DNA of 64,000 bases, from contig JBBRAO010000014.1 in NCBI GenBank assembly GCA_038206725.1, forward strand, positions 192-64,191, written 5' to 3'. Made by a program: the position numbers and the translations under genes. The DNA comes from Candidatus Kapaibacterium sp. GTDB taxonomy: Bacteria > Bacteroidota > Ignavibacteria > Kapaibacteriales > UBA2268. The notes under the pieces are model-generated. The model was given only the letters and a program-made list of their open reading frames with translations, did no database searches and was not told the DNA's origin. Within the stretch, counting starts at the first letter, position 1. Every line of letters begins with the position of its first letter. This document shows positions 1 to 64,000 of this stretch, one piece after another.

Positions 1-39
1 ACCGACGACAAGGTTCAAAGACATAAAGAAAAGTGAATA

Positions 40-72
40 AACCTTCCGAAGGTTTCAAACCTTCGGAAGGTT
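40..72. repeat. REP-like palindromic element, copy 1 (AACCTTCCGAAGGTT-tca-AACCTTCGGAAGGTT)
   Basis: The two 15-nt arms are exact reverse complements separated by a 3-nt loop. It lies 22 nt upstream of the RAYT-like gene. The same element recurs at 294-326 and 666-698. Confidence 0.85.
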
Positions 73-94
73 AGGAAAAAAAGTTAGGAAAAAA

Positions 95-709
95 ATGATG
101 CAATTTTACGAAAACACATATTACCATTTATATAATAGAACGAACAATGAAGAATCACTTTTTCGTTCTGATGAAAACTATCTATATTTTTTGAAGAAAT
201 ATCGGCATTATTTAGACGATTATTTGGAAACAGTTGGATATTGTTTGATGCCAACACATTTTCATTTTTTGGTAAAGATGAAGGAAGTTAATCAACCTTC
301 CGAAGGTTTGGAACCTTCGGAAGGTTATGCTTCAAATTCCTTGATTATTTCTAGGAAAATAGGTACACTACTAAATTCTTATTCTCAAGCTTTCAACAAA
401 ATGTGGAATCGGCACGGAAATTTATTTAATCAAAAAACAAAAGCAAAAACAGTTCCATCAGATAAGTATTTAATTACTCTGCTGACGTATATTCATCAAA
501 ATCCCATACGCTCAGGATTAGTTGAAAAAGCAGAGGACTGGAAATATTCGAGTTATCAAGATTATATAGATTTAAGGAACGGCACATTGCCAAGTAAAGA
601 TTTAATATTAAGTATGATAAAGAAAACGGAATTAAAAGAATTAACTAAATTGATAATGATTAATCAACCTTCCGAAGGTTTGGAACCTTCGGAAGGTTTG
701 CGTTTTTAG
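95..709 (+). CDS. REP-associated tyrosine transposase (RAYT) / IS200-like Y1 HUH transposase
   Basis: HUH motif in MPTHFHFLV. Catalytic-Tyr region LLTYIHQNPIRSGLV. Typical N-terminal YHLYNR..N....F. Flanked and interrupted by REP hairpins. Confidence 0.8.
   Translation: MMQFYENTYYHLYNRTNNEESLFRSDENYLYFLKKYRHYLDDYLETVGYCLMPTHFHFLVKMKEVNQPSEGLEPSEGYASNSLIISRKIGTLLNSYSQAFNKMWNRHGNLFNQKTKAKTVPSDKYLITLLTYIHQNPIRSGLVEKAEDWKYSSYQDYIDLRNGTLPSKDLILSMIKKTELKELTKLIMINQPSEGLEPSEGLRF
294..326. repeat. REP-like palindromic element, copy 2, inside the RAYT coding sequence
   Basis: 33-nt hairpin (15-nt arms, loop tgg) read in-frame from codon 293 as QPSEGLEPSEG. The 38-nt string TTAATCAACCTTCCGAAGGTTTGGAACCTTCGGAAGGTT is identical at 289-326 and 661-698. 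Confidence 0.9.
666..698. repeat. REP-like palindromic element, copy 3, at the 3' end of the RAYT ORF
   Basis: Same 33-nt hairpin, again translated as QPSEGLEPSEG just before the stop codon. A degenerate half-site AACCGACGGCAAGGTT follows it, and a related string ACCGACGACAAGGTT sits at 1-15. Confidence 0.9.
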
Positions 710-772
710 GTTTGGAACCGACGGCAAGGTTATGCGTTTTCACCGTCTTTTGAATTTCTGTTGATTTTTTCG

Positions 773-780
773 TAATTTTG
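773..780 (+). promoter_or_regulatory. Candidate Bacteroidota-type -7 promoter element (TAatTTTG)
   Basis: Matches TAnnTTTG, 26 nt upstream of the holA ATG. Motif match only. Confidence 0.3.
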
Positions 781-805
781 TACATTAACAAAGTATGAAA
801 TCTTA

Positions 806-1885
806 ATGAATATTGATTTAAAGACATTATTAAAAACGGGTGATTTTCCTCCAATCCTTTTGCTCTTCGGTGAAGAGGAATATTTGGTCGAAGACGCGTA
901 TAATAGCATAATATCGAAGTTGATTAAAAGCGAAAGCGATAAGTTCAATTTCGATATATTCGATTGCGACGATAAAGCGGTTACTCAACAGCAGGTTGTG
1001 GAATGTTGCTCCGCGTATCCGATGATGAGCGAACAGCGTGTTGTTGTTTTGAAGCATTTCGACGACCTATTTTCATTGAAGGCGGGTAAGAAGAAGGATT
1101 TGGAAAACCAGCCGTTTATAAAATATGTCCAAAATCCCGCAAAGACCACGAAAGTTATTATTCGCGCCGGTTTGGGAGCATTCGCAGGTTTAACTAAGGA
1201 TTTATCCGGTAATCGTGAAAAAGCGAATAAGAAAATCAGCGGTGCAAAACTGCCGTATAATTTAATTCTTGGAAACCATAGCTGGATAGAATTTCCGAAA
1301 ATATACGAGAACCAGCAGATGGCTTGGGCATCGAAACGTTTCAAAGAACTGGGTTATGAAATTTCGCAGGAAGCATTGTATTTGCTGATAAATCAGACTA
1401 ATCCCGATTTGCGTTCTATCGCTAATGCTATCGAGCAAGTAACAATATATACCGACACAAAAAAATCAATTGATATGGATGATGTAAATCAACTATCGGG
1501 ACATTCGCGAACATATAATGTATTTGAACTACAGAAAGCGGTAGGTAACCGCGATTTGGGCTCAGCATTAAATATTATGAATAATATATTGAAAGTATCG
1601 CGCGATGAGATAGCAATTGTTTCAATTATAACCAGATATTTTATCCAACTTTGGAAACTGTACGAAGCTCAGAAACAAAATGCCGGAAATGCTCAAATTG
1701 CATCAGCTCTGGGCGTAAACCCTTATTTTATTGCTGAATTTGTCAAAGCGGGAAGATTGTATAGTGCATCGGACCTAAATTCGTCTTTTTTAGCATTAAC
1801 GACGGCGGATTTGGCTTTAAAAAGCACTTCTATAGATAGATTTGTTATACTTCAAGAAATGTTAATTAAAATAATGAGTCGATAA
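806..1885 (+). CDS. holA: DNA polymerase III subunit delta
   Basis: The N-terminus PILLLFGEEEYLVEDAY and the overall length and pattern (FDIFDCDD..., PMMSEQRVVVLKH) are typical of HolA. Confidence 0.8.
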   Translation: MNIDLKTLLKTGDFPPILLLFGEEEYLVEDAYNSIISKLIKSESDKFNFDIFDCDDKAVTQQQVVECCSAYPMMSEQRVVVLKHFDDLFSLKAGKKKDLENQPFIKYVQNPAKTTKVIIRAGLGAFAGLTKDLSGNREKANKKISGAKLPYNLILGNHSWIEFPKIYENQQMAWASKRFKELGYEISQEALYLLINQTNPDLRSIANAIEQVTIYTDTKKSIDMDDVNQLSGHSRTYNVFELQKAVGNRDLGSALNIMNNILKVSRDEIAIVSIITRYFIQLWKLYEAQKQNAGNAQIASALGVNPYFIAEFVKAGRLYSASDLNSSFLALTTADLALKSTSIDRFVILQEMLIKIMSR

Positions 1886-1969
1886 AATAAAAAACACGTA
1901 TGATAGTTTACATTTTATTGATAAATTTGTATTATATTATTCACCAAAAATAAAAAAATGAGGTAAAAA

Positions 1970-2311
1970 GTGGGTAAATTCGAAATTGAAGAATTGGAAA
2001 ACGGCTATATTGTTAAGCCAATTGGAAATATTATGTCAAGTGAAGATGCCGAAGATTTTCAGGAAATCACAGATAAAATCGCCGAGTCGGACAAAAAAAA
2101 TCTAATAATTGATTTTTCTGAAACTGCTTTGTTAGGCTCGTTATTGATTGGACATTTAGTTAGAGTACAAGCTCATTTTGACAGAAAAGATGGTAAGATT
2201 GCTTTTTGCAGGTTCCCTGAACCAGTTGATAAAGTATTGAAAATGACCAGAATCAATACTATAATTAATACTTACGATTCTTTAGAAAGTGCGCAAACAA
2301 TTTTTAAATAA
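1970..2311 (+). CDS. STAS-domain protein (anti-sigma-factor antagonist-like)
   Basis: 113 aa with a GTG start. STAS-like pattern: LIIDFSETALLGSLLIGHLVRV and C-terminal VLKMTRINTIINTYDSLESA. Confidence 0.65.
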   Translation: MGKFEIEELENGYIVKPIGNIMSSEDAEDFQEITDKIAESDKKNLIIDFSETALLGSLLIGHLVRVQAHFDRKDGKIAFCRFPEPVDKVLKMTRINTIINTYDSLESAQTIFK

Positions 2312-2334
2312 TTGTAAAGTAATTTTTTTAAAAC

Positions 2335-2366
2335 AAGCCGCACGATAAACAGTTTGCGGCTTTTGT
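2335..2366 (+). terminator. Rho-independent terminator
   Basis: AAGCCGCA / TGCGGCTT stem followed by a T-rich tract, directly after the STAS gene. Confidence 0.7.
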
Positions 2367-2384
2367 CGTTAATTTATTTTAAAT

Positions 2385-3686
2385 ATGAAAAAAATATTAA
2401 TTTTATTTGCTATTCTTCCGATATTATTGGTGTCTTGTAAAAATCGAAGTTCTAATGATGTGGAAATTTTAAATAAAACAGGTAGGAACTTCGTAATCTT
2501 AGCCTTAAGTTTGGGCGATTATGATGAAAATTATGTTGACGCGTATTTTGGACCGGACAGTTTAAAGCTAAAAGCCAAGGCTTTAGGTTTGAGATTGGAC
2601 GATATTAAATCGAAAGCTAACGATAATCTAGACGAACTAAAAAGTTTAGATGTTAGCGTTGATTCATTGAAATACCGCAGAGAATTTCAAATCAACTTTT
2701 ATCAATCTATGTTAGCGAGGATAGATTATTTAAGTGGAAAAAAAACGACTTTTGATGAAGAATCTAAAGCTATATATGGAGTTGTAGCTCCTCGCTTTGA
2801 TTCTAAGTTTTATTCATCAGTTCTATTCAGCTTGGATAGTGCATTGCCGAAGGGAAAAGGTTCAATTAAAGATAGATTATCGGAATTTAAAAAACGATAT
2901 ATTATTCCTGAAGATAAATTGGATACGGTTTTTAAAGTGGCAATAGCTAAAGCTCGCTATCAAACTGTCAAATTTATCAAGCTCCCTAAAGGTGAAAATT
3001 TCAAGCTTGAGTTTGTTAAAGGCAAATCCTGGGGAGCATATAATTGGTTTCAGGGTAACTCTCAAAGCCTGATACAGATAAATACCGAAGTTCCAATTTA
3101 TATTGATAGACCAATCGATTTAGCTTGCCACGAAGGTTACCCCGGACACCACGTGTTTCATTCCACAATCGAAAGCGAATATGTCAAAAAGCGCGGTTGG
3201 GTAGAATTTTCAATTTATCCGCTGTTTTCCCCAATGTCGCTTATATCGGAAGGTGCGGCAAATGCAGGGTTTGAAATAGCTTTTGAAAAGAAAGCCCGTA
3301 GAAAATTCGAAAAGCAGGTTTTGTTTCCACTCGCCGGAATTGATACAACATTAGCGGATAAATATTATAAAGTAATGGAATTGCTCGGTAAATTGGATAA
3401 TGCCTCAACCGATATCGCACGTGATTATTTGGACGGAAAAATTTCAAAAGCGAAAGCAAAAGACTTACTAATAAATTATAAATTGCAAACTCCTGAAAGA
3501 GCCGATATGAACATCCAATTTTTTGAAATATATCGCTCATATTTAATAAACTATACTCTTGGTCAAAAAATGATTGAGAATTATCTTTCTAAGAAGAATT
3601 CAAGAACTGAAAAAGAAAAATGGCAAGAGTTTTATAAATTACTAAAAAGACCACCATTACCTAAGGATCTATTAACTTATGAATAA
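2385..3686 (+). CDS. DUF885-like lipoprotein (putative metallopeptidase-like)
   Basis: Lipoprotein signal (LLVSCKN). HEGYPGHH motif characteristic of the DUF885 family. Confidence 0.6.
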   Translation: MKKILILFAILPILLVSCKNRSSNDVEILNKTGRNFVILALSLGDYDENYVDAYFGPDSLKLKAKALGLRLDDIKSKANDNLDELKSLDVSVDSLKYRREFQINFYQSMLARIDYLSGKKTTFDEESKAIYGVVAPRFDSKFYSSVLFSLDSALPKGKGSIKDRLSEFKKRYIIPEDKLDTVFKVAIAKARYQTVKFIKLPKGENFKLEFVKGKSWGAYNWFQGNSQSLIQINTEVPIYIDRPIDLACHEGYPGHHVFHSTIESEYVKKRGWVEFSIYPLFSPMSLISEGAANAGFEIAFEKKARRKFEKQVLFPLAGIDTTLADKYYKVMELLGKLDNASTDIARDYLDGKISKAKAKDLLINYKLQTPERADMNIQFFEIYRSYLINYTLGQKMIENYLSKKNSRTEKEKWQEFYKLLKRPPLPKDLLTYE

Positions 3687-4257
3687 ACTATCCACCGAAA
3701 TAAAAACACTAAAACGATATTGGATAACACAACAAATCGGCACAAGTCTTATTTTTCTGATGTTTTATCTATTTTTGAAAATCAACATCGGCAAGATTTT
3801 ACTCCCAATTTTAACCTATCAGGACTACTTAAACGTTGATTTAATTCTTCCTGTACTGAACTCGGCACGAAGCCAATTGATTTTTGTTATAGCATTTTCT
3901 TTTATAGCTATGGGAGTAGTTTTTGTATATGACTCAATGGGTAAATGGAGTTTTAAACTCACAGAATATATAGCATATCTCAACATTGTATTCTTTTCGG
4001 CATTTGCTGTAGCCGGGATATTCTTCTCCAGAGCTCTTTTTAATGAGCGGGGTGGGGTATTGGTTCACGATTTGAATATATATATTATTATTATTGATGT
4101 ATTATTGCTTGCATTCGGCTGTATAATGGTCTATACAAATATCAGTTCTATCAAATTGGTACTTTCGATCACAGGTAATAAAAATAATAAACACAATATA
4201 GAAACTGAAGAAATTAAAGATTTAGAAACAGATAAAGATATTAATGAATTATTATAA
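3679..4257 (+). CDS. Hypothetical multi-pass membrane protein
   Basis: Several hydrophobic segments. The start overlaps the upstream stop by 8 nt (coupled). No recognisable motif. Confidence 0.5.
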   Translation: MNKLSTEIKTLKRYWITQQIGTSLIFLMFYLFLKINIGKILLPILTYQDYLNVDLILPVLNSARSQLIFVIAFSFIAMGVVFVYDSMGKWSFKLTEYIAYLNIVFFSAFAVAGIFFSRALFNERGGVLVHDLNIYIIIIDVLLLAFGCIMVYTNISSIKLVLSITGNKNNKHNIETEEIKDLETDKDINELL

Positions 4258-4291
4258 TTGGCGTATAATTTTTAAATTACGTATAATTTGT

Positions 4292-4299
4292 TAATTTTG
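4292..4299 (+). promoter_or_regulatory. Candidate -7 promoter element (TAatTTTG)
   Basis: TAnnTTTG match 23 nt upstream of the purS ATG. Motif match only. Confidence 0.3.
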
Positions 4300-4321
4300 T
4301 AAATAAAAATTCGAGGATTAA

Positions 4322-4576
4322 ATGAAAAGATATTCGGTAAAAATCTACATCACTCTACGCGAAGGAATTTTAGATGTTCAAGGCAAAACAGTAGAACACG
4401 CTTTACATTCTATTTCTTTTGATACATTAAGCGATCTTAAGATAGGTAAATTCATTCGTTTAAACGTTGAAGCAGAAAATATTGATAACGCACGCAAATT
4501 AATAGATGATGCCTGCAAACAGCTTATTGCTAATCCGATAATTGAAGATTATCAAATTGATTTAGAAGAAATTTAA
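4322..4576 (+). CDS. purS: Phosphoribosylformylglycinamidine synthase subunit PurS
   Basis: 84 aa. VKIYITLREGILDVQGKTVEHAL is the PurS signature. Immediately precedes purQ. Confidence 0.9.
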   Translation: MKRYSVKIYITLREGILDVQGKTVEHALHSISFDTLSDLKIGKFIRLNVEAENIDNARKLIDDACKQLIANPIIEDYQIDLEEI

Positions 4577-4585
4577 GGCGAAAAA

Positions 4586-5281
4586 ATGAAATTTGGTATA
4601 ATACAATTTCCCGGTTCAAACTGCGACCACGATGCGTTCTATGCAACTAAATTCAATTTAGGAGCGGAATCGGAATATATTTGGCATAAAGAAACAGTTC
4701 TGCCAAATAATTTGGATTGCATTATCTTACCGGGAGGCTTTTCTTACGGTGATTATCTTCGTACAGGCTCAATTGCAAGTATTTCACCTGTAATGAGAGC
4801 GGTAAAGGAATTTGCAGATAAAGGCGGTTATGTAATAGGTATCTGTAATGGTTTTCAAATTTTAACGGAATCAGGTTTATTGCCCGGTGTTCTGCTGAGA
4901 AATACATCATTGAAATTTATCTGTAAAGATATATATTTAAAAGTTGAAAATAAAACAACATCTTTTACATCGGCAATCACAAAAGATGTACTTAGGATTC
5001 CAATAGCTCATAACGAAGGCAATTATTTCGCTCAAAATGAAACTATAAAAGAATTGGAAGACACCGGTAGAATAGTTTTCCGTTATTCATCACCCGAAGG
5101 CATCGTAAGCACTGAATATAACCCTAACGGTGCGATTAACAATATTGCCGGAATAGTGAATGAAAAAGGCAATGTGTTGGGTATGATGCCCCATCCGGAA
5201 CGTTATAGTGACGAGATGTTGGGCTGTAATGACGGGTTAATGGTATTCGAATCATTACTCGCTACAATTAATAATAAATAA
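4586..5281 (+). CDS. purQ: Phosphoribosylformylglycinamidine synthase glutaminase subunit PurQ
   Basis: [14 protein letters not shown], nucleophile context GICNGFQIL, and C-terminal MMPHPER. Confidence 0.9.
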
Positions 5282-5292
5282 GGAATCTATAT

Positions 5293-5496
5293 ATGGCTTT
5301 AATAGGTATAGGTGCACCGGAAATCATTCTCGTTATTGTGGTTATTGTGTTGGTTTTTGGAGCGAAGAAAATTCCCGAATTAATGAGAGGGTTAGGAAGC
5401 GGATTGAAAGAATTCAAAAATGCCGCTAACGACGTTGATAAAAAGAAAGATACGAAAAGTGAAATTCCACCTGCTGACGATTCAGATAAACTATAA
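5293..5496 (+). CDS. tatA: Twin-arginine translocase subunit TatA/E
   Basis: [36 protein letters not shown] is the canonical TatA N-terminus. Confidence 0.9.
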
Positions 5497-5514
5497 CCAA
5501 ATTGAGGTATAGAA

Positions 5515-5685
5515 ATGTTTGACGTTGGGGGCGGAGAGCTTGTATTAATATTATTGGTTGCGGCTTTGTTGTTCGGACCAAAAGATATTCCCAAGATTGC
5601 AAAAAAAATGGGAGACTTTGTGAATTCGGTTCGTAAAACACGAAACGAATTCACAAAGCAACTTAAAGATTTAGATAAAGATTAA
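5515..5685 (+). CDS. Second Tat-family subunit (TatB-like or TatA paralogue), 56 aa
   Basis: Below the ORF-track cutoff, translated by hand: MFDVGGGELVLILLVAALLFGPKDIPKIAKKMGDFVNSVRKTRNEFTKQLKDLDKD. It has the F-G-x-x-E-hydrophobic-FGP-K-x-(I/L)P Tat signature. The GAGG at 5504-5507 is a possible RBS. Confidence 0.7.
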   Translation: MFDVGGGELVLILLVAALLFGPKDIPKIAKKMGDFVNSVRKTRNEFTKQLKDLDKD

Positions 5686-6560
5686 TAAGTAAATATTAAT
5701 AAAATATAGATCAAAACCGTAGGCATTACAAACAAAGTGCTGTCTAAACGATCTAAAAAACCGCCGTGCCCAGGAAGTATAGAAGAGCTATCTTTTATCA
5801 GGGCGTGGCGTTTTAGTTTTGACTCGAACAAATCGCCAATTTGACCGGAAACAGCAATTAATATACCAATTACGATTATATGAACATTAGGAAATTCTGC
5901 GAAGAAGAGTGCTTTTATTAAATATAATCCTAAAACAGTAAATATTAAATTTGCTATAGCTCCTTCCCACGATTTATTTGGGCTTACAGAACGGTATATT
6001 TTATGTTTACCAATAGCTTTGCCAATAAAATACGCCGCTGAATCCCCAATCCAAATTGCCGCGAAAACAGAAATTACAAACTTTGCGCAAAATATGTCGT
6101 TCAAAAGTAAATCAAATTCAGTATAATAGCTCAATTTTGAAACATAAAGCATCCGAAGAATGATTAATGCCATAAATGGTAGAGTGATGTATGGTATATA
6201 ACTCATAGAATTTGCGAAAGAATTTAAAGGATGTTTATCTTTATTGAACAGTGACAAGGCGGCTGTAAATAAAAATATAGCAATAAAAGCCAAAAAGAAT
6301 ATATATCCGACTTTTTCCAAACCACTTTGATTTAAAATAACATAGAGCCCCATTATCAATGCCGCATTGATAGTGTAGGCAGAATATTTAAAAACCTTTT
6401 GATTGATATGCTTAAAAAGGTTAAAATATTCGTAAATGCAAAGAGAACTTAATATGATTGCGGCTGCAACCAATGCCAGACCACCTAAATACAAAACAAC
6501 TATAGCGATTGGGATTCCGATTACGGCTGTCAATACTCTTTTTGCTAATTCTTTTTTCAT
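5682..6560 (-). CDS. cdsA: Phosphatidate cytidylyltransferase
   Basis: KSWEGAIANL and PGHGGFLDRLDS motifs. Polytopic membrane protein. Confidence 0.9.
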   Translation of the reverse strand: MKKELAKRVLTAVIGIPIAIVVLYLGGLALVAAAIILSSLCIYEYFNLFKHINQKVFKYSAYTINAALIMGLYVILNQSGLEKVGYIFFLAFIAIFLFTAALSLFNKDKHPLNSFANSMSYIPYITLPFMALIILRMLYVSKLSYYTEFDLLLNDIFCAKFVISVFAAIWIGDSAAYFIGKAIGKHKIYRSVSPNKSWEGAIANLIFTVLGLYLIKALFFAEFPNVHIIVIGILIAVSGQIGDLFESKLKRHALIKDSSSILPGHGGFLDRLDSTLFVMPTVLIYILLIFTY

Positions 6561-6670
6561 ATATCACCTATATTGAAATTTACGATAATTTAAAAATGCT
6601 TATTTGAACAATCAAAAATAATAAAAAAAACCAATCGTTTATACACCATTATTAAAATTATGGAACAAAA

Positions 6671-7393
6671 ATGCAAAACGAATATGCAAACAATTACTCG
6701 GGTCAAAAATACGAGGCAATCGAAAAAGCGCAAACAAAGTTTATGTCGCGTGTTTATAGCTGGATGCTCGCAGGATTAGTAGCGACCACAGCCGCGGCTT
6801 ACTTTACAGTAACAAGCGGGCTTTTGAAAACAATTTATAGTAATTCCATTTTATTAATTTTCTTGATAGCCTGCGAATTCGGTTTAGTTATATTTTTATC
6901 GGCACGAATTAACAAAATGAAAGCCTCCACAGCTATAATGGCATTTTTAGGCTACGCTGGATTGACAGGAGTAACTTTATCCGGATTATTGGCAGTATAT
7001 TCAACCGATGCTATAGTTTCGGCATTCGGCATTTCCGCCGGTATGTTCGCATCCTTGAGTTTGTACGGCTACGTTACAAAGAAAAATCTTTCAGCGTGGG
7101 GTAGTTTCCTATATATGGGTTTGGTTGGAATCATTTTGATGGGCGTATTAAATTTCTTCGTTCATAGCAACGCGCTTTGGTTTGTTTTTAATATTGCCGG
7201 TATTATAATTTTTGCAGGATTAACCGCTTATGACACACAAAAAATCAAAGAAATGTTTTATTTGCAGGTTCAAGGCGGGGAAGCGGCATCGAAAGGCGCT
7301 ATTATGGGTGCTTTGCGCTTGTACCTCGACTTTATTAACTTATTCCTAATGATACTACGCTTAGTCGGCGGTGGCGGTGGAAGTAGAAACTAA
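6671..7393 (+). CDS. BAX inhibitor-1/YccA family membrane protein
   Basis: FMSRVYSWMLAGL, seven hydrophobic segments, and C-terminal GALRLYLDFINLFL, typical of the family. Confidence 0.85.
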   Translation: MQNEYANNYSGQKYEAIEKAQTKFMSRVYSWMLAGLVATTAAAYFTVTSGLLKTIYSNSILLIFLIACEFGLVIFLSARINKMKASTAIMAFLGYAGLTGVTLSGLLAVYSTDAIVSAFGISAGMFASLSLYGYVTKKNLSAWGSFLYMGLVGIILMGVLNFFVHSNALWFVFNIAGIIIFAGLTAYDTQKIKEMFYLQVQGGEAASKGAIMGALRLYLDFINLFLMILRLVGGGGGSRN

Positions 7394-7727
7394 AACAATT
7401 GTTAATTGTCAATGAGAAGAATATAAAAATTAAAAAGAGGAAAATAATCCCGAAGGGATTTAAAATGAATAGCCCTGAATGAAATTCGGGGTGAATGATA
7501 ACAATGTCTTTCTGACTCCGACTGAGCCAAACGTGAGTTAGGAACAGTATATATTCTGGTCCCTAATTTGAATAATATTGAAATAAGTGAAACCATCTAC
7601 GACGGATGTAGTTGATTAAGTTACTGCACCTACTCAGCTGACGTAAATATAGCATATATTGAATTGTGATAATATAAAAATAAATAGTATTTTTGTAATG
7701 ATTATTTTAAAAAAATGGGTAAGTTAA

Positions 7728-8012
7728 ATGTTTAGAATTGAATTTGTTGAAACATTGAATAAGAAAAAACCATTTGAAGAATTTATTAATGAACTAAATT
7801 TGATAGAGCAAGCGGAAGTTTTTGTTGCAATTAATAAATTATGCGACCTGAAGAATAAAAATATTATTGTTCCGACAAACATTACGAAATATATTAGAGA
7901 TGGAATTTTCGAATTAAGAGTTCATCACAAAAATAAAATTTCCAGAAGTTTCTATTTTTATTATGTTGAACACAGAATTGTGTTTACTAATGGATTTGTT
8001 AAAAAAACTTAA
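7728..8012 (+). CDS. RelE/ParE-superfamily toxin (HigB / phage Gp49-like), probably truncated at the 3' end by a frameshift
   Basis: IFELRVHHKNKISRSFYFYYVEHRIVFTNGFVKKT resembles Gp49-like toxins. The expected C-terminal tail KIPNKEMDKAIK continues in the -1 frame after the A-rich run at 8001-8015. Confidence 0.6.
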   Translation: MFRIEFVETLNKKKPFEEFINELNLIEQAEVFVAINKLCDLKNKNIIVPTNITKYIRDGIFELRVHHKNKISRSFYFYYVEHRIVFTNGFVKKT

Positions 8013-8083
8013 AAATCCCAAACAAAGAAATGGACAAAGCTATTAAATAAAAAAATGAATTTCAATCTATTTCGGAGACATAA

Positions 8084-8290
8084 ATGAAAACAAATTATGA
8101 AGAATTATTAGAAAATAAATTATTAGACCCTGAATTTAGAGTTCAGTATCTATTAGCTAAAGAAAAATTTGATTTGGAGTTAATGATTGATTCGATTAGA
8201 GAAAGTATCAAGCTCAAAAAATCCGCAAATACTATTATGCGAAGAGTTAATACATTATCAAAACATATTCACAAGATAAGTTTATACTAA
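8084..8290 (+). CDS. Putative cognate antitoxin
   Basis: The N-terminus LLDPEFRVQYLLAKEKFDLEL resembles the leader of HigA-like antitoxins. The ATG abuts a TAA in the toxin tail frame. The HTH part is not convincing. Confidence 0.45.
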   Translation: MKTNYEELLENKLLDPEFRVQYLLAKEKFDLELMIDSIRESIKLKKSANTIMRRVNTLSKHIHKISLY

Positions 8291-8684
8291 TACATTTTAT
8301 TAGCATTATTTGAAACCAAAATATGGGTTTGCAATAACGAGACTGTCTCAAAACTCCAATATTGACAAACCTACCAGGGCGAATATTCTACTGTGTTATT
8401 GATAAATATAGTATAATAGACGCCTAAGTCTGTTCCAAAATTGAACAATTAGTGTTTAAAGACCGTCACGAAAAAAAAAAGGGAAGCATAAATTTGTTTC
8501 TCTTTTTTTTCACCTTCTCAGGAAGCAATCTTATCAAGAAAAGTGTATTGTTTGGATTTACTATTGGATAACAGAAGATTAATAATCATTAAAAAAAATA
8601 AAATAATTATTTCAGTTAATCGTTGATACAATCAATTATTGTTAAAATAAACAGTTGATTAAAAACAAATAGGATTTGTAATAA

Positions 8685-9125
8685 ATGAACGATGAAGAAT
8701 TACCTTTCGGTTTAATTGTAGGAAAGATGGTGCACGATGTATTCAGAGTGCTAAAAACTCGAACTGAGGTTGGACTCACAGAGAAGTTATCCATTCATCA
8801 TTTGGGTTTACTGCTGGCAATTAGTAAAAACGAGCACGATGTGATTCAACAAGATATGGCAACTAAACTAGGTAAAGACAAATCTGCTATTTTAAGGTTG
8901 ATTGATGCTTTAGAAGAAAAGAAGTTAGTTTCGAGAGTTCCCGATGTAGAAGACAGAAGAAAAAATAAATTAATTCTAACCGATCAAGGGAACGAAGTAA
9001 TTAACGAATTTATGATAATTGATAAAGGAGTGTTTGAAGATTTATGCGTCGGGTTAACCAAAGATGAATTAAACACTTTCTTTACAGTTCTAGAAAAAAT
9101 TAAAGATAACGCGCAAAAACTGTAA
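8685..9125 (+). CDS. MarR family transcriptional regulator
   Basis: 146 aa with a winged-HTH pattern (QQDMATKLGKDKSAILRLIDALEEKKLVSRVPDVEDRRKNKLILT). Heads an efflux operon. Confidence 0.85.
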   Translation: MNDEELPFGLIVGKMVHDVFRVLKTRTEVGLTEKLSIHHLGLLLAISKNEHDVIQQDMATKLGKDKSAILRLIDALEEKKLVSRVPDVEDRRKNKLILTDQGNEVINEFMIIDKGVFEDLCVGLTKDELNTFFTVLEKIKDNAQKL

Positions 9126-9181
9126 ACATTTTAGGGATTTAATCGTAGATTAAGTCAATTATTGATAATAAAAACGAATAG

Positions 9182-10546
9182 ATGAAAAGCAAAATGAAAT
9201 TTAACGGATTATTATTAATCCTCATATTATTGGGATATTTAGCATCCAATGCACAAAATGAAATCACATTAAAACAATGTGTTGAATATTCTTTGAAGAA
9301 TAGCAGCAACATCAAAATGGCAAATTTCGATGTAGCTCTTTCGGAGCAAAGAATAAAAGAAACCACCGGGTTTTACTTACCGAACTTTGGTTTATCTAGT
9401 TCAATAGATAATAATTTATTGATTACTACACAGCTATTGCCTGCTGAAATGCTGGGTGGAAAAGCGGGTACTTTTATTCCGGTCAAATTCGGAACTCCTT
9501 ATAATATGTCTATTGGGCTTCAACTAAACCAAAAGCTTTACGATCTGAGCACGATTTATGATATTAAATCATCGAAAGTCAATAAGGAATTATCGGAACA
9601 AACCGCTCAAAAAACCAATGAAGCGACCATTTATGGAATCAGCGCTACGTATTATCAAGCAATGATAATTCAAATTCAGATAAAAATGCTAAAAACTAAA
9701 TTAGCATCGTCTGACCGTTCATTGAAATCAACAGAGTTGCTTTTTCAAAACGGTGCGGCAAAAAAAATCGATGTTGATAAAATTAGAGTAAGTTACAATA
9801 ATACTAAATCTCAATTACAGCAGGCTGAATTGAGTTATTCTCAATCACTCAATAACTTAAAGTTTCAAATGGGTATGCCGCAGGATAAACAAGTAGTATT
9901 ACAGGACAATGTTTTGGAGAATCTAATAAAGAATCCAAAAAACATAGAAAGCAAAAATTATCAAATCGAAAATACTTTGGATTATAAGCTAAAGCAAACC
10001 AACTTTACTTTGATGGAAATCAATAGGAAAAAAAGTTTAGCGGCTTACCAACCAGTAGTTACTTTATATGGTAATGCAAGAGTAAGCGCAATGCGTAAAG
10101 AATTTAATTTTTTAAAAGCAGGAGAAGATTGGTATCCGAGTTCTGCAGTAGGAATTCAATTATCGTGGTCAATTTTCTCAGGTTTGCAAAGAGATGCACG
10201 CTTAACGCAATCGGAACTTAATATCCAAAAAGCAAAAGAAAGCTTATCGCTTACTGAGCAAAGTTTTAAAGTTGATATATCCAATTTCGAGATGAAGTTC
10301 AAAAATGCTTATGAAAATATACAAAACGAAAAAGAAAATCTGGATTTAGCGGAAAGCGTTTATAAAAACGTTCAATTGCAATACCAGCAAGGTGTAAGCT
10401 CATCGCTTGAACTGATACAAACTGAAAGTTCTTTTGAATTGGCACAAAACACATATTTGAATAAACTTTTTGATTTATTCGTCGCAAGAATGGACCTTGA
10501 AAAAGCTCAAGGTAATCTAATGAATTTTATAAATAATCTACAATAA
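9182..10546 (+). CDS. TolC-family outer membrane efflux protein
   Basis: Signal peptide, two OEP repeats (LKQCVEYSLKNSSNIK...; LDLAESVYKNVQLQYQQG...). Operon context with MFP and RND genes. Confidence 0.85.
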   Translation: MKSKMKFNGLLLILILLGYLASNAQNEITLKQCVEYSLKNSSNIKMANFDVALSEQRIKETTGFYLPNFGLSSSIDNNLLITTQLLPAEMLGGKAGTFIPVKFGTPYNMSIGLQLNQKLYDLSTIYDIKSSKVNKELSEQTAQKTNEATIYGISATYYQAMIIQIQIKMLKTKLASSDRSLKSTELLFQNGAAKKIDVDKIRVSYNNTKSQLQQAELSYSQSLNNLKFQMGMPQDKQVVLQDNVLENLIKNPKNIESKNYQIENTLDYKLKQTNFTLMEINRKKSLAAYQPVVTLYGNARVSAMRKEFNFLKAGEDWYPSSAVGIQLSWSIFSGLQRDARLTQSELNIQKAKESLSLTEQSFKVDISNFEMKFKNAYENIQNEKENLDLAESVYKNVQLQYQQGVSSSLELIQTESSFELAQNTYLNKLFDLFVARMDLEKAQGNLMNFINNLQ

Positions 10547-10554
10547 ATAATATT

Positions 10555-11625
10555 ATGAAAAAATCTAAGAAAACAATAGTAATTGTGGTGGGCCTGATAG
10601 TAATTGCCGTTATTGTAATGCAGTTAAATAACAATCGAAAAAAGATTGTGGCAAACAAAGATGTCAGTACTGATCTAACCTTTGTAACCGTTGGTGTCTC
10701 ACCTGTTAAAAGAATGGCTTTAGACGATACTCTTCGCTTAGTCGGTAATCTTGACGTTGCCTCCGAAATTGATATTCCCGCCGAAGCCGCCGGGAAAATT
10801 ACTATGATCAACGCTGAATTGGGTCAAGCAAAATCGAAAGGTAGTGTTATAGCGACAATTGACGATAAGATGAAGAAAATCGCAGTTCAAAAAGCTAATA
10901 TTGATGTTCAAAAAAGAAAAAAAGATCTAGAAAGAGTCTCGAACTTATTTAAAGGCGGCTCATATACAGAACAACAAATGGATGATATGCAGAATATGTA
11001 CGATAATGCGGTGATTATGTTAGAACAAGCCGAAAAGCAATTATCAGAAACTCGAATCATCTGTCCTGAACGCGGTATAGTAACCAAGAAAAATGTTGAA
11101 GTCGGCGAATATGTAAATATGGGTGCAGCTATTGCGACCATCGTCGATATCTCTAAGTTTAAAATAAAACTTAATGTCTCGGAAATGAATGCGTATTTAT
11201 TGAAAATAGGCGACAAAGCGACAGTAACAACCGACGTTTACCCGGGAATTACATTCCAAGGAAAAGTTAGCTTTATCAGCCCAAAAGGCGACGGATCGCA
11301 CACATATCCTGTAGAAATTGAAATTGTAAATAATAGCAAATACCCATTACGTTCAGGTACATTTGTAAGTGCCCAAATACCTCTGCCAAAATCGAGTGAA
11401 TCATTATATATCCCTCGTGAAGCACTTCAGGGTAGTATTAATGACGCTCAAGTATATCTTGCTGTTAATGGTAAAGCTGTTTTAAGAAGTATCATAGTTG
11501 ATAAAGGAATTAATACGAATAATAATTTTATCAATGTAGTATCGGGACTTAACGTAAATGACCAAGTAATAACTAAAGGTCAATTAAACCTTGTTGAAGG
11601 TAAATCTATCAGAATTATTAAATAA
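10555..11625 (+). CDS. Efflux RND periplasmic adaptor (HlyD/MFP family)
   Basis: N-terminal anchor, lipoyl/hairpin/beta-barrel pattern (GKITMINAELGQ...; PLRSGTFVSAQI). Lies between the TolC and RND genes. Confidence 0.85.
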   Translation: MKKSKKTIVIVVGLIVIAVIVMQLNNNRKKIVANKDVSTDLTFVTVGVSPVKRMALDDTLRLVGNLDVASEIDIPAEAAGKITMINAELGQAKSKGSVIATIDDKMKKIAVQKANIDVQKRKKDLERVSNLFKGGSYTEQQMDDMQNMYDNAVIMLEQAEKQLSETRIICPERGIVTKKNVEVGEYVNMGAAIATIVDISKFKIKLNVSEMNAYLLKIGDKATVTTDVYPGITFQGKVSFISPKGDGSHTYPVEIEIVNNSKYPLRSGTFVSAQIPLPKSSESLYIPREALQGSINDAQVYLAVNGKAVLRSIIVDKGINTNNNFINVVSGLNVNDQVITKGQLNLVEGKSIRIIK

Positions 11626-11636
11626 TAAAGGTTAAT

Positions 11637-14600
11637 ATGTCTATTACTCAACTTGCGATAAAACGACCTACTATGGTAGTGGTGTTTTTTTCAATACTGG
11701 CACTCCTTGGTATCGTTTCATATACAAAATTGAATTATGAATTAATTCCAAAGCTTAGTTTTCCGGTGGTCAGTATTGTTACTATTTACCCGGGTGCTTC
11801 GGCAAAAGAAGTAGAAGGAACAGTTACAAAAGTGATGGAAGATGCTCTTTCTTCGCTCGAAAGGGTTAAAAGCATTCGATCAAGTTCACAGGAAGGTTTT
11901 TCAATGATTACTGTGGAACTTGTTGCTAATACAAATGCCGATTTAGCTTTGCAAAATGCTCAGCGCAAAATAAACGCCATAACATCTAGGTTACCGGTTG
12001 GAGCAAAAACTCCATCGCTCAATAAGTTCTCGTCCGATGAAATACCGGTTATTCAAATGGGTGTTGTTGCTAATATGGAGCCTACTAAACTCTATGATTT
12101 AGTTGATAACCAAATCAAATCTCAACTTTCCAACCTAAGCGGTGTTGGGCAGGTGAGTTTAGTTGGTGGTATTGAACGTGAAATCAGAATCAATGTTGAC
12201 AAAGAAAAACTAATTGCCTATAACATTGGTATCAGTCAAGTATTTCAAGCGGTTTCTGCATCAAATTTAGAAATGCCTACTGGTAAAATTGAAAACAATT
12301 CCAAACAATATTCTGTTCGTTTACTTGGTAAAATCAAATCAATTGAAGAACTTCGGGCAATCACGATAACAAGAAGTGCAAATGGCGGAAGTGTTAAGCT
12401 TTCCGATATAGCTGAAGTTATCGATGGTATTGCCGACCAAACAACATTGAATAAAATCAACGGTGAATCTTCGATTGGTATGATTATTCAAAAACAATCC
12501 GATGCAAACTCTGTTAAGGTTTGTGAACTTATTAAAGCAAAACTTAAAGTCATCGAAAAGGAATATGCAAAGGAAAATGTAAAATTCAATATATCGATGG
12601 ATAATTCGGAATACACATTGGATTCAGCTAATGGCGTATTGAAGGATTTATCACTTGCTATTGTTATTGTAGCTTTAGTGATGTTTTTATTCTTACATAG
12701 TGTTCGAAACTCGTTTATAGTTTTAGTATCTATCCCTACATCTATCATATCAGTTTTTATTGGTATGTATATATTTGATTTTTCATTGAACTTACTAACT
12801 TTAATGGCATTATCGCTCGTAATCGGAATTCTGGTGGATGACTCTATCGTTGTGCTCGAGAATATAACGCGGCATTTGGAAATGGGTAAAGATAAGGTTA
12901 CAGCGTCTTTAGAGGGTAGAAGCGAGATTGGATTCACAGCCGTCGCGATCACTTTGGTTGACGTTGTAGTATTCCTGCCACTTTCTTTAATCAGCGGTAT
13001 GATTGGCAACTTCCTTCGAGAATTCTCGTTAGTTATTGTATTCTCAACATTAATGAGTCTTTTAGTTTCGTTCACCATAACGCCGTTATTAGCATCTCGC
13101 CTCGCAAAGGTTCAAGAACCTACGGATAAAAACTTTATCGGCAGATTATCTATCAGGGTAGAAAATGCTTTCAAAAAGATTGTGGTTTACTACCAAAGAG
13201 CTTTGAGTTGGTCGCTAAAGCACAGAAAAACTGTATATATTTCGGTTACCGCTTTAGTGGTATTGTCATTTTCTTTGGTAGGTATGGGTTTAATCGGTAC
13301 TGCATTTATGAATAACGGCGACCAAGGTGAATTTACGGTCAAATTAGAAGGTGAACCGCAAAATACAATCTATCAAACATCGCAACTTACTCAAAAAGTG
13401 GAAGAGTTACTAAAGAAAAAGCCCGAAGTTGTTAACTTATTTACAAGTATTGGTAGTTCTCAAAACGGATTCAGCAATAGTGTAGAGAGCAACAAGAGCC
13501 AAATTACTGTTAAGATGGTTCCAAAAAACAAACGGTCAATTTCTGTAGAAAAATTCGCCGCTCAAATTAAAATGGAAGTACAAAAGTTTCCGGGCATTAA
13601 AGTTACAGCTACACCTTCTTCATTGATGGGTGGCGCGGATGACGCACCGATTCAAGTATTGTTACGTAGCACCGATGTAGATAGACTTTTTGTGATGGGT
13701 GACAGTATTATGAAAATAGTCAGAACAATCCCGGGTGCAAATGATGTGAAGTTGTCTATTGATAAAAGTAAACCTGAAATACAAATCAACCTTGACCGCG
13801 AGAAAATGGAACAATTAGGGCTTTCCGTTCAATTGGTTGGTAGTACTTTGAATTTGGCTTTTGCCGGTAATACAAACCTTCAATACAGCGAAGGCGACAA
13901 TGATTACGATATTTCTGTACGATTTGACAAATTCAACCGTAAGAAGATTGACGATATCAACTCAATTACTTTTGTGAATAATCAAGGCAAGTTGATTGAA
14001 TTGAAAAACTTTGCAACAATAGTACAAGCTTTGGGTCCAAACAAATTAGAGCGTTACGACCGTATTCCTTCGCTGACAGTAAACGCTTCAGTATTTGGTC
14101 GTCCGGTCGGAACGGTAGGTGATGAAATCAAAAAAGCTATCGGCGAACAAATCACATCAACCGACATAGATATCAGTTACAAAGGACAAATGGAACGTCA
14201 AGCCGAAGCTTTCGGAAGTTTGTTCACCGCGCTTTTTGCCGCTATTTTATTTGTTTACTTATTGATGGTAGCTCTTTATAACTCTTACTTATATCCATTT
14301 GTGGTACTTTTCTCGATACCGGTCGCTGTGATTGGAGCTTTATTTGCTCTTGCGCTCAGCGGTGAAGCCTTGACAATTTATTCTGTGATTGGTATGATTA
14401 TGCTTATCGGTTTGGTGGCGAAGAACGCAATCCTGATTGTGGATTTCACCAATAAACTGCGTGAGAACGGCAGGGCTACCGTTGATGCGTTGTTGGAAGC
14501 CGGTAAGGAAAGGCTTAGACCAATTTTAATGACCACTTTGGCGATGGTGTTCGGTATGCTTCCAATTGCTCTTGCGACGGGAGCCAGCGCAGAAAGTAAA

Positions 14601-14756
14601 AACGGATTAGCTTGGGTTATTATCGGCGGTTTAATAAGTTCTTTATTACTTACTTTGGTTTTAGTACCGACGGTTTACTTGACATTTGAGAAGTATAAAG
14701 GTAAAATTAAACGATTCCGGTCAAAAGAATTGGTTGAAGAAACAACCATAATATAA
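11637..14756 (+). CDS. RND efflux permease (AcrB/HAE1-like)
   Basis: 1039 aa, 12-TM architecture. N-terminus AIKRPTMVVVFF, and conserved GILVDDSIVVLENI and AKNAILIVDF motifs. Confidence 0.95.
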   Translation: MSITQLAIKRPTMVVVFFSILALLGIVSYTKLNYELIPKLSFPVVSIVTIYPGASAKEVEGTVTKVMEDALSSLERVKSIRSSSQEGFSMITVELVANTNADLALQNAQRKINAITSRLPVGAKTPSLNKFSSDEIPVIQMGVVANMEPTKLYDLVDNQIKSQLSNLSGVGQVSLVGGIEREIRINVDKEKLIAYNIGISQVFQAVSASNLEMPTGKIENNSKQYSVRLLGKIKSIEELRAITITRSANGGSVKLSDIAEVIDGIADQTTLNKINGESSIGMIIQKQSDANSVKVCELIKAKLKVIEKEYAKENVKFNISMDNSEYTLDSANGVLKDLSLAIVIVALVMFLFLHSVRNSFIVLVSIPTSIISVFIGMYIFDFSLNLLTLMALSLVIGILVDDSIVVLENITRHLEMGKDKVTASLEGRSEIGFTAVAITLVDVVVFLPLSLISGMIGNFLREFSLVIVFSTLMSLLVSFTITPLLASRLAKVQEPTDKNFIGRLSIRVENAFKKIVVYYQRALSWSLKHRKTVYISVTALVVLSFSLVGMGLIGTAFMNNGDQGEFTVKLEGEPQNTIYQTSQLTQKVEELLKKKPEVVNLFTSIGSSQNGFSNSVESNKSQITVKMVPKNKRSISVEKFAAQIKMEVQKFPGIKVTATPSSLMGGADDAPIQVLLRSTDVDRLFVMGDSIMKIVRTIPGANDVKLSIDKSKPEIQINLDREKMEQLGLSVQLVGSTLNLAFAGNTNLQYSEGDNDYDISVRFDKFNRKKIDDINSITFVNNQGKLIELKNFATIVQALGPNKLERYDRIPSLTVNASVFGRPVGTVGDEIKKAIGEQITSTDIDISYKGQMERQAEAFGSLFTALFAAILFVYLLMVALYNSYLYPFVVLFSIPVAVIGALFALALSGEALTIYSVIGMIMLIGLVAKNAILIVDFTNKLRENGRATVDALLEAGKERLRPILMTTLAMVFGMLPIALATGASAESKNGLAWVIIGGLISSLLLTLVLVPTVYLTFEKYKGKIKRFRSKELVEETTII

Positions 14757-14768
14757 AATCAAATCAAA

Positions 14769-14807
14769 TGTCCAATACCTTGAAAAACGGGTGTTGGGCA
14801 TTTTTTT
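14769..14807 (+). terminator. Rho-independent terminator of the efflux operon
   Basis: TGTCCAATACC / GGTGTTGGGCA stem (two G-U pairs) followed by T7. Confidence 0.75.
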
Positions 14808-15014
14808 AAATTTAATACCACTCTAAAAAGTTTGGATTCCTAAATGTGACAAATATTTCTGCACATTTAGTCTTTCCCACACCCCAACTAAACAAAAATT
14901 TCATATATTTGCATATTAAAAAAAAATATTTTTAAATGACATTTGCGGATGTCAGAATATGGCACGAATAACGTTAATTTTGTAAAATTGAAAAATCACA
15001 TATTTATAATGTAG

Positions 15015-15698
15015 TTATTCAATTTCGAAATAGAATTTATTTGATAAAACAGAATTTTCCAAATTACTTTGATACTCACACAAATTAATAAGTTGCATAA
15101 CATTTGGTTTTCTTCTCAATATTGTGCTTTTTGACAAGCAGTCCATATACTTGGCAACATTTACGTCACCATGTTCAGATTCAGCAATTATTCTTGCAAT
15201 AAATCGGTTTCTTAGCAAACATCTAGCTAAAATAGCTTTCTGATTTTCTTTGTTGAGTGAAAAAAACAGGTAACCAATACATGATAAATACCATGTGCTT
15301 TCTTTAAATTGAGTCAACCCTAACGTAAATGCGGTTTTTGAATGATTTTCACCATATTTTCTATATGCACCTTCATTCCTTGGATTTCCATCATCCAACA
15401 ATAATTTTCCAATGTCGACAAATTTTATACCTGGATCATTGAGCTCTGCTAATTTTTTGCAAATATTTATTGTGCAATTATCCAATGAACTAAACTGTGG
15501 AATATCATTAGATGTAATGGGAAAAATTTGAACATGTTTTTGGACAAATTCAATAAAATCGGAATATGGAATATTTATTAGTGTCTCTATATAATTACTT
15601 ACTTCTAAAGTTGGAAATTTGTAACTATAATAGAACATATTTTCATTAATATGCAACTCGTAACTTCTACTGAAGAATTCTTCCATTCGAAAGCTCAT
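15015..15698 (-). CDS. Hypothetical protein, last gene of the island operon (no recognisable domain)
   Basis: 227-aa ORF starting 2 nt after the upstream stop. I recognise no motif. Very AT-rich. Confidence 0.55.
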   Translation of the reverse strand: MSFRMEEFFSRSYELHINENMFYYSYKFPTLEVSNYIETLINIPYSDFIEFVQKHVQIFPITSNDIPQFSSLDNCTINICKKLAELNDPGIKFVDIGKLLLDDGNPRNEGAYRKYGENHSKTAFTLGLTQFKESTWYLSCIGYLFFSLNKENQKAILARCLLRNRFIARIIAESEHGDVNVAKYMDCLSKSTILRRKPNVMQLINLCEYQSNLENSVLSNKFYFEIE

Positions 15699-15700
15699 AT

Positions 15701-16669
15701 TTATTTTTCCTTAGAGTGTGTGCTTAGAATACGCAGTATTTGCCTAATTTCATATTTGCTATCTATATGTGATTTTATAGAATTTTCAAATGTGCTTACA
15801 GAAATGAGCATACGAAAAGCCCTGATTTTCTTGTAAATATCATCTATTTTTCCAGTATCTTTAACTTCTTCATAACCTTCATATATGTCAGTTTGACCTG
15901 ATGCAATTTCATCAAGCACTTTTTTTGCTCTTTTATCAGGGCATTTAGCTATTTCCCCAATTTTTCTTATGTCCGAAGCTTGATTTATTTCTTTATTTTT
16001 AATTTGTTCAACAATTGTTGTTTCTAATTTAGGATTAGATTTGATAGCTTTTTTTATTGATCGGTTTTTAAGTAATTCGTCGTAATAACTCCAGTTTGTT
16101 GGCTGCAAATCATTTACCTTTAGCATATAAGAGAAATTATCAAGCATTCTCTCTGCATCACCCTTTTTTATACCTAACTCTTTAGCCATTGTTTCAACTG
16201 GAAGCTTAGACTCTTTTCTACGTCTATATAAATATCCAGCTTGCTCAAAAGGACTCCAATCTTTTCTCCCTATTATATGATATTGACCCAGAAGCGTGAA
16301 AATAGATAATTCATCAATATCTGAAGGTAAAAGTACACATTTTACTATTCCCCATTCAATAGGTTTATTTTTACATAAAAGTCGATATGCCGCTAATCGG
16401 CTATTGCCTTCAAGAACAACAAAATCGCCATCGCGAACGATCAGAGGATCAATAAGTCCTCCGTTACTTTCAATTGATAGCTTAAGTTGCTTCACATGAT
16501 CCATTTTGGTCATTAATTGCTCAATGCTATTTTGGTCTGGTTTTGATTCATCAGATACTTGTAGAACACTATAAACTCTAGGATTATCCTCATAAAATTT
16601 GAGTGACGCCTGCATGATTTCCACTTCTTTAACTTCGAATTCTTTCTTACCAATCATCATTTTTTTCAT
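15701..16669 (-). CDS. ParB/Srx N-terminal-domain protein (paralogue 2)
   Basis: LIDPLIVRDGDFVVLEGNSRLAAYRLL is the ParB/sulfiredoxin-fold box with the conserved GxxR arginine. It is followed by WSPFEQAGYLY plus an HTH-like segment, the same layout as the 18566-19575 gene. Confidence 0.75.
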   Translation of the reverse strand: MKKMMIGKKEFEVKEVEIMQASLKFYEDNPRVYSVLQVSDESKPDQNSIEQLMTKMDHVKQLKLSIESNGGLIDPLIVRDGDFVVLEGNSRLAAYRLLCKNKPIEWGIVKCVLLPSDIDELSIFTLLGQYHIIGRKDWSPFEQAGYLYRRRKESKLPVETMAKELGIKKGDAERMLDNFSYMLKVNDLQPTNWSYYDELLKNRSIKKAIKSNPKLETTIVEQIKNKEINQASDIRKIGEIAKCPDKRAKKVLDEIASGQTDIYEGYEEVKDTGKIDDIYKKIRAFRMLISVSTFENSIKSHIDSKYEIRQILRILSTHSKEK

Positions 16670-16681
16670 TTTTAAACCCTC

Positions 16682-18151
16682 TTAATTATCATTTAATATT
16701 TCTTTTACTATTTCACCAAAACTATAATCGGCAACTTCTGTATACTTTTTTAATTTAAAATCTCCTTGTGCTAAAAACGCTGCATTTTGTTTGGCTTTAA
16801 GTAAGTGGTCAACCCAAATGTCAATACTGTTTTTAATCATAATATTATATATATGACAGATTTTAGTTTGTGAAATACGATGAATTCTATCTTGTGCTTG
16901 TAAATAATCATCAAGATTAAATCCTCTATCATAGAAAATTACATTATTAGCAATTGTAAGTGTTAAACCTTCTTTTGCTGATTGAGGCGTTGCAAATAAA
17001 ACTTTTGCATCACCGTTTTTGAATGCTCGAACAGAATTTGTTCGATCTTCAATTTTCATTTTGCCTGTTATTTTAACTGCATTCAGGTTCTTGTATTTTC
17101 TTGAGAAATAATCTATATTTCCTGTGAAAATTGACCAAACTATCACTTTCTCATCTCTTCTTATAATTTCTTTTATTAACTCATCGAGTTTTGCTTCTTT
17201 ACCTGAAAAAGAGCAATACAAATCATCTAACAACCGAGGATTTGAAGTAATTTGTACTAATCTTAGTAGTCTTTTAATTGAGTCTGGAGATTCGTCAAGT
17301 AATGTTTTTTCATCTCGCTGCAATAAAATTTGCATTTCAGTCCGCACTTTATTATACATTAGGAATTGTGATTCTTCAAAATCAACATAAGTATCATAAT
17401 ACACTTTATTAGGAAGTGTTATTATACCACTGTTTTTTGTCTCACGAACAGTAAAATCTTTTATTTTATCAAATATTTCGGACACAGATGTCTCAAATAA
17501 ATTTCTTTTTATTTCATTTGTTGATAAGTCATTAGAAAGATCTGTTGTTGATTTGAACTCGCCAAAGTTTGCCCCGAGACTTTTGCCAAAATCAAGAAAG
17601 TAAATTTGAGCCCATATATCATAAGGTCTATTTGCAACAGGTGTACCTGTCATAATAATGCGGATTTTAAATAAACTGGCTATCTCAAAAAAGTCTTGTG
17701 TAAGTTTAGATTCTGGATTCTTTAATTTTGTAGATTCATCAATAATAATGGCAATATTTCTAGTTTTTAGAAATAGTCTGATTCTCTCTTTTTCACCAGA
17801 TATTGTTTCAAAATTTGTAATAACTACTCGAGTTAAGCTATTAAACACATAATAATTCTCACCACGTTTACTAGTCAGTATTTTAGGGTTAATGTTTGTG
17901 TGTATTTCAAACTCTCCACGCCAGTTTTCAACCAATTGTTTTTTTGTGACAATTAGAACAGTATCAATTTCTTTAAATTCTAACCAATACAAAAGGAGAT
18001 CAATTGCAATTTTCGTTTTTCCAAGCCCCTGTTCATGAAAGATTGCTGCAAATGACTTGTCTTTGATTGCTGCAAATGCTTCATATTGATATGGAAATGC
18101 ATCTAACTTGGCTGATAGATTTTGCCCAGGTTTATTTATTATCTTTCTCAT
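16682..18151 (-). CDS. SNF2-family helicase/translocase
   Basis: Motif I HEQGLGKTKIAI, motif II IIDESTKLKN, motif III MTGTPVANRPYDIWAQIYFL, motif VI QAQDRIHRISQTK. Confidence 0.9.
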   Translation of the reverse strand: MRKIINKPGQNLSAKLDAFPYQYEAFAAIKDKSFAAIFHEQGLGKTKIAIDLLLYWLEFKEIDTVLIVTKKQLVENWRGEFEIHTNINPKILTSKRGENYYVFNSLTRVVITNFETISGEKERIRLFLKTRNIAIIIDESTKLKNPESKLTQDFFEIASLFKIRIIMTGTPVANRPYDIWAQIYFLDFGKSLGANFGEFKSTTDLSNDLSTNEIKRNLFETSVSEIFDKIKDFTVRETKNSGIITLPNKVYYDTYVDFEESQFLMYNKVRTEMQILLQRDEKTLLDESPDSIKRLLRLVQITSNPRLLDDLYCSFSGKEAKLDELIKEIIRRDEKVIVWSIFTGNIDYFSRKYKNLNAVKITGKMKIEDRTNSVRAFKNGDAKVLFATPQSAKEGLTLTIANNVIFYDRGFNLDDYLQAQDRIHRISQTKICHIYNIMIKNSIDIWVDHLLKAKQNAAFLAQGDFKLKKYTEVADYSFGEIVKEILNDN

Positions 18152-18561
18152 ATGATACTTATATTCCCTGCGTCGTTTAACAAATGAAACACTGCTGTTG
18201 AATTCAGTTCATTTTTTAATTTTTTTATTAAGTTCTTTATTCTTGCGAAGGAATAGAGTGATGTGCATATAAGAATATGCTTTTCACCATGGAATAATGA
18301 TGCTTCTATAATATATGATTTATATTGTTCTATACTATGTTTTCGATCAATATCATTCATTGTTTTCGCTTCACCAATAATTAAGTACTTTAAATCTTTG
18401 TAGTATAAATCAGGTATAAAATTGCCTATGGTTCTATCTGGTCTTCTACTACTATCAGGTAAATCTATTAATATAAAAGGTATTAACTCACTTGGTATTA
18501 TTGTAGAAGTATGTTCTGCAATTTTTCGTATATAATTAATATGGTCAATTGATTCAGGCAT
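18148..18561 (-). CDS. Small PD-(D/E)xK-fold nuclease-like protein
   Basis: IPDLYY...(13 aa)...LIIGEAKT fits the PD...(D/E)xK restriction-endonuclease-fold core. ATGA overlap with the SNF2 gene start. Confidence 0.6.
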   Translation of the reverse strand: MPESIDHINYIRKIAEHTSTIIPSELIPFILIDLPDSSRRPDRTIGNFIPDLYYKDLKYLIIGEAKTMNDIDRKHSIEQYKSYIIEASLFHGEKHILICTSLYSFARIKNLIKKLKNELNSTAVFHLLNDAGNISII

Positions 18562-18565
18562 ATGA

Positions 18566-19575
18566 CTAATCTTCAGGTTGAATATCCTTTATAATGTCTT
18601 GTAAAACATCGAAAATATTAAGAAGCATGGTTTTCTTTTTATCATAATCTGGATCACTGCTTAATTTTTTTACTTCTTTATATTCTAAGCTGTTAAGTGA
18701 TTCTAAAAATTTCGCGCCTAGAATATCATAGGGGATATTGTTCAATTCGTTATGTGAATTTTCTGTCACAGCAATTTTTTTTACAGCTTCCGATATATTC
18801 TTTTTAAGAAAAACTTTCAATGCTTCTTGATCTTTAAGTACTGCCGGTAATTGTCTGACATTTTGTGCAGTATCAATATTGTCATTTACTACCCATTTCG
18901 CAAAATCTTCTTTAGAAAAACCTTTTGAAGTTAGAGCGAATGTAATTGTAGAACGCTGTAACTCAATAAATTTTGAAAATTCTCTTATGTCAAAATCATC
19001 TCCTGTTTCAGCAACTACTTTCGAATAAAATACTTGCATATCGCGGTAAGCACTTATTAATTTATTAATCTCCGGACTATTGCCACCACACATGGAAATT
19101 ATTGAAGACATTGGCATGTGTTCAATTTCACTAAGTTGGTGTAAATATTTACCTTAGAATATGGATCCCACTCACGAGGTCCAACTAAATGTGATTGTAA
19201 CCTGATTGAGTGTTTTTCCGAATCAGATAATTCAACATAAACGATTGAACTAATATTATCCCAAGGACCTGTTGGGTTTGATATAAGGAACTCTTTGTAG
19301 ATTTGAAGTCTTGTATTGCCCTCAATAACAATTAATTCTCCATCTTTTTCTTGGTTTACAATAATTGGATGAATAATGCCACCACTGACTTTAATTGATT
19401 CCTTTAAGGTATTATAAGAGGTTGATGAATCACCATTGCCTGGATTTGTAAGTGCGAGGGCAATTGCTTCACTTGTTATCTCTCCAGCGTAAATTTCAAG
19501 ATATTGCTTGATTCTTGGGTTGCCTTTATCAAGATGAATATCTGCTATTTTTAATTCTGTGTACTTTGGTTTCAT
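18566..19575 (-). pseudogene. ParB/Srx N-terminal-domain protein (paralogue 1), split by a 1-nt frameshift (ORFs 19099-19575 and 18566-19117)
   Basis: The N-terminal ORF has HPIIVNQEKDGELIVIEGNTRLQIYKEF and WDPYSK. The expected continuation KYLHQLSEIEHMPMSS... runs in the other frame into the 183-aa ORF. Adding one A to the A3 run (plus strand 19148-19150) fuses them into about 335 aa. Confidence 0.7.
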
Positions 19576-20705
19576 TTTTTATACTTATTAATTTGGTCAA
19601 ATCTTAAATCAAAATATTTTTTTGTTGTTTCTGGGTATATTTTTTCAAAATCAAGAAATGCTCGTAAAGCGGAGCAAGTTGTTTCAGTGTTTTTATGGTA
19701 GTTCTGGTTGGCCTCACAAAACTGTCTAAACGACATTTTTTTAAAAAATTGAGGTTGATTGCACCATCTTGCAATTTGAGTATAAAATGTTTGTAGTTCA
19801 GTATTTTTATATTTTTCATGTCTCATAATATAAGGGAGGCATCCGTATTTCATAAGTATTTTAATTCTTTCAAAAGTATTTTAATTCTTTCAAAAGTATT
19901 TATAATATCTTGTTCATTCTGTGAATCATACGCACACATTATATATAGCTTGGTTGTTTTTGTTGAAAACCTCTTCCACAATCTCAATTTTTTTTCAATG
20001 ATATCTTTATCTTCAATATGGTCGAATGCAAAAATAAAATCACCCTTGTATCTTGTATTTGCAAGCCTTTTTGCAATTTTTTCATTCATTAAACGAATAT
20101 CTAGGCCTTGGCGAAATTGAAATGGTTTTTTTGTTGCTTCTAATTCATCTAATATTGTTTCCCAACCTGAAAATGCCAAAAAATTATCATCCCAAAGGTA
20201 TATATAGGGCCTATCCTGGTCAATAAATTCTATTATTGGAGAATGTTTAATTGCTTTATGATATTTCTTGTTTACGCAAAATGAACATTTTCTAAAACAA
20301 CCCCTTGTTGTAAACCCAATGGAATAATTCAAGTAATCAGAAAAACGTTTTTTTGTTTTTCCTTTAAGGATTTCTTCTTCGACGTAGTTTTGATATAATC
20401 CATAATCTGGCACATGATGTTCTATTTTATCCTCAAGAAAATCATCACCATCAGGGAAAAAAACCAGTTCCTCCAATAACGATATTTGGTAGATTTATAA
20501 CATTATCTGGTATTTTAGTAAAAGTAAAAACTTTTGAAATAAATATTTTATCATAAACCAATAAATTATTGTATTTAGTAATTAATTCAACATTGTGGCC
20601 AGCATTTTTATAAAACCCACTTATTTTCATTAAAGCTAGGTTTGGGTGTCTTGTTCCGTTATCTAATAAATCTGCGTCTATAATTCCAACGTTTATTAAT
20701 GCCAC
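19572..20705 (-). pseudogene. Radical SAM protein with an N-terminal Rossmann/B12-binding-like domain, broken into three ORFs
   Basis: CxxxCxxC motif in TRGCFRKCSFC. ORFs 20451-20705, 19850-20476 and 19572-19853 become one reading frame of about 370 aa if one T of a T7 run is removed and one copy of a 20-bp tandem repeat is removed. GTG start. Confidence 0.75.
19854..19901. repeat. 20-bp tandem duplication (2.4 copies of AGTATTTTAATTCTTTCAAA)
   Basis: Exact copies at 19855-19874 and 19875-19894 plus a 7-nt partial copy. It sits exactly at the junction of the radical SAM ORF fragments. Confidence 0.95.
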
Positions 20706-20809
20706 ATTCTAATCACTATAGTAAATAAAAATTCTACAATCATATCACTTTAATGAGTTGTCATTTATCATAATTTTTTGATTCTTCACGAAACGTACAT
20801 CTCATAATG

Positions 20810-20817
20810 CAAATTTA
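20810..20817 (-). promoter_or_regulatory. Candidate -7 promoter element for the island operon (TAaaTTTG on the minus strand)
   Basis: Plus-strand CAAATTTA equals TAAATTTG on the minus strand, about 105 nt upstream of the GTG at 20705. Motif match only. Confidence 0.25.
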
Positions 20818-21020
20818 ATAAATTATTGTTAAATAAATACAGATATTCTTAAAAAGAGGTCATTAATATGCCGCAACCACAACCATTTTCAACCAAAATA
20901 TCCTTTCAAATCTATAATAGTTGGTGTGTTACTGGCACCATTTATCTCTTCCCATAATTCCCCATAATCTGTTGAAAGTCTTCCACCGAGGGCTTTTAGC
21001 CTGAGGAAGATGTATTAAAA

Positions 21021-21168
21021 AAACCTTATTTTATATTCTTAACCTTAGTAGAAAGGCGATATGTGCGAACATAAACCTTATTACCTTATTTTTGCTGTTA
21101 ATAAGCTAATAAGGTTGGAAGATGATGGTGCCGAATTTTCTACTAAGGTTATATGGGAAATAAGGTTT
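21021..21168. repeat. Long nested imperfect inverted repeat built from AACCTTA / TAAGGTT cores (REPIN/MITE-like or protein-binding array)
   Basis: Exact pairings: 21021-21031 with 21158-21168 (11 bp), 21040-21053 with 21138-21151 (14 bp), 21074-21083 with 21107-21116 (10 bp), 21085-21090 with 21100-21105 (6 bp). Confidence 0.8.
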
Positions 21169-21189
21169 TAAGATTCTTCCCCATTCAAA

Positions 21190-21325
21190 ATTTTACATTC
21201 AAAATTCAAAATTGCTCGAGGACGGATTTCCGTTCTGCTCGGGAATGACCAAAACAAATGATGGACAGGTCGCGACCTGTCCCTACATTCAAAAAAACGT
21301 TCCCAAGCGGGAGCTTGGTAACGAG
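21190..21325. repeat. Cluster of GC-rich palindromic hairpins (REP-like) downstream of hpnD
   Basis: Perfect 20-bp palindrome GGACAGGTCGCGACCTGTCC (21263-21282). GTTCCCAAGC-ggga-GCTTGGTAAC (21299-21322). Hairpin at 21217-21241. TACATTCAAAA is repeated at 21194 and 21284. GC content is far above the surroundings. Confidence 0.8.
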
Positions 21326-21334
21326 AAGTGAATT

Positions 21335-22216
21335 TTACTTTCTTAATTTCCAAATCGTCTTAATCGCTATCCCGATTTTTTCCAATTTGCTCAGTTTTAT
21401 TCGGTTTTCGCTAAATACGTTGTAGTTTTTGCTTATGATTTTTTCTAAAATGGCGTGGTATGTGCCTTTCATTATTTCCGATGCGAGCATAAGTCTTTTA
21501 TCCTTTACTTGCGCGAGGTAGCATTCGGTTTTGATATAATTGCTTTCGGCTAATCCGCCTAATTGTTTCATCATAGCAATGAATTTGGTATTATACTCTT
21601 TTGCGGTAAGGTTGGTTGCACTGTAACGATATTTATCGAGTAATTCAGTTGGAATATATCTATAATTCCGCTTAGCATCGTCTTCCACATCGCGCATAAT
21701 ATTGGTGATTTGCAGGGCGTAGCCTAATGAAACAGCGTATTTAGCGGCGTTATCACTCGTATCGCCAAATATATTCAGACAGATCAAACCGACTATTGAT
21801 GCAACACCATAGCAATACTTCAGCATATCTTCGATAGTTTCGTAATCTTTTTTTCGCAGGTCTTGCGATATTCCGTCAAATAAAATTTCTATTTGCGAAA
21901 TGGGTATGCTATATTTGTGAATTGCCCAAGCAAGAGGTTCTAAAAGCGGATAGACAGGGTTACCATAATATATATCCAATATTGCGTCCTTCCAAAATTT
22001 CATCCGCTTTTCTTTCTCTGCAACCTCGCGGTGAGATAAATTATCGGATGAATCAACAATATCGTCTAAATAACTGCATAAAGTATATATACTTGTAATA
22101 GCCGAACGTTTATCCTTCGGCATAAAGAAAAACGATAGTGCAAAATTGGATTCGCAGGTTGCAATCGCGCCATAGCTTTCAATTTGTGCTAAATCTTTTT
22201 TACAAATAGGCTTCAT
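21335..22216 (-). CDS. hpnD: Presqualene diphosphate synthase (squalene/phytoene synthase family)
   Basis: CESNFALSFFFMPKDKRSAITSIYTLCSYLDDIVD and NIMRDVEDD (Asp-rich motifs). 4-nt overlap with the upstream hpnC-like gene. Confidence 0.75.
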   Translation of the reverse strand: MKPICKKDLAQIESYGAIATCESNFALSFFFMPKDKRSAITSIYTLCSYLDDIVDSSDNLSHREVAEKEKRMKFWKDAILDIYYGNPVYPLLEPLAWAIHKYSIPISQIEILFDGISQDLRKKDYETIEDMLKYCYGVASIVGLICLNIFGDTSDNAAKYAVSLGYALQITNIMRDVEDDAKRNYRYIPTELLDKYRYSATNLTAKEYNTKFIAMMKQLGGLAESNYIKTECYLAQVKDKRLMLASEIMKGTYHAILEKIISKNYNVFSENRIKLSKLEKIGIAIKTIWKLRK

Positions 22217-23145
22217 AAAACCATCCTTAATGCTTTAGCAACGATTGTAATCTTATCGAAGGTATTTAATTTTGGACGGAATGTAAAGAGCTCTGCTTTA
22301 TTAGCTATACACTTTTTCAAAATCATTTCACCACCGGCAAGAACCGCGGCAATTTCTAATTTCAAGCGGGAGTTCTTAAGGTTTTTGATTAAACCGCGTC
22401 CTTTGGAGAACAAACTTTGAGTTTCGGCGAATAAATAATCCATACAATTGTTAAAATTCGATGTACTCGGGAAAATGATATTTGCCGAGGTAAAGCATTC
22501 GAGCGGAATGTCGAATCGTTCCAAAATATCGAGCGGGATATAGCATCGGTTGATATTTTTATCAATTGATATATCCTGCCAAAAGTTTGCCATTTGCAAA
22601 GCGGTGCATATAGCGTCGGAGTATTCTAAATTTGGTTTGTTACATTCATCGAAAAGCGATAATACGAGCTCACCAACTGGATTAGCAGAGTATTTGCAAT
22701 AATCATATAATCCGGCTAAAGAAGTAAAAGGTTGGAAATCCGAATCCTTTTTAAAAGCTGTGATTAGCTTCTGAAAAGGGTTCAAAGACAAATTTATTTG
22801 TTTTATCGTATTCTGAAGGGCAAAAAAGATTGGGTGTTTTTGTTCAAGTAATTCATAATTATATGTCAATGAGCTTTGGAATTGTTCCAAGGCTTCTAAT
22901 TTCATTTTAGAGTCGCCCACAAGTTCATCACCTAAATCATCCGCCGTGCGAGCATAAGCGTAAATAGCATAGAAGTGGGGGCGAAGCTCTTTGGGAATAA
23001 GGAACGAACCTACAGGGAAATTTTCGTAATGCTTGGTTGCTATTTTCTTGCAAAAAGCATAAGAATCGGCAAGATTGTTAACTGTGTAACAACCGGCCGA
23101 TTCTTTAACTATTTCTTTGAGATAATTTTGCATATTCATAATCAA
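22213..23145 (-). CDS. hpnC: Hydroxysqualene synthase (squalene synthase HpnC family)
   Basis: KHYENFPVGSFLIPKELRPHFYAIYAYARTADDLGDE is the HpnC signature region. Confidence 0.75.
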   Translation of the reverse strand: MIMNMQNYLKEIVKESAGCYTVNNLADSYAFCKKIATKHYENFPVGSFLIPKELRPHFYAIYAYARTADDLGDELVGDSKMKLEALEQFQSSLTYNYELLEQKHPIFFALQNTIKQINLSLNPFQKLITAFKKDSDFQPFTSLAGLYDYCKYSANPVGELVLSLFDECNKPNLEYSDAICTALQMANFWQDISIDKNINRCYIPLDILERFDIPLECFTSANIIFPSTSNFNNCMDYLFAETQSLFSKGRGLIKNLKNSRLKLEIAAVLAGGEMILKKCIANKAELFTFRPKLNTFDKITIVAKALRMVL

Positions 23146-23180
23146 AAAAAAGCTGAAATTAATTTCAGCTTTTATCTAAA

Positions 23181-25385
23181 TTAATATTTTTCGTAGAACA
23201 TATATCGTAAATCTTCGATTTCGGCATTTTTGCGTAATACATCAACCCAAGTAGTAAGAGCGGAAACTTGAGATTGTCTGCATATAGCATCCATATATGC
23301 TTTCAAATTCTGATCAACTTGTTTTGTAGTAGGTTGAGTCTTTTTACGTAACTCAATCATATAATAACCCGCTATACCTTTGAATGGCTTTTCAACCTTG
23401 TTCAAACCTGAAGTTGCTGTTTTTGATATGAAGATAGGGTCTCTTCCAATTCCTTCCAAAGGACTTGACAACATCATATTAACTTGTGAAGCGATTCTGA
23501 AATTTGAATCAGCTTTTTGTGCATCGTATAAAGAACCATATTTTTTAAATACGGAATAATCTTTTTCGGCATCATTTTTTGCTAAATTATATTGTTTTTT
23601 GATTAGTACTTTGCTTTGAATTTCAGCGGCTACATCTTTAATAGGAATATAATCGCCTTTGTCGCGTTTATCGGCTACTTGAGCAATAATAATGCAATTA
23701 TCAAATGTACGTGGTTGAATGATATCGCCTTTGTCTGCAACAAACGCTGTATCAACGAAGAATCTTGTGGAAATCCATTCAGGACTTGTAATAGAGAAAG
23801 GTTGTCCTTTAGGTAAGAAACCTGTTTCACCGGCAATAAATCCACTTTTCTTAGCAACTGATTCGCAAGTTTGTCCGTCTTCTAACATTGTATAGACCGA
23901 ACGGGAATCCATCATATATTTGTTTTTAGAAAGTGTGCTTATTTTTGGTATGAATAAAATCTCAGAAAATTTGATTTCTTTGCTTTGAGAGTCTTCAACA
24001 TAGATAATGTGGTAACCAAATTGTGATTCAACAGGATTTGCCACAAGACCTTTAGGTGCGCCAAATGAAGCTTTTTCGAATGATTCAACCATACGGCCGC
24101 GTCCAAACCAACCAACTTCGCCACCCTGAGCCCCTGAACCTTGATCTGCTGAATGAAGGCGTGCTAATTCAGAAAAATCTGCTCCGCCTTTCAACTTAGC
24201 AATTAAACCCTTCGCAAATGCCATAGCACTGTCTTTTTTGGTTTCGTTTGCCCATCTAATTAAAATGTGTTTAGCTTTAACGATTGTGTCTTTACCTTCG
24301 CGAACGTCGTCTAAACGGAAGAAGTATAGAGTATCAGCTAATTTTAATGGACCTACCACTTGACCTTTGTTCATTACATTTAATATAGCTAATTTCTGAG
24401 CGTCCATATTTGTAGGTGAATTATAATCGTGGGTTCTTCCTGAATATTCATTTAATTTCATTTCGAAAACGCTGTCGCGGGCTGGTTCAGTTGTTACTGA
24501 TGCTAACCCTTCGTTAATTTTTTCAATACGTTTTTGAATCTTAATGGTATCGGTTTTCAAAGGCAAGATTGGTATAACTACATATTTTATATTAACTTTA
24601 TCTTCTTTCTCTACATATTTTTCTTTATGACTTTGGTAATAATCTCTCAATTCTTTGTCGGAAACCTTCAATTGAGCGCTCATATAATTACGTAAAGGAT
24701 AAGCTTTATAAAGAATATCAACACTAGTGTTTTCTTCAGTAAATTGCTGTTTAGCAAATTCCGGCGAAACTATAGAAGCGGCTTCACTGACAACTAAATT
24801 ATATACATTATAAGGGGTAGCAGTTTTAATACTGTCTTCATAAGCCATTATGTATTGGCGCCATTGACCTAATATTTCTTGTTGCTTTTCAGCAGGCAAT
24901 TTTTGAATATTTGGATTCGAACGTAGATAGTTCTCCGGGTTTGTTATGAAAGTAAGATACATATCTTTCATAAAGCCGCCCGTAGAATCTGTAAAGTTTT
25001 TTCTAAGTCCTGCAGGTGGTGTTTCTATTAAAATGTCTCTAATTCTATCATCGGACATTACGATACCGGCTTTTTCATATTCTTTTTCAAATATTACTTT
25101 ATTAACCATTCTGCTCCAAATATCGTTACTCAATTGCTCAGTATTTTGGTTATCAATACCGTTGTCGCGTTGTGATTGAATGACATCATTAAGTTGTTTG
25201 TCATATTCAGTTCTTGATAGGTTTTCGCCTAGAACCTTTCCGATTTCTTGTGCTGATTGATTACGTCTGCCGGTTAAACCATCTACGATGGTATTATCTC
25301 CGATAGTAAAAAACAGAACTAGTAAAACGGCAAATAGACCGAAAAACCAAGGTGATATCTTTCTGATATTTTCGAAAGTTCCCAT
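23181..25385 (-). CDS. ppiD: Periplasmic chaperone / peptidyl-prolyl isomerase, PpiD-like
   Basis: N-terminal membrane anchor, long SurA-like chaperone region, and parvulin domain (AKHILIRW...GGEVGWFGRGRMVESFEKASF). Confidence 0.75.
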   Translation of the reverse strand: MGTFENIRKISPWFFGLFAVLLVLFFTIGDNTIVDGLTGRRNQSAQEIGKVLGENLSRTEYDKQLNDVIQSQRDNGIDNQNTEQLSNDIWSRMVNKVIFEKEYEKAGIVMSDDRIRDILIETPPAGLRKNFTDSTGGFMKDMYLTFITNPENYLRSNPNIQKLPAEKQQEILGQWRQYIMAYEDSIKTATPYNVYNLVVSEAASIVSPEFAKQQFTEENTSVDILYKAYPLRNYMSAQLKVSDKELRDYYQSHKEKYVEKEDKVNIKYVVIPILPLKTDTIKIQKRIEKINEGLASVTTEPARDSVFEMKLNEYSGRTHDYNSPTNMDAQKLAILNVMNKGQVVGPLKLADTLYFFRLDDVREGKDTIVKAKHILIRWANETKKDSAMAFAKGLIAKLKGGADFSELARLHSADQGSGAQGGEVGWFGRGRMVESFEKASFGAPKGLVANPVESQFGYHIIYVEDSQSKEIKFSEILFIPKISTLSKNKYMMDSRSVYTMLEDGQTCESVAKKSGFIAGETGFLPKGQPFSITSPEWISTRFFVDTAFVADKGDIIQPRTFDNCIIIAQVADKRDKGDYIPIKDVAAEIQSKVLIKKQYNLAKNDAEKDYSVFKKYGSLYDAQKADSNFRIASQVNMMLSSPLEGIGRDPIFISKTATSGLNKVEKPFKGIAGYYMIELRKKTQPTTKQVDQNLKAYMDAICRQSQVSALTTWVDVLRKNAEIEDLRYMFYEKY

Positions 25386-25741
25386 TAATAAATTACTCCA
25401 TATATTTTATTGTTAAACATTAAATTCAAATTTATATAATATAGTTTAGATACAAACTACAAAATTAAACTTCAAAAAGTTAATAATCAAATTTTTGTCG
25501 AATTTAATGTCAAAGAAGCAAAAAAAAATATTTATACCACTTTTTGTATTCGTTAAGCATAAAGGAATTTTTGGCAAAAAAATAATAATAAAATTCAGAA
25601 TAAATCGTAAATAATAATAAATCCTTCGATATTTTAATAACAAAAATGCATAAAAATAAATATTTTTACACACTATCAATTATAAGTCCTGTTTTTTTAA
25701 AAAAAATATGTATATTTGGAAAATAATTGTAACAAAAAACG

Positions 25742-25749
25742 TACTTTTG
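25742..25749 (+). promoter_or_regulatory. Candidate -7 promoter element (TActTTTG)
   Basis: TAnnTTTG match 72 nt upstream of the 1959-aa gene, in a 435-bp AT-rich intergenic region. Confidence 0.25.
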
Positions 25750-25820
25750 TGTTATTGTATATGATGAATATTATAATAGAACTGAAAACTAATTAATTTA
25801 ATATAATTTTTGAGGAAACG

Positions 25821-28800
25821 ATGATGAAAAAACAACCATTTATTTACAAGTTTGCCCTTTTGATGACGGCAATATTTGTAATGCTATCGGTTAGCAACAT
25901 CCCTGCGATGGCTCAAGATACAGGCCCCGAGGGATACTGCCTACCAAACCAATGGGTATCAAAACAAAACGCTTTGTATTACTCATACTATATGTGTTAT
26001 GGCGATTACCCTAAAATGTACTCCTTCTATTTAGCAGTACCTGTGCTAACCCTATCTGATTTACAGATATATATGAAAAGCGACCCTACTAATCGCCCTG
26101 TACAAAAAAATTCCGGCGATGTATTCCAAAACTGTTATCAATTTTATTTGATATCAGACTATACAGGTGGGGGTGAATTTGTACCCGGTGAAACTTACGT
26201 AGCACAAATGAGAATAAAACCAAATGATTGGACCTATGACTTTGGTTACATTTATTCTTATTGTGATTTTGGGTATTCTTGGTCTGCCGCTTGGTGTAGT
26301 GTTAGAATGTTTGCAGATTGGAATATGGATGCCGATTTCGCCGATAATCTAAGCCAAAGCAGACCTGAAAATGAATACATTAATCAATATGAATCACATT
26401 TCTGGATGAAAAGTGGTGCTGGATATTGTAATGCTTTCGAGGTAACTCAAGAATTTAAAGTTCCCGAAGATGTAGAATTAAAGAAAACAAGACTACGTAT
26501 AATGGCTTGCCAAGGTTATACTTATGATTATACGACCTGGAAACAAATTCCATATCCTGGACCACAATATGATAAAGATGCTTGTGTTGATGGATATGTT
26601 TACTTGTATGGATATGGTGGTGTAACATATTATGCTTATAACTATGGTTATGGCGAAATAGAAGATTACTTAATCACATTTGCAGTTGCTTTAAAAAGCT
26701 CATTCCCAGATAACGTTGCACCAAATAACATTTTGTTAGCTGGTGAGAAATATAACGGTGAAACCCGTAAAAGAAAAGACAAACCAGATGATCCTCCTGT
26801 ATTGTTCAAACGTCCAATGGTAGAACTTGGCGGTGCAATGAAAGAAGGAACTACATTAAACTATCAAATATTTGGTCCTAAACCTTTGGGTGCAGACGAA
26901 AGCCAAAAATTGGTTTATGAAGCTTTGGATCGCACAACAGGAAGTCCTACAATTGACATCAGTGGTAGCAAATGGCCTAATCAAAAGATAGTACCGATGA
27001 CAAAATCACGCGGTAAATATTCAGTTGGCGGTGACGGCACATTTATGGCTCAATCCGGTGGTGTTTATGAATTACGTTTAACAGTTACTTTACCTGGTAA
27101 ACCACCAAAAGTAATTAAAAAAGAATTCATTTGTTCTTGGGCTAATGACGTAGCCGCATCGAGTATCGAATCTCCATTAACAGATGGTTTCCCACGTTAC
27201 TTTAAATATGCACGTGGATTAACTATGGATGCTATTGGCACATTTACTAATACAGGTCTAAATCCTATTTATAAATTCGATGCTTTTTGCAAAATATATG
27301 ATCCTGATGGACTATTATTCTGGGAAAAATCATATACTTATGATTCCGACAAAGAAGCAACCGGGGTATTAGGACAAGGTAAAATAGCAACCATTAAATT
27401 TGGTTCTGTTAAACCTGATAAAGTTGGTCAATACAAGATGTATATCAAATGCGATTTATTAAGTGCTGCTGATATGGAACCTTTCAATGATAGATTTATG
27501 AGAGAGGGAGATCCTGAATATACATTCGCTGTTGCCGACGAATACGAAGCACAAGCTTATGCATCTGTAATACCTTTAAAAGACAGTAAAACTATTGTAA
27601 TCAATCGTCCATTCTTCCCAATAGGTGATTTCAAAAATAACGGTATTTCTGATATCGGTAACGCCTATGCTAAAATGGAATTCAAACATTTAACATCAAG
27701 CTATTCAAAATCAGTTGATGTAATTATTGAATCATTACCACAAGCACCTGAAGGACAAAACATTCGTTCGGTAAAATTCCCTCCGATTGCTTTAGAAAAA
27801 GCAGGTATGTATGAAGGTACAATGACTATTAAAGCTGTTGGTGACCGTCAAACAAAAAATGATCAAATTAAATTCAATTTTGAAGTAGTTAACTCATTAA
27901 AAGGTGAATTCACAGTTGGTACCGGTGGCGATTTTGCTACTATTGACGATGCGATGAATTCGTTGTACAGAAATGGTATTGATGGTCCTGTTACTTTAAT
28001 ATTAATTGATAAAGTATATAATGTTGGTGATATTAATGTTTCTGCTCCTGCTTGGGATTTGACAACAACAATATTAGGTCATAGTCAAGCCAATCCGATT
28101 AATATCAAACCATCAAAAGAGTTAGAAATACTAAAAGCTTCTATCACAATTAACTTATTTAGTAAACAAGGTATTGGCGTTTTGTTCGGTCAAAGATTAC
28201 AAAACAAATATTCTGGTGCTATAATCAACGAACAATTACCAACAAATTTATTAATTTCTTATGCAAATAACCCTGGCTATATTACAATTGACGGTGGAAA
28301 AAATAAGAGTATTAAATTTGTATTAAATAGTGGACATCCAACTTATGGCGCTGCATTCTTGTTAGCCGGTGGTTCTGAAAATGTTACTATTAAAAACATT
28401 TTAATCGAAAACGGAACTTCTCAAATTAAAAATTCATCTTATGTTCCCGGAACATTCTATAACAAAAAAGATGGTAACAAATTTGAACCTGATGTTGTAC
28501 TTCAAACAAATGAATCATATTCAGCCGGTATTGTTAACCGTGCTAGGATTTCAAAACAAGAACCTATCACAGTAGAAGGCTTACCACAAGATAAAACACA
28601 AGATGCGGGCTATATGCTTGATATCATTCCAAACAGCAACAACGTTTTCGTAAATAATGAAATCAGTGGTTTTGGATTTGGTGTGTTAAGTTTAGGTATG
28701 GGACCGGTTTTAATCAAAGACGTGCAAACAGACAAAGAAACATTAGAAAATCGTTATAATAAAAATACATTAATTGAAAATAACCTTATTACTTCAAGTG

Positions 28801-31700
28801 GTAGCACAGGTATTTTCTTAGGTTTTGAAGAAAACTCTTCAGTTACTCGCAACGTAATTAACGATGTAACAAGTACTTCAAAAGCTACTGGTATAGTATT
28901 GGGCGGAAGAGCTCACGGTGATTATGTAGGTTATAACAACGTTAATACAAAAGTAGTTAACAACCGTGTAAGTAGTGTTAATGGTGGTTCTTCAGCAGAA
29001 GGTATTCGTGTAGAACAATCACACAACAAATACGACGATCCTTCAAAAGGTATTGTTGTATTCCCATCTGTTTCCGACGATTTAGTAATCGAAGGTAATG
29101 CAATATGGAACATTAACAACCTAACAAGCGGTGCTGATGTATCCGGTATCAATGTGTTCGCTGAACGCGTTGCCGGTGTAATCGGTACTATAAACAACCC
29201 TACCGGTTTATTAAGAGGTGTTAGTATTATGAATAACACAGTAATAATAGATAACACAACCAAAGGAAACGTTTTCGGTATCGGTATTCAAAACACAAAC
29301 AGTGCTGAATTATATAACAATGCTGTTAAAGTCATCAACGGTGGCACATCGAATATAAGCTCAGGTTTATTCATCGTTGGTCTTATGCCATTAGTTAACA
29401 ACAATAATGCGGCTAAACAAGTATTCGAAACAGCTAAAGGTTCAGTTGAATCTAACTATAACGTAATTTACACCAGCCCAATGGTCGATGCTGTAAGATT
29501 TATCGAAAAAGCACCTATGCAAAACGCTGATGAAGAATGGTATTTGGCTTTATTGAACAACGGTTCTAAAGGCGAATACAAAACATTACGCCAATGGCAA
29601 GCTTGGACAGGACAAGATATTTTATCAGTAACAGGTAAAGACTTCACACCTGACTTTACAATCAGTGCAACAGATATTGTAGTAAAAGCAAAACCAGAAG
29701 GTTCTCCTCTTAACAACCGTGGTAAATTATTAGTTGGAACACACTATGACATTCACGGATTACAACGCGGTCAAGCTGAAGAACGTTATGATATTGGAGC
29801 AGTTGAATTTATTGGCAAAACCAATAACGTTGACTTCGAAGCTACAATAATTACTTCGCCTATGAAATATCAAGAAAGCACAGGTAAATTAAACGATGCA
29901 GAATATATGATGACAGCAGGAACAGTTCCTGTATCAGCAATTATTCGCAACATTGGTACTACACAAGAAGAAAACATTGCTATAGCATTCAAATTGTTTA
30001 GAGAAACTCCAACCGGTTGGTTATCAGTTTCAAACTACACAACTAAAGTACGCTCAAACAGCGAAGAATTCGCTTATGTAAATGTTCCTGATTGGGTAAT
30101 CACACCTGAAACTTATGCAGAATTAGATGAAACCGTTCCGTTTGGCGAATTCTACAAAATGGAAGAAAACGTCACACCACGCTATAGATTAGATTTGACA
30201 GTAGGTGATGACCAAAATACAAATGATAATACAGTAAGTCAATATTACAGATTCTATGTAATGAGAGCTAAAACTTACAAGATTTTACAAAGCAATAACT
30301 TGATGGTTCCAGATCCAGACGCAGTAGCCGGCGATATCAACTTATTAGCATCTACTTTGAATGCTAAAGCAGTAGAAACTTCATTGCGCGACATTACATT
30401 ATATAATGTAAGCCGTCAACAAGCTGAAGCAAACAAATTAGCTGATAAGAAAACAGATTTAGCTTATCGTCAAGACGTAGATTATATCAATCGTTTAGGT
30501 TGGCCAACACGTTCAATTGACTATACAATGTATAAATCAGTAATTTATTCAGATGGTAACAACACAATATTAAACAGATACGAAAAACAACACTTGATTA
30601 ACTTCATTCACAGCGGTACAGAATTAACCAAAAAGAACTTCATTATGGCTTCTGAAGAATTCGTTCGCAATGAAAAATTAGACGTAATCAACAAAGGTAT
30701 TGACCCAGACATCAACTTAAGTAGCGAATTCCGTTTAGAACCACGTTATCCATACAGCCCTCTCGGTTTGGACAAACAATCTTTAGGTGGACGTTATGCA
30801 GATTACAGTGGCAAAACAGTAACGGGCGTTAGTGTATCAGGTCATAATACATATATGATTGAGAAATCAGGTCACAGTGCAGACACATATCCACAACCGG
30901 GCTTATTCAATTTATTGGAAGACGGTGAAGGTCGTGTACGTACAGCATTCAAATATGATGAGTTATTGAATCCTGACTTCCCTGAAGAAGGTCGTATAAT
31001 GGGTGGCGCGTTTACATCAGTAAATAGAAATATCTTATACTTGGGCGTAGATTGGCGCAACTTTGATAAAGTTGAAGACATTATGCGCGGCGGTATTGAT
31101 TACTTGAACCGTAACGGCGGCATTGTTAACCCTATCGAATTATACAGCTTCACAGCAGAACCAGTTGGTCAACGCGTAGAATTGAATTGGTCCACAGCAA
31201 GTGAACAAAATTCATTACGTTTTGAAGTTGAAAGATCATTAGTAAGCAGTAGCGAATTGAATTACTCTAAAGTTGGTGAAGTACCAGCGTTAGGTAACAG
31301 CAGTGTATTGCATTACTACGGTTTGACAGACAACAAAGTAACTATGAACAATCGCTATTCTTATAGATTGAAGATGGTTGACGCTAGTGGTCAATATGAG
31401 TATTCAAATGCAGTAGAAGTTGTATTGAATGGTAACGGCGGTATTGAATTAGGCAACGTATTACCAAGTCCAGTTCGCAGTTCTTCAGATTTCACTCTTA
31501 CTTTGTCAGAAGCCTCAACAGTAAGCGTTGAATTATATGATGCTGCAGGTGCTTTGGTTAAAACACTTCATTCAGGTCAATTGCCAAGTGGAATCACAAC
31601 CTTGACAATCAACTCTTCAGATTTCGCAAGCGGTTCTTACACATTAGTAGTACGTTCCGGTGCAACATTGTTAAATAAAAATATTACAATAGTTAAATAA
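25821..31700 (+). CDS. Giant secreted protein: GEVED-like domain, parallel beta-helix repeats, T9SS C-terminal sorting domain
   Basis: Signal peptide. NYGYGEIEDYLITF (GEVED-type motif). Many N-rich beta-helix-like repeats. C-terminal approx 80 aa LPSPV...VELYDAAGALVKTL...GSYTLVV matches the Por/T9SS CTD pattern. Confidence 0.8.
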   Translation: MMKKQPFIYKFALLMTAIFVMLSVSNIPAMAQDTGPEGYCLPNQWVSKQNALYYSYYMCYGDYPKMYSFYLAVPVLTLSDLQIYMKSDPTNRPVQKNSGDVFQNCYQFYLISDYTGGGEFVPGETYVAQMRIKPNDWTYDFGYIYSYCDFGYSWSAAWCSVRMFADWNMDADFADNLSQSRPENEYINQYESHFWMKSGAGYCNAFEVTQEFKVPEDVELKKTRLRIMACQGYTYDYTTWKQIPYPGPQYDKDACVDGYVYLYGYGGVTYYAYNYGYGEIEDYLITFAVALKSSFPDNVAPNNILLAGEKYNGETRKRKDKPDDPPVLFKRPMVELGGAMKEGTTLNYQIFGPKPLGADESQKLVYEALDRTTGSPTIDISGSKWPNQKIVPMTKSRGKYSVGGDGTFMAQSGGVYELRLTVTLPGKPPKVIKKEFICSWANDVAASSIESPLTDGFPRYFKYARGLTMDAIGTFTNTGLNPIYKFDAFCKIYDPDGLLFWEKSYTYDSDKEATGVLGQGKIATIKFGSVKPDKVGQYKMYIKCDLLSAADMEPFNDRFMREGDPEYTFAVADEYEAQAYASVIPLKDSKTIVINRPFFPIGDFKNNGISDIGNAYAKMEFKHLTSSYSKSVDVIIESLPQAPEGQNIRSVKFPPIALEKAGMYEGTMTIKAVGDRQTKNDQIKFNFEVVNSLKGEFTVGTGGDFATIDDAMNSLYRNGIDGPVTLILIDKVYNVGDINVSAPAWDLTTTILGHSQANPINIKPSKELEILKASITINLFSKQGIGVLFGQRLQNKYSGAIINEQLPTNLLISYANNPGYITIDGGKNKSIKFVLNSGHPTYGAAFLLAGGSENVTIKNILIENGTSQIKNSSYVPGTFYNKKDGNKFEPDVVLQTNESYSAGIVNRARISKQEPITVEGLPQDKTQDAGYMLDIIPNSNNVFVNNEISGFGFGVLSLGMGPVLIKDVQTDKETLENRYNKNTLIENNLITSSGSTGIFLGFEENSSVTRNVINDVTSTSKATGIVLGGRAHGDYVGYNNVNTKVVNNRVSSVNGGSSAEGIRVEQSHNKYDDPSKGIVVFPSVSDDLVIEGNAIWNINNLTSGADVSGINVFAERVAGVIGTINNPTGLLRGVSIMNNTVIIDNTTKGNVFGIGIQNTNSAELYNNAVKVINGGTSNISSGLFIVGLMPLVNNNNAAKQVFETAKGSVESNYNVIYTSPMVDAVRFIEKAPMQNADEEWYLALLNNGSKGEYKTLRQWQAWTGQDILSVTGKDFTPDFTISATDIVVKAKPEGSPLNNRGKLLVGTHYDIHGLQRGQAEERYDIGAVEFIGKTNNVDFEATIITSPMKYQESTGKLNDAEYMMTAGTVPVSAIIRNIGTTQEENIAIAFKLFRETPTGWLSVSNYTTKVRSNSEEFAYVNVPDWVITPETYAELDETVPFGEFYKMEENVTPRYRLDLTVGDDQNTNDNTVSQYYRFYVMRAKTYKILQSNNLMVPDPDAVAGDINLLASTLNAKAVETSLRDITLYNVSRQQAEANKLADKKTDLAYRQDVDYINRLGWPTRSIDYTMYKSVIYSDGNNTILNRYEKQHLINFIHSGTELTKKNFIMASEEFVRNEKLDVINKGIDPDINLSSEFRLEPRYPYSPLGLDKQSLGGRYADYSGKTVTGVSVSGHNTYMIEKSGHSADTYPQPGLFNLLEDGEGRVRTAFKYDELLNPDFPEEGRIMGGAFTSVNRNILYLGVDWRNFDKVEDIMRGGIDYLNRNGGIVNPIELYSFTAEPVGQRVELNWSTASEQNSLRFEVERSLVSSSELNYSKVGEVPALGNSSVLHYYGLTDNKVTMNNRYSYRLKMVDASGQYEYSNAVEVVLNGNGGIELGNVLPSPVRSSSDFTLTLSEASTVSVELYDAAGALVKTLHSGQLPSGITTLTINSSDFASGSYTLVVRSGATLLNKNITIVK

Positions 31701-31727
31701 CGTAATATTAAAACATAACTTATATAT

Positions 31728-31761
31728 AAAGCTGTCTTGGAAACAAGACAGCTTTATTTTT
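31728..31761 (+). terminator. Rho-independent terminator
   Basis: AAAGCTGTCTTG-gaaa-CAAGACAGCTTT perfect 12-bp stem followed by a T-run. Confidence 0.85.
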
Positions 31762-31831
31762 AAATATTAGTGTAACTTTTTCGTTAATATTTTGTTATAC
31801 GATTATATTTTATTGCAAATTTGATAGGTTT

Positions 31832-34800
31832 ATGAAGAATTTTTGTGTTTTACTTATATTTTTTGCTTTTGTTTATATAACAAAAGCCGATTTAACTTTG
31901 GAGATTAAACAAGTATCGTGGTCTGAAAATGTTGTTACCGGTCAACCGCCAATTCTAACAGCTAAAATTCAAGCAAGACAGAATGGTATTATAACTAGTG
32001 TAGATGCCAACGAACTTATAATATATGAGAATTGGGTGGATGGTGCAAAACCAATAAAGGTTACCGGATTTGAAAATAGTTGGCAAACAGTATCTTGGAT
32101 TCCCGAAAATATTTATTGGGATTCGACTCTGTACCGTGGAAAATTGATTTGGACGTTAGATGGCGAAAGTGTAGAAAGCGATATTATGGGATATATCGGA
32201 CGATTTGTAGTGTTTCGTATAAACGATCAGGACGAAAAAGCTATAAGCGAAATAAACTATGGTTATATTCCACCAGGAAACAAGGTCCCTTATCAAATAC
32301 ATATTCAACCTTCATTTTTGGATAAGTCCACTGATAATGTCCACATAGATTCTATAAGAACTAAAACAAAATATTTTACTGTGGGGATGAAAGGCTCATT
32401 ATTGCCGAGATACACTTTTCCTGACCCACCTTGCGACCTAATGACTGATAATGGTTATTACATTAACCTTATGTTTGAACCCGATACTTACGACCAATAT
32501 TATGATATTTTGACAATATATTATAACCACGGTCTTAAGAAACGCATTCCTATATTTGCAAATAAAGCTGAATATGAAAAAGAAACAGTTTTACATCTAA
32601 TAAAACCGAATGGTTCGGAAATTCTAACACCTTGTGAAGATTTTGATATTAAATGGGAAAATAATGCAAAAAGCTCCTTTGTTTTAATTTATTATAGCAT
32701 CGATGGTGGCAGAAATTGGAAATATATTAACAAAGTCAAAGATTCTGTTTATAAATGGAAAGTTCCTGCTGATATAACCAATCGAGCTCAGATAAAAATT
32801 GTCCAAGAGTTAAATGAGTCAAGTTCTTTTAGTTTGAATGATATTTACTCAGGAATAAATAAATTGGCATACAATCAAAATGGTTCTCGTTTATTAGGTG
32901 TTACTGATAAAGGGGAAACACTTGAATATGATTTGTACAGTCAAGGTGCTCCCGTTGTTATAAACAAATGGTCGTTGATGGATGTCAACGATACACCGAC
33001 AGAGGATGTTTTTGGTCTGGATTATATTTCCGGCGATTCATTATTTGCAGTTGCTTATAATATGAAAGGAAGTTGGGGTGCAAAGGACCAGGCTTATATT
33101 GCATATTTTAATGGTAAGAGTAGATTACCAATTTCAAAATATAAGGTTATGGAAAAATTCTGGGGCAAGAGGCTTCTTGTTGACAAAAAGAAAAAATATA
33201 TGGTTTTTGTTCCTGCAGGTTCATCAGCAACTTTACCGATCTATAATCCATTGGATTTTTCAATAATTAAAGTACTAAAATTCGATTATCCTATAATAGA
33301 TTTTAAATTTAACGATAAATTAGACAAAGCGCTCATCGCTTTGATGGATGGAACTGTAAAAGAACTATCTCTGCCGGATTTTTCAGAGGCAAAAAAATAT
33401 GATATCTCAGATGAATATTTGCCGATTATCATAGGATATTCACCTAATGGGAAATTAATGTCATTAGGGTTTAAAAACATGGGTGGGTTAACCAACAATT
33501 ATATATATGATATAGACAGAGGTCACGTTGTAGGTGCGGTTCGAGCCGCGGGAAGTAATCCGGTAGTTCATACTTTTAGTCCTGAATCGCGTCAATTTGT
33601 TTTGGGATCTCAATATCAAGAACAGTTGATGCTACTTGATTTAACGGGTGAAGTCAATCCGCAGTATCTCGCATCCCATATCGATGGGGCTTTGACCGAT
33701 GTACAATTTGCTCCTGATGCCCATTCTGTTGGTTCCAGTAGTACATCACCTAACGATAACATTAAATTTAGAATTTTTGCTTTTCCTGATTTCGATAAAA
33801 GTGATGGTATATTTTATATAGTACCGGTGGAAGTATCAAGACCAATTCAAAATGTTCCACAAGCATATATGGGAACTCATAATGATTTTTATATTACTAA
33901 TGTTTGTAATACAGGTATGGGTATAGTAGATTATTATAATCTTAGAATGAAAAACGGAACCCATTTTAAAGTATTAGATGATAATAAAAAGAAAGATACT
34001 ATTGATCCGGGAGGTTGCGCAAATTTCCATTTAGATTATTTCCCTGTTGACATAGGTACTATTAGCGATTCATTGGTATTTACAGTTTGCGGTATAGACT
34101 ATTTTGTCCCATTAAATTCGAAATCATTACCAAGAAATATTGAATATACGACACGAGATTTGAACTTTGGCGATGTATGCTTAGGTGAATCAAATTTAAT
34201 CAGAAGCGTCATATTTATAAATAGAGATCCTGTACCATTGATTGTAAATAAATTTGAGTTTTCCGGTACAGATAAGGTACATTTTAAAAGAGATGATATA
34301 AAAGATACCATTATACCAGCCGGTGGTCAAATAGAGATGAACCTGTATTTTGCACCACAGAGCTTTGGGGATAAATCGTGTGAATTAGTGCTTTTCCATT
34401 CTCAGCAAGCGAAATATACTGAAAAAATGACATTACGAGGCAAAGGTATAGGTACTTTTGTTGAAGTAAGCCATACCAAATTACTTTTTATACCGGAAAT
34501 CAATGTAAGAACTTTGTACGTTGTTAATACAGGGGAGACCTCAATAACTTTCGATAATGTTACTTATTCGCCTACCGGTTATTTCGAAACTGTTACACCA
34601 CTGCCAATAATAATAAGTGGACACGATACTTTAGTATTACAGATAAGGCAACTACAATCCTCCAAAAATCTAGTTTCTATGAGCCTTGATGCAACTCCTT
34701 GTTTGGTGCAAAGATCATTAAGCTTAGGCAATTATGAAGGAACTGCACAGGTGAAAATAGCGGATGTAGTAGCAAATCCTACAGATGAAGTCAGTATTCC

Positions 34801-35434
34801 GGTAACTTATGAAGTACGGGATAACGTTGCTCCATACAAAGGGCGAAGAATTTTCGAAGCGATTATCAGAACTAATCCACGATTATTCATTCCTACATCT
34901 ATTACAACCGATTTTGATAGCGCTGAAATTTTGGAAAACAGATACGATGGATCGGATCGGATTTTCAAAATTAGAGTAGAGGGTGATTTCGCAGGTCAAG
35001 GTAATTTAGCAGTAATTAAGGGAATCCCAGGATATGCTGAAAACAATTTTACTGATTTGTTATTCGACAATAATTGCCTTCTTTTTGGAAAATCAGTAGG
35101 TACTTTGGCAAAGAAAGGAAGTTTAACTATTAATATACCATATCCCGACAGAAAAATTTATAGGAATTCCGATAAACTAATAATTACAAGTTTATCACCG
35201 AACCCGGCGACAGATTATTTAGATATAGTTTTTGATTCCAAATTGACAGTTAATTGTAAAATTGAAGTCGTAAACCAATTAGGATTGGTAGTATCAAGTT
35301 TGGACATTAATGCTACGCAATTAGGTTCGAATAACTATAGATTGATTACAAGCAGTTTAATCTCCGGAAATTACACTGTTAAATTGCTAGCTCAAGGTTA
35401 TATTACAACCGCCGGATTTTTAATAACTAAATAA
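31832..35434 (+). CDS. Large secreted protein: beta-propeller-like region, ASH/PapD-like Ig domains, cohesin-like module, T9SS CTD
   Basis: Signal peptide. LNFGDVCLGESN...-type Ig repeats. AQVKIADVVANPTDEVSIPVTYEV (cohesin-like). C-terminus LSPNPATDYLDIVF...VVNQLGLVV...GNYTVKL (T9SS CTD). Confidence 0.75.
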   Translation: MKNFCVLLIFFAFVYITKADLTLEIKQVSWSENVVTGQPPILTAKIQARQNGIITSVDANELIIYENWVDGAKPIKVTGFENSWQTVSWIPENIYWDSTLYRGKLIWTLDGESVESDIMGYIGRFVVFRINDQDEKAISEINYGYIPPGNKVPYQIHIQPSFLDKSTDNVHIDSIRTKTKYFTVGMKGSLLPRYTFPDPPCDLMTDNGYYINLMFEPDTYDQYYDILTIYYNHGLKKRIPIFANKAEYEKETVLHLIKPNGSEILTPCEDFDIKWENNAKSSFVLIYYSIDGGRNWKYINKVKDSVYKWKVPADITNRAQIKIVQELNESSSFSLNDIYSGINKLAYNQNGSRLLGVTDKGETLEYDLYSQGAPVVINKWSLMDVNDTPTEDVFGLDYISGDSLFAVAYNMKGSWGAKDQAYIAYFNGKSRLPISKYKVMEKFWGKRLLVDKKKKYMVFVPAGSSATLPIYNPLDFSIIKVLKFDYPIIDFKFNDKLDKALIALMDGTVKELSLPDFSEAKKYDISDEYLPIIIGYSPNGKLMSLGFKNMGGLTNNYIYDIDRGHVVGAVRAAGSNPVVHTFSPESRQFVLGSQYQEQLMLLDLTGEVNPQYLASHIDGALTDVQFAPDAHSVGSSSTSPNDNIKFRIFAFPDFDKSDGIFYIVPVEVSRPIQNVPQAYMGTHNDFYITNVCNTGMGIVDYYNLRMKNGTHFKVLDDNKKKDTIDPGGCANFHLDYFPVDIGTISDSLVFTVCGIDYFVPLNSKSLPRNIEYTTRDLNFGDVCLGESNLIRSVIFINRDPVPLIVNKFEFSGTDKVHFKRDDIKDTIIPAGGQIEMNLYFAPQSFGDKSCELVLFHSQQAKYTEKMTLRGKGIGTFVEVSHTKLLFIPEINVRTLYVVNTGETSITFDNVTYSPTGYFETVTPLPIIISGHDTLVLQIRQLQSSKNLVSMSLDATPCLVQRSLSLGNYEGTAQVKIADVVANPTDEVSIPVTYEVRDNVAPYKGRRIFEAIIRTNPRLFIPTSITTDFDSAEILENRYDGSDRIFKIRVEGDFAGQGNLAVIKGIPGYAENNFTDLLFDNNCLLFGKSVGTLAKKGSLTINIPYPDRKIYRNSDKLIITSLSPNPATDYLDIVFDSKLTVNCKIEVVNQLGLVVSSLDINATQLGSNNYRLITSSLISGNYTVKLLAQGYITTAGFLITK

Positions 35435-35445
35435 ATTTATCTTAT

Positions 35446-37341
35446 ATGAAGAAAATAATCATAATTTTTCTGTTAATACCGTTTACATTAATATCTAAAG
35501 AATATAAGAATTGTATATATACTGCAGATTTATACCTTAATAATAATTTTTATGCTTCGAGTTTCCCAAAACTCCCCAATGTTAATAATACAAGCCCCAA
35601 TTTTGGGTTTGCTTATGGAATAATGCCCGGAGCCGGTCTCGGTTTGGAATATAAAAGCCCAAAACAATTATTTGGGATGAACTGGAATTACCTTTTAAAC
35701 ATAGGTTATACCGGGTTGGATGCAAAATATACTGTTACTCATACTATTGGATATGATATTTCAGAAACCACTTACGAAAAAATGAATGCTAGAAATGATT
35801 TAAAAGCTTTTTTACCTATGGCCTACATAACTAACGGTATGATATTCCATCCATTCGAAATTCCTTTGTCCTTAGGTTTGGGAGTTCGATTAGGTTGGAT
35901 TTTTAACCCAAAGTATGAACAATCTGAAACATTACTGAATAAGGATAGGTTTTACGAAACCGGAACAAATAAGCGCGATGTGGCATCAGGTGATTTACCT
36001 TCAGCCCAAAACTTGTTTTCGAGCATAAACCTTATCGCTCGATATAAATTGAAAAGTTATAATGACCTTGATATAATACCGAGTATATCGTTTAATTATG
36101 GATTAACCAATATAGTTAACGGTTTGAATTGGAAAGTCAATAATGTTCAAGCAGGTGTAACTTTAGCATACAATGCAACAAAGCCTTTACCAAAAGCGGA
36201 GCCACCAAAACCGCCTTTAAGACCGCTATTGCCGACTCCTATGAACAAAATGAAGAACTTGAATCTTGAACTCAATATATTTGCGGATAATAAGTTAGTT
36301 GCAAACGAACCGATTGATATTGAAATCACTCAGAATTATTATTTTGACGAATACTTATTCCCAAATGAGATTTATTATAACGCGAATCAAACCGCTGAAT
36401 TAACATATTTGGCTGAAAATACTGTAAATGCAATCGCCGATAAAATGCTCGATAACAAAGATCTTGAATTGAAAATCATTGCAAAAACACCTGATTTGAA
36501 AGAAAAAACTGAATCGAAAGAAACCATCAATAAAAGAGTACAAAATGTTGTTCAAATGATGACCGCAAATGGTATTGACAGCAAAAGAATTACGGTGGAA
36601 AACCAGATTGTAAGCGAAGATTTTAAATATAACGAATTAGCCGACGAAAGCCGATTATTGGTTTTAGAAACTTCGGACAAGGAAAAACTTGTTCAAATAA
36701 AAGCAATTAAAGATGTGAAAATTAATGTACGTAAAGTTACTTTGAAAATTGAACCAAAGGTTGAAAGTGAAGCAGGAGTTAAAGAATTCGTAGGAACGAT
36801 CTTTTCACCCGTCAAAAGCAATACTTTTGCAGACTTTGGTGTAAATGGCGTAGAACTCTTTGTAGACGATAGTTTTTTAGGTACCGACAAAGTGGGCCAG
36901 TTTTCTGATGAAAAGCTTACTGTGTATGCTACAGCCTCGGATAACGATAAGATATCAGTCAAAACCCAACGCGAATTAGTGTTCCACCCGAAATATCTAA
37001 AACAATATACAAATGCTGCTGTTGCAGAGGGCAGAAGAGAACTTGTAGTTCTAGGATATTCCAGATTTGATAAAGCGAATTTCTTTAGTGTTAACGAATC
37101 AGCAAAATCAAAAGTGAATGCAGCTTTGGCTCAAGGCAAAAAGGTTTATTTGATTGCGACAACAGATGATTTGGGTGAGCAGTCATATAATGATGAATTA
37201 GCACGTAGAAGAATGCATAGTGCTATTGAATATCTTGAAATAGATGCAGACAAAGTTGAAAAAATATTCAAGACGAATAATTCTCCAAAAACCGCTTTCG
37301 ACAGGGTCTTGAGCAGAGGGGTTTATGTTGAAATAGAATAG
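35446..37341 (+). CDS. Putative outer-membrane protein (N-terminal beta-barrel-like region, Pro-rich linker, degenerate OmpA-like C-terminal modules)
   Basis: Signal peptide and alternating beta-strand pattern. Linker KPLPKAEPPKPPLRPLLPTP. NDELARRRMHSAIEYL resembles the OmpA_C N..LS..RA..V..YL motif. Confidence 0.5.
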   Translation: MKKIIIIFLLIPFTLISKEYKNCIYTADLYLNNNFYASSFPKLPNVNNTSPNFGFAYGIMPGAGLGLEYKSPKQLFGMNWNYLLNIGYTGLDAKYTVTHTIGYDISETTYEKMNARNDLKAFLPMAYITNGMIFHPFEIPLSLGLGVRLGWIFNPKYEQSETLLNKDRFYETGTNKRDVASGDLPSAQNLFSSINLIARYKLKSYNDLDIIPSISFNYGLTNIVNGLNWKVNNVQAGVTLAYNATKPLPKAEPPKPPLRPLLPTPMNKMKNLNLELNIFADNKLVANEPIDIEITQNYYFDEYLFPNEIYYNANQTAELTYLAENTVNAIADKMLDNKDLELKIIAKTPDLKEKTESKETINKRVQNVVQMMTANGIDSKRITVENQIVSEDFKYNELADESRLLVLETSDKEKLVQIKAIKDVKINVRKVTLKIEPKVESEAGVKEFVGTIFSPVKSNTFADFGVNGVELFVDDSFLGTDKVGQFSDEKLTVYATASDNDKISVKTQRELVFHPKYLKQYTNAAVAEGRRELVVLGYSRFDKANFFSVNESAKSKVNAALAQGKKVYLIATTDDLGEQSYNDELARRRMHSAIEYLEIDADKVEKIFKTNNSPKTAFDRVLSRGVYVEIE

Positions 37342-37344
37342 TTT

Positions 37345-38115
37345 TTATTTAGAAGTTTGTTTGGGATTTAATCCATTAGCAATCATTCTTTCAAATTCTT
37401 TTATATCAGAGCGATTTGCGTTTTCCGGAAATCGCTTTTTATATAAATCTATTGTGGAGCGTGCTTTCTCAAAACTTTCCATTAGAATTTGAGCCTTTAA
37501 TTTACCGATAAACGATGGTTCAAAAAACTCAGAATCTACATAATTTTCTATAACAGAATTATAATAAATTATGGCTGCTTTTGGTTCTTCAATTTTCGAG
37601 TAAAGTTCTGCGGTTGCAAAATCCCTTTGAGCTAATTTCTTAGTCAATTCAATAACTTTTTTTTGAGCATCGAAAAACAAAGAGTCACCAGGGTGTAATT
37701 CTTTAAAATTATTGAATTGGTCAATGGCTTTTTTTGTATATTCCTGGTCTCTGTCAAAATCAGGAGATAATTGATAATAACATAAAGCATTTTTATATCT
37801 TGCGTCTTTTCTCAATAAACTTGCAGGATAATTTCTTTCTAAAAGGCTGTAGGAATACGCCGCTAATACATATTCTTTGCGGGCGTAATAAATCTCACCT
37901 AAATAGTATTGCGAGCTATCGGAATAAATACTTGAGGGAAACTGTAATTTAATCTTTTCGAATAAATTTTGGGCTTCTAGATAGTCCTTTTTCGCAAAAA
38001 GTTGTTTTCCCGTTTCGAATACACTTTTAGCAGTTGTTAAAGATTTATAATCCGTAGTTTTACAGGATATAAGAAAAAATGCGGATAAAATACTGAATAT
38101 TATTATTTTTTTCAT
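37345..38115 (-). CDS. bamD: Outer membrane protein assembly factor BamD (TPR lipoprotein)
   Basis: Lipobox LISCKT. TPR-like repeats (AKKDYLEAQNLFEKIKLQFPSS...SQYYLGEIYYARKEY). Confidence 0.75.
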   Translation of the reverse strand: MKKIIIFSILSAFFLISCKTTDYKSLTTAKSVFETGKQLFAKKDYLEAQNLFEKIKLQFPSSIYSDSSQYYLGEIYYARKEYVLAAYSYSLLERNYPASLLRKDARYKNALCYYQLSPDFDRDQEYTKKAIDQFNNFKELHPGDSLFFDAQKKVIELTKKLAQRDFATAELYSKIEEPKAAIIYYNSVIENYVDSEFFEPSFIGKLKAQILMESFEKARSTIDLYKKRFPENANRSDIKEFERMIANGLNPKQTSK

Positions 38116-38135
38116 TTCGAACTAATTTAATAAGA

Positions 38136-38176
38136 ATTTTAAAAAAGAAAAGCGGCTGATCTATTCGATTAGCCGC
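38136..38176 (-). terminator. Rho-independent terminator of trxA
   Basis: On the minus strand, GCGGCTAATC / GATCAGCCGC stem (one mismatch) followed by TTTTCTTTTTT. Confidence 0.7.
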
Positions 38177-38195
38177 ATAGAATGTAAGTACCAGA

Positions 38196-38519
38196 TTATA
38201 AAACTTCAGTTAAGCGACTGTGAATTTGCGATTTAGGCACTGCGCCTATAATAGTATCAACTAATTCACCGCCTTTGAAAATTAAAAGAGCAGGGATTGA
38301 TCTAATACCATATTCCATAGGAATATTGCGGTTTTTATCAACATCCATTTTACATACTTTTATTTTTCCATCAAATTCGTTTGCTAAAGCATCCATAGTT
38401 GGGGATAGTGCCATACAAGGACCGCACCATATTGCCCAAAAGTCGAGTATTACCGGTATATCTGATTTAAGAACTTCTGTTTCGAAGGTTGCATCTGTGA
38501 TGTGCAATGGTTGAGCCAT
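38196..38519 (-). CDS. trxA: Thioredoxin
   Basis: 107 aa. WAIWCGPC active site and typical flanks. Confidence 0.95.
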   Translation of the reverse strand: MAQPLHITDATFETEVLKSDIPVILDFWAIWCGPCMALSPTMDALANEFDGKIKVCKMDVDKNRNIPMEYGIRSIPALLIFKGGELVDTIIGAVPKSQIHSRLTEVL

Positions 38520-38615
38520 AATTAACTCCGATTTTATAAAAAATTAAAACAATTAATAAATCTCAAAGACGTTATTTTAAAATAAATATTGAATTAAAAA
38601 TTAATGATTTGTTAA

Positions 38616-39665
38616 ATGATATTCAAAACGCAAATAACTGAACGAGAACTAAAATTAAATAAACCGGTTTACCCCTTTTTTTTATTGGCTTTCGTTATGG
38701 TCATTGGTGTGGTTGGTTATTCAATTCTTTGGCAAGATACACCTGCTACATTACTTGATGCTTTTTATATGACATTCATAACCATAGCAACAATTGGATA
38801 TAGAGAAGTATATCCATTAACTGACGCCGGCAAGATATTCACAATGATTATTGCTGTTATTGGTATCGGGAGTTTGTTCTATATACTTGGTTCTTTGATG
38901 GAGAACTTAGTAATTGTGAATGTGTTTAACAATCGTGGGAAGAAAAAGATGAAGCAGAAACTGGAAAAAATCGCTGATCATATAATTGTCGTCGGTCACG
39001 GAAATGTGGGTAGATTAACTATTGTGCAGTTATTGAAAAATGAGCAAAAAGTTGTGTGCATTGATACCGATTTTCAACCAAAAATTATTGATGACACTAA
39101 CCCTAATTGTTTTTATATTGAGGGTGATGCAACAGACGAAGCGGTTTTGGAATTAGCCGGCATAAAACGGGCTGATGGATTGATTATTACTGCCGCCGAT
39201 CCTGCGGTTTCTATATTTGTCGCACTTACGGCAAGAGAAGTTAATCCTAATATCTTTATTGTTGCTCGTTCAAGTAGCGATAAAAATATATCTAAATTGC
39301 AAAAAGCGGGTGCTAACAGAACTGTTAATCCATATAATGCCGGTGGTCAGCGTATGGCAAATATGGTATTAAATAAAAATGTTATAGACTTTTTGGAAAC
39401 CAATTTGGGATCAAATATACCAAATTTGGCTATGGAAACAATTGATCTATCCGACAATAGCCCAATATTTAATAGATCCCTGCACGATTTGGATTTTAGA
39501 AACGCCACTGGTGTTACTGTTTTAGCAGTTCTTCGTGAGGGGGATGCTATCTTAAATCCAAAACCTCATTTTAAACTTGTTCGAGGTGATAAATTATTGG
39601 TATTTGGCACATTGGAAAGCATTAAAAAACTTTCCGATTTAAATTCAAATCTTTTGTTTAACTAA
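38616..39665 (+). CDS. K+ channel-type protein with a 2-TM pore domain plus RCK (TrkA_N/TrkA_C) domains and an atypical TIGYRE filter
   Basis: Pore helix/filter FYMTFITIATIGYREVYP. Rossmann HIIVVGHGNVGR. C-terminal TrkA_C-like region. Confidence 0.8.
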   Translation: MIFKTQITERELKLNKPVYPFFLLAFVMVIGVVGYSILWQDTPATLLDAFYMTFITIATIGYREVYPLTDAGKIFTMIIAVIGIGSLFYILGSLMENLVIVNVFNNRGKKKMKQKLEKIADHIIVVGHGNVGRLTIVQLLKNEQKVVCIDTDFQPKIIDDTNPNCFYIEGDATDEAVLELAGIKRADGLIITAADPAVSIFVALTAREVNPNIFIVARSSSDKNISKLQKAGANRTVNPYNAGGQRMANMVLNKNVIDFLETNLGSNIPNLAMETIDLSDNSPIFNRSLHDLDFRNATGVTVLAVLREGDAILNPKPHFKLVRGDKLLVFGTLESIKKLSDLNSNLLFN

Positions 39666-39678
39666 TTAAATTATTATT

Positions 39679-40986
39679 ATGGACCCAATTATATTATCTA
39701 GAATTCAATTTGCAATAACCATTGGTTATCATTATCTATTTCCTCCAATGAGCATAGGATTAGGAATCTTGTTGGTGGTGATGGAAGGTATATACCTGAA
39801 AACAAAAAATCCGCTTTATGAAAAGCTAACTAAGTTTTGGGTAAAGATTTTTGCACTAATTTTCGGTTTCGGAGTAGCTTCGGGATTTGTTATGGAGTTA
39901 CAATTCGGAACAAATTGGTCAACCTACAGCCGATTTGTAGGTGATGTCTTCGGTAGTCCACTTGCCGCAGAAGGACTTTTTGCATTCTTTTTGGAATCCG
40001 CTTTCTTAGCTATTCTAGTTTTTGGTTGGAAAAAGGTAAGTCCTCGGATGCATTTCTTCTCTACCGTAATGGTTGCTCTTGGCGCTCATTTATCAGCTTT
40101 ATGGATAATAGTTGCCAATTCTTGGCAGCAAACTCCTTCTGGGTATAATATCGTGACGAATGGAGCCTTTACAAGAGCGGAGATAACAGATTTCTGGGCT
40201 ATGGTTTTCAATCCATCTACCATTGATAGATTGAGCCACACTTTGTCAGCGGCGTGGATAACCGGAGCTTGTTTAGTTGCGGCAGTCTCAGCATATCATT
40301 TATTGAAAAAGATAAATATCGAATCAGCAAAGAAAACGCTAAAAATCAGTGTATATGTCCTACTCTTTTCTTCATTATTTCAGTTATACACCGGACATTC
40401 AAGCGCAAATGGCGTCGCAAAATACCAACCGACTAAATTAGCCGCTCTAGAAGGGCATTATAAAACCGGTCCCGCGGATATGTATTTAATAGGCTGGGTT
40501 AACGAAAAAGAAGAAGTTACTTATGGGATTAAATTACCCGGTATGCTTTCTTGGTTGGTCAGTTGGGATACTAAAACTGAAATAAAAGGATTAAAGGATT
40601 TTCCAAAAGGTGACAGACCTCCTGTAAACATAGTTTTCCAAACGTACCATCTAATGGTGGTGTTCGGCATATTTTTTATAGGAATTTCTTTGATTAGCCT
40701 TTTTATGTTCAAAGGTGGTAAATTATACCAAACGAAATGGCTATTATTGACCTATGTGTTTAGTATTTTATTTGCTCAAGCCGCAAACCAACTTGGTTGG
40801 ATGTCCGCCGAAATTGGGCGCCAGCCTTGGATTGTTTATGGATTACTTCGCACAAAGGATGCAGTTTCAGTTACTGTTTCAGGCGGGGAAGTGCTGTTCT
40901 CTGTAATTCTCTTCAGCACAATATACTTATTACTATTTTCTGTGTTTATGTGGCTAATGGTGAAGCAGGTAAAAAAAGAAGTTTAA
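39679..40986 (+). CDS. cydA: Cytochrome bd-type quinol oxidase subunit I
   Basis: LSRIQFAITIGYHYLFPPMSIGLG, AAEGLFAFFLES and GWMSAEIGRQPW are CydA signatures. Confidence 0.9.
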   Translation: MDPIILSRIQFAITIGYHYLFPPMSIGLGILLVVMEGIYLKTKNPLYEKLTKFWVKIFALIFGFGVASGFVMELQFGTNWSTYSRFVGDVFGSPLAAEGLFAFFLESAFLAILVFGWKKVSPRMHFFSTVMVALGAHLSALWIIVANSWQQTPSGYNIVTNGAFTRAEITDFWAMVFNPSTIDRLSHTLSAAWITGACLVAAVSAYHLLKKINIESAKKTLKISVYVLLFSSLFQLYTGHSSANGVAKYQPTKLAALEGHYKTGPADMYLIGWVNEKEEVTYGIKLPGMLSWLVSWDTKTEIKGLKDFPKGDRPPVNIVFQTYHLMVVFGIFFIGISLISLFMFKGGKLYQTKWLLLTYVFSILFAQAANQLGWMSAEIGRQPWIVYGLLRTKDAVSVTVSGGEVLFSVILFSTIYLLLFSVFMWLMVKQVKKEV

Positions 40987-40992
40987 ATAAAT

Positions 40993-41029
40993 AACTCATC
41001 CGAGTACTTCTTGGGTAATCGGATGAGTT
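40993..41029. repeat. ACTCATCCGA hairpin family, copy 1
   Basis: AACTCATCCGA / TCGGATGAGTT 11-bp stem, 6 nt after the cydA stop. Confidence 0.75.
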
Positions 41030-41040
41030 GTATAATATCA

Positions 41041-41083
41041 ATCTCTTATTAGAAGTGATTCTGATAAGAGATTATTTTTTTTT
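41041..41083 (+). terminator. Possible terminator (AT-rich stem plus T9)
   Basis: ATCTCTTAT / ATAAGAGAT stem followed by TATTTTTTTTT. The stem is weak. Confidence 0.4.
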
Positions 41084-42061
41084 ACTTCGAGTAAATATAC
41101 ACTATTTGTGAAATAGGCTCATCTAATAAGTTGTATTCAATCATTTCAATTTTATTACCTTGAGAATCGTATTTATAAGCATATTTCCACTCTAATGAAC
41201 CGTCATCGTTACGTTTAATTTCTGGATTATATTCCTTTTGTCATCATACTTGAAAGAATCTTTAGCTCCAAGTGTGTCACCGGCACTATACTCAACTTTT
41301 TCAATCATATTTTCTTGTGTATCATAAATGTAAATATATTTCGATGCTAGTGAATCTTTGGAAACATAATGCATTTGCTGAATTACACTATTGTTGGAAT
41401 TGTACAAATAACAATCCTTTGAACCAACAGAACCGTCCGGGTAATAGCTTATCATTTCAGCAAGGTTGTCGTTATCGTACGGATAAATATCATTGGAGCC
41501 AATGGAGCCATCGGCATTATATTGAATCTGCCCAACTAGCTTGTTTTTATTGTTGTATTTATAATTCAATTTCACATAATCAATAGCATCGACATTACAA
41601 TTTATTTGTTCGAATAAATTGCCATTTTCGTCATATTGATAAGTGTTCTTGAAGGCAATAGTACCATCACCATAGTATTGAATATGTTCTAAAATTTTGG
41701 CTTGATTATGATACTTGTAAGTATCTTTTGAATGCGTTGTTCCATCGTCGTTATAACTTGCTTTCTCAAGATTATTGCCCAATAAATCATAAAGATAGGT
41801 GTTCTTGGAACCTACTGAGCCATTGGAGTTATACCATATTTCTTCTAACACTTTTCCATTAGCGTCGATTCTAGTAAATTTGTTTTTTTCCTTTGTCTTT
41901 AAGTCAAGTTTCCCAAACTTGTAAGTATAGTAATAGGCTGTGCATTTTTTAAAACCGCCTTTAATATATTCTAAATTATCTTGAGAATATAATTCGGAAA
42001 ATTTAAAAAAAATGCTTATAACTAACAATAAAACTATGGCTCTTGTCATTGTGAGCACCAT
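41082..42061 (-). pseudogene. Secreted YD/MORN-like repeat protein, apparent 1-nt frameshift near the 3' end
   Basis: Signal peptide plus repeats of about 24 aa (..Y.YD..GN..E...Y..DGS..SK..). After ...RNIIQK the homologous tail IKRNDDGSLEWKYAYKYDSQGNKIEMIEY...VYIYSK continues in another frame down to 41082. The break is at an A3 run (plus strand 41219-41221). Confidence 0.65.
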
Positions 42062-42106
42062 TGGATTAATTTATATATAAAAAATTACTTTACATTTTAA
42101 TATATG

Positions 42107-42874
42107 CTATTTCATATAAATATAAACTCTCTTTTCAGTAGGTTCTTTAAGGTTTTTCAAATAATTGATTTCTTCAATTTTATTATTTTGAACATCGTAT
42201 TTATACTTAAACTTTTGATTTTGAGGGTGGTCCCATTGAATATGAATGATTTTCTCGATAATATTACGATTTTTGTCATATTTATACGTTATCTTTGAGA
42301 AAACTTTACCATCTGCTTTAGTAATTTGTTCTTCGATTTGATTACCTTTTTTATCGTATTTATATTTACATTTGATTTCTAATGTTCCGTCGCTATGATA
42401 AGATGTTTTTTCAAGTAACAAGCCTTTTTTACTATAACGAAATGATCCTTTTTTGTATATCGGATGTGACACAGCATCATTTACATCTTCCGATGCTCTA
42501 CCGGATTGTATAAGATTTCCATCATTGTCGTAAACGTAAAAATAATGATAATCTATATTTATAGTATCAATTCTACGATAACCCTTTATAGTATCAATTC
42601 TTCCTTGTGAATCATATAAGCTTGAATCTTTGGAATCCAATGAGCCATCAGGATTATAAACAATCCTTTTAGTCCATTTTCCAAAATCGTCATAAAGATA
42701 TTCGAATTCCTTGAACTTAGAACTTAAGTCCATTTTACCTAGCTTATAATCATATTTATAAACAGTACATTTTTTAAAAGCACCTTTAATAACATCGGGC
42801 AGGTCTTGGCTCAACGCCTTCGAAAAGAGAATAGCCAAGAGAATAATCGTAATGGTCAAAATCCGTACTAACAT
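42107..42874 (-). CDS. Secreted YD/MORN-like repeat protein (paralogue of 41082-42061)
   Basis: Same N-terminus (KGAFKKCTVYKY.YKLGKMDL vs KGGFKKCTAYYYTYKFGKLDL), same repeat type, and same C-terminal (V)YIY(M/S)K ending. Confidence 0.7.
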   Translation of the reverse strand: MLVRILTITIILLAILFSKALSQDLPDVIKGAFKKCTVYKYDYKLGKMDLSSKFKEFEYLYDDFGKWTKRIVYNPDGSLDSKDSSLYDSQGRIDTIKGYRRIDTINIDYHYFYVYDNDGNLIQSGRASEDVNDAVSHPIYKKGSFRYSKKGLLLEKTSYHSDGTLEIKCKYKYDKKGNQIEEQITKADGKVFSKITYKYDKNRNIIEKIIHIQWDHPQNQKFKYKYDVQNNKIEEINYLKNLKEPTEKRVYIYMK

Positions 42875-42971
42875 TTTTTTCTCCTTATTATTTCAATAAA
42901 TAATAAGCAAAAGTCAAGAAATTGAATTTTATATCTAACAAAGATATGAAAAAAAAATCATTAAAAAAAAA

Positions 42972-42993
42972 AGCAGAACAAAACTGTTCTGCT
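42972..42993 (-). terminator. Terminator of rpmB (bidirectional hairpin)
   Basis: AGCAGAACA-aaac-TGTTCTGCT flanked by an A10 run (a T-run on the minus strand) and TTTT. Confidence 0.7.
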
Positions 42994-43019
42994 TTTAAAA
43001 ACTTTATTATTAATAATGA

Positions 43020-43241
43020 TTATTTATATAAATCAATCATCATTGCTGTTAATCCTTTTTTCTCCAATGTTTTCAACGCTTTTGCAGTAGCTTTTACTGT
43101 TATCCAGCATTTTTCTTCAGCTACCCAAATACGTTTTTTTTGTAGATTCGGTAACCAGCGACGGCGAGTTCTATTATTAGCGTGAGATACATTATTACCA
43201 TATTGTACAGTTGTACCTGTTAATTCGCATACTTTTGACAT
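43020..43241 (-). CDS. rpmB: 50S ribosomal protein L28
   Basis: [37 protein letters not shown] is the canonical L28. I use the internal Met because the ORF-track start at 43274 adds 11 non-homologous residues. Confidence 0.9.
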
Positions 43242-43418
43242 TTTAAAACCTATATGTTTATCGTAAATTTTCAATATTTAGAATTACAAAATTACAAGTA
43301 TTTTTTATATTATCCAAATTAATTTGCTAATAATTATTAAATAAGTGGATAACTAAATAAAATAACGGAATTGACGTTATAAAAGAAAGTATTTTGTACA
43401 ATAATCAGAGTAGATAAA

Positions 43419-44120
43419 ATGAAAAATGTATTTTTGGGCCTTTTGTGCTTATTGTTGGCATCGCCCATCTTCGCGCAGTATAATCCTGAACTGACCCAGA
43501 AAAATTGTATTGACGTCAATGGTCAAGCAGAAATGGAAATCACTCCCGATGAGATATACTTTAGAATAAACCTATCGGAAGAAGTATTCAAAGGTAGAAA
43601 GGAACTAGAGGATATGGAACAGAAAATGACAAAAGCAATGGATAAATGCGGGATTGATGTAAAAAAAGACTTAACCGTTCTCGATTTTTCCAGCTCTTAT
43701 GATTACAATTGGTTTACCGGTACCGATGTTTACGCGCAAAAAAATTATCAATTACTATTACACGACGCCCAAACTATGGACAAGGTTTTTAAAGAATTGA
43801 AGGATTTGAAAATATCGAACATCCAACTGATGAAAGTGGACCATTCAAAAATAGAAGAATATAAAAAAGAAGTTGGGAAGATGGCGATGAAAGCCGCCAA
43901 AGAGAAAGCTGAGTATTTGCTCGATGCAATCGGCTCGAAGATTGGAGCAGTGATATACGTAAGGGAAAACGGCGCTTATGTAAATAGTTACCAAAACTAT
44001 GAAATTGCTAATGTAGCGATGATGAGAAAAAGTGAAGCTAATGACGGAGGCTCTATTCCACTGGACTTTAAGAAAATCAAATTAAATGCGGATGTGTTTA
44101 TTAAGTATGAAATAAAGTAA
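43419..44120 (+). CDS. SIMPL/DUF541-domain periplasmic protein
   Basis: Signal peptide. Size and pattern (GQAEMEITPDEIYFRINL..., AMKAAKEKAEYLLDAIGSKIGAVIYVRE) fit the SIMPL family. Confidence 0.6.
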   Translation: MKNVFLGLLCLLLASPIFAQYNPELTQKNCIDVNGQAEMEITPDEIYFRINLSEEVFKGRKELEDMEQKMTKAMDKCGIDVKKDLTVLDFSSSYDYNWFTGTDVYAQKNYQLLLHDAQTMDKVFKELKDLKISNIQLMKVDHSKIEEYKKEVGKMAMKAAKEKAEYLLDAIGSKIGAVIYVRENGAYVNSYQNYEIANVAMMRKSEANDGGSIPLDFKKIKLNADVFIKYEIK

Positions 44121-44128
44121 TACTATTA

Positions 44129-44162
44129 ACTCATCCGATGACCGGGGAGTCATCGGATGAGT
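44129..44162. repeat. ACTCATCCGATGAC hairpin family, copy 2 (probable bidirectional terminator)
   Basis: Perfect 14-bp stem ACTCATCCGATGAC / GTCATCGGATGAGT with loop CGGGGA, between convergent genes. Confidence 0.85.
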
Positions 44163-44170
44163 ATAAACTT

Positions 44171-45586
44171 TTACAATGTTACTCGAATTTTCGGTAAGGC
44201 TTTAATGATTTTTTCTTTTTCATCTTTGCTGATAGGATTATCGCTCAGGAATAAAATTTTTAAATTGTCCAATCCGCCAATCTCAGACGGTACATTTTTG
44301 AGCTGATTTTTGGACATCATTATTATTTTCAATCCCGACAATTTCAAAAGTGCTTTTGGAAATTCCGTAAGGTTATTATTATTTAAATTTATGGTTTCCA
44401 AAGATGAACAATTGCCAAATGATTCCGGAATTGATGAAATATCATTATCGCTTAAAATTAATTTTGATAAGGTTTTGCAATTTGATAGGGCAGAACCGAT
44501 TTCTTTAATTTTATTATTTGAAGCATCAAGCGATTGCAATGATTCGAAATTCTTCAAATATTCAGGTATAACCATCAGATTATTTTTGCTTATATCTAAT
44601 GAAGCAATTTTGGTTAATTTATCCAAATTGTACGGTAGTCTTTGATTGTTGGACAAATCAAGTTGTTTTATATTCAGCTTAGCAAATGATTCTGGCAGAG
44701 ATTCGATATTATTACTACTCAGGTTCAACTTTTTCAAAGATTTCAATTCGCTGAATTCTGTCGGTAATGATGTAATACTGCAAGATGAAATATCTAATAA
44801 ATTCAATCGGGTAAGTTCATTTATTTCGTTAGGAATTGATTTAAATGGGTTATTACTTAGCACCAATACGCTGAGGTTTTTGAGCAAAAATAGATTTGCC
44901 GATAACGAAGTAATTTTATTATATCCCAGATCCAAAACGGTTAATGTTGTACACCCTTTTAAACCCGCGGGTATCTCCGTCAGATCATTATTGTTAACCT
45001 GCAATTCGTTTAGGAGCTTTAATTCTGATATTTGCGATGGTAATGAACTTAATTTGTTCTTGTTTAAATTCAGACTTTTCAAATTCGTTAAAGACTTGAT
45101 ATCCTGACTAATATTAACTATTGTATTACCCGAAAAATTCAGTTTTTCTAAGGTAGTAATTTTAAAAACCACAGCAGGTATATTTGTAAATCTATTGGAT
45201 TCTAATTTTAATTCTTTGAGATTCTTGAAATTGGCTAAAAACGAAGGTAGATCGGAAAGGTCGTTATTTGTTAAATCGAGGTATTCCAAATTAACTAAAG
45301 TTGATAAATCCGCTGGAATTTCTTTAAGGTTTTTATTTCTTAGTGATAGCCTTTTTGCATTCTCGGGATTTTTCAAAATTTCTTCATAAGAATCTGTACT
45401 AACACCTGAAACTCGCTCTTCGCGTTTCTTCTTCATAGCATCGCGTCTTTGCTCAGGAGTTAAAGTATTAGTTTGTTTAGTGTCTTTCTGTTGATTATTT
45501 GATAGTGCAAGTAACTCGTTGCCGGTGGTAAAACATAACGTTATAACCAATACTACTAATAATGCTTTTATTTCTTTATATATCAA
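44171..45586 (-). CDS. Leucine-rich repeat (LRR) protein, secreted
   Basis: Signal peptide plus about 16 tandem 23-aa LRRs (L..L..L.L..N.L..LP..I). Confidence 0.85.
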   Translation of the reverse strand: MIYKEIKALLVVLVITLCFTTGNELLALSNNQQKDTKQTNTLTPEQRRDAMKKKREERVSGVSTDSYEEILKNPENAKRLSLRNKNLKEIPADLSTLVNLEYLDLTNNDLSDLPSFLANFKNLKELKLESNRFTNIPAVVFKITTLEKLNFSGNTIVNISQDIKSLTNLKSLNLNKNKLSSLPSQISELKLLNELQVNNNDLTEIPAGLKGCTTLTVLDLGYNKITSLSANLFLLKNLSVLVLSNNPFKSIPNEINELTRLNLLDISSCSITSLPTEFSELKSLKKLNLSSNNIESLPESFAKLNIKQLDLSNNQRLPYNLDKLTKIASLDISKNNLMVIPEYLKNFESLQSLDASNNKIKEIGSALSNCKTLSKLILSDNDISSIPESFGNCSSLETINLNNNNLTEFPKALLKLSGLKIIMMSKNQLKNVPSEIGGLDNLKILFLSDNPISKDEKEKIIKALPKIRVTL

Positions 45587-45608
45587 TTTTAATAACCCAC
45601 AAAATTAA

Positions 45609-46463
45609 TCAATTATTCTTTAATGAACCAAATATAAATCTTTCTTTATCAGCAAAATCTTTGTGTATAGTCGTTTCAAAATTATTCTTAAACAGTTCGA
45701 TAATTGCATTTTGCATATCATCGCCGAATTCCATTGCGAAAAGACCATTTTCTGAAAGAATACTAGGGAAAATCTCGGCAAATCGTCTGTAAAAGGTTAA
45801 CCCATCGCTAAAATCGGTCAAAGATATTTTTGGTTCGTAAACAATGACGTTCTTATCTAAGTTTTCATATAATTGTTGTGTAATATAAGGTGGATTTGAT
45901 ATAATTAAATCAAACTTCTTCAGGGGGATTTCGGTCAATATATCCATAAGTTTGAATTTGGCATTGGTATTGTTGAGCTCGGCGTTACCCTTGGCTGTTT
46001 TTAGAGCGTCAACTGAAACATCTATTCCATAAACGTTCTTTTCGGGAAAACTTCTAGACAGGCTGATGGCTAAACAACCCGATCCTGTGCCTATATCCAA
46101 AATATCAACTATATCCGGACGATCTTGTAAGCGTTTTATAACTAAATCCGCTAATTCCTCGGTTTCAGGGCGGGGGATTAACACCGATGGATTGACTTTG
46201 ATTTCCAAATCCATAAAAGGAGTTTTCCCGAGAATGTACTGAAAGGGTTCATTCGCGGCGGCTCTTTTTACATAAGAATTCAAGAGTGTCAATTCATCTT
46301 TCGACAATGGTTTGTCGAAACTTAGATACAGCTCAAAACGCTGAATTTGTAAAACATCGCAAATAAGCAAATCTATTAAAAGTCGGGGCGATTCTATATT
46401 ATGTTTGCAGAAGTAATCAGTGCCCCAGTTGATTACATCTATTATTCGCCAGATTTTTTCCAT
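45609..46463 (-). CDS. prmC: Release factor glutamine N5-methyltransferase
   Basis: ILDIGTGSGCLAISL SAM motif, IISNPPYI catalytic motif, and HemK-type N-terminal domain. Confidence 0.85.
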   Translation of the reverse strand: MEKIWRIIDVINWGTDYFCKHNIESPRLLIDLLICDVLQIQRFELYLSFDKPLSKDELTLLNSYVKRAAANEPFQYILGKTPFMDLEIKVNPSVLIPRPETEELADLVIKRLQDRPDIVDILDIGTGSGCLAISLSRSFPEKNVYGIDVSVDALKTAKGNAELNNTNAKFKLMDILTEIPLKKFDLIISNPPYITQQLYENLDKNVIVYEPKISLTDFSDGLTFYRRFAEIFPSILSENGLFAMEFGDDMQNAIIELFKNNFETTIHKDFADKERFIFGSLKNN

Positions 46464-46525
46464 ATTTTACGCAATTAGTTAAGCAAAAATAAGAAAAAAT
46501 GAAGAATAAATGAGAATATTATTCT

Positions 46526-46559
46526 ATTCATCCGATTACTACCCCGTCATCGGATGAGT
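46526..46559. repeat. ACTCATCCGATGAC hairpin family, copy 3 (inverted orientation, degenerate left arm)
   Basis: ATTCATCCGATTA ... TCATCGGATGAGT with loop CTACCCCG. It resembles the reverse complement of copy 2, including the C-rich loop. It lies in a divergent intergenic region, so it is not simply a terminator. Confidence 0.7.
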
Positions 46560-46647
46560 TTTCCGCTATAGTATTTTAATCCTCAATTTTGACATTATTA
46601 TAATTATCCGTAATTTTACATTTTATAATAAAATTAAAGTATAAGAA

Positions 46648-47607
46648 ATGGAAAAGATACTAAACGTTTCAGAATTAATTGAAAAATACGACATACCTGA
46701 TTTCGAACAGGCTGTTAGAATATATGAAAAGTTGGGAATCAAAGTAGGTGTTGCGGTTATATTAACTTCCGACGATGCCGGTTCGGTATCATACACCAAG
46801 GGAATACGCAGGTTCTGCGCGAATTTTAACATCACCTTTCGAGATTTACGAGCCAATACCGCTCAGGAACTTACGGATTTAATAAATGAATTGAATGACG
46901 ACGATTCCGTTGATGGTATTATGGTTATGTACCCGACAATGTTTTCTGATAATGATGCTCAATTTATGAACCAGATTAATCCGGCTAAGGATATTGAAGG
47001 TTTGCACAATACATATTTAGGTTACTTAGCTCAATTTGAGAAATTCCGTGACCCCAATAAATTGCAAAAGCTAGTTATCCCACCCACTTCGAAGGGCATA
47101 TTGTATATAATAAAACGTTATCATTCAATTTATGAAAAATATAAAAAGGCGAACGGTCATTATCCCGATTATCGTTATAGCAATCCTTTCGAAATTGAAG
47201 GGAAGCGCTTTACTATTATTAATGATTCGTTAGCTGTTGGTCGTTCGTTGGCATTGATGTTGCTCAACGAAAACGGTTCAGTGCAAATTTGCCACAAATA
47301 CACTTCATATTACGATATTTTGCGCCACGCAAGTACCTCGGATTTCATAATCTCCGCCGTTCCATCCGACGATTTTGTAATTCCAACCGAGGTAGTACCC
47401 GAAAATGCGATAGTAATCGATATATCATTCAGCGGTAACTTCGAATACCCGAGCATAATAGAGAAATGTTACAAAATTGCTCCGCGCTGGGATTTGGTCG
47501 AAAAAGGCAATCGCATAAACGACATCACATTATACCGGCTAATCTCGAACTTGTTCTATCTGGTTAACGCCAAAATAGACCCCGAGGTTTTGAAAACAGT
47601 TTGCTAA
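46648..47607 (+). CDS. Divergent FolD-like methylene-THF dehydrogenase/cyclohydrolase family protein
   Basis: GVAVILTSDDAGSVSYTKGIRRF, DGIMVMYP, PAKDIEGLH and PPTSKGILYII align to FolD landmarks. It is 319 aa with an insertion and an altered Rossmann segment (IINDSLAVGRSLA). Confidence 0.6.
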   Translation: MEKILNVSELIEKYDIPDFEQAVRIYEKLGIKVGVAVILTSDDAGSVSYTKGIRRFCANFNITFRDLRANTAQELTDLINELNDDDSVDGIMVMYPTMFSDNDAQFMNQINPAKDIEGLHNTYLGYLAQFEKFRDPNKLQKLVIPPTSKGILYIIKRYHSIYEKYKKANGHYPDYRYSNPFEIEGKRFTIINDSLAVGRSLALMLLNENGSVQICHKYTSYYDILRHASTSDFIISAVPSDDFVIPTEVVPENAIVIDISFSGNFEYPSIIEKCYKIAPRWDLVEKGNRINDITLYRLISNLFYLVNAKIDPEVLKTVC

Positions 47608-47841
47608 AGATTTACGAATTACGACCGGTATCGGAGGCATCGCATTCCCGACCTGATTGGAAATCCGGATTGGATAGCAACGATTTTCAAGTCTCTAGGT
47701 AAATGAAAATCCACGAGAATCGGTTTTAGCCAAATTGTCAAAAACTATTCTTAAACCACGACTTAAAAATTGTGGCAATTGAAGATTATTTTCCAATTTT
47801 AAGAACAATTATTTATATTCCCCAAAAAAATGTTAATTTTG

Positions 47842-47874
47842 AATCCATAGCCCAAAGCTATGGATTGTTTTTTT
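47842..47874 (+). terminator. Terminator-like hairpin immediately upstream of murC
   Basis: AATCCATAGC-ccaaa-GCTATGGATT perfect 10-bp stem followed by GTTTTTTT, ending 13 nt before the murC ATG. Confidence 0.6.
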
Positions 47875-47887
47875 AATTGGAGCATTT

Positions 47888-49255
47888 ATGTTTACAACAG
47901 TCAAGAAAATTCACTTTGTTGGAATTGGCGGTATAGGAATGAGCGGCATCGCCGAAATACTTTTAAGTCAAGGTTTTGAAGTAACCGGTTCGGATGTTAC
48001 ACGAGGCGAAAATATTAAATATCTCGAAAAAAAGGGAATAAAAGTATTTATTGGTCACAAATCATCGAATATCGGAGGAGCCGAAGTCGTGGTTTATTCC
48101 AGTGCTGTTAATCCGCTAAGTAATCCGGAAACAGTTGCCGCTACACAATTGAATATTCCAATTATCAGACGCGCGGAAATGCTAGCTGAAGCGGCTCGCT
48201 TGAACTATTGTTTAGCAGTTGCCGGAACACACGGTAAAACTACTACCACCTCGATAGTAGCGCTAATTATGATACGTGCCGGGTTCGATCCAACTGTTAT
48301 TGTGGGTGGAAGATTAAAAGACTTTGGCGGTACAAACGCACGATTAGGTAAAGGCGAATGGACAGTTGTCGAAGCCGATGAATATGATAGATCATTTTTG
48401 CAATTATCCCCGACAATTGCTGTAATAAACAACATTGAACTTGAGCATATTGATATATATGCCGATTTGAACGATATCAAAGCAACATTCACAGAGTTTG
48501 CAAATAAAGTTCCTTTTTATGGTTTAGTCGCTCTTGGAATGGACGATATTGGTGTAAAGGATATTATGACAAATATCAATAAAAATATCGTTACATTTGG
48601 TTTGTCGAAGCACGCCGATGTGAGAGCAATGGATGTAAAACACGACAAAACCAGAACCACCTGTACAGTAGTTGAAAATGGCGTCGTTCTTGGTGAATTA
48701 GTTGTCAATATTGCGGGTTTGCACAATCTTAAAAATGCTCTTGCGGCAACAGCAGTTGCTCGGCGTTTAGGTATAGATTTCCCGACAATATGTTCAGCCA
48801 TATCCGATTTCAAAGGTGTTTACCGCCGATTTGATATCAAAGGCGAAAAGCACGGCGTTTTGGTTGTAGATGATTATGCACATCATCCAACTGAAGTAGC
48901 CGCCGCTTTGGATGCCGCCCAAAATGGATTTAATCGCAGAGTTGTGGCTGTGTTCCAACCGCATACTTATTCCAGAACCAAAGAATTACGCGATGAATTC
49001 GGAAGTGCTTTCGATAATGCTGATTTGCTAATAGTAACCGATGTTTATCCGGCTCGCGAACTACCTATCGAGGGGGTTACCGGGCGTATTATCGCCGATG
49101 CGGTTACTGAAAGGGGACACAAGAGCGTTACATATATGCCTGAATTAGATGCGGCGTATTCCTATGTAAAAAGGATTTTACGCGAAGGTGATCTTTTAAT
49201 AACTCTGGGAGCCGGAAATGTTTGTGATATAGCCGAACGGTATATTAAAGAATAA
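47888..49255 (+). CDS. murC: UDP-N-acetylmuramate--L-alanine ligase
   Basis: IHFVGIGGIGMSGIAEILL, AVAGTHGKTTTTS P-loop and VVDDYAHHPTE motifs. Confidence 0.95.
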   Translation: MFTTVKKIHFVGIGGIGMSGIAEILLSQGFEVTGSDVTRGENIKYLEKKGIKVFIGHKSSNIGGAEVVVYSSAVNPLSNPETVAATQLNIPIIRRAEMLAEAARLNYCLAVAGTHGKTTTTSIVALIMIRAGFDPTVIVGGRLKDFGGTNARLGKGEWTVVEADEYDRSFLQLSPTIAVINNIELEHIDIYADLNDIKATFTEFANKVPFYGLVALGMDDIGVKDIMTNINKNIVTFGLSKHADVRAMDVKHDKTRTTCTVVENGVVLGELVVNIAGLHNLKNALAATAVARRLGIDFPTICSAISDFKGVYRRFDIKGEKHGVLVVDDYAHHPTEVAAALDAAQNGFNRRVVAVFQPHTYSRTKELRDEFGSAFDNADLLIVTDVYPARELPIEGVTGRIIADAVTERGHKSVTYMPELDAAYSYVKRILREGDLLITLGAGNVCDIAERYIKE

Positions 49256-49297
49256 TAAATACCGTTTGTTCATTTGTTCTATATCAAGTATTATGAA

Positions 49298-49329
49298 ATA
49301 TGTCCAACACAGCTATGCGTTGGACATAT
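49298..49329. terminator. Hairpin between convergent genes (probable terminator)
   Basis: ATATGTCCAA / TTGGACATAT 10-bp stem with a 12-nt loop, and T-rich after it. Confidence 0.5.
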
Positions 49330-49403
49330 TTATATATTGTCAGCCCATTAAAAAATAAGGGTGGGGCAGATATGTTTACAAGTTTTTACCCGGAAAAGTA
49401 ATA

Positions 49404-49898
49404 TTATTGCTGTACCGCTACTCCCGGAAGCATTTTTCGGCAAATTGGGGGTATAACTTTAAATATTTCTTCTGGTTTTACAAATAGATTTCTTAGCTGG
49501 TATTGAGGAATAGGTAAACGCATATCAACAATACATAATGATGCATTTATAACAAGCTTAGAGCCTTGTTGCTGTAATTCACCAATAACGGCTTTATTAC
49601 ATTTGAGTTTCTCAAGAGCTTTCCATAGATCATCTTTATAAGAAGGACTGTTGGGATCAAAGTTCATTTCTGCTAAAACTAATTCTATAGAGTCGTTAGG
49701 GACTACATAAAATTTGTTTTCGCCTGTATTATTGGCTATTAATTCCTTTGATAGCGAGTCCTGCAATTGATAGCAGAATGTGTTCAGCTCTTCTTTACCG
49801 TCCATATTATAAAATGGCAGTACCGCAACTCTTTGTTGAGAATATGCAGAAATAGTGCTGAAAATAATTAAAGCGAATATACTAATAAAGCTACGCAT
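49404..49898 (-). CDS. Hypothetical secreted protein
   Basis: I use the internal start MRSFISIFALIIFSTISAYSQ, which is a signal peptide. The longer ORF-track start would overlap the Hpt gene. No confident domain. Confidence 0.5.
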   Translation of the reverse strand: MRSFISIFALIIFSTISAYSQQRVAVLPFYNMDGKEELNTFCYQLQDSLSKELIANNTGENKFYVVPNDSIELVLAEMNFDPNSPSYKDDLWKALEKLKCNKAVIGELQQQGSKLVINASLCIVDMRLPIPQYQLRNLFVKPEEIFKVIPPICRKMLPGVAVQQ

Positions 49899-49938
49899 TT
49901 GACTAACCTCATATAATTTAACAAAATATTCCGGGCTT

Positions 49939-50244
49939 TTATTTATCCATATTATCAAGTATAACTTTTACTTCATCAAACATATTTAAAAGTTTTTGCT
50001 TGTAGGGGTAAATTGAATCCCATTCATTATCTTTAACTTTCTGTAGCATTTCTATTCCAACTTGACCTATTTCGTCTAATGAAAATTGCAAACACGAACC
50101 CTTGATTGTATGAGCTAATCTGTACATTTCCTTGGTATCGCGACTTTCATAATAAAAATCAAATTTATCATTCAAATCTTCAACCCAAGTTTCTATTAGT
50201 TCGGGCATTAGTTCCAGCAATATCGGATCGGTCGGCATTTTCAT
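49939..50244 (-). CDS. Hpt (histidine phosphotransfer) domain protein
   Basis: 101 aa. AHTIKGSCLQF contains the HxxKG phospho-accepting motif. Confidence 0.75.
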   Translation of the reverse strand: MKMPTDPILLELMPELIETWVEDLNDKFDFYYESRDTKEMYRLAHTIKGSCLQFSLDEIGQVGIEMLQKVKDNEWDSIYPYKQKLLNMFDEVKVILDNMDK

Positions 50245-50327
50245 TTTAGATAGAATAAATTTTGTTACAAATACGATTCTAAATTAACATTAATTCACAA
50301 ATAAAACAAATAAAAAATAAAAAAAAA

Positions 50328-50707
50328 GGAGCAGACTATAAGCCGGATTTTGTTCGGTAAATAAATACCGTTGCAATCATTTATCTAAGCGTAAAGTCAC
50401 CAGTACGCTTCAGCAGCCTACCCAAGTATATAAATCGTGAGACTTATCGTCGGAACACCGACTTCCCTAAGGAACTATACTCCTATTTGGCTTTGCTTCG
50501 TGTGGGGTTTACATAGCAGTTTAGTCACCTAAACTCTGGTAAGCTCTTACCTCACCGTTTCACCCTTACCGTTAAAAATAACGGCGGTTTACTTTCTGTT
50601 GCACTTTCCGTCAGCATAACTGCCTTCGAGTTACGAAGCACACTGTTCCGTGAAGTCCGGACTTTCCTCATCTATTATAAAAATAGAAGCGATTGCACAT
50701 CTGCTCC
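50328..50707 (-). ncRNA. rnpB: RNase P RNA, bacterial type A
   Basis: The minus strand reads GGAGCAGATG...GAGGAAAGTCCGGAC...GTGCAACAGAAAG...GTAAGGGTGAAACGGTGAGGTAAGAGC...ACAAAATCCGGCTTATAGTCTGCTCC. All universal CR blocks are present and P1 pairs the two ends. Confidence 0.95.
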
Positions 50708-50717
50708 AAAATCTTTA

Positions 50718-52040
50718 TCAATTTTCAAATAACAAATCTTCTTTTGTATTCCTTTTTCCGTAAGCTATATTTGGTGCATTGAAATTCCTATTTTCGCTTA
50801 CGGCACTTTCAAAATCTTTTCTAAACTTAGTAACAAAACCTCTGACTGGCCAAGCGGCGGCTTCGCCCAATGCGCAGATTGTGTTTCCTTCAATATTATT
50901 GGCAATATCAACCAGCAAATCCAAATCTGCGAGAGTTGCTTCTTTGTTTACCATTCGTTTCAAGACTTTCACCATCCAACCGGTACCCTCTCGGCAAGGA
51001 GTGCATTGACCACAGGATTCGTGATGGTAAAACTCCGCAATACGGTGAGTAACTTCAACTAAATCTGCATCCTCATCAATGACCATTACTCCACCGGTTC
51101 CTAAATGAGTATTGACCGCTTTGAGTGATTCTTCATCTAAGGATATATCCAACTCATCAGGAGTCAGCGGTGGCATTGACGAGCCACCCGGAATCACAGC
51201 TTTTATTTTTTTATTATTAGGTACTCCACCACAAATATCGAATATCAGATTTTTAAGATTAAATCCTGTCGGCAGTTCATAAACTCCGGGTTTTGCAACA
51301 TTACCACTTACTCCAAAGAGCATAGTACCCGGTTGGGTTTTTGCTCCTATTTGAGAATATGCTTCACTTCCGATATTTAAAACCGCTGTAACAGAAGTTA
51401 AAGTCTCGACGTTGTTAATTGTTGTCGGGCAATTCCAAAGACCACTGGCGGCAGGGAACGGGGGTTTAACTCTGGGATAAGCCCGCTTGCCTTCGATGGA
51501 ATTCATCTGCGATGTTTCTTCACCGCAAATATAAGCTCCGGCACCTTTAACGATAAAAATATCAACCGAATAGTCGGAATTATATTTCTGCTTCATTCCG
51601 TCCCCTACGTAACCGGCACTATAAGCAGAGTCTAAAGCTTTGGCGAGTAGTCGCGAAGCTGATTCGTATTCGCCTCTTATATATACATACGCTGAAGTAA
51701 TATTCATAGCAAAGGATGCTATCAATATTCCTTCAATTAACATAAATGGATTTTTTTCGATTATTGCCCTGTCTTTGAATGAACCCGGTTCACTTTCATC
51801 GCCATTAACGCATAAGTAATGTGGTTTAGATTTAACCTTAGGCATAAAGGACCACTTTAATCCCGTAGGGAATCCTGCGCCCCCTCTACCTTTTAAACCG
51901 GATTTCTTGACTTCGTCAATAACGACGGTGCGTTCTAAAGATAAAGCTCTCTCGATGGCTTTAAAACCCCCATTAGCTAAATAGACATCTAATTGAGCTA
52001 ATTCTGAGTTATCGGGTAGTAAAAGTTTAGGGTAATTCAT
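50718..52040 (-). CDS. nuoF: NADH dehydrogenase flavoprotein subunit (NuoF/51-kDa family)
   Basis: GLKGRGGAGFPTGLKWSF (FMN/NADH site) and ESCGQCTPCREG (4Fe-4S N3 site). Confidence 0.9.
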   Translation of the reverse strand: MNYPKLLLPDNSELAQLDVYLANGGFKAIERALSLERTVVIDEVKKSGLKGRGGAGFPTGLKWSFMPKVKSKPHYLCVNGDESEPGSFKDRAIIEKNPFMLIEGILIASFAMNITSAYVYIRGEYESASRLLAKALDSAYSAGYVGDGMKQKYNSDYSVDIFIVKGAGAYICGEETSQMNSIEGKRAYPRVKPPFPAASGLWNCPTTINNVETLTSVTAVLNIGSEAYSQIGAKTQPGTMLFGVSGNVAKPGVYELPTGFNLKNLIFDICGGVPNNKKIKAVIPGGSSMPPLTPDELDISLDEESLKAVNTHLGTGGVMVIDEDADLVEVTHRIAEFYHHESCGQCTPCREGTGWMVKVLKRMVNKEATLADLDLLVDIANNIEGNTICALGEAAAWPVRGFVTKFRKDFESAVSENRNFNAPNIAYGKRNTKEDLLFEN

Positions 52041-52406
52041 AGATACTGTTTAATAATTTTCAAAAAAATAAGGACGTAAAAATGAGTAACATTATTATAA
52101 ACGTTAGAGAATTGAAATTGTCGTCGAGTTTGAATTTGCTTTTGGGATGTTCTAAGAATTCAATTTTGGGCATAAAAAAAACTGCTGTTACAACGTTAGG
52201 TGGTTCATTGTGGAGAAAGGAGTTCAGGAAGGGTTGCAACAGCAGCATAATTTATACTAAAATTTTCATTTTCTTGTAAAGAACTAATTCAAAAATACAA
52301 AATAAATTTTACAATCCAAATTAATTTTTGTTAATTTATACAAAAAAATAATATATTTTTAAATTTCTATAAAAAGTTAGTAATATCTTAAAAATATTTC
52401 AAAGTA

Positions 52407-54920
52407 CTATTCTAAAATTGTTTCTTGGAGACCTTCATTTGGGTCGTGGATGTAGCCTTCTTCGTCCTCATCATCGATTAAACGATCATCTTCAGGTTCT
52501 CTTGTAACAGTAGTAATGTCGGCAATTGTATCCCCGTCATCCAAACGAATCAAGCGAACACCTTGGGTATTACGACCGATTGTACGTATTTCTTCGACTG
52601 CTTGGCGAATAAGAATACCATTAGTTGTCATAACAACTAAATCTTCGGTATCGGTTGTGGATAGTAAGCCGATGATATTACCTGTTTTTGCAGTAATATT
52701 CATAGAAATTACACCTTTAGCACCGCGTTTAGTCAAACGGAAGTCTTCATACTTGGTACGTTTTCCATAACCTTTTTCACCAACAACAATTACTTGTGTA
52801 TCGGATCTATCAATAACTATCATTGAAATCACAACGTCATCTTTAGCTAAACTTATGCCTCTCACACCAGCGGCTGTACGTCCCATAGGGCGTACGTCGG
52901 TTTCGCGGAATCTACAAGCCAAACCTTTTTGAGATCCTAAAATAATATCACATTTTCCATCCGTTAAGCGAGTAGCAATCAAGCTATCATCATCGGTCAA
53001 ATTTATTGCAATGATACCTGTAGATCGTACATTAGCGAAAGAACTCAATTCGACTTTTTTAATTGTACCTCGTTTCGTTGCCATAACTACATAGTATTCA
53101 TTTTCGTAATCCTTAACCGACAAATATGATGTAACGCGTTCATCTTGTTGCATACTTATAACATTAGGCATCGCTCTACCTTTAGCGTTTCGGCTACCTT
53201 CGGGTATGTCGTAAACTTTTATACGGTAAACTCTGCCTTTATCGGTGAAGCATAGCAAATAATGATGTGTTGATGCTTGAAATACCACTTCTACGAAATC
53301 ATCGTTATATGTACCGGAGCCGCTAATACCTCGTCCGCCTTTTCTTTGGCGGCGATAATTCGTCATAGCGGTACGCTTGATGAAACCTTTGTGCGATATT
53401 GATACAATGACTTCTTCGTCGGCAATAAAATCTTCGACACTATATTCGTGATCGTCTCTAACTATTTCGGTTCTTCGAGCATCGCCGAATTTATCGCTTA
53501 ATTCTTCCAGTTCATCGGAAATAATATTTAACTGAAGTTCTTTGCTTGCCAAAATTGCTTTATATTCTTTGATTTTTTCAAGTAATTCATCATACTCAGC
53601 TTGAAGTTTAGCGCGTTCCAATCCGGTTAAGCGTTGTAAACGCATTTCCAAAATGGCTTTTGCTTGTATTTCGGATAGAGAAAAGCGTTCTTGTAAATTT
53701 ATGGACGCTATGCTTGTATCCTTTGAAGCACGAATTACCTTTATTACTTCATCAATATTATCAAGAGCTATTAATAAACCTTCTAATATATGAGCTCTTC
53801 TTTCGGCGGCTTTTAAATCGAAATGAGTGCGGCGGACAATTACTTCGTTACGATGCTCAATGAAATACTTCATCATTTGATTTAAAGTTAGAACTTGCGG
53901 TCTATTTTTTACCAAAGCGAGCATATTCACGCCGAATGTAACCTGCATTTGAGTATGCTTGTATAAATTATTTAGGACAACATCCGAAGTCGCGTCTCTT
54001 TTTAATTCAATAACAACACGGATACCTTCACGGTCACTTTCATCTCTAAGCCCCGATATGCCTTCAATTAGTTTTTGGTTAACTAATTCGGATATCTTTT
54101 CGATCAAAGCCGCTTTATTAACTTGATAAGGCATTTCACTAATAATAATGGATTGCTTACCCGATTTTCTATTTTCTTCGATTTTGACTCTAGCACGAAC
54201 TTTTATTTTACCCCTACCGGTTAGATATCCTTCCTTTACTCCTTGATAGCCAAATATTATACCACCAGTCGGAAAATCCGGCGCGGGTACATATTGTAAA
54301 AGCTCCTCGTTAGTAATATTTGGATTTTCGATATAAGCTTTTAAACCGGCTACAATTTCTCTCAAATTATGAGGTGGTATGTTGGTCGCCATACCAACGG
54401 CAATACCGCTGGCGCCATTAATCAATAAAGTTGGTAGTACCGATGGCAATACGCTTGGTTCTTGAAGTGAATCATCGAAGTTCGGTTGAAAATCAACAGT
54501 ATCTTTATCTATATCTCGTAAAGTATGAATAGCAATTTTATCGAGTCTTGTTTCAGTATAACGCATTGCGGCGGCGGGATCATTATCAATAGAGCCAAAG
54601 TTACCTTGCCCGTCAACCAATGGGTAGCGCAATGACCAATCTTGAGCCATACGGACCATAGCTTCATAAACGGATGAATCACCGTGCGGGTGATATTTAC
54701 CCAAAACCTCACCGACTAAACGGGCGGATTTCTTGTACGGGCGGTTTGGAAGTAAACCTAATTCACTCATCGCATATAAGATTCTACGATGAACAGGTTT
54801 TAATCCGTCGCGTACGTCCGGAAGAGCACGAGATACGATAACCGACATCGAATAATCGAGATACGATTTCTTTAACTCATCTACTAAACCGGTTTGTATA
54901 ATTTGTTCTTTTGCAAACAT
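52407..54920 (-). CDS. gyrA: DNA gyrase subunit A
   Basis: [32 protein letters not shown] (QRDR region), the catalytic-Tyr context AMRYTE, and C-terminal beta-pinwheel repeats. Confidence 0.97.
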
Positions 54921-55118
54921 TAAAAATTCTCTTTCTTATTAAATAAGACTTACAAAAATAACAAATTTTCAGCACTTTTTGGGTATTAATTTTCCACATT
55001 TTATAGGTAATATAGAAATTTTAAAAATAAATATGTTGAGAAATTGGCGTGAAAATTGTTGTTTTTAGTATGAATTCTGGTTAATTTTGCTTAATAATAA
55101 TAACTAAAAAGGCAAAAA

Positions 55119-58100
55119 ATGAAAAAAATATATATTTTTATTGCTCTGCTAATTGCTATAAACTCTCTAAGTGCTAAGGATATTTATATTTTTGGGACGA
55201 AGGCAACCATCTATCCGGTAATCAAAATGGATCTGATGGCTTTCGATGATGAGTATAATTTGATTAATATTTCCAATCCGAGCGAAGTGGAAATTAGCGA
55301 TAATGGAGCTTTAATGACAATTATTCGCGGTGAAAATAAATCATTACCAATAAATGATCCTGCAGTTGTATTTCTTTTTGATTTAAGTTTGGATGTAAAA
55401 GGCGGTACCAAATCGCATTTTGTATTCGCGAAAGATATCATTAAAAACATATCAACTCGACTAATTGAGGCAGGATTGAATACCGCTCTATGTTCTTATG
55501 ATTATATGAGCTATATGAATATGGATTATACAACAGATTTAGATTCTTTGAATTTGGCTATTGACAGTATGAAATCGCAAGAGATTTCTTATTTCGAACG
55601 CGGTTTGAATCAAGGATTTACATCGGCATTTTCGATTGCGGGTGTTTCAAAATCGAAGAAGATTGTTGTATTGATAACTGATGGTTATAGTGATATTAAT
55701 GTTAATCAGATTATTGCTCAAGCTAATCAGGAGGATATCACTCTCTATATTTTAAATTTGAGTAGAGAGAATATTAAGTCTTATAACGACCTATGCCAAT
55801 CGACCGCTGGATATATAGTTAACACTACCGATGTTCAAAACCCCGATTTGATGTCATCGGTTTTATACCATCTAATTAAGGGATATAGGCCTTATTCTGT
55901 TGATTACAATGCTAATTATGCTTGCGATAATAAACATACCGGTACTGTTAACTTAAAAAATGATACAAAAAAACAAAACTTTTCTTACACCGAAACAAAT
56001 GAAGCAAAACCATATTTGGAATCAAAACCAAAATATATAGGCTTCAGTGCTGTTGATATAGGCGAAGAAAAGCAAATTGATGTTAAGATTATTGCTCACG
56101 ACGGCGATATATATATTAGAAAAATTGAAATAATCAAAGGTGATAATATTAATATTCCTCCATCGGGGGATAAATTAAATATAGTTGCCGGAGGTGCGGG
56201 CGGATTTTTACTTCTAAACGGGCAATCTCACACTGTTTCAATTAAATATAAACCAACAAATTTTCAAAAAGACAGTGCTTTAATTTACACTCAATTAATG
56301 ATTGACGCCGACGCCTGTTACGGAAAAGAGATACCAATTACAGCAGGTTTCCCTTCGAAAGGACCTATCGGAAAAAGAACAATCGATTTGGTTTATCCTT
56401 ATAAAGGTAAAAAACTTTTTGCCGGTGATTCAGTCAACATTTCTTGGAAAGGGCTATTACCCGAAGATATGGTGCATATAGCATTTTCATCAACTAACGG
56501 TAAAACTTGGGATACGATATTTAATATTTATGGAAAGTATAATACATTAAATTCTACGATTTATCATCGATGGTTTGTCGCAGATACCGCTTCCGATTCC
56601 TGCTTATTTAAAATCATTCAACTTTGGCCTAATCACTTAGGAAAAACCATTGTTCTAAGGCACGACGACGAAGTAAACACAGCATTTTTCAGTCACGATA
56701 TGCTGAACAAAATGGTTGTAACTTCCTCGAATGATAAAACTATACGTGTATGGAATTCAGATAATGGACAAGAAATAAGACGATTTGAAGGTCATACCGC
56801 CGCTGTAAATTATGCTGAATTTTCGTTGGATGACAAATATATCATTTCAGCGGGTGATGATATGAAGGCTATTCTGTGGGATGTTCAAACGGGGGATTCA
56901 ATAACCGAATTCCGGCACGATTCGCGTGTATCTTGTGCGAAATTTACCAGAGACGGCAAATACATAGTAACATCCGGGCACGATGGATATGTAAAGGTAT
57001 GGGATAGAACCACATTCAAACTTTACCGATCACGAAAATACATTGACCCAACCAATCCTGATTACAGGCAATACGTTTATCATTTTGATATTCATCCTAT
57101 TTATCAAACCCGAATTTTATCTTCTAATTCTTTAGGTAAAGTTTCAATATGGGATTTTGAACAAAATAAAGATTTAACAGAAATTGATATTAAAAAGGAA
57201 TTTAATAAACCAGAGATTTTCCAGATACCGCATTGCGCTTTTAACGAAAAGGGTGATTTAATCGCTATTACAACTGCTCTCACTGATCATAACGTTTGCG
57301 TTTGGAATTATGTATCAGCTGATAATACTGCTACATATCGCTACAGTTTAGATACAGCGGTTACAAACGCGGCTAATTCGGCGTTATTCCAATATACCGA
57401 TAAATATGGTGAGATGTTATTGATATCCTGCGGTTCGAACAAAACATTGATTTGGGATGCCCTGAATAATAAAATTCATAACTTTTTCCAATATATCAAA
57501 CCTGAACATACGGGTGCAGTAACAACAAGTATTTTTAATTTTGATACTAAAGTTCTTCTAACCGCAAGTATGGATAATACCGCTCGATTATGGAACTTAG
57601 ATCAAAACTCAATTCAAGTGGATACCTCGGATTATTTCTCTATTGGGTATCCGGAGTTATACGGAAAGAAAGTTAATTTTGATTATATGGCTCTCAATTT
57701 CAAAAGGGATACGGTAATTCCCGCTATGATTACTAATACTTCAAAAGCGAGGATTACGATAAGCGGTGTTAATTTGAGCGGACCTGCGAAGGATGAATTT
57801 GCAGTCTTGAGGGATAATCCGAATGCCGGATTTGATTTGGATTCAGCGGAGACAAAACTCTTCGAAGTTCGTTTCGCTCCTGTTTCCTTGGGGGACAAGG
57901 AGTGCAAAATCAATTTTACGTTAAAGAGTAATGTTCCACAAGCGGCTTTTGACAGAGGCGATGCTAAGGAAACTTATAGCTTCGATTTCATAGGTAATTC
58001 TTATCAACGAGAATTGGTTCCAACTGAAGAGTTCTTGGACTTTGGACAAATAGAATTGGGCGATGTTTTTGATATAGAAAAATTCGTTATGATTGAAAAC

Positions 58101-59048
58101 AAAAGTCCAAAAGATATTACTATTAGCAAAATATATATTGACGGATATCCAAACGATGACAGCTTGAAAACAGCTGACTTTAAAATTTTAGATAACGGCG
58201 TAACCAAATTGCCTTATGTTTTACCTGCGGGCGGCAAACTACCTATTAAACTCAGGTTTATCCCTTTAAATTTAGGACGTAAAAATGCTCAACTGCACTA
58301 TACGCATAATGGTAGCTTTGGTGAAGCAAAAATCAATTTATATGGCGAATGTGTAAAATCAGTATTGGATTCAATTACAATTGCTTTAAATAATATCTCC
58401 GCAAAACCCGGGGATAGAATTAAAGTACCGATTTATGCTGTAAACGCATATATTGAGAAAGCTTATGAGAATATTACAGGATTTACCGGTTATTTGAAGT
58501 TTAACCCAACAATGTTAGCTCCTATTGGAACATTTGAATTCGATACAATTGTAGGAAATTGGCGCACCTTGAAGTTGAATTTACCAAAAGATACTGATTC
58601 AAATAAAGTTCTAACATATCTCGAGTTTGATGTTGGATTAGGTAACGATACCGTATCGCCTCTATTATTGGAGCATTTTGCACCTGTTGGCAGAGCAAAG
58701 GTCAAGGTAAGAGAGCGTTCAGCCAAATTCACATTGAACGGTGTGTGTTTGCAAGGCAAAGATCCACGATTACTTGATCTAACGGGTAGGGTGGAGTTAT
58801 TGCAAAATACACCAAATCCGATAATTTCCCAATCCATAATAAACTACGAATTGATAGAAGATGGACGGACTAAGCTATATATTACAGACATAAGCGGTCG
58901 AACCGTTCGAGTAATTGAAGATAGAGAAATGAAAAAAGGCAAACACACAGCAAATATAAACGCTGAAGAATTTAGTAGTGGGAAGTATTTCTATATTTTA
59001 GAAACACCTTCCAGAAAATTAACAAAGAGTTTTGAGGTAACTAAGTAA
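55119..59048 (+). CDS. Large secreted protein: vWA-like domain, WD40 repeats, ASH/PapD-like Ig domains, cohesin-like module, T9SS CTD
   Basis: VVFLFDLSLDV...VLITDGYSD (vWA/MIDAS-like). DKTIRVWNSDNGQEIRRFEGH... WD40 repeats. ISAKPGDRIKVPIYAVNA (cohesin-like). C-terminus NTPNPI...LYITDISGRTVRV...GKYFYILE. Confidence 0.8.
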   Translation: MKKIYIFIALLIAINSLSAKDIYIFGTKATIYPVIKMDLMAFDDEYNLINISNPSEVEISDNGALMTIIRGENKSLPINDPAVVFLFDLSLDVKGGTKSHFVFAKDIIKNISTRLIEAGLNTALCSYDYMSYMNMDYTTDLDSLNLAIDSMKSQEISYFERGLNQGFTSAFSIAGVSKSKKIVVLITDGYSDINVNQIIAQANQEDITLYILNLSRENIKSYNDLCQSTAGYIVNTTDVQNPDLMSSVLYHLIKGYRPYSVDYNANYACDNKHTGTVNLKNDTKKQNFSYTETNEAKPYLESKPKYIGFSAVDIGEEKQIDVKIIAHDGDIYIRKIEIIKGDNINIPPSGDKLNIVAGGAGGFLLLNGQSHTVSIKYKPTNFQKDSALIYTQLMIDADACYGKEIPITAGFPSKGPIGKRTIDLVYPYKGKKLFAGDSVNISWKGLLPEDMVHIAFSSTNGKTWDTIFNIYGKYNTLNSTIYHRWFVADTASDSCLFKIIQLWPNHLGKTIVLRHDDEVNTAFFSHDMLNKMVVTSSNDKTIRVWNSDNGQEIRRFEGHTAAVNYAEFSLDDKYIISAGDDMKAILWDVQTGDSITEFRHDSRVSCAKFTRDGKYIVTSGHDGYVKVWDRTTFKLYRSRKYIDPTNPDYRQYVYHFDIHPIYQTRILSSNSLGKVSIWDFEQNKDLTEIDIKKEFNKPEIFQIPHCAFNEKGDLIAITTALTDHNVCVWNYVSADNTATYRYSLDTAVTNAANSALFQYTDKYGEMLLISCGSNKTLIWDALNNKIHNFFQYIKPEHTGAVTTSIFNFDTKVLLTASMDNTARLWNLDQNSIQVDTSDYFSIGYPELYGKKVNFDYMALNFKRDTVIPAMITNTSKARITISGVNLSGPAKDEFAVLRDNPNAGFDLDSAETKLFEVRFAPVSLGDKECKINFTLKSNVPQAAFDRGDAKETYSFDFIGNSYQRELVPTEEFLDFGQIELGDVFDIEKFVMIENKSPKDITISKIYIDGYPNDDSLKTADFKILDNGVTKLPYVLPAGGKLPIKLRFIPLNLGRKNAQLHYTHNGSFGEAKINLYGECVKSVLDSITIALNNISAKPGDRIKVPIYAVNAYIEKAYENITGFTGYLKFNPTMLAPIGTFEFDTIVGNWRTLKLNLPKDTDSNKVLTYLEFDVGLGNDTVSPLLLEHFAPVGRAKVKVRERSAKFTLNGVCLQGKDPRLLDLTGRVELLQNTPNPIISQSIINYELIEDGRTKLYITDISGRTVRVIEDREMKKGKHTANINAEEFSSGKYFYILETPSRKLTKSFEVTK

Positions 59049-59054
59049 TAAACT

Positions 59055-60302
59055 ATGATTAAAGCAGTTAAAGGAACTAAGGATTTACTTCCGGAGGATT
59101 TATTCCGTTGGCATTTTGCTGAAGAAAAATTCCGAGAAGTAACTAGAAGCTATGGCTATAATGAATTGAGAACACCTATTTTCGAAAATACCGGTGTGTT
59201 TTCGCGTAGTATCGGTGAAGAATCGGACATTGTAAATAAAGAAATGTACACTTTTAAAGATAAAGGAGATGAAAGCATTACTCTGCGTCCTGAAATGACA
59301 GCCGCATTGGTCCGTGCTTGTGTTGAACATAATCTTACACGTGAGCATTCATTATTGAGATTGTGGTATTTCGGACCTTTTTTCCGTTACGAAAGACCGC
59401 AAAAAGGAAGACAACGCCAGTTCCATCAATTCGGTGTAGAATGTTTGGGTTCGCCTTTAGCGTCAGCTGATGCAGAAGTTATTATGTTAGCCGATAGGTT
59501 AATCAAATCCTTGGGTGTTACTCAGTATAAACTGTTGTTGAATACTTTGGGTACTGACGAAACCAGAGATGCCTATAGAAAAGCTTTAATAGAATACCTC
59601 GAATCGGTAAAAGATCATTTGAGCGAAGACAGCAAACGCCGAATGCTCACAAATCCATTGCGTGTTTTGGATTCGAAAGAGAAAAATGATATTGAAGCCG
59701 TTGCTAAAGCACCAATAATTTTAGATTTTCTTGACGATGCAAGCAAGGCGCATTTTGAAAATGTCAAGGCGATTTTGGACAAGTTTGGAATAAATTACGA
59801 AGTCAATCCATTTATTGTACGCGGCTTGGATTATTACAACCACACAATATTTGAATTCCGCTCCGATTCTCTTGGCTCGCAGGATTCTTTTGGAGGTGGC
59901 GGACGCTATGATAAGTTATTTGAACAACTGGGTGGGGCATCTACACCAGCTGTAGGTTTTGCTATGGGTGTGGAACGTTTACTCATTATGCTTGAATCCA
60001 TTAATCAGTTCGAATTGAAAAGCTACGATACAGATATTTACGTCATTACTTACGACGATTCGCAATATTCCTATGGCTTAGAAGTGGCTGAATTGTTACG
60101 AGATAAGGGTTGTAGCGTATTAAACGATGTTAAGCAAAGGAAATTCAAAACTCAGTTCAAAGAAGCCGATAAGTATAAATCACGCTATGCTTTGATTATT
60201 GGCGAGGATGAAATGTTAAATAACCAAGTAACCATTAAAAATATGGCTACAGGTGAACAAAATAAAATTAGTTTGAATGAATTAACAAACTATAAATTCT
60301 AA
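59055..60302 (+). CDS. hisS: Histidine--tRNA ligase
   Basis: KGTKDLLP, LRPEMTA, FRYERPQKGRQRQFHQ and GGGRYD class II HisRS motifs. Confidence 0.95.
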   Translation: MIKAVKGTKDLLPEDLFRWHFAEEKFREVTRSYGYNELRTPIFENTGVFSRSIGEESDIVNKEMYTFKDKGDESITLRPEMTAALVRACVEHNLTREHSLLRLWYFGPFFRYERPQKGRQRQFHQFGVECLGSPLASADAEVIMLADRLIKSLGVTQYKLLLNTLGTDETRDAYRKALIEYLESVKDHLSEDSKRRMLTNPLRVLDSKEKNDIEAVAKAPIILDFLDDASKAHFENVKAILDKFGINYEVNPFIVRGLDYYNHTIFEFRSDSLGSQDSFGGGGRYDKLFEQLGGASTPAVGFAMGVERLLIMLESINQFELKSYDTDIYVITYDDSQYSYGLEVAELLRDKGCSVLNDVKQRKFKTQFKEADKYKSRYALIIGEDEMLNNQVTIKNMATGEQNKISLNELTNYKF

Positions 60303-60328
60303 TAACTTTCACTTTTTGAGATGGTATA

Positions 60329-61570
60329 ATGAAGAAGAATGTGACAAAAGCTGTATTATTTATCATTGCGTTTGCATTAATAGTCGGATCATTGCTTACT
60401 ACATATAATCTTTCAAATACTATACAGCAAAGAGAAAAAAACGTATTAGAATTATACGCTAATATTTACGAGTATTATTTCAAAAATATATTCAATGATT
60501 TAGGTTCCGAAGGATCCCAAAATTCCGACATTCTGCTCCTCTTAATTGACGATATTACGCCGAAGATTGATAATCCTTTCATATTTACCGATGAAAACGA
60601 TTTACCATTAGAACCCTATGATATATGGTCTGTAAATGTTGGTTTGGAAAAGATCAAAAAACAGGACCAAAAGAAGTATATGCTGGATTATGTAGCCAAA
60701 ATGAAGCGTACTTATGAACCATTCTTGGTTAAAGACGGCGCATCGGATTCCGCAAAAGTCATCCAAAAACTTTATTACTATCATTCCTCGCTTGTCGATA
60801 GGCTTCGCTGGTTCCCATTGGGCGCTTTGGTGATAATCTTGGGTATAATCTGGATTGGATATTTCGCGTTTAGTTACTTCAGAAAGAACGAAGAAAGCCG
60901 AGTTTGGGTGGGAATGGCAAAGGAAGCCGCTCATCAATTGGGAACACCGCTTTCGAGTATGATGGCTTGGGTTGAAATATTGAAGTATGGCAAAGACGAC
61001 CCCGAGCAAATTGAAATGACGGCTATTGAAATGACAAAGGATATTGATAGGTTAAACACGATAGCTAAACGATTTTCAAAAATAGGTTCAATGCCGGAGA
61101 AGGAAATTGTAAATTTAACCGAAGTTTTGGAAAATATCTGCCGTTATTTTGAAATGCGATTACCGCATTTGGGTAGAAAAATCGAAATCATTCGTGACTT
61201 AAATAAGGTTGTTGAAATACCAATTAATACCGAACTATTTGCTTGGGTTATAGAAAACTTGCTCAAAAATGCCGCTGAAGCAATCGAAGATGTCAACGGT
61301 ACTGTTACTATAGAAATGGATTCCGCCACTAAGAACAAAGTAATTATCCATATTAAAGATAGTGGTAAAGGAATGAGCAAATCTAATAAGGCGAAGGCCT
61401 TTAACGCGGGATTTACCACTAAGAAAAGAGGTTGGGGCTTAGGACTGACTCTTACGAAAAGGATAATTGAAGAATACCACGACGGTAAAATATATATTAA
61501 AGAAACTGCGATAGGTAAGGGTACCACATTTGTGATTGAGTTGCCAAATTCTGATAGGAAAATTAAATAA
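60329..61570 (+). CDS. Sensor histidine kinase
   Basis: Two TM segments, H-box EAAHQLGTPLSS, N box NLLKNAAEA, and G boxes DSGKGM / GWGLGL. Confidence 0.85.
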   Translation: MKKNVTKAVLFIIAFALIVGSLLTTYNLSNTIQQREKNVLELYANIYEYYFKNIFNDLGSEGSQNSDILLLLIDDITPKIDNPFIFTDENDLPLEPYDIWSVNVGLEKIKKQDQKKYMLDYVAKMKRTYEPFLVKDGASDSAKVIQKLYYYHSSLVDRLRWFPLGALVIILGIIWIGYFAFSYFRKNEESRVWVGMAKEAAHQLGTPLSSMMAWVEILKYGKDDPEQIEMTAIEMTKDIDRLNTIAKRFSKIGSMPEKEIVNLTEVLENICRYFEMRLPHLGRKIEIIRDLNKVVEIPINTELFAWVIENLLKNAAEAIEDVNGTVTIEMDSATKNKVIIHIKDSGKGMSKSNKAKAFNAGFTTKKRGWGLGLTLTKRIIEEYHDGKIYIKETAIGKGTTFVIELPNSDRKIK

Positions 61571-61571
61571 G

Positions 61572-62309
61572 ATGAGTTATATTTTTAATGAGATGGAAAG
61601 AGCCGAGCAAAAAAGTATTCTGGAAACAATACTTTTTGTTTCGGACGAAACAGTTAATTGCAAATTCATAAACACCATTTTCAACAGCTTGACAGGCGTT
61701 GAAGATGAAAATAGCGCTAATAGTATATCGGCAGTTTACTTAAGCGATTTGGTGGACGAAATAAACCAGGAACTTTTCCAATCGAATAGACCCTATAAAG
61801 TAGTGAATTTCGCAGGTGGGTATCAGTTTGCCACTCGAGCAGAATGGGGAGAGCTAGTTTCAAAATTAATTCAATCCAAATCGAAACGAAGGCTGTCGCA
61901 AGCGGCGTTAGAAACTTTGGCGATAATTGCGTATAAACAACCTATTTCCAAACCGATAATAGACCAAATTCGTGGTGTAAGCACAAATGAAGTGGTTAAT
62001 TCGCTAATAGAAAAAGGTTTTGTGAAATTTATGGGTAGGAGTGAGGCAATCGGCAAACCTATGCTTTACGGAACCACAGACGAGTTCTTGAAACATTTTG
62101 GTTTGGTTTCGATTGATGAATTGCCTGCATTAAAAGAATTGGATGATATTGCTCAAGAACAGGAAGAAATATATCCTGAATCCGAAATTATAATTGACGT
62201 TAGCGACGAAACAAAATTCCAAAGTATCCAACAATCCGGTATAGCCCATATAGAGGAATATAACGAAAACGAAGAATTAGAAGATGTGCTAATAGAAAGA
62301 AGGGATTAG
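61572..62309 (+). CDS. scpB: Segregation and condensation protein B
   Basis: ILETILFVSDE, GYQFATR, LSQAALETLAIIAYKQPISKPIIDQIRGV and GRSEAIGKPMLYGTTDEFLKHFGL. I use the Met at 61572, immediately after the kinase stop. Confidence 0.85.
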   Translation: MSYIFNEMERAEQKSILETILFVSDETVNCKFINTIFNSLTGVEDENSANSISAVYLSDLVDEINQELFQSNRPYKVVNFAGGYQFATRAEWGELVSKLIQSKSKRRLSQAALETLAIIAYKQPISKPIIDQIRGVSTNEVVNSLIEKGFVKFMGRSEAIGKPMLYGTTDEFLKHFGLVSIDELPALKELDDIAQEQEEIYPESEIIIDVSDETKFQSIQQSGIAHIEEYNENEELEDVLIERRD

Positions 62310-62434
62310 GAAATAGACGAATCGTTATTTTTGAATTGATAGGAATCCTACGTCAAGTAATTGAAAGTTAAAAATGCGAAGCCGTTTGTTAGATTAGATC
62401 TAGAATAATTCCCCGGTTCTTTTCTTTAAGAATT

Positions 62435-64000
62435 TTATAGCTTAATGAACTTTATAAACTCATTACCTGCTTTAACAAAATACATTCCTTTCGGCAAAGT
62501 GGAAATGTTGATTCGCAGAACAGACGAGGGCGTCTTTTCTACGGACATTATTTTTTCGCCGAGAGTGTTGTAGATGCAGATATTTGAACCTTCATCAACC
62601 CCACGCTTAAGCATGGGGTTGATGATTCCAAACTTAATTGCTATGAAATCATTTGCAGGATTAGGTATTATTCTCAAAACCTCCGATACATCAATCAATC
62701 CTGTTGGGCTTGTTCTAAATGTCCATACCTCGCTCCAATAGTCCGAACCAATGCAATCCTTGTTCCAAACACGCACACGCCAAAAATACATCACGTCGTA
62801 TTCTAAATCCGGAACATAATGAATCGTTTCGGTTAATGAATCCATAGAATAGACCAAGTCAGTAAAATCTCCATTTTTAGAAATTTGCAATTGATAGTAT
62901 TCAGCACCTATCACATTAGACCATCTAAAACTGATTTCCTTCTCCAAATTCGGTTGTGTATTCTCGGGATATATCAAAAGCAAATCAGACATTCTGGTAT
63001 TAAATTGCCAAATGTCGGACCAATAACCCAAAGTATCGCCCGATTCATTTCTAACCCGCCAAAAATACTCTAGGTAATATTTTAGATTTTCTACATTATA
63101 ACTGACATTCTTAACAATAACGCTATCAACTAATTTACTTTTAAATTTATCGTTCTCTGAGATTTGCAGTCTATAATTTCTGTCATAAATAGTTTTTTCC
63201 CAATTTACAACGAGTTTGTTATCTATATACTTAGATAAATAAAGTGGAAATATCAGATTAACAGCATCCATAAGTGTTGTAAAATGCCAAATAGGGGACC
63301 ATATATTTTGGTTCGCTTGGTAACCCGGCTTCACGCGCCAATAATATAATTGTAAAAAGTCCAATTGTGGACAGTCAAACACTGTATCTGTAATAGCCGT
63401 ATCTAAAACCATATTCGTAAAATCTTCGTTTTTTGAAACTTGTAAAATATAGGTAGTTTGCCCGACGTTCAGGTTCCAGCATAAACGTGTATCAATAGGT
63501 ACATTTATCGCTTCATTCGCAGGGGAGACCAATGCCTGCGGAATGAGCTCAAAACCAATTCCATAGAGCTGAACAACTGCCGGACTTCCCAAACCGTTGT
63601 AATGGAATTCAAGCGTTCCAACTGTTCGTCCGGCCGCGCTTGGACAAAAACTTAGATCCATCTTTTTGGTTGCGTGGGGCTCTAAATCAAACGAGCCGCC
63701 GTTACCTTTAGTAAAATCTTTGTCATTGGGCTTGTTATGCTTGGTTTCGACAATATGAATCTTCGAATCGCTCATATTTTTTATCGTGATTACTTGATTA
63801 GTATCTTTAGAATAGCCTACCCCAACTTTTCCAAAATTTATAACTTTATTTTGTACTGAAATTAGGGATTTTATACCTTCACCGGTAATCCTTCGAATAA
63901 TTGTATCGGATTGTGTAATTATCACCAATTCAGCATCATATTTTCCAAGATGTAATGGTATAAACCTAAGTTCAGCAAAATGAGTATCACTTGCCGCTAT
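62435..64000 (-). CDS. Secreted multi-domain protein with T9SS CTD (5' end runs off the window)
   Basis: The reading frame stays open to position 64000. ASH-like Ig domain, four repeats of about 90 aa (YYWRVKPG / YFWRVRN / YFWRVRVWN). C-terminus IIPNPANDFIAIKF...IYNTLGEKIMS...GMYFVKA. Confidence 0.8.
   Translation of the reverse strand: MAASDTHFAELRFIPLHLGKYDAELVIITQSDTIIRRITGEGIKSLISVQNKVINFGKVGVGYSKDTNQVITIKNMSDSKIHIVETKHNKPNDKDFTKGNGGSFDLEPHATKKMDLSFCPSAAGRTVGTLEFHYNGLGSPAVVQLYGIGFELIPQALVSPANEAINVPIDTRLCWNLNVGQTTYILQVSKNEDFTNMVLDTAITDTVFDCPQLDFLQLYYWRVKPGYQANQNIWSPIWHFTTLMDAVNLIFPLYLSKYIDNKLVVNWEKTIYDRNYRLQISENDKFKSKLVDSVIVKNVSYNVENLKYYLEYFWRVRNESGDTLGYWSDIWQFNTRMSDLLLIYPENTQPNLEKEISFRWSNVIGAEYYQLQISKNGDFTDLVYSMDSLTETIHYVPDLEYDVMYFWRVRVWNKDCIGSDYWSEVWTFRTSPTGLIDVSEVLRIIPNPANDFIAIKFGIINPMLKRGVDEGSNICIYNTLGEKIMSVEKTPSSVLRINISTLPKGMYFVKAGNEFIKFIKL

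Follow-up and report, generated by a model that had tools for sequence, protein, structure and literature searches.

Based on sequence, structure-model and gene-neighbourhood comparisons, an anti-phage system resembling restriction-modification and composed of two portable modules was proposed for a six-gene operon, RS–ParB1–nuc137–SNF2–ParB2–CT, in the 64,000-nucleotide stretch of Candidatus Kapaibacterium DNA analysed here (the window). This reading is considered somewhat probable, and no experiment bears on it. In the first module, RS and CT would accomplish self-marking: RS, a radical-SAM enzyme whose N-terminal domain is B12-binding-like, would place a covalent mark on host DNA, with CT as its winged-helix-like DNA-binding domain. 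The identity of the mark is inferred and its chemistry is not established; carbon methylation would be the likeliest and a sulfur-containing mark the alternative. In the second module, ParB1–nuc137–SNF2–ParB2 (the cassette), NTP-dependent clamping or sensing of DNA could fall to the two ParB/Srx paralogues and translocation along DNA to the SNF2 ATPase, and the small PD-(D/E)xK protein nuc137 could cleave DNA without the mark, this cleavage and the choice of the protein that reads the mark being likewise inferences. DNA as the substrate of RS, in preference to RNA, protein or a nucleotide, is inferred without experimental support, and we know of no precedent for a self-mark that a radical-SAM enzyme makes on duplex DNA. 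An earlier note, made from the sequence alone, had suggested a radical-SAM modification module coupled to a helicase-nuclease effector; the comparative tests described below (co-occurrence, methyltransferase replacement, and pairing with Pbe, DndFGH and GmrSD-like partners) agree with that suggestion.

Organization of the operon

The operon spans positions 15015-20705 of the window, with every ORF on the minus strand. RS (19572-20705, 370 aa after repair) and ParB1 (18566-19575, ParB/Srx-like, 336 aa after repair) are pseudogenes, present in the ORF list as the fragments 20705-20451, 20476-19850 and 19853-19572 and the fragments 19575-19099 and 19117-18566, respectively. The other four genes are intact, namely nuc137 (18148-18561, 137 aa), a minimal SNF2-family ATPase/translocase (16682-18151, 489 aa), ParB2 (15701-16669, 322 aa) and CT (15015-15698, 227 aa). 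Neighbouring genes overlap by 4 nt at the RS/ParB1 and nuclease/SNF2 junctions and are elsewhere separated by gaps of 4, 12 and 2 nt, which is the single minus-strand operon that the earlier note had described. Its other positional claims also hold: the GC content within the operon (0.28-0.35, mostly about 0.30) is lower than that of the flanks (0.33-0.42), and the operon lies between an unrelated plus-strand RND efflux operon (OEP-HlyD-AcrB, 9182-14756) and two minus-strand squalene-synthase-like (SQS_PSY) genes (21335-23145). The promoter is presumed to lie in the 630-bp non-coding leader 5′ of RS (20706-21334, minus strand), which also contains the terminators belonging to the SQS_PSY gene upstream. 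Other loci have a small HTH gene 5′ of RS, but the search for a homologue of it here was negative.

Proteins of the operon

By motifs, PHROG/PADLOC matches (phrog_9298, 2.7e-57) and a Foldseek match, RS is assigned a genuine radical-SAM fold, in which an N-terminal Rossmann/B12-binding-like domain is followed by a CxxxCxxC barrel. The Pfam Radical_SAM model remained sub-threshold (13-14 bits, cut-off 29.5), and a profile search of PDB sequences gave no match. Among the 6333 homologues found, the best matches share 64-78% identity, and C136, C140 and C143 are invariant in 76 sequences with identities down to about 42%, while four C-terminal cysteines are partly conserved. The AF2 model of P0001, a 627-aa fused RS::CT homologue (pLDDT 86.8), was matched by Foldseek to the class-B methylase MgmA (E 1.5e-6) and to the methylthiotransferases MiaB and RimO, with E values from 1.5e-6 to 1e-3 and a probability of 1.0, over 360-430 columns corresponding to the N-terminal domain and the barrel. 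These three enzymes have in common with RS the Rossmann-like domain and the subsequent CxxxCxxC barrel at a sequence identity of only about 10-11%; in contrast, RS lacks the auxiliary cluster that three N-terminal cysteines form in the methylthiotransferases, and the RS family carries CT where the TRAM domain would be.

The 227-aa CT protein, previously regarded as an orphan, is homologous to the C-terminal domain of RS::CT (BLASTP E 3e-23 to residues 429-620 of P0001), and most RS relatives are such fused proteins of about 630 aa. CT adjoins or is fused to RS in the loci examined and the methylase variant of the cassette described below gave no CT match; at the level of sequence, CT belongs with RS. 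Its AF2 model (pLDDT 86.5, topology H-b-H-H-b-b) predicts a helical domain with a winged-helix-like core, the third helix of which contains the conserved motif KYGENHxK, and no significant structural neighbour was found by Foldseek. Some CT homologues are fused to Peptidase_S24, which would be equally compatible with a LexA-like regulator and with a targeting domain.

The assignments of the ParB and nuclease proteins are supported only at the motif level, the ParB calls with the addition of PHROG and PADLOC matches. ParB1 has conserved NPR and EGNTR boxes and matches PADLOC PD-Lambda-5_A (6e-7) and a PHROG ParB-like family (9e-7), and ParB2 has invariant NPR and EGNSR boxes and matches PADLOC PDC-M38A (1.4e-10); Pfam ParB_N stayed below its curated cut-off. 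The likeness of the two proteins that the earlier note had pointed out is confirmed by hhalign (probability 99.9, E 2e-31). For nuc137, the proposed PD-(D/E)xK identity was sustained only by an invariant D...E-A-K motif: in 75 unique homologues (median identity 33%), H7, D51, G63, E64, A65, K66, H75 and Q79 are invariant or nearly so, and the family comprises 781 representative clusters, nearly all of 130-145 aa. For this putative nuclease, nothing reached the curated threshold in Pfam, PADLOC or PDB sequences. The SNF2 protein is the ATPase with helicase motifs that had been read from the sequence, with matches to Pfam SNF2-rel_dom (1.5e-25) and Helicase_C (5.3e-18) and with GLGKT, DEST, TGTP and QAQDRIHR in its translation; its helicase part matches ZorD (4.5e-42), DpdE (7.9e-37), DrmD (4.8e-17) and BrxH (7e-16) in PADLOC.

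Conservation and exchange of the two modules

The expected co-occurrence of the radical-SAM, ParB and SNF2 genes was found in neighbourhood searches as one conserved unit in many phyla. The cassette is present in 13 of the 80 loci found via RS, with hosts that include Bacillota, Bacteroidota, Kiritimatiellia and Fibrobacteraceae, and the full order RS–ParB1–nuclease–SNF2–ParB2–CT recurs in many anaerobe lineages. DNA similarity between the window and the intact orthologous locus L033 extends from 20689 to 15024, very nearly the precise six-gene span, with unrelated flanks. Sixty complete cassettes were also collected independently of RS, through the nuclease. RS adjoins 50 of them, a Dam-like methyltransferase, an N6/N4 methyltransferase and DpnII stand there instead in eight (L083-L086, L136, L147, L149 and L154), and neither is present in two. 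Since DNA methyltransferases and DpnII replace RS and CT around the same cassette, RS behaves like a modification module. The adjacency of cassette and RS cannot by itself prove coupling.

The internal order of the cassette is invariant whereas its position relative to RS varies: it separates RS from CT, precedes a fused RS::CT or stands between methylases and DpnII; every position resembles insertion at a gene boundary, and one locus (L010) has a fused RS::CT plus a second CT after the cassette. The cassette could accordingly function without RS, either as a defence system complete in itself or as a selfish module, nested in other defence operons for their promoters. An autonomous system would often be expected alone, however, and 58 of the 60 cassettes collected independently of RS adjoin a modification module (RS in 50, methyltransferase/DpnII in eight), so that the near-absence of stand-alone cassettes counts against self-sufficiency, as does the translational coupling of its genes to RS and CT through 4-nt overlaps. 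Self-sufficiency is thus considered improbable, without being negligible.

The two-module reading draws further support from the other partners of RS::CT. The fused protein lies directly upstream of Pbe genes in about 27 loci (PbeA 1e-214, PbeC 7e-108), which also hold genes of about 60 and 144 aa (PbeB and PbeD as published are 66 and 152 aa), directly upstream of DndF (4e-144), DndG (2.5e-116) and DndH (E reported as 0) in four Clostridium loci, and directly upstream of a GmrSD_N/GmrSD_C protein in seven loci; no recurrent DndA-E or SspA-D genes were found near RS::CT loci. Viral RS copies lack both CT and any restriction module in 76 of 78 loci, and their commonest neighbours are N6/N4 DNA methylases (22 loci) and C5 DNA methylases (13 loci). 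A lone phage RS beside DNA methylases fits the pattern expected of an orphan modification enzyme with a protective role.

The solved folds nearest to RS act on protein (MgmA, RimO) or tRNA (MiaB), no DNA-acting enzyme is among its solved radical-SAM matches, and prokaryotic viperins are known defence radical-SAM enzymes that act on nucleotides. RS might then not mark DNA at all and instead produce a viperin-like antiviral small molecule or nucleotide analogue, or modify RNA or protein, with the neighbouring modules as independent effectors. This is judged unlikely in view of the replacement of RS by DNA methyltransferases around the cassette, the position of RS::CT beside PbeABCD and DndFGH, which is that of the dnd/ssp modification genes, the phage RS beside DNA methylases without an effector partner, and the winged-helix-like topology predicted for CT.

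The cassette might also be a modification helper, whose ParB-like NTPases and SNF2 motor would give RS or the methylases access to their sites by opening or scanning DNA. The ParB-like proteins DpdB and DndB are part of the modification side of Dpd and Dnd (PMC10853773), and restriction is already supplied by the DpnII endonuclease in the methylase variant, so the cassette need not be the sole or main restriction activity. Yet the cassette has its own conserved nuclease-like protein with the invariant motif, and the helpers are evidently not needed, since RS::CT pairs with Pbe, DndFGH and GmrSD-like partners and RS occurs alone in phages; a helper role is correspondingly unlikely.

Homologues of the operon are accompanied by PLD-helicase, CTD1/MComp1, SIR2, OLD-TOPRIM with UvrD, MADS genes, AriA, Abi genes, RT and Cas1, and these neighbourhoods are, by gene content, the anticipated defence islands and not plasmid partition loci. 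A maintenance module of a plasmid or mobile element (ParB-type partition) without a defence role, as might be read from the two ParB-like genes, the AT-richness and the apparent horizontal acquisition, is hardly credible when the operon has neither ParA nor a replication gene or integrase and is not flanked by att-like repeats, the whole window has no tRNA (the lack of integrase and tRNA had been noted before), the examined homologues are accompanied by other immune genes in chromosomal defence islands and on metagenomic contigs, and plasmid records contain only distant copies of RS alone.

Comparison with known systems

The logic of self-marking and restriction and the location in defence islands are shared with the phosphorothioate systems (DndABCDE-DndFGH, DndCDEA-PbeABCD and SspABCD-SspE), whose restriction genes PbeA/PbeC and DndF/G/H, and a DUF262/DUF1524-type enzyme, follow RS::CT directly in other genomes. 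In contrast to these systems, DndA, C, D and E and SspA-D are absent here, marking would presumably rest on one radical-SAM protein bearing a novel DNA-binding-like domain, and the cassette matches no known phosphorothioate-type restriction module. The Dpd 7-deazaguanine system likewise has a ParB-like protein (DpdB) and an SNF2-type helicase (DpdE), but its DpdA (TGT-like), DpdC and preQ0 pathway are absent from the operon, the DpdE match reflects only the generic helicase core, and the ParB of Dpd sits in the modification half. The DpnII-type Type II operon has the identical cassette order, placed after the modification genes and before the final gene of the operon, and 36-43% identity in the nuclease; there, marking is performed by SAM-dependent N6-adenine/N4 methylases, a classical endonuclease is present, and RS and CT are missing. 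DISARM, BREX and Zorya likewise include an SNF2-family ATPase among the several genes of a defence operon, but their signature genes (DrmA/B/C, PglX/PglZ/BrxC and ZorA/B) are absent here.

As the earlier note had supposed, no named system fits: RS, CT and the nuclease have no curated-threshold match in Pfam, NCBIfam or PADLOC, and the operon family, which is widespread, is named in no library searched. Its status as undescribed rests on these library searches and on limited review literature, with near-absent full-text coverage.

Decay of the operon in the window

Three lesions in the window's copy were verified by comparison with the intact orthologue L033. In RS, one additional base in a T7-C3 run (20451-20465, minus strand) creates a TGA stop after residue 84, and an exact 20-nt tandem duplication at 19858-19897 on the same strand (ACTTTTGAAAGAATTAAAAT twice; repeat family D8) shifts the frame again. 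In ParB1, one nucleotide is deleted near 19151/19152, where the window reads AAGGT-AAA and L033 reads AAGGCCAAA. Recurrence of the +1 and −1 frameshifts was checked in independent Logan assemblies: the same 84-aa RS fragment is called in L254, and the 158-aa truncated ParB1 product was found again in two assemblies. The 20-nt duplication is missing from L033 and also from L254, and because L254 is otherwise identical, the duplication is either polymorphic or an assembly artefact. One frameshift each in RS and ParB1 is fixed in the population, by which the presumed marking enzyme and one restriction component are both lost, and the operon copy is a pseudogenised relic that is no longer functional; elsewhere in the window, ORFs of up to 1959 aa are intact. 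Repair of the frameshifts restores a 370-aa RS with CxxxCxxC and a 336-aa ParB1, in line with the gene order and the lengths of about 370 and 335 aa that had been predicted.

Operon organization and distribution of its modules

At the level of the protein family, a widespread and uncurated radical-SAM module replaces DNA-modification genes beside several restriction modules, and the window carries one such operon at 15015–20705. ORF calling gives a co-directional row of minus-strand genes running from 20705 to 15015, namely RS (radical-SAM-like, 19572–20705), ParB1 (18566–19575), nuc137 (a 137-aa putative nuclease, 18148–18561), SNF2 (16682–18151), ParB2 (15701–16669), and CT (a 227-aa protein, 15015–15698), with 4-nt overlaps at the RS/ParB1 and nuclease/SNF2 junctions and gaps of 4, 12, and 2 nt at the others. 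The GC content is approximately 0.28–0.35 within the operon versus 0.33–0.42 outside, and the operon lies on a chromosome, with an OEP-HlyD-AcrB efflux operon (plus strand, ending at 14756) on one side and two squalene-synthase (SQS_PSY) genes (minus strand, from 22216) on the other. The six-gene operon proposed in the earlier note is borne out by these ORF calls, junctions, GC values, and flanks.

In the RS-side survey, one genome per species was scanned, and the ORFs of the 80 loci returned were called and clustered. RS and CT occur in these loci either fused (RS::CT) or split as adjacent genes, together with one of four alternative modules: the ParB1–nuc137–SNF2–ParB2 cassette (13 loci); a PbeABCD-like module composed of a helicase, a gene of approximately 60 aa, an SMC-like ATPase, and a gene of approximately 144 aa (approximately 27 loci; PbeA 1e-214, PbeC 7e-108); DndF/DndG/DndH (four loci, all Clostridium; 4e-144, 2.5e-116, and an E value reported as 0, respectively); and a GmrSD_N/GmrSD_C protein (seven loci). 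The published PbeB and PbeD are 66 aa and 152 aa long (PMC6459918). Where the cassette is the partner, it lies between RS and CT, as in the window, precedes a fused RS::CT (L015, L024, L026), or stands between a fused RS::CT and a second CT (L010). Among 109 flanking proteins, PADLOC identified many unrelated defence genes, including MADS, AriA, Abi, Stk2, RT, Cas1, SspH, and DrmD. Among L003–L081 (e.g., L012:10001-16578 and L009:10001-20408), PbeABCD-like and DndFGH genes come immediately after RS::CT, with no dnd modification genes nearby. Cultured carriers include Clostridium cavendishii DSM 21758 and C. hydrogeniformans DSM 21757 with RS::CT and DndFGH (L009 and L013), Clostridium paridis YIM B02565 with the cassette and RS::CT (L024), and Acidaminobacter sp. 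JC074 and Peptacetobacter hominis with RS and PbeABCD (L006 and L043).

In the cassette-side survey, metagenomes were searched with the nuclease alone, independently of RS, which gave 80 loci, to which seven from exact look-ups were added. The order ParB1–nuclease–SNF2–ParB2 is invariant, and RS lies within 2.5 kb (≤2.5 kb) of 50 of the 60 complete cassettes, so that the co-occurrence of these genes, which the earlier note had wanted checked across genomes, is observed. Eight of the 60 are housed in a DpnII-type operon, in which the cassette follows genes for a Dam-like MTase and an N6/N4 MTase and precedes the DpnII endonuclease gene (L083:5294-11753; also L084–L086, L136, L147, L149, L154); no match to CT was found in this methylase variant. 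The remaining two have neither RS nor a methylase, one of them having a short flank and the other a contig end soon after an accessory gene. In L083, the operon's neighbours are a SIR2 protein and an OLD-TOPRIM/AAA_15 and UvrD pair that resembles Gabija.

Among the optional accessories are a small HTH gene of the XRE type, upstream of RS, a GHKL ATPase (HATPase_c_3, approximately 500 aa) adjoining the fused RS::CT (L124, L127, L145; e.g., L145:12992-14437), and a protein of approximately 510 aa without a Pfam match after CT (L130–L150; e.g., L143:11943-13490). None of these three genes occurs in the window. One RS-cassette locus adjoins a DUF5131 (phage Gp37/Gp68-type) gene (L087:12322-13056, minus strand), with PIN, SocA_Panacea, and AAA_15/RloB genes near it.

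The radical-SAM protein and its C-terminal part

The [4Fe-4S]-binding motif CX3CX2C (C136, C140, C143) is invariant in 76 RS homologues and present in the repaired RS of the window. An AF2 model (pLDDT 86.8) was made not of the window protein itself but of P0001, a 627-aa fused RS::CT homologue that is 76% identical to the window RS. In Foldseek, this model matched the class-B methylase MgmA (9ccb, E 1.5e-6), MiaB (7mjz, 4.2e-6), and RimO (4jc0), all with probability 1.0, over alignments of 360–430 columns that comprise the N-terminal Rossmann-like domain and the barrel. The partial TIM-barrel fold that the homologue model has in common with solved radical-SAM enzymes places the family among them, and Pfam PF04055 reaches 13.3–14.3 bits on RS, under the gathering cut-off of 29.5, with the cysteine motif alone aligning. 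In contrast to the methylthiotransferases MiaB and RimO, RS lacks N-terminal auxiliary cysteines; four C-terminal RS cysteines are conserved in 79–96% of sequences.

Homologues of RS number 6333, and the best 120 of these 6333 are 63–78% identical, mostly of approximately 630 aa, without any Pfam domain, and, where named, called 'hypothetical protein'. A profile of RS::CT yielded nothing useful against PDB sequences, and RS::CT had no match in PADLOC. A distant RS homologue on an uncultured archaeon plasmid (LC711081.1, 23159-25117; H18) is annotated as a radical-SAM enzyme having an N-terminal intein/homing domain.

The 227-aa protein, which the earlier note had left as an orphan, is the C-terminal half of a radical-SAM protein: the extra C-terminal residues (approximately 255) of the ~630-aa RS homologues align to it (BLASTP E 3e-23), and the motifs KYGENHSK and RRKPN are common to CT and the fused homologues. 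In the AF2 model of the window CT (pLDDT 86.5), the core runs helix-strand-helix-helix-hairpin and its third helix bears the motif of highest conservation; the topology of this modelled core is that of a winged helix. Foldseek of the CT model against PDB and viral structures returned nothing significant (best E 0.46 and 0.87), and the low-probability matches are mostly winged-helix proteins. Some CT homologues are fused to Peptidase_S24 (L143:10790-11956; P0316, P0317). In the LexA/CI architecture, an N-terminal part that binds DNA is fused to a Peptidase_S24 domain, and the CT-Peptidase_S24 fusion suggests self-cleavage of some versions as a response to DNA damage.

The ParB–nuclease–SNF2–ParB cassette

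The assignment of SNF2 is unambiguous, with Pfam SNF2-rel_dom (90.3 bits, 1.5e-25) and Helicase_C (65.7 bits, 5e-18) above their thresholds, the ATPase motifs GLGKT, DEST, and QAQDRIHR in the translation, and PADLOC matches of the helicase core to ZorD (4.5e-42) and DpdE (7.9e-37). No protein of the operon exceeded an NCBIfam threshold apart from generic helicase similarity.

In hhalign, ParB1 and ParB2 come out as paralogues (probability 99.9, E 2e-31), and the N-P-R and E-G-N-(S/T)-R boxes are invariant in both alignments, so that both carry the arginine boxes expected of the ParB/Srx fold. The databases support the ParB assignment only below threshold or indirectly: Pfam ParB_N scores 17.9 bits (0.003) against a cut-off of 26.3, profile matches to solved ParB, Noc, and SbnI reach just E 0.1–0.6, a ParB-like partition PHROG family matches at 9e-7, and the PADLOC matches for the pair are PD-Lambda-5_A and PDC-M38A.

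The nuc137 family is compact: nearly all of its 781 representative clusters span 130–145 aa. Across 75 unique sequences of 33% median identity, H7, G63, H75, and Q79 are invariant or almost so, and so are D51 and E64-A65-K66, which meet the D...(D/E)xK signature. Searches of nuc137 against Pfam, PADLOC, NCBIfam, and PDB sequences gave nothing above a curated threshold; the protein fits a PD-(D/E)xK nuclease, a prediction made from the conserved motif without a structural model.

Radical-SAM genes in phages and plasmids

Viral RS, surveyed in 78 IMG/VR loci, nearly always stands by itself as a gene of 350–400 aa without CT or a restriction module, L170 and L204 being the exceptions. The conserved genes that most often adjoin it in viruses encode an N6/N4 DNA methylase (22 loci), an SNF2 helicase (15), a C5 DNA methylase (13), and a terminase (11), and in deposited phages RS is annotated solely as 'radical SAM domain protein'. 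Clostridium phage phiCT453B and Bacteroides LoVEphage are among the carriers. Plasmid records hold no more than distant copies of RS alone. Longer viral RS proteins also occur (L238, 720 aa; L235, 660 aa; L198, 602 aa), one of them with two tandem RS-like halves.

Relation to known defence systems

The earlier note could not place the gene set in any named system, in line with which the operon lacks the signature genes of Dnd, Ssp, Dpd, DISARM, Zorya, and BREX and so belongs to none of them. PADLOC and NCBIfam found no Dnd/Ssp modification genes (DndA/C/D/E, SspA/B/C/D) in the operon, and no DndA–E- or SspA–D-like gene clusters recur around RS loci elsewhere. Unlike Dpd, the operon has neither DpdA (a TGT-like transglycosylase) nor DpdC, and its SNF2 core matches DpdE and no other Dpd model. 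The signature proteins of DISARM (DrmA, DrmB), Zorya (ZorA, ZorB), and BREX (PglX, PglZ, BrxC) are likewise missing, PADLOC and NCBIfam matches being limited to the SNF2 helicase. Membership in Dpd, DISARM, or Zorya was accordingly rejected, as the match is confined to the helicase core. Types I–III restriction-modification involve a SAM-dependent DNA methyltransferase, whereas no such domain is found in the operon's six proteins. From its context, the operon is inferred to act like restriction-modification or phosphorothioate-type defence.

In a published survey, 320 of 553 PbeAC pairs had no dndCD within 10 kb, and 165 lacked both dndCD and a methylase; PbeABCD was suggested to pair with other modifications, and the partner of 'solitary' PbeAC was left open (Xiong et al. 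2019, PMC6459918). A radical-SAM modification module does not figure in the 2024 reappraisal of Dnd (PMC10853773), a 2025 review of host-dependent restriction-modification, or a late-2025 review of defence discovery, and the family is also absent from the PbeABCD paper (PMC6459918); the literature search was limited, and a recent description is therefore not excluded.

Proposed function

RS/CT would be a DNA-marking module and the cassette a restriction module dependent on the mark. This reading is favoured, with some reserve, because RS/CT is found with four restriction-type modules, the cassette with either RS/CT or DNA methylases, and phages keep RS alone among methylases. It is inferred entirely from context, and the substrate, mark, reader, and cleavage are untested. 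The earlier note had likewise read a radical-SAM modification coupled to a helicase-nuclease effector, for which module swapping in other genomes provides support of a contextual kind only.

Among the alternatives, the cassette may be autonomous and nest in other operons, which is improbable though the best placed of them. There is only a slim chance that RS works on a non-DNA substrate, and one equally slim that the cassette helps modification. A partition module, which the ParB-like proteins could bring to mind, is highly improbable and was rejected: in contrast to ParABS, with its ParA partner and plasmid- or origin-proximal context, the operon has no ParA and the related loci lie in defence islands with unrelated defence genes around RS, an outcome on the defence side of the choice that the earlier note had posed between these two contexts.

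If the marking and restriction reading is true, restriction-modification-type immunity would gain a novel class of enzyme and probably also a novel DNA modification. It remains tentative, and somewhat doubtful, that RS::CT is the first radical-SAM enzyme to write a self/non-self DNA mark, as a one-protein, anaerobe-confined system interchangeable with DndABCDE/SspABCD and DNA methyltransferases, the missing partner of 'solitary' PbeABCD/DndFGH, and copied by phages as orphan counter-defence; the mark would be an uncatalogued one, such as a radical C-methylation or a sulfur-containing adduct. Its position directly upstream of PbeABCD/DndFGH makes RS::CT a specific and testable candidate for the partner that 'solitary' Pbe and DndFGH modules lack, and ParB-nuclease-SNF2-ParB is a portable, presumed restriction cassette that plugs into two unrelated modification systems. 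Modified DNA is predicted in many gut, rumen, and clostridial phages with RS alone. The named hosts, which we take to be mostly anaerobes, are as expected because iron-sulfur chemistry is oxygen-sensitive; aerobic E. coli screens would have missed the system, a possible reason for the lack of earlier discovery.

The operon copy in the window

For the genome of the window, the message is smaller, as its operon is a decaying relic. RS contains a single surplus base within a T7-C3 run (approximately 20451–20465, minus strand) and an exact 20-nt tandem duplication (19858–19897, minus strand), and ParB1 contains a 1-nt deletion (approximately 19151, minus strand). After repair, RS is a 370-aa radical-SAM-like protein and ParB1 a 336-aa ParB-like protein. 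Each of the three lesions was confirmed by blastn against the intact orthologous operon L033 (Bacteroidetes MAG, 74% nucleotide identity), the similarity of which covers 20689–15024, almost exactly the six-gene span, with unrelated flanks. The lesions cannot be put down to poor sequence quality, since other ORFs of the window are long and intact, up to 1959 aa. The 84-aa RS fragment and the truncated ParB1 of 158 aa recur in Logan assemblies obtained independently for this organism, one of which (L254) is identical to 21103–18551 except that the 20-nt duplication is missing. The two frameshifts are thus real and fixed in the population, as they recur in independent assemblies, and sequencing error was rejected as their origin, two of the three lesions having been found again. 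The duplication may be a true polymorphism or a product of assembly; in both cases the local copy is dead.

No tRNA was found in the whole window, no att-like direct repeats bracket the operon, and the sole Rfam match is a bacterial class A RNase P RNA far from the operon (50323–50708, minus strand, 283 bits). The 630-bp non-coding stretch upstream of RS (20706–21334) holds a near-perfect 17-nt inverted repeat (21074–21090/21100–21116) and a short direct repeat, AATAAGGTT..., at 21108 and 21159; a promoter scan performed no better than on shuffled sequence. The 1959-aa ORF at 25821–31700 (plus strand), with only a weak C-terminal FlgD_ig-like match, may encode a large secreted or surface protein.
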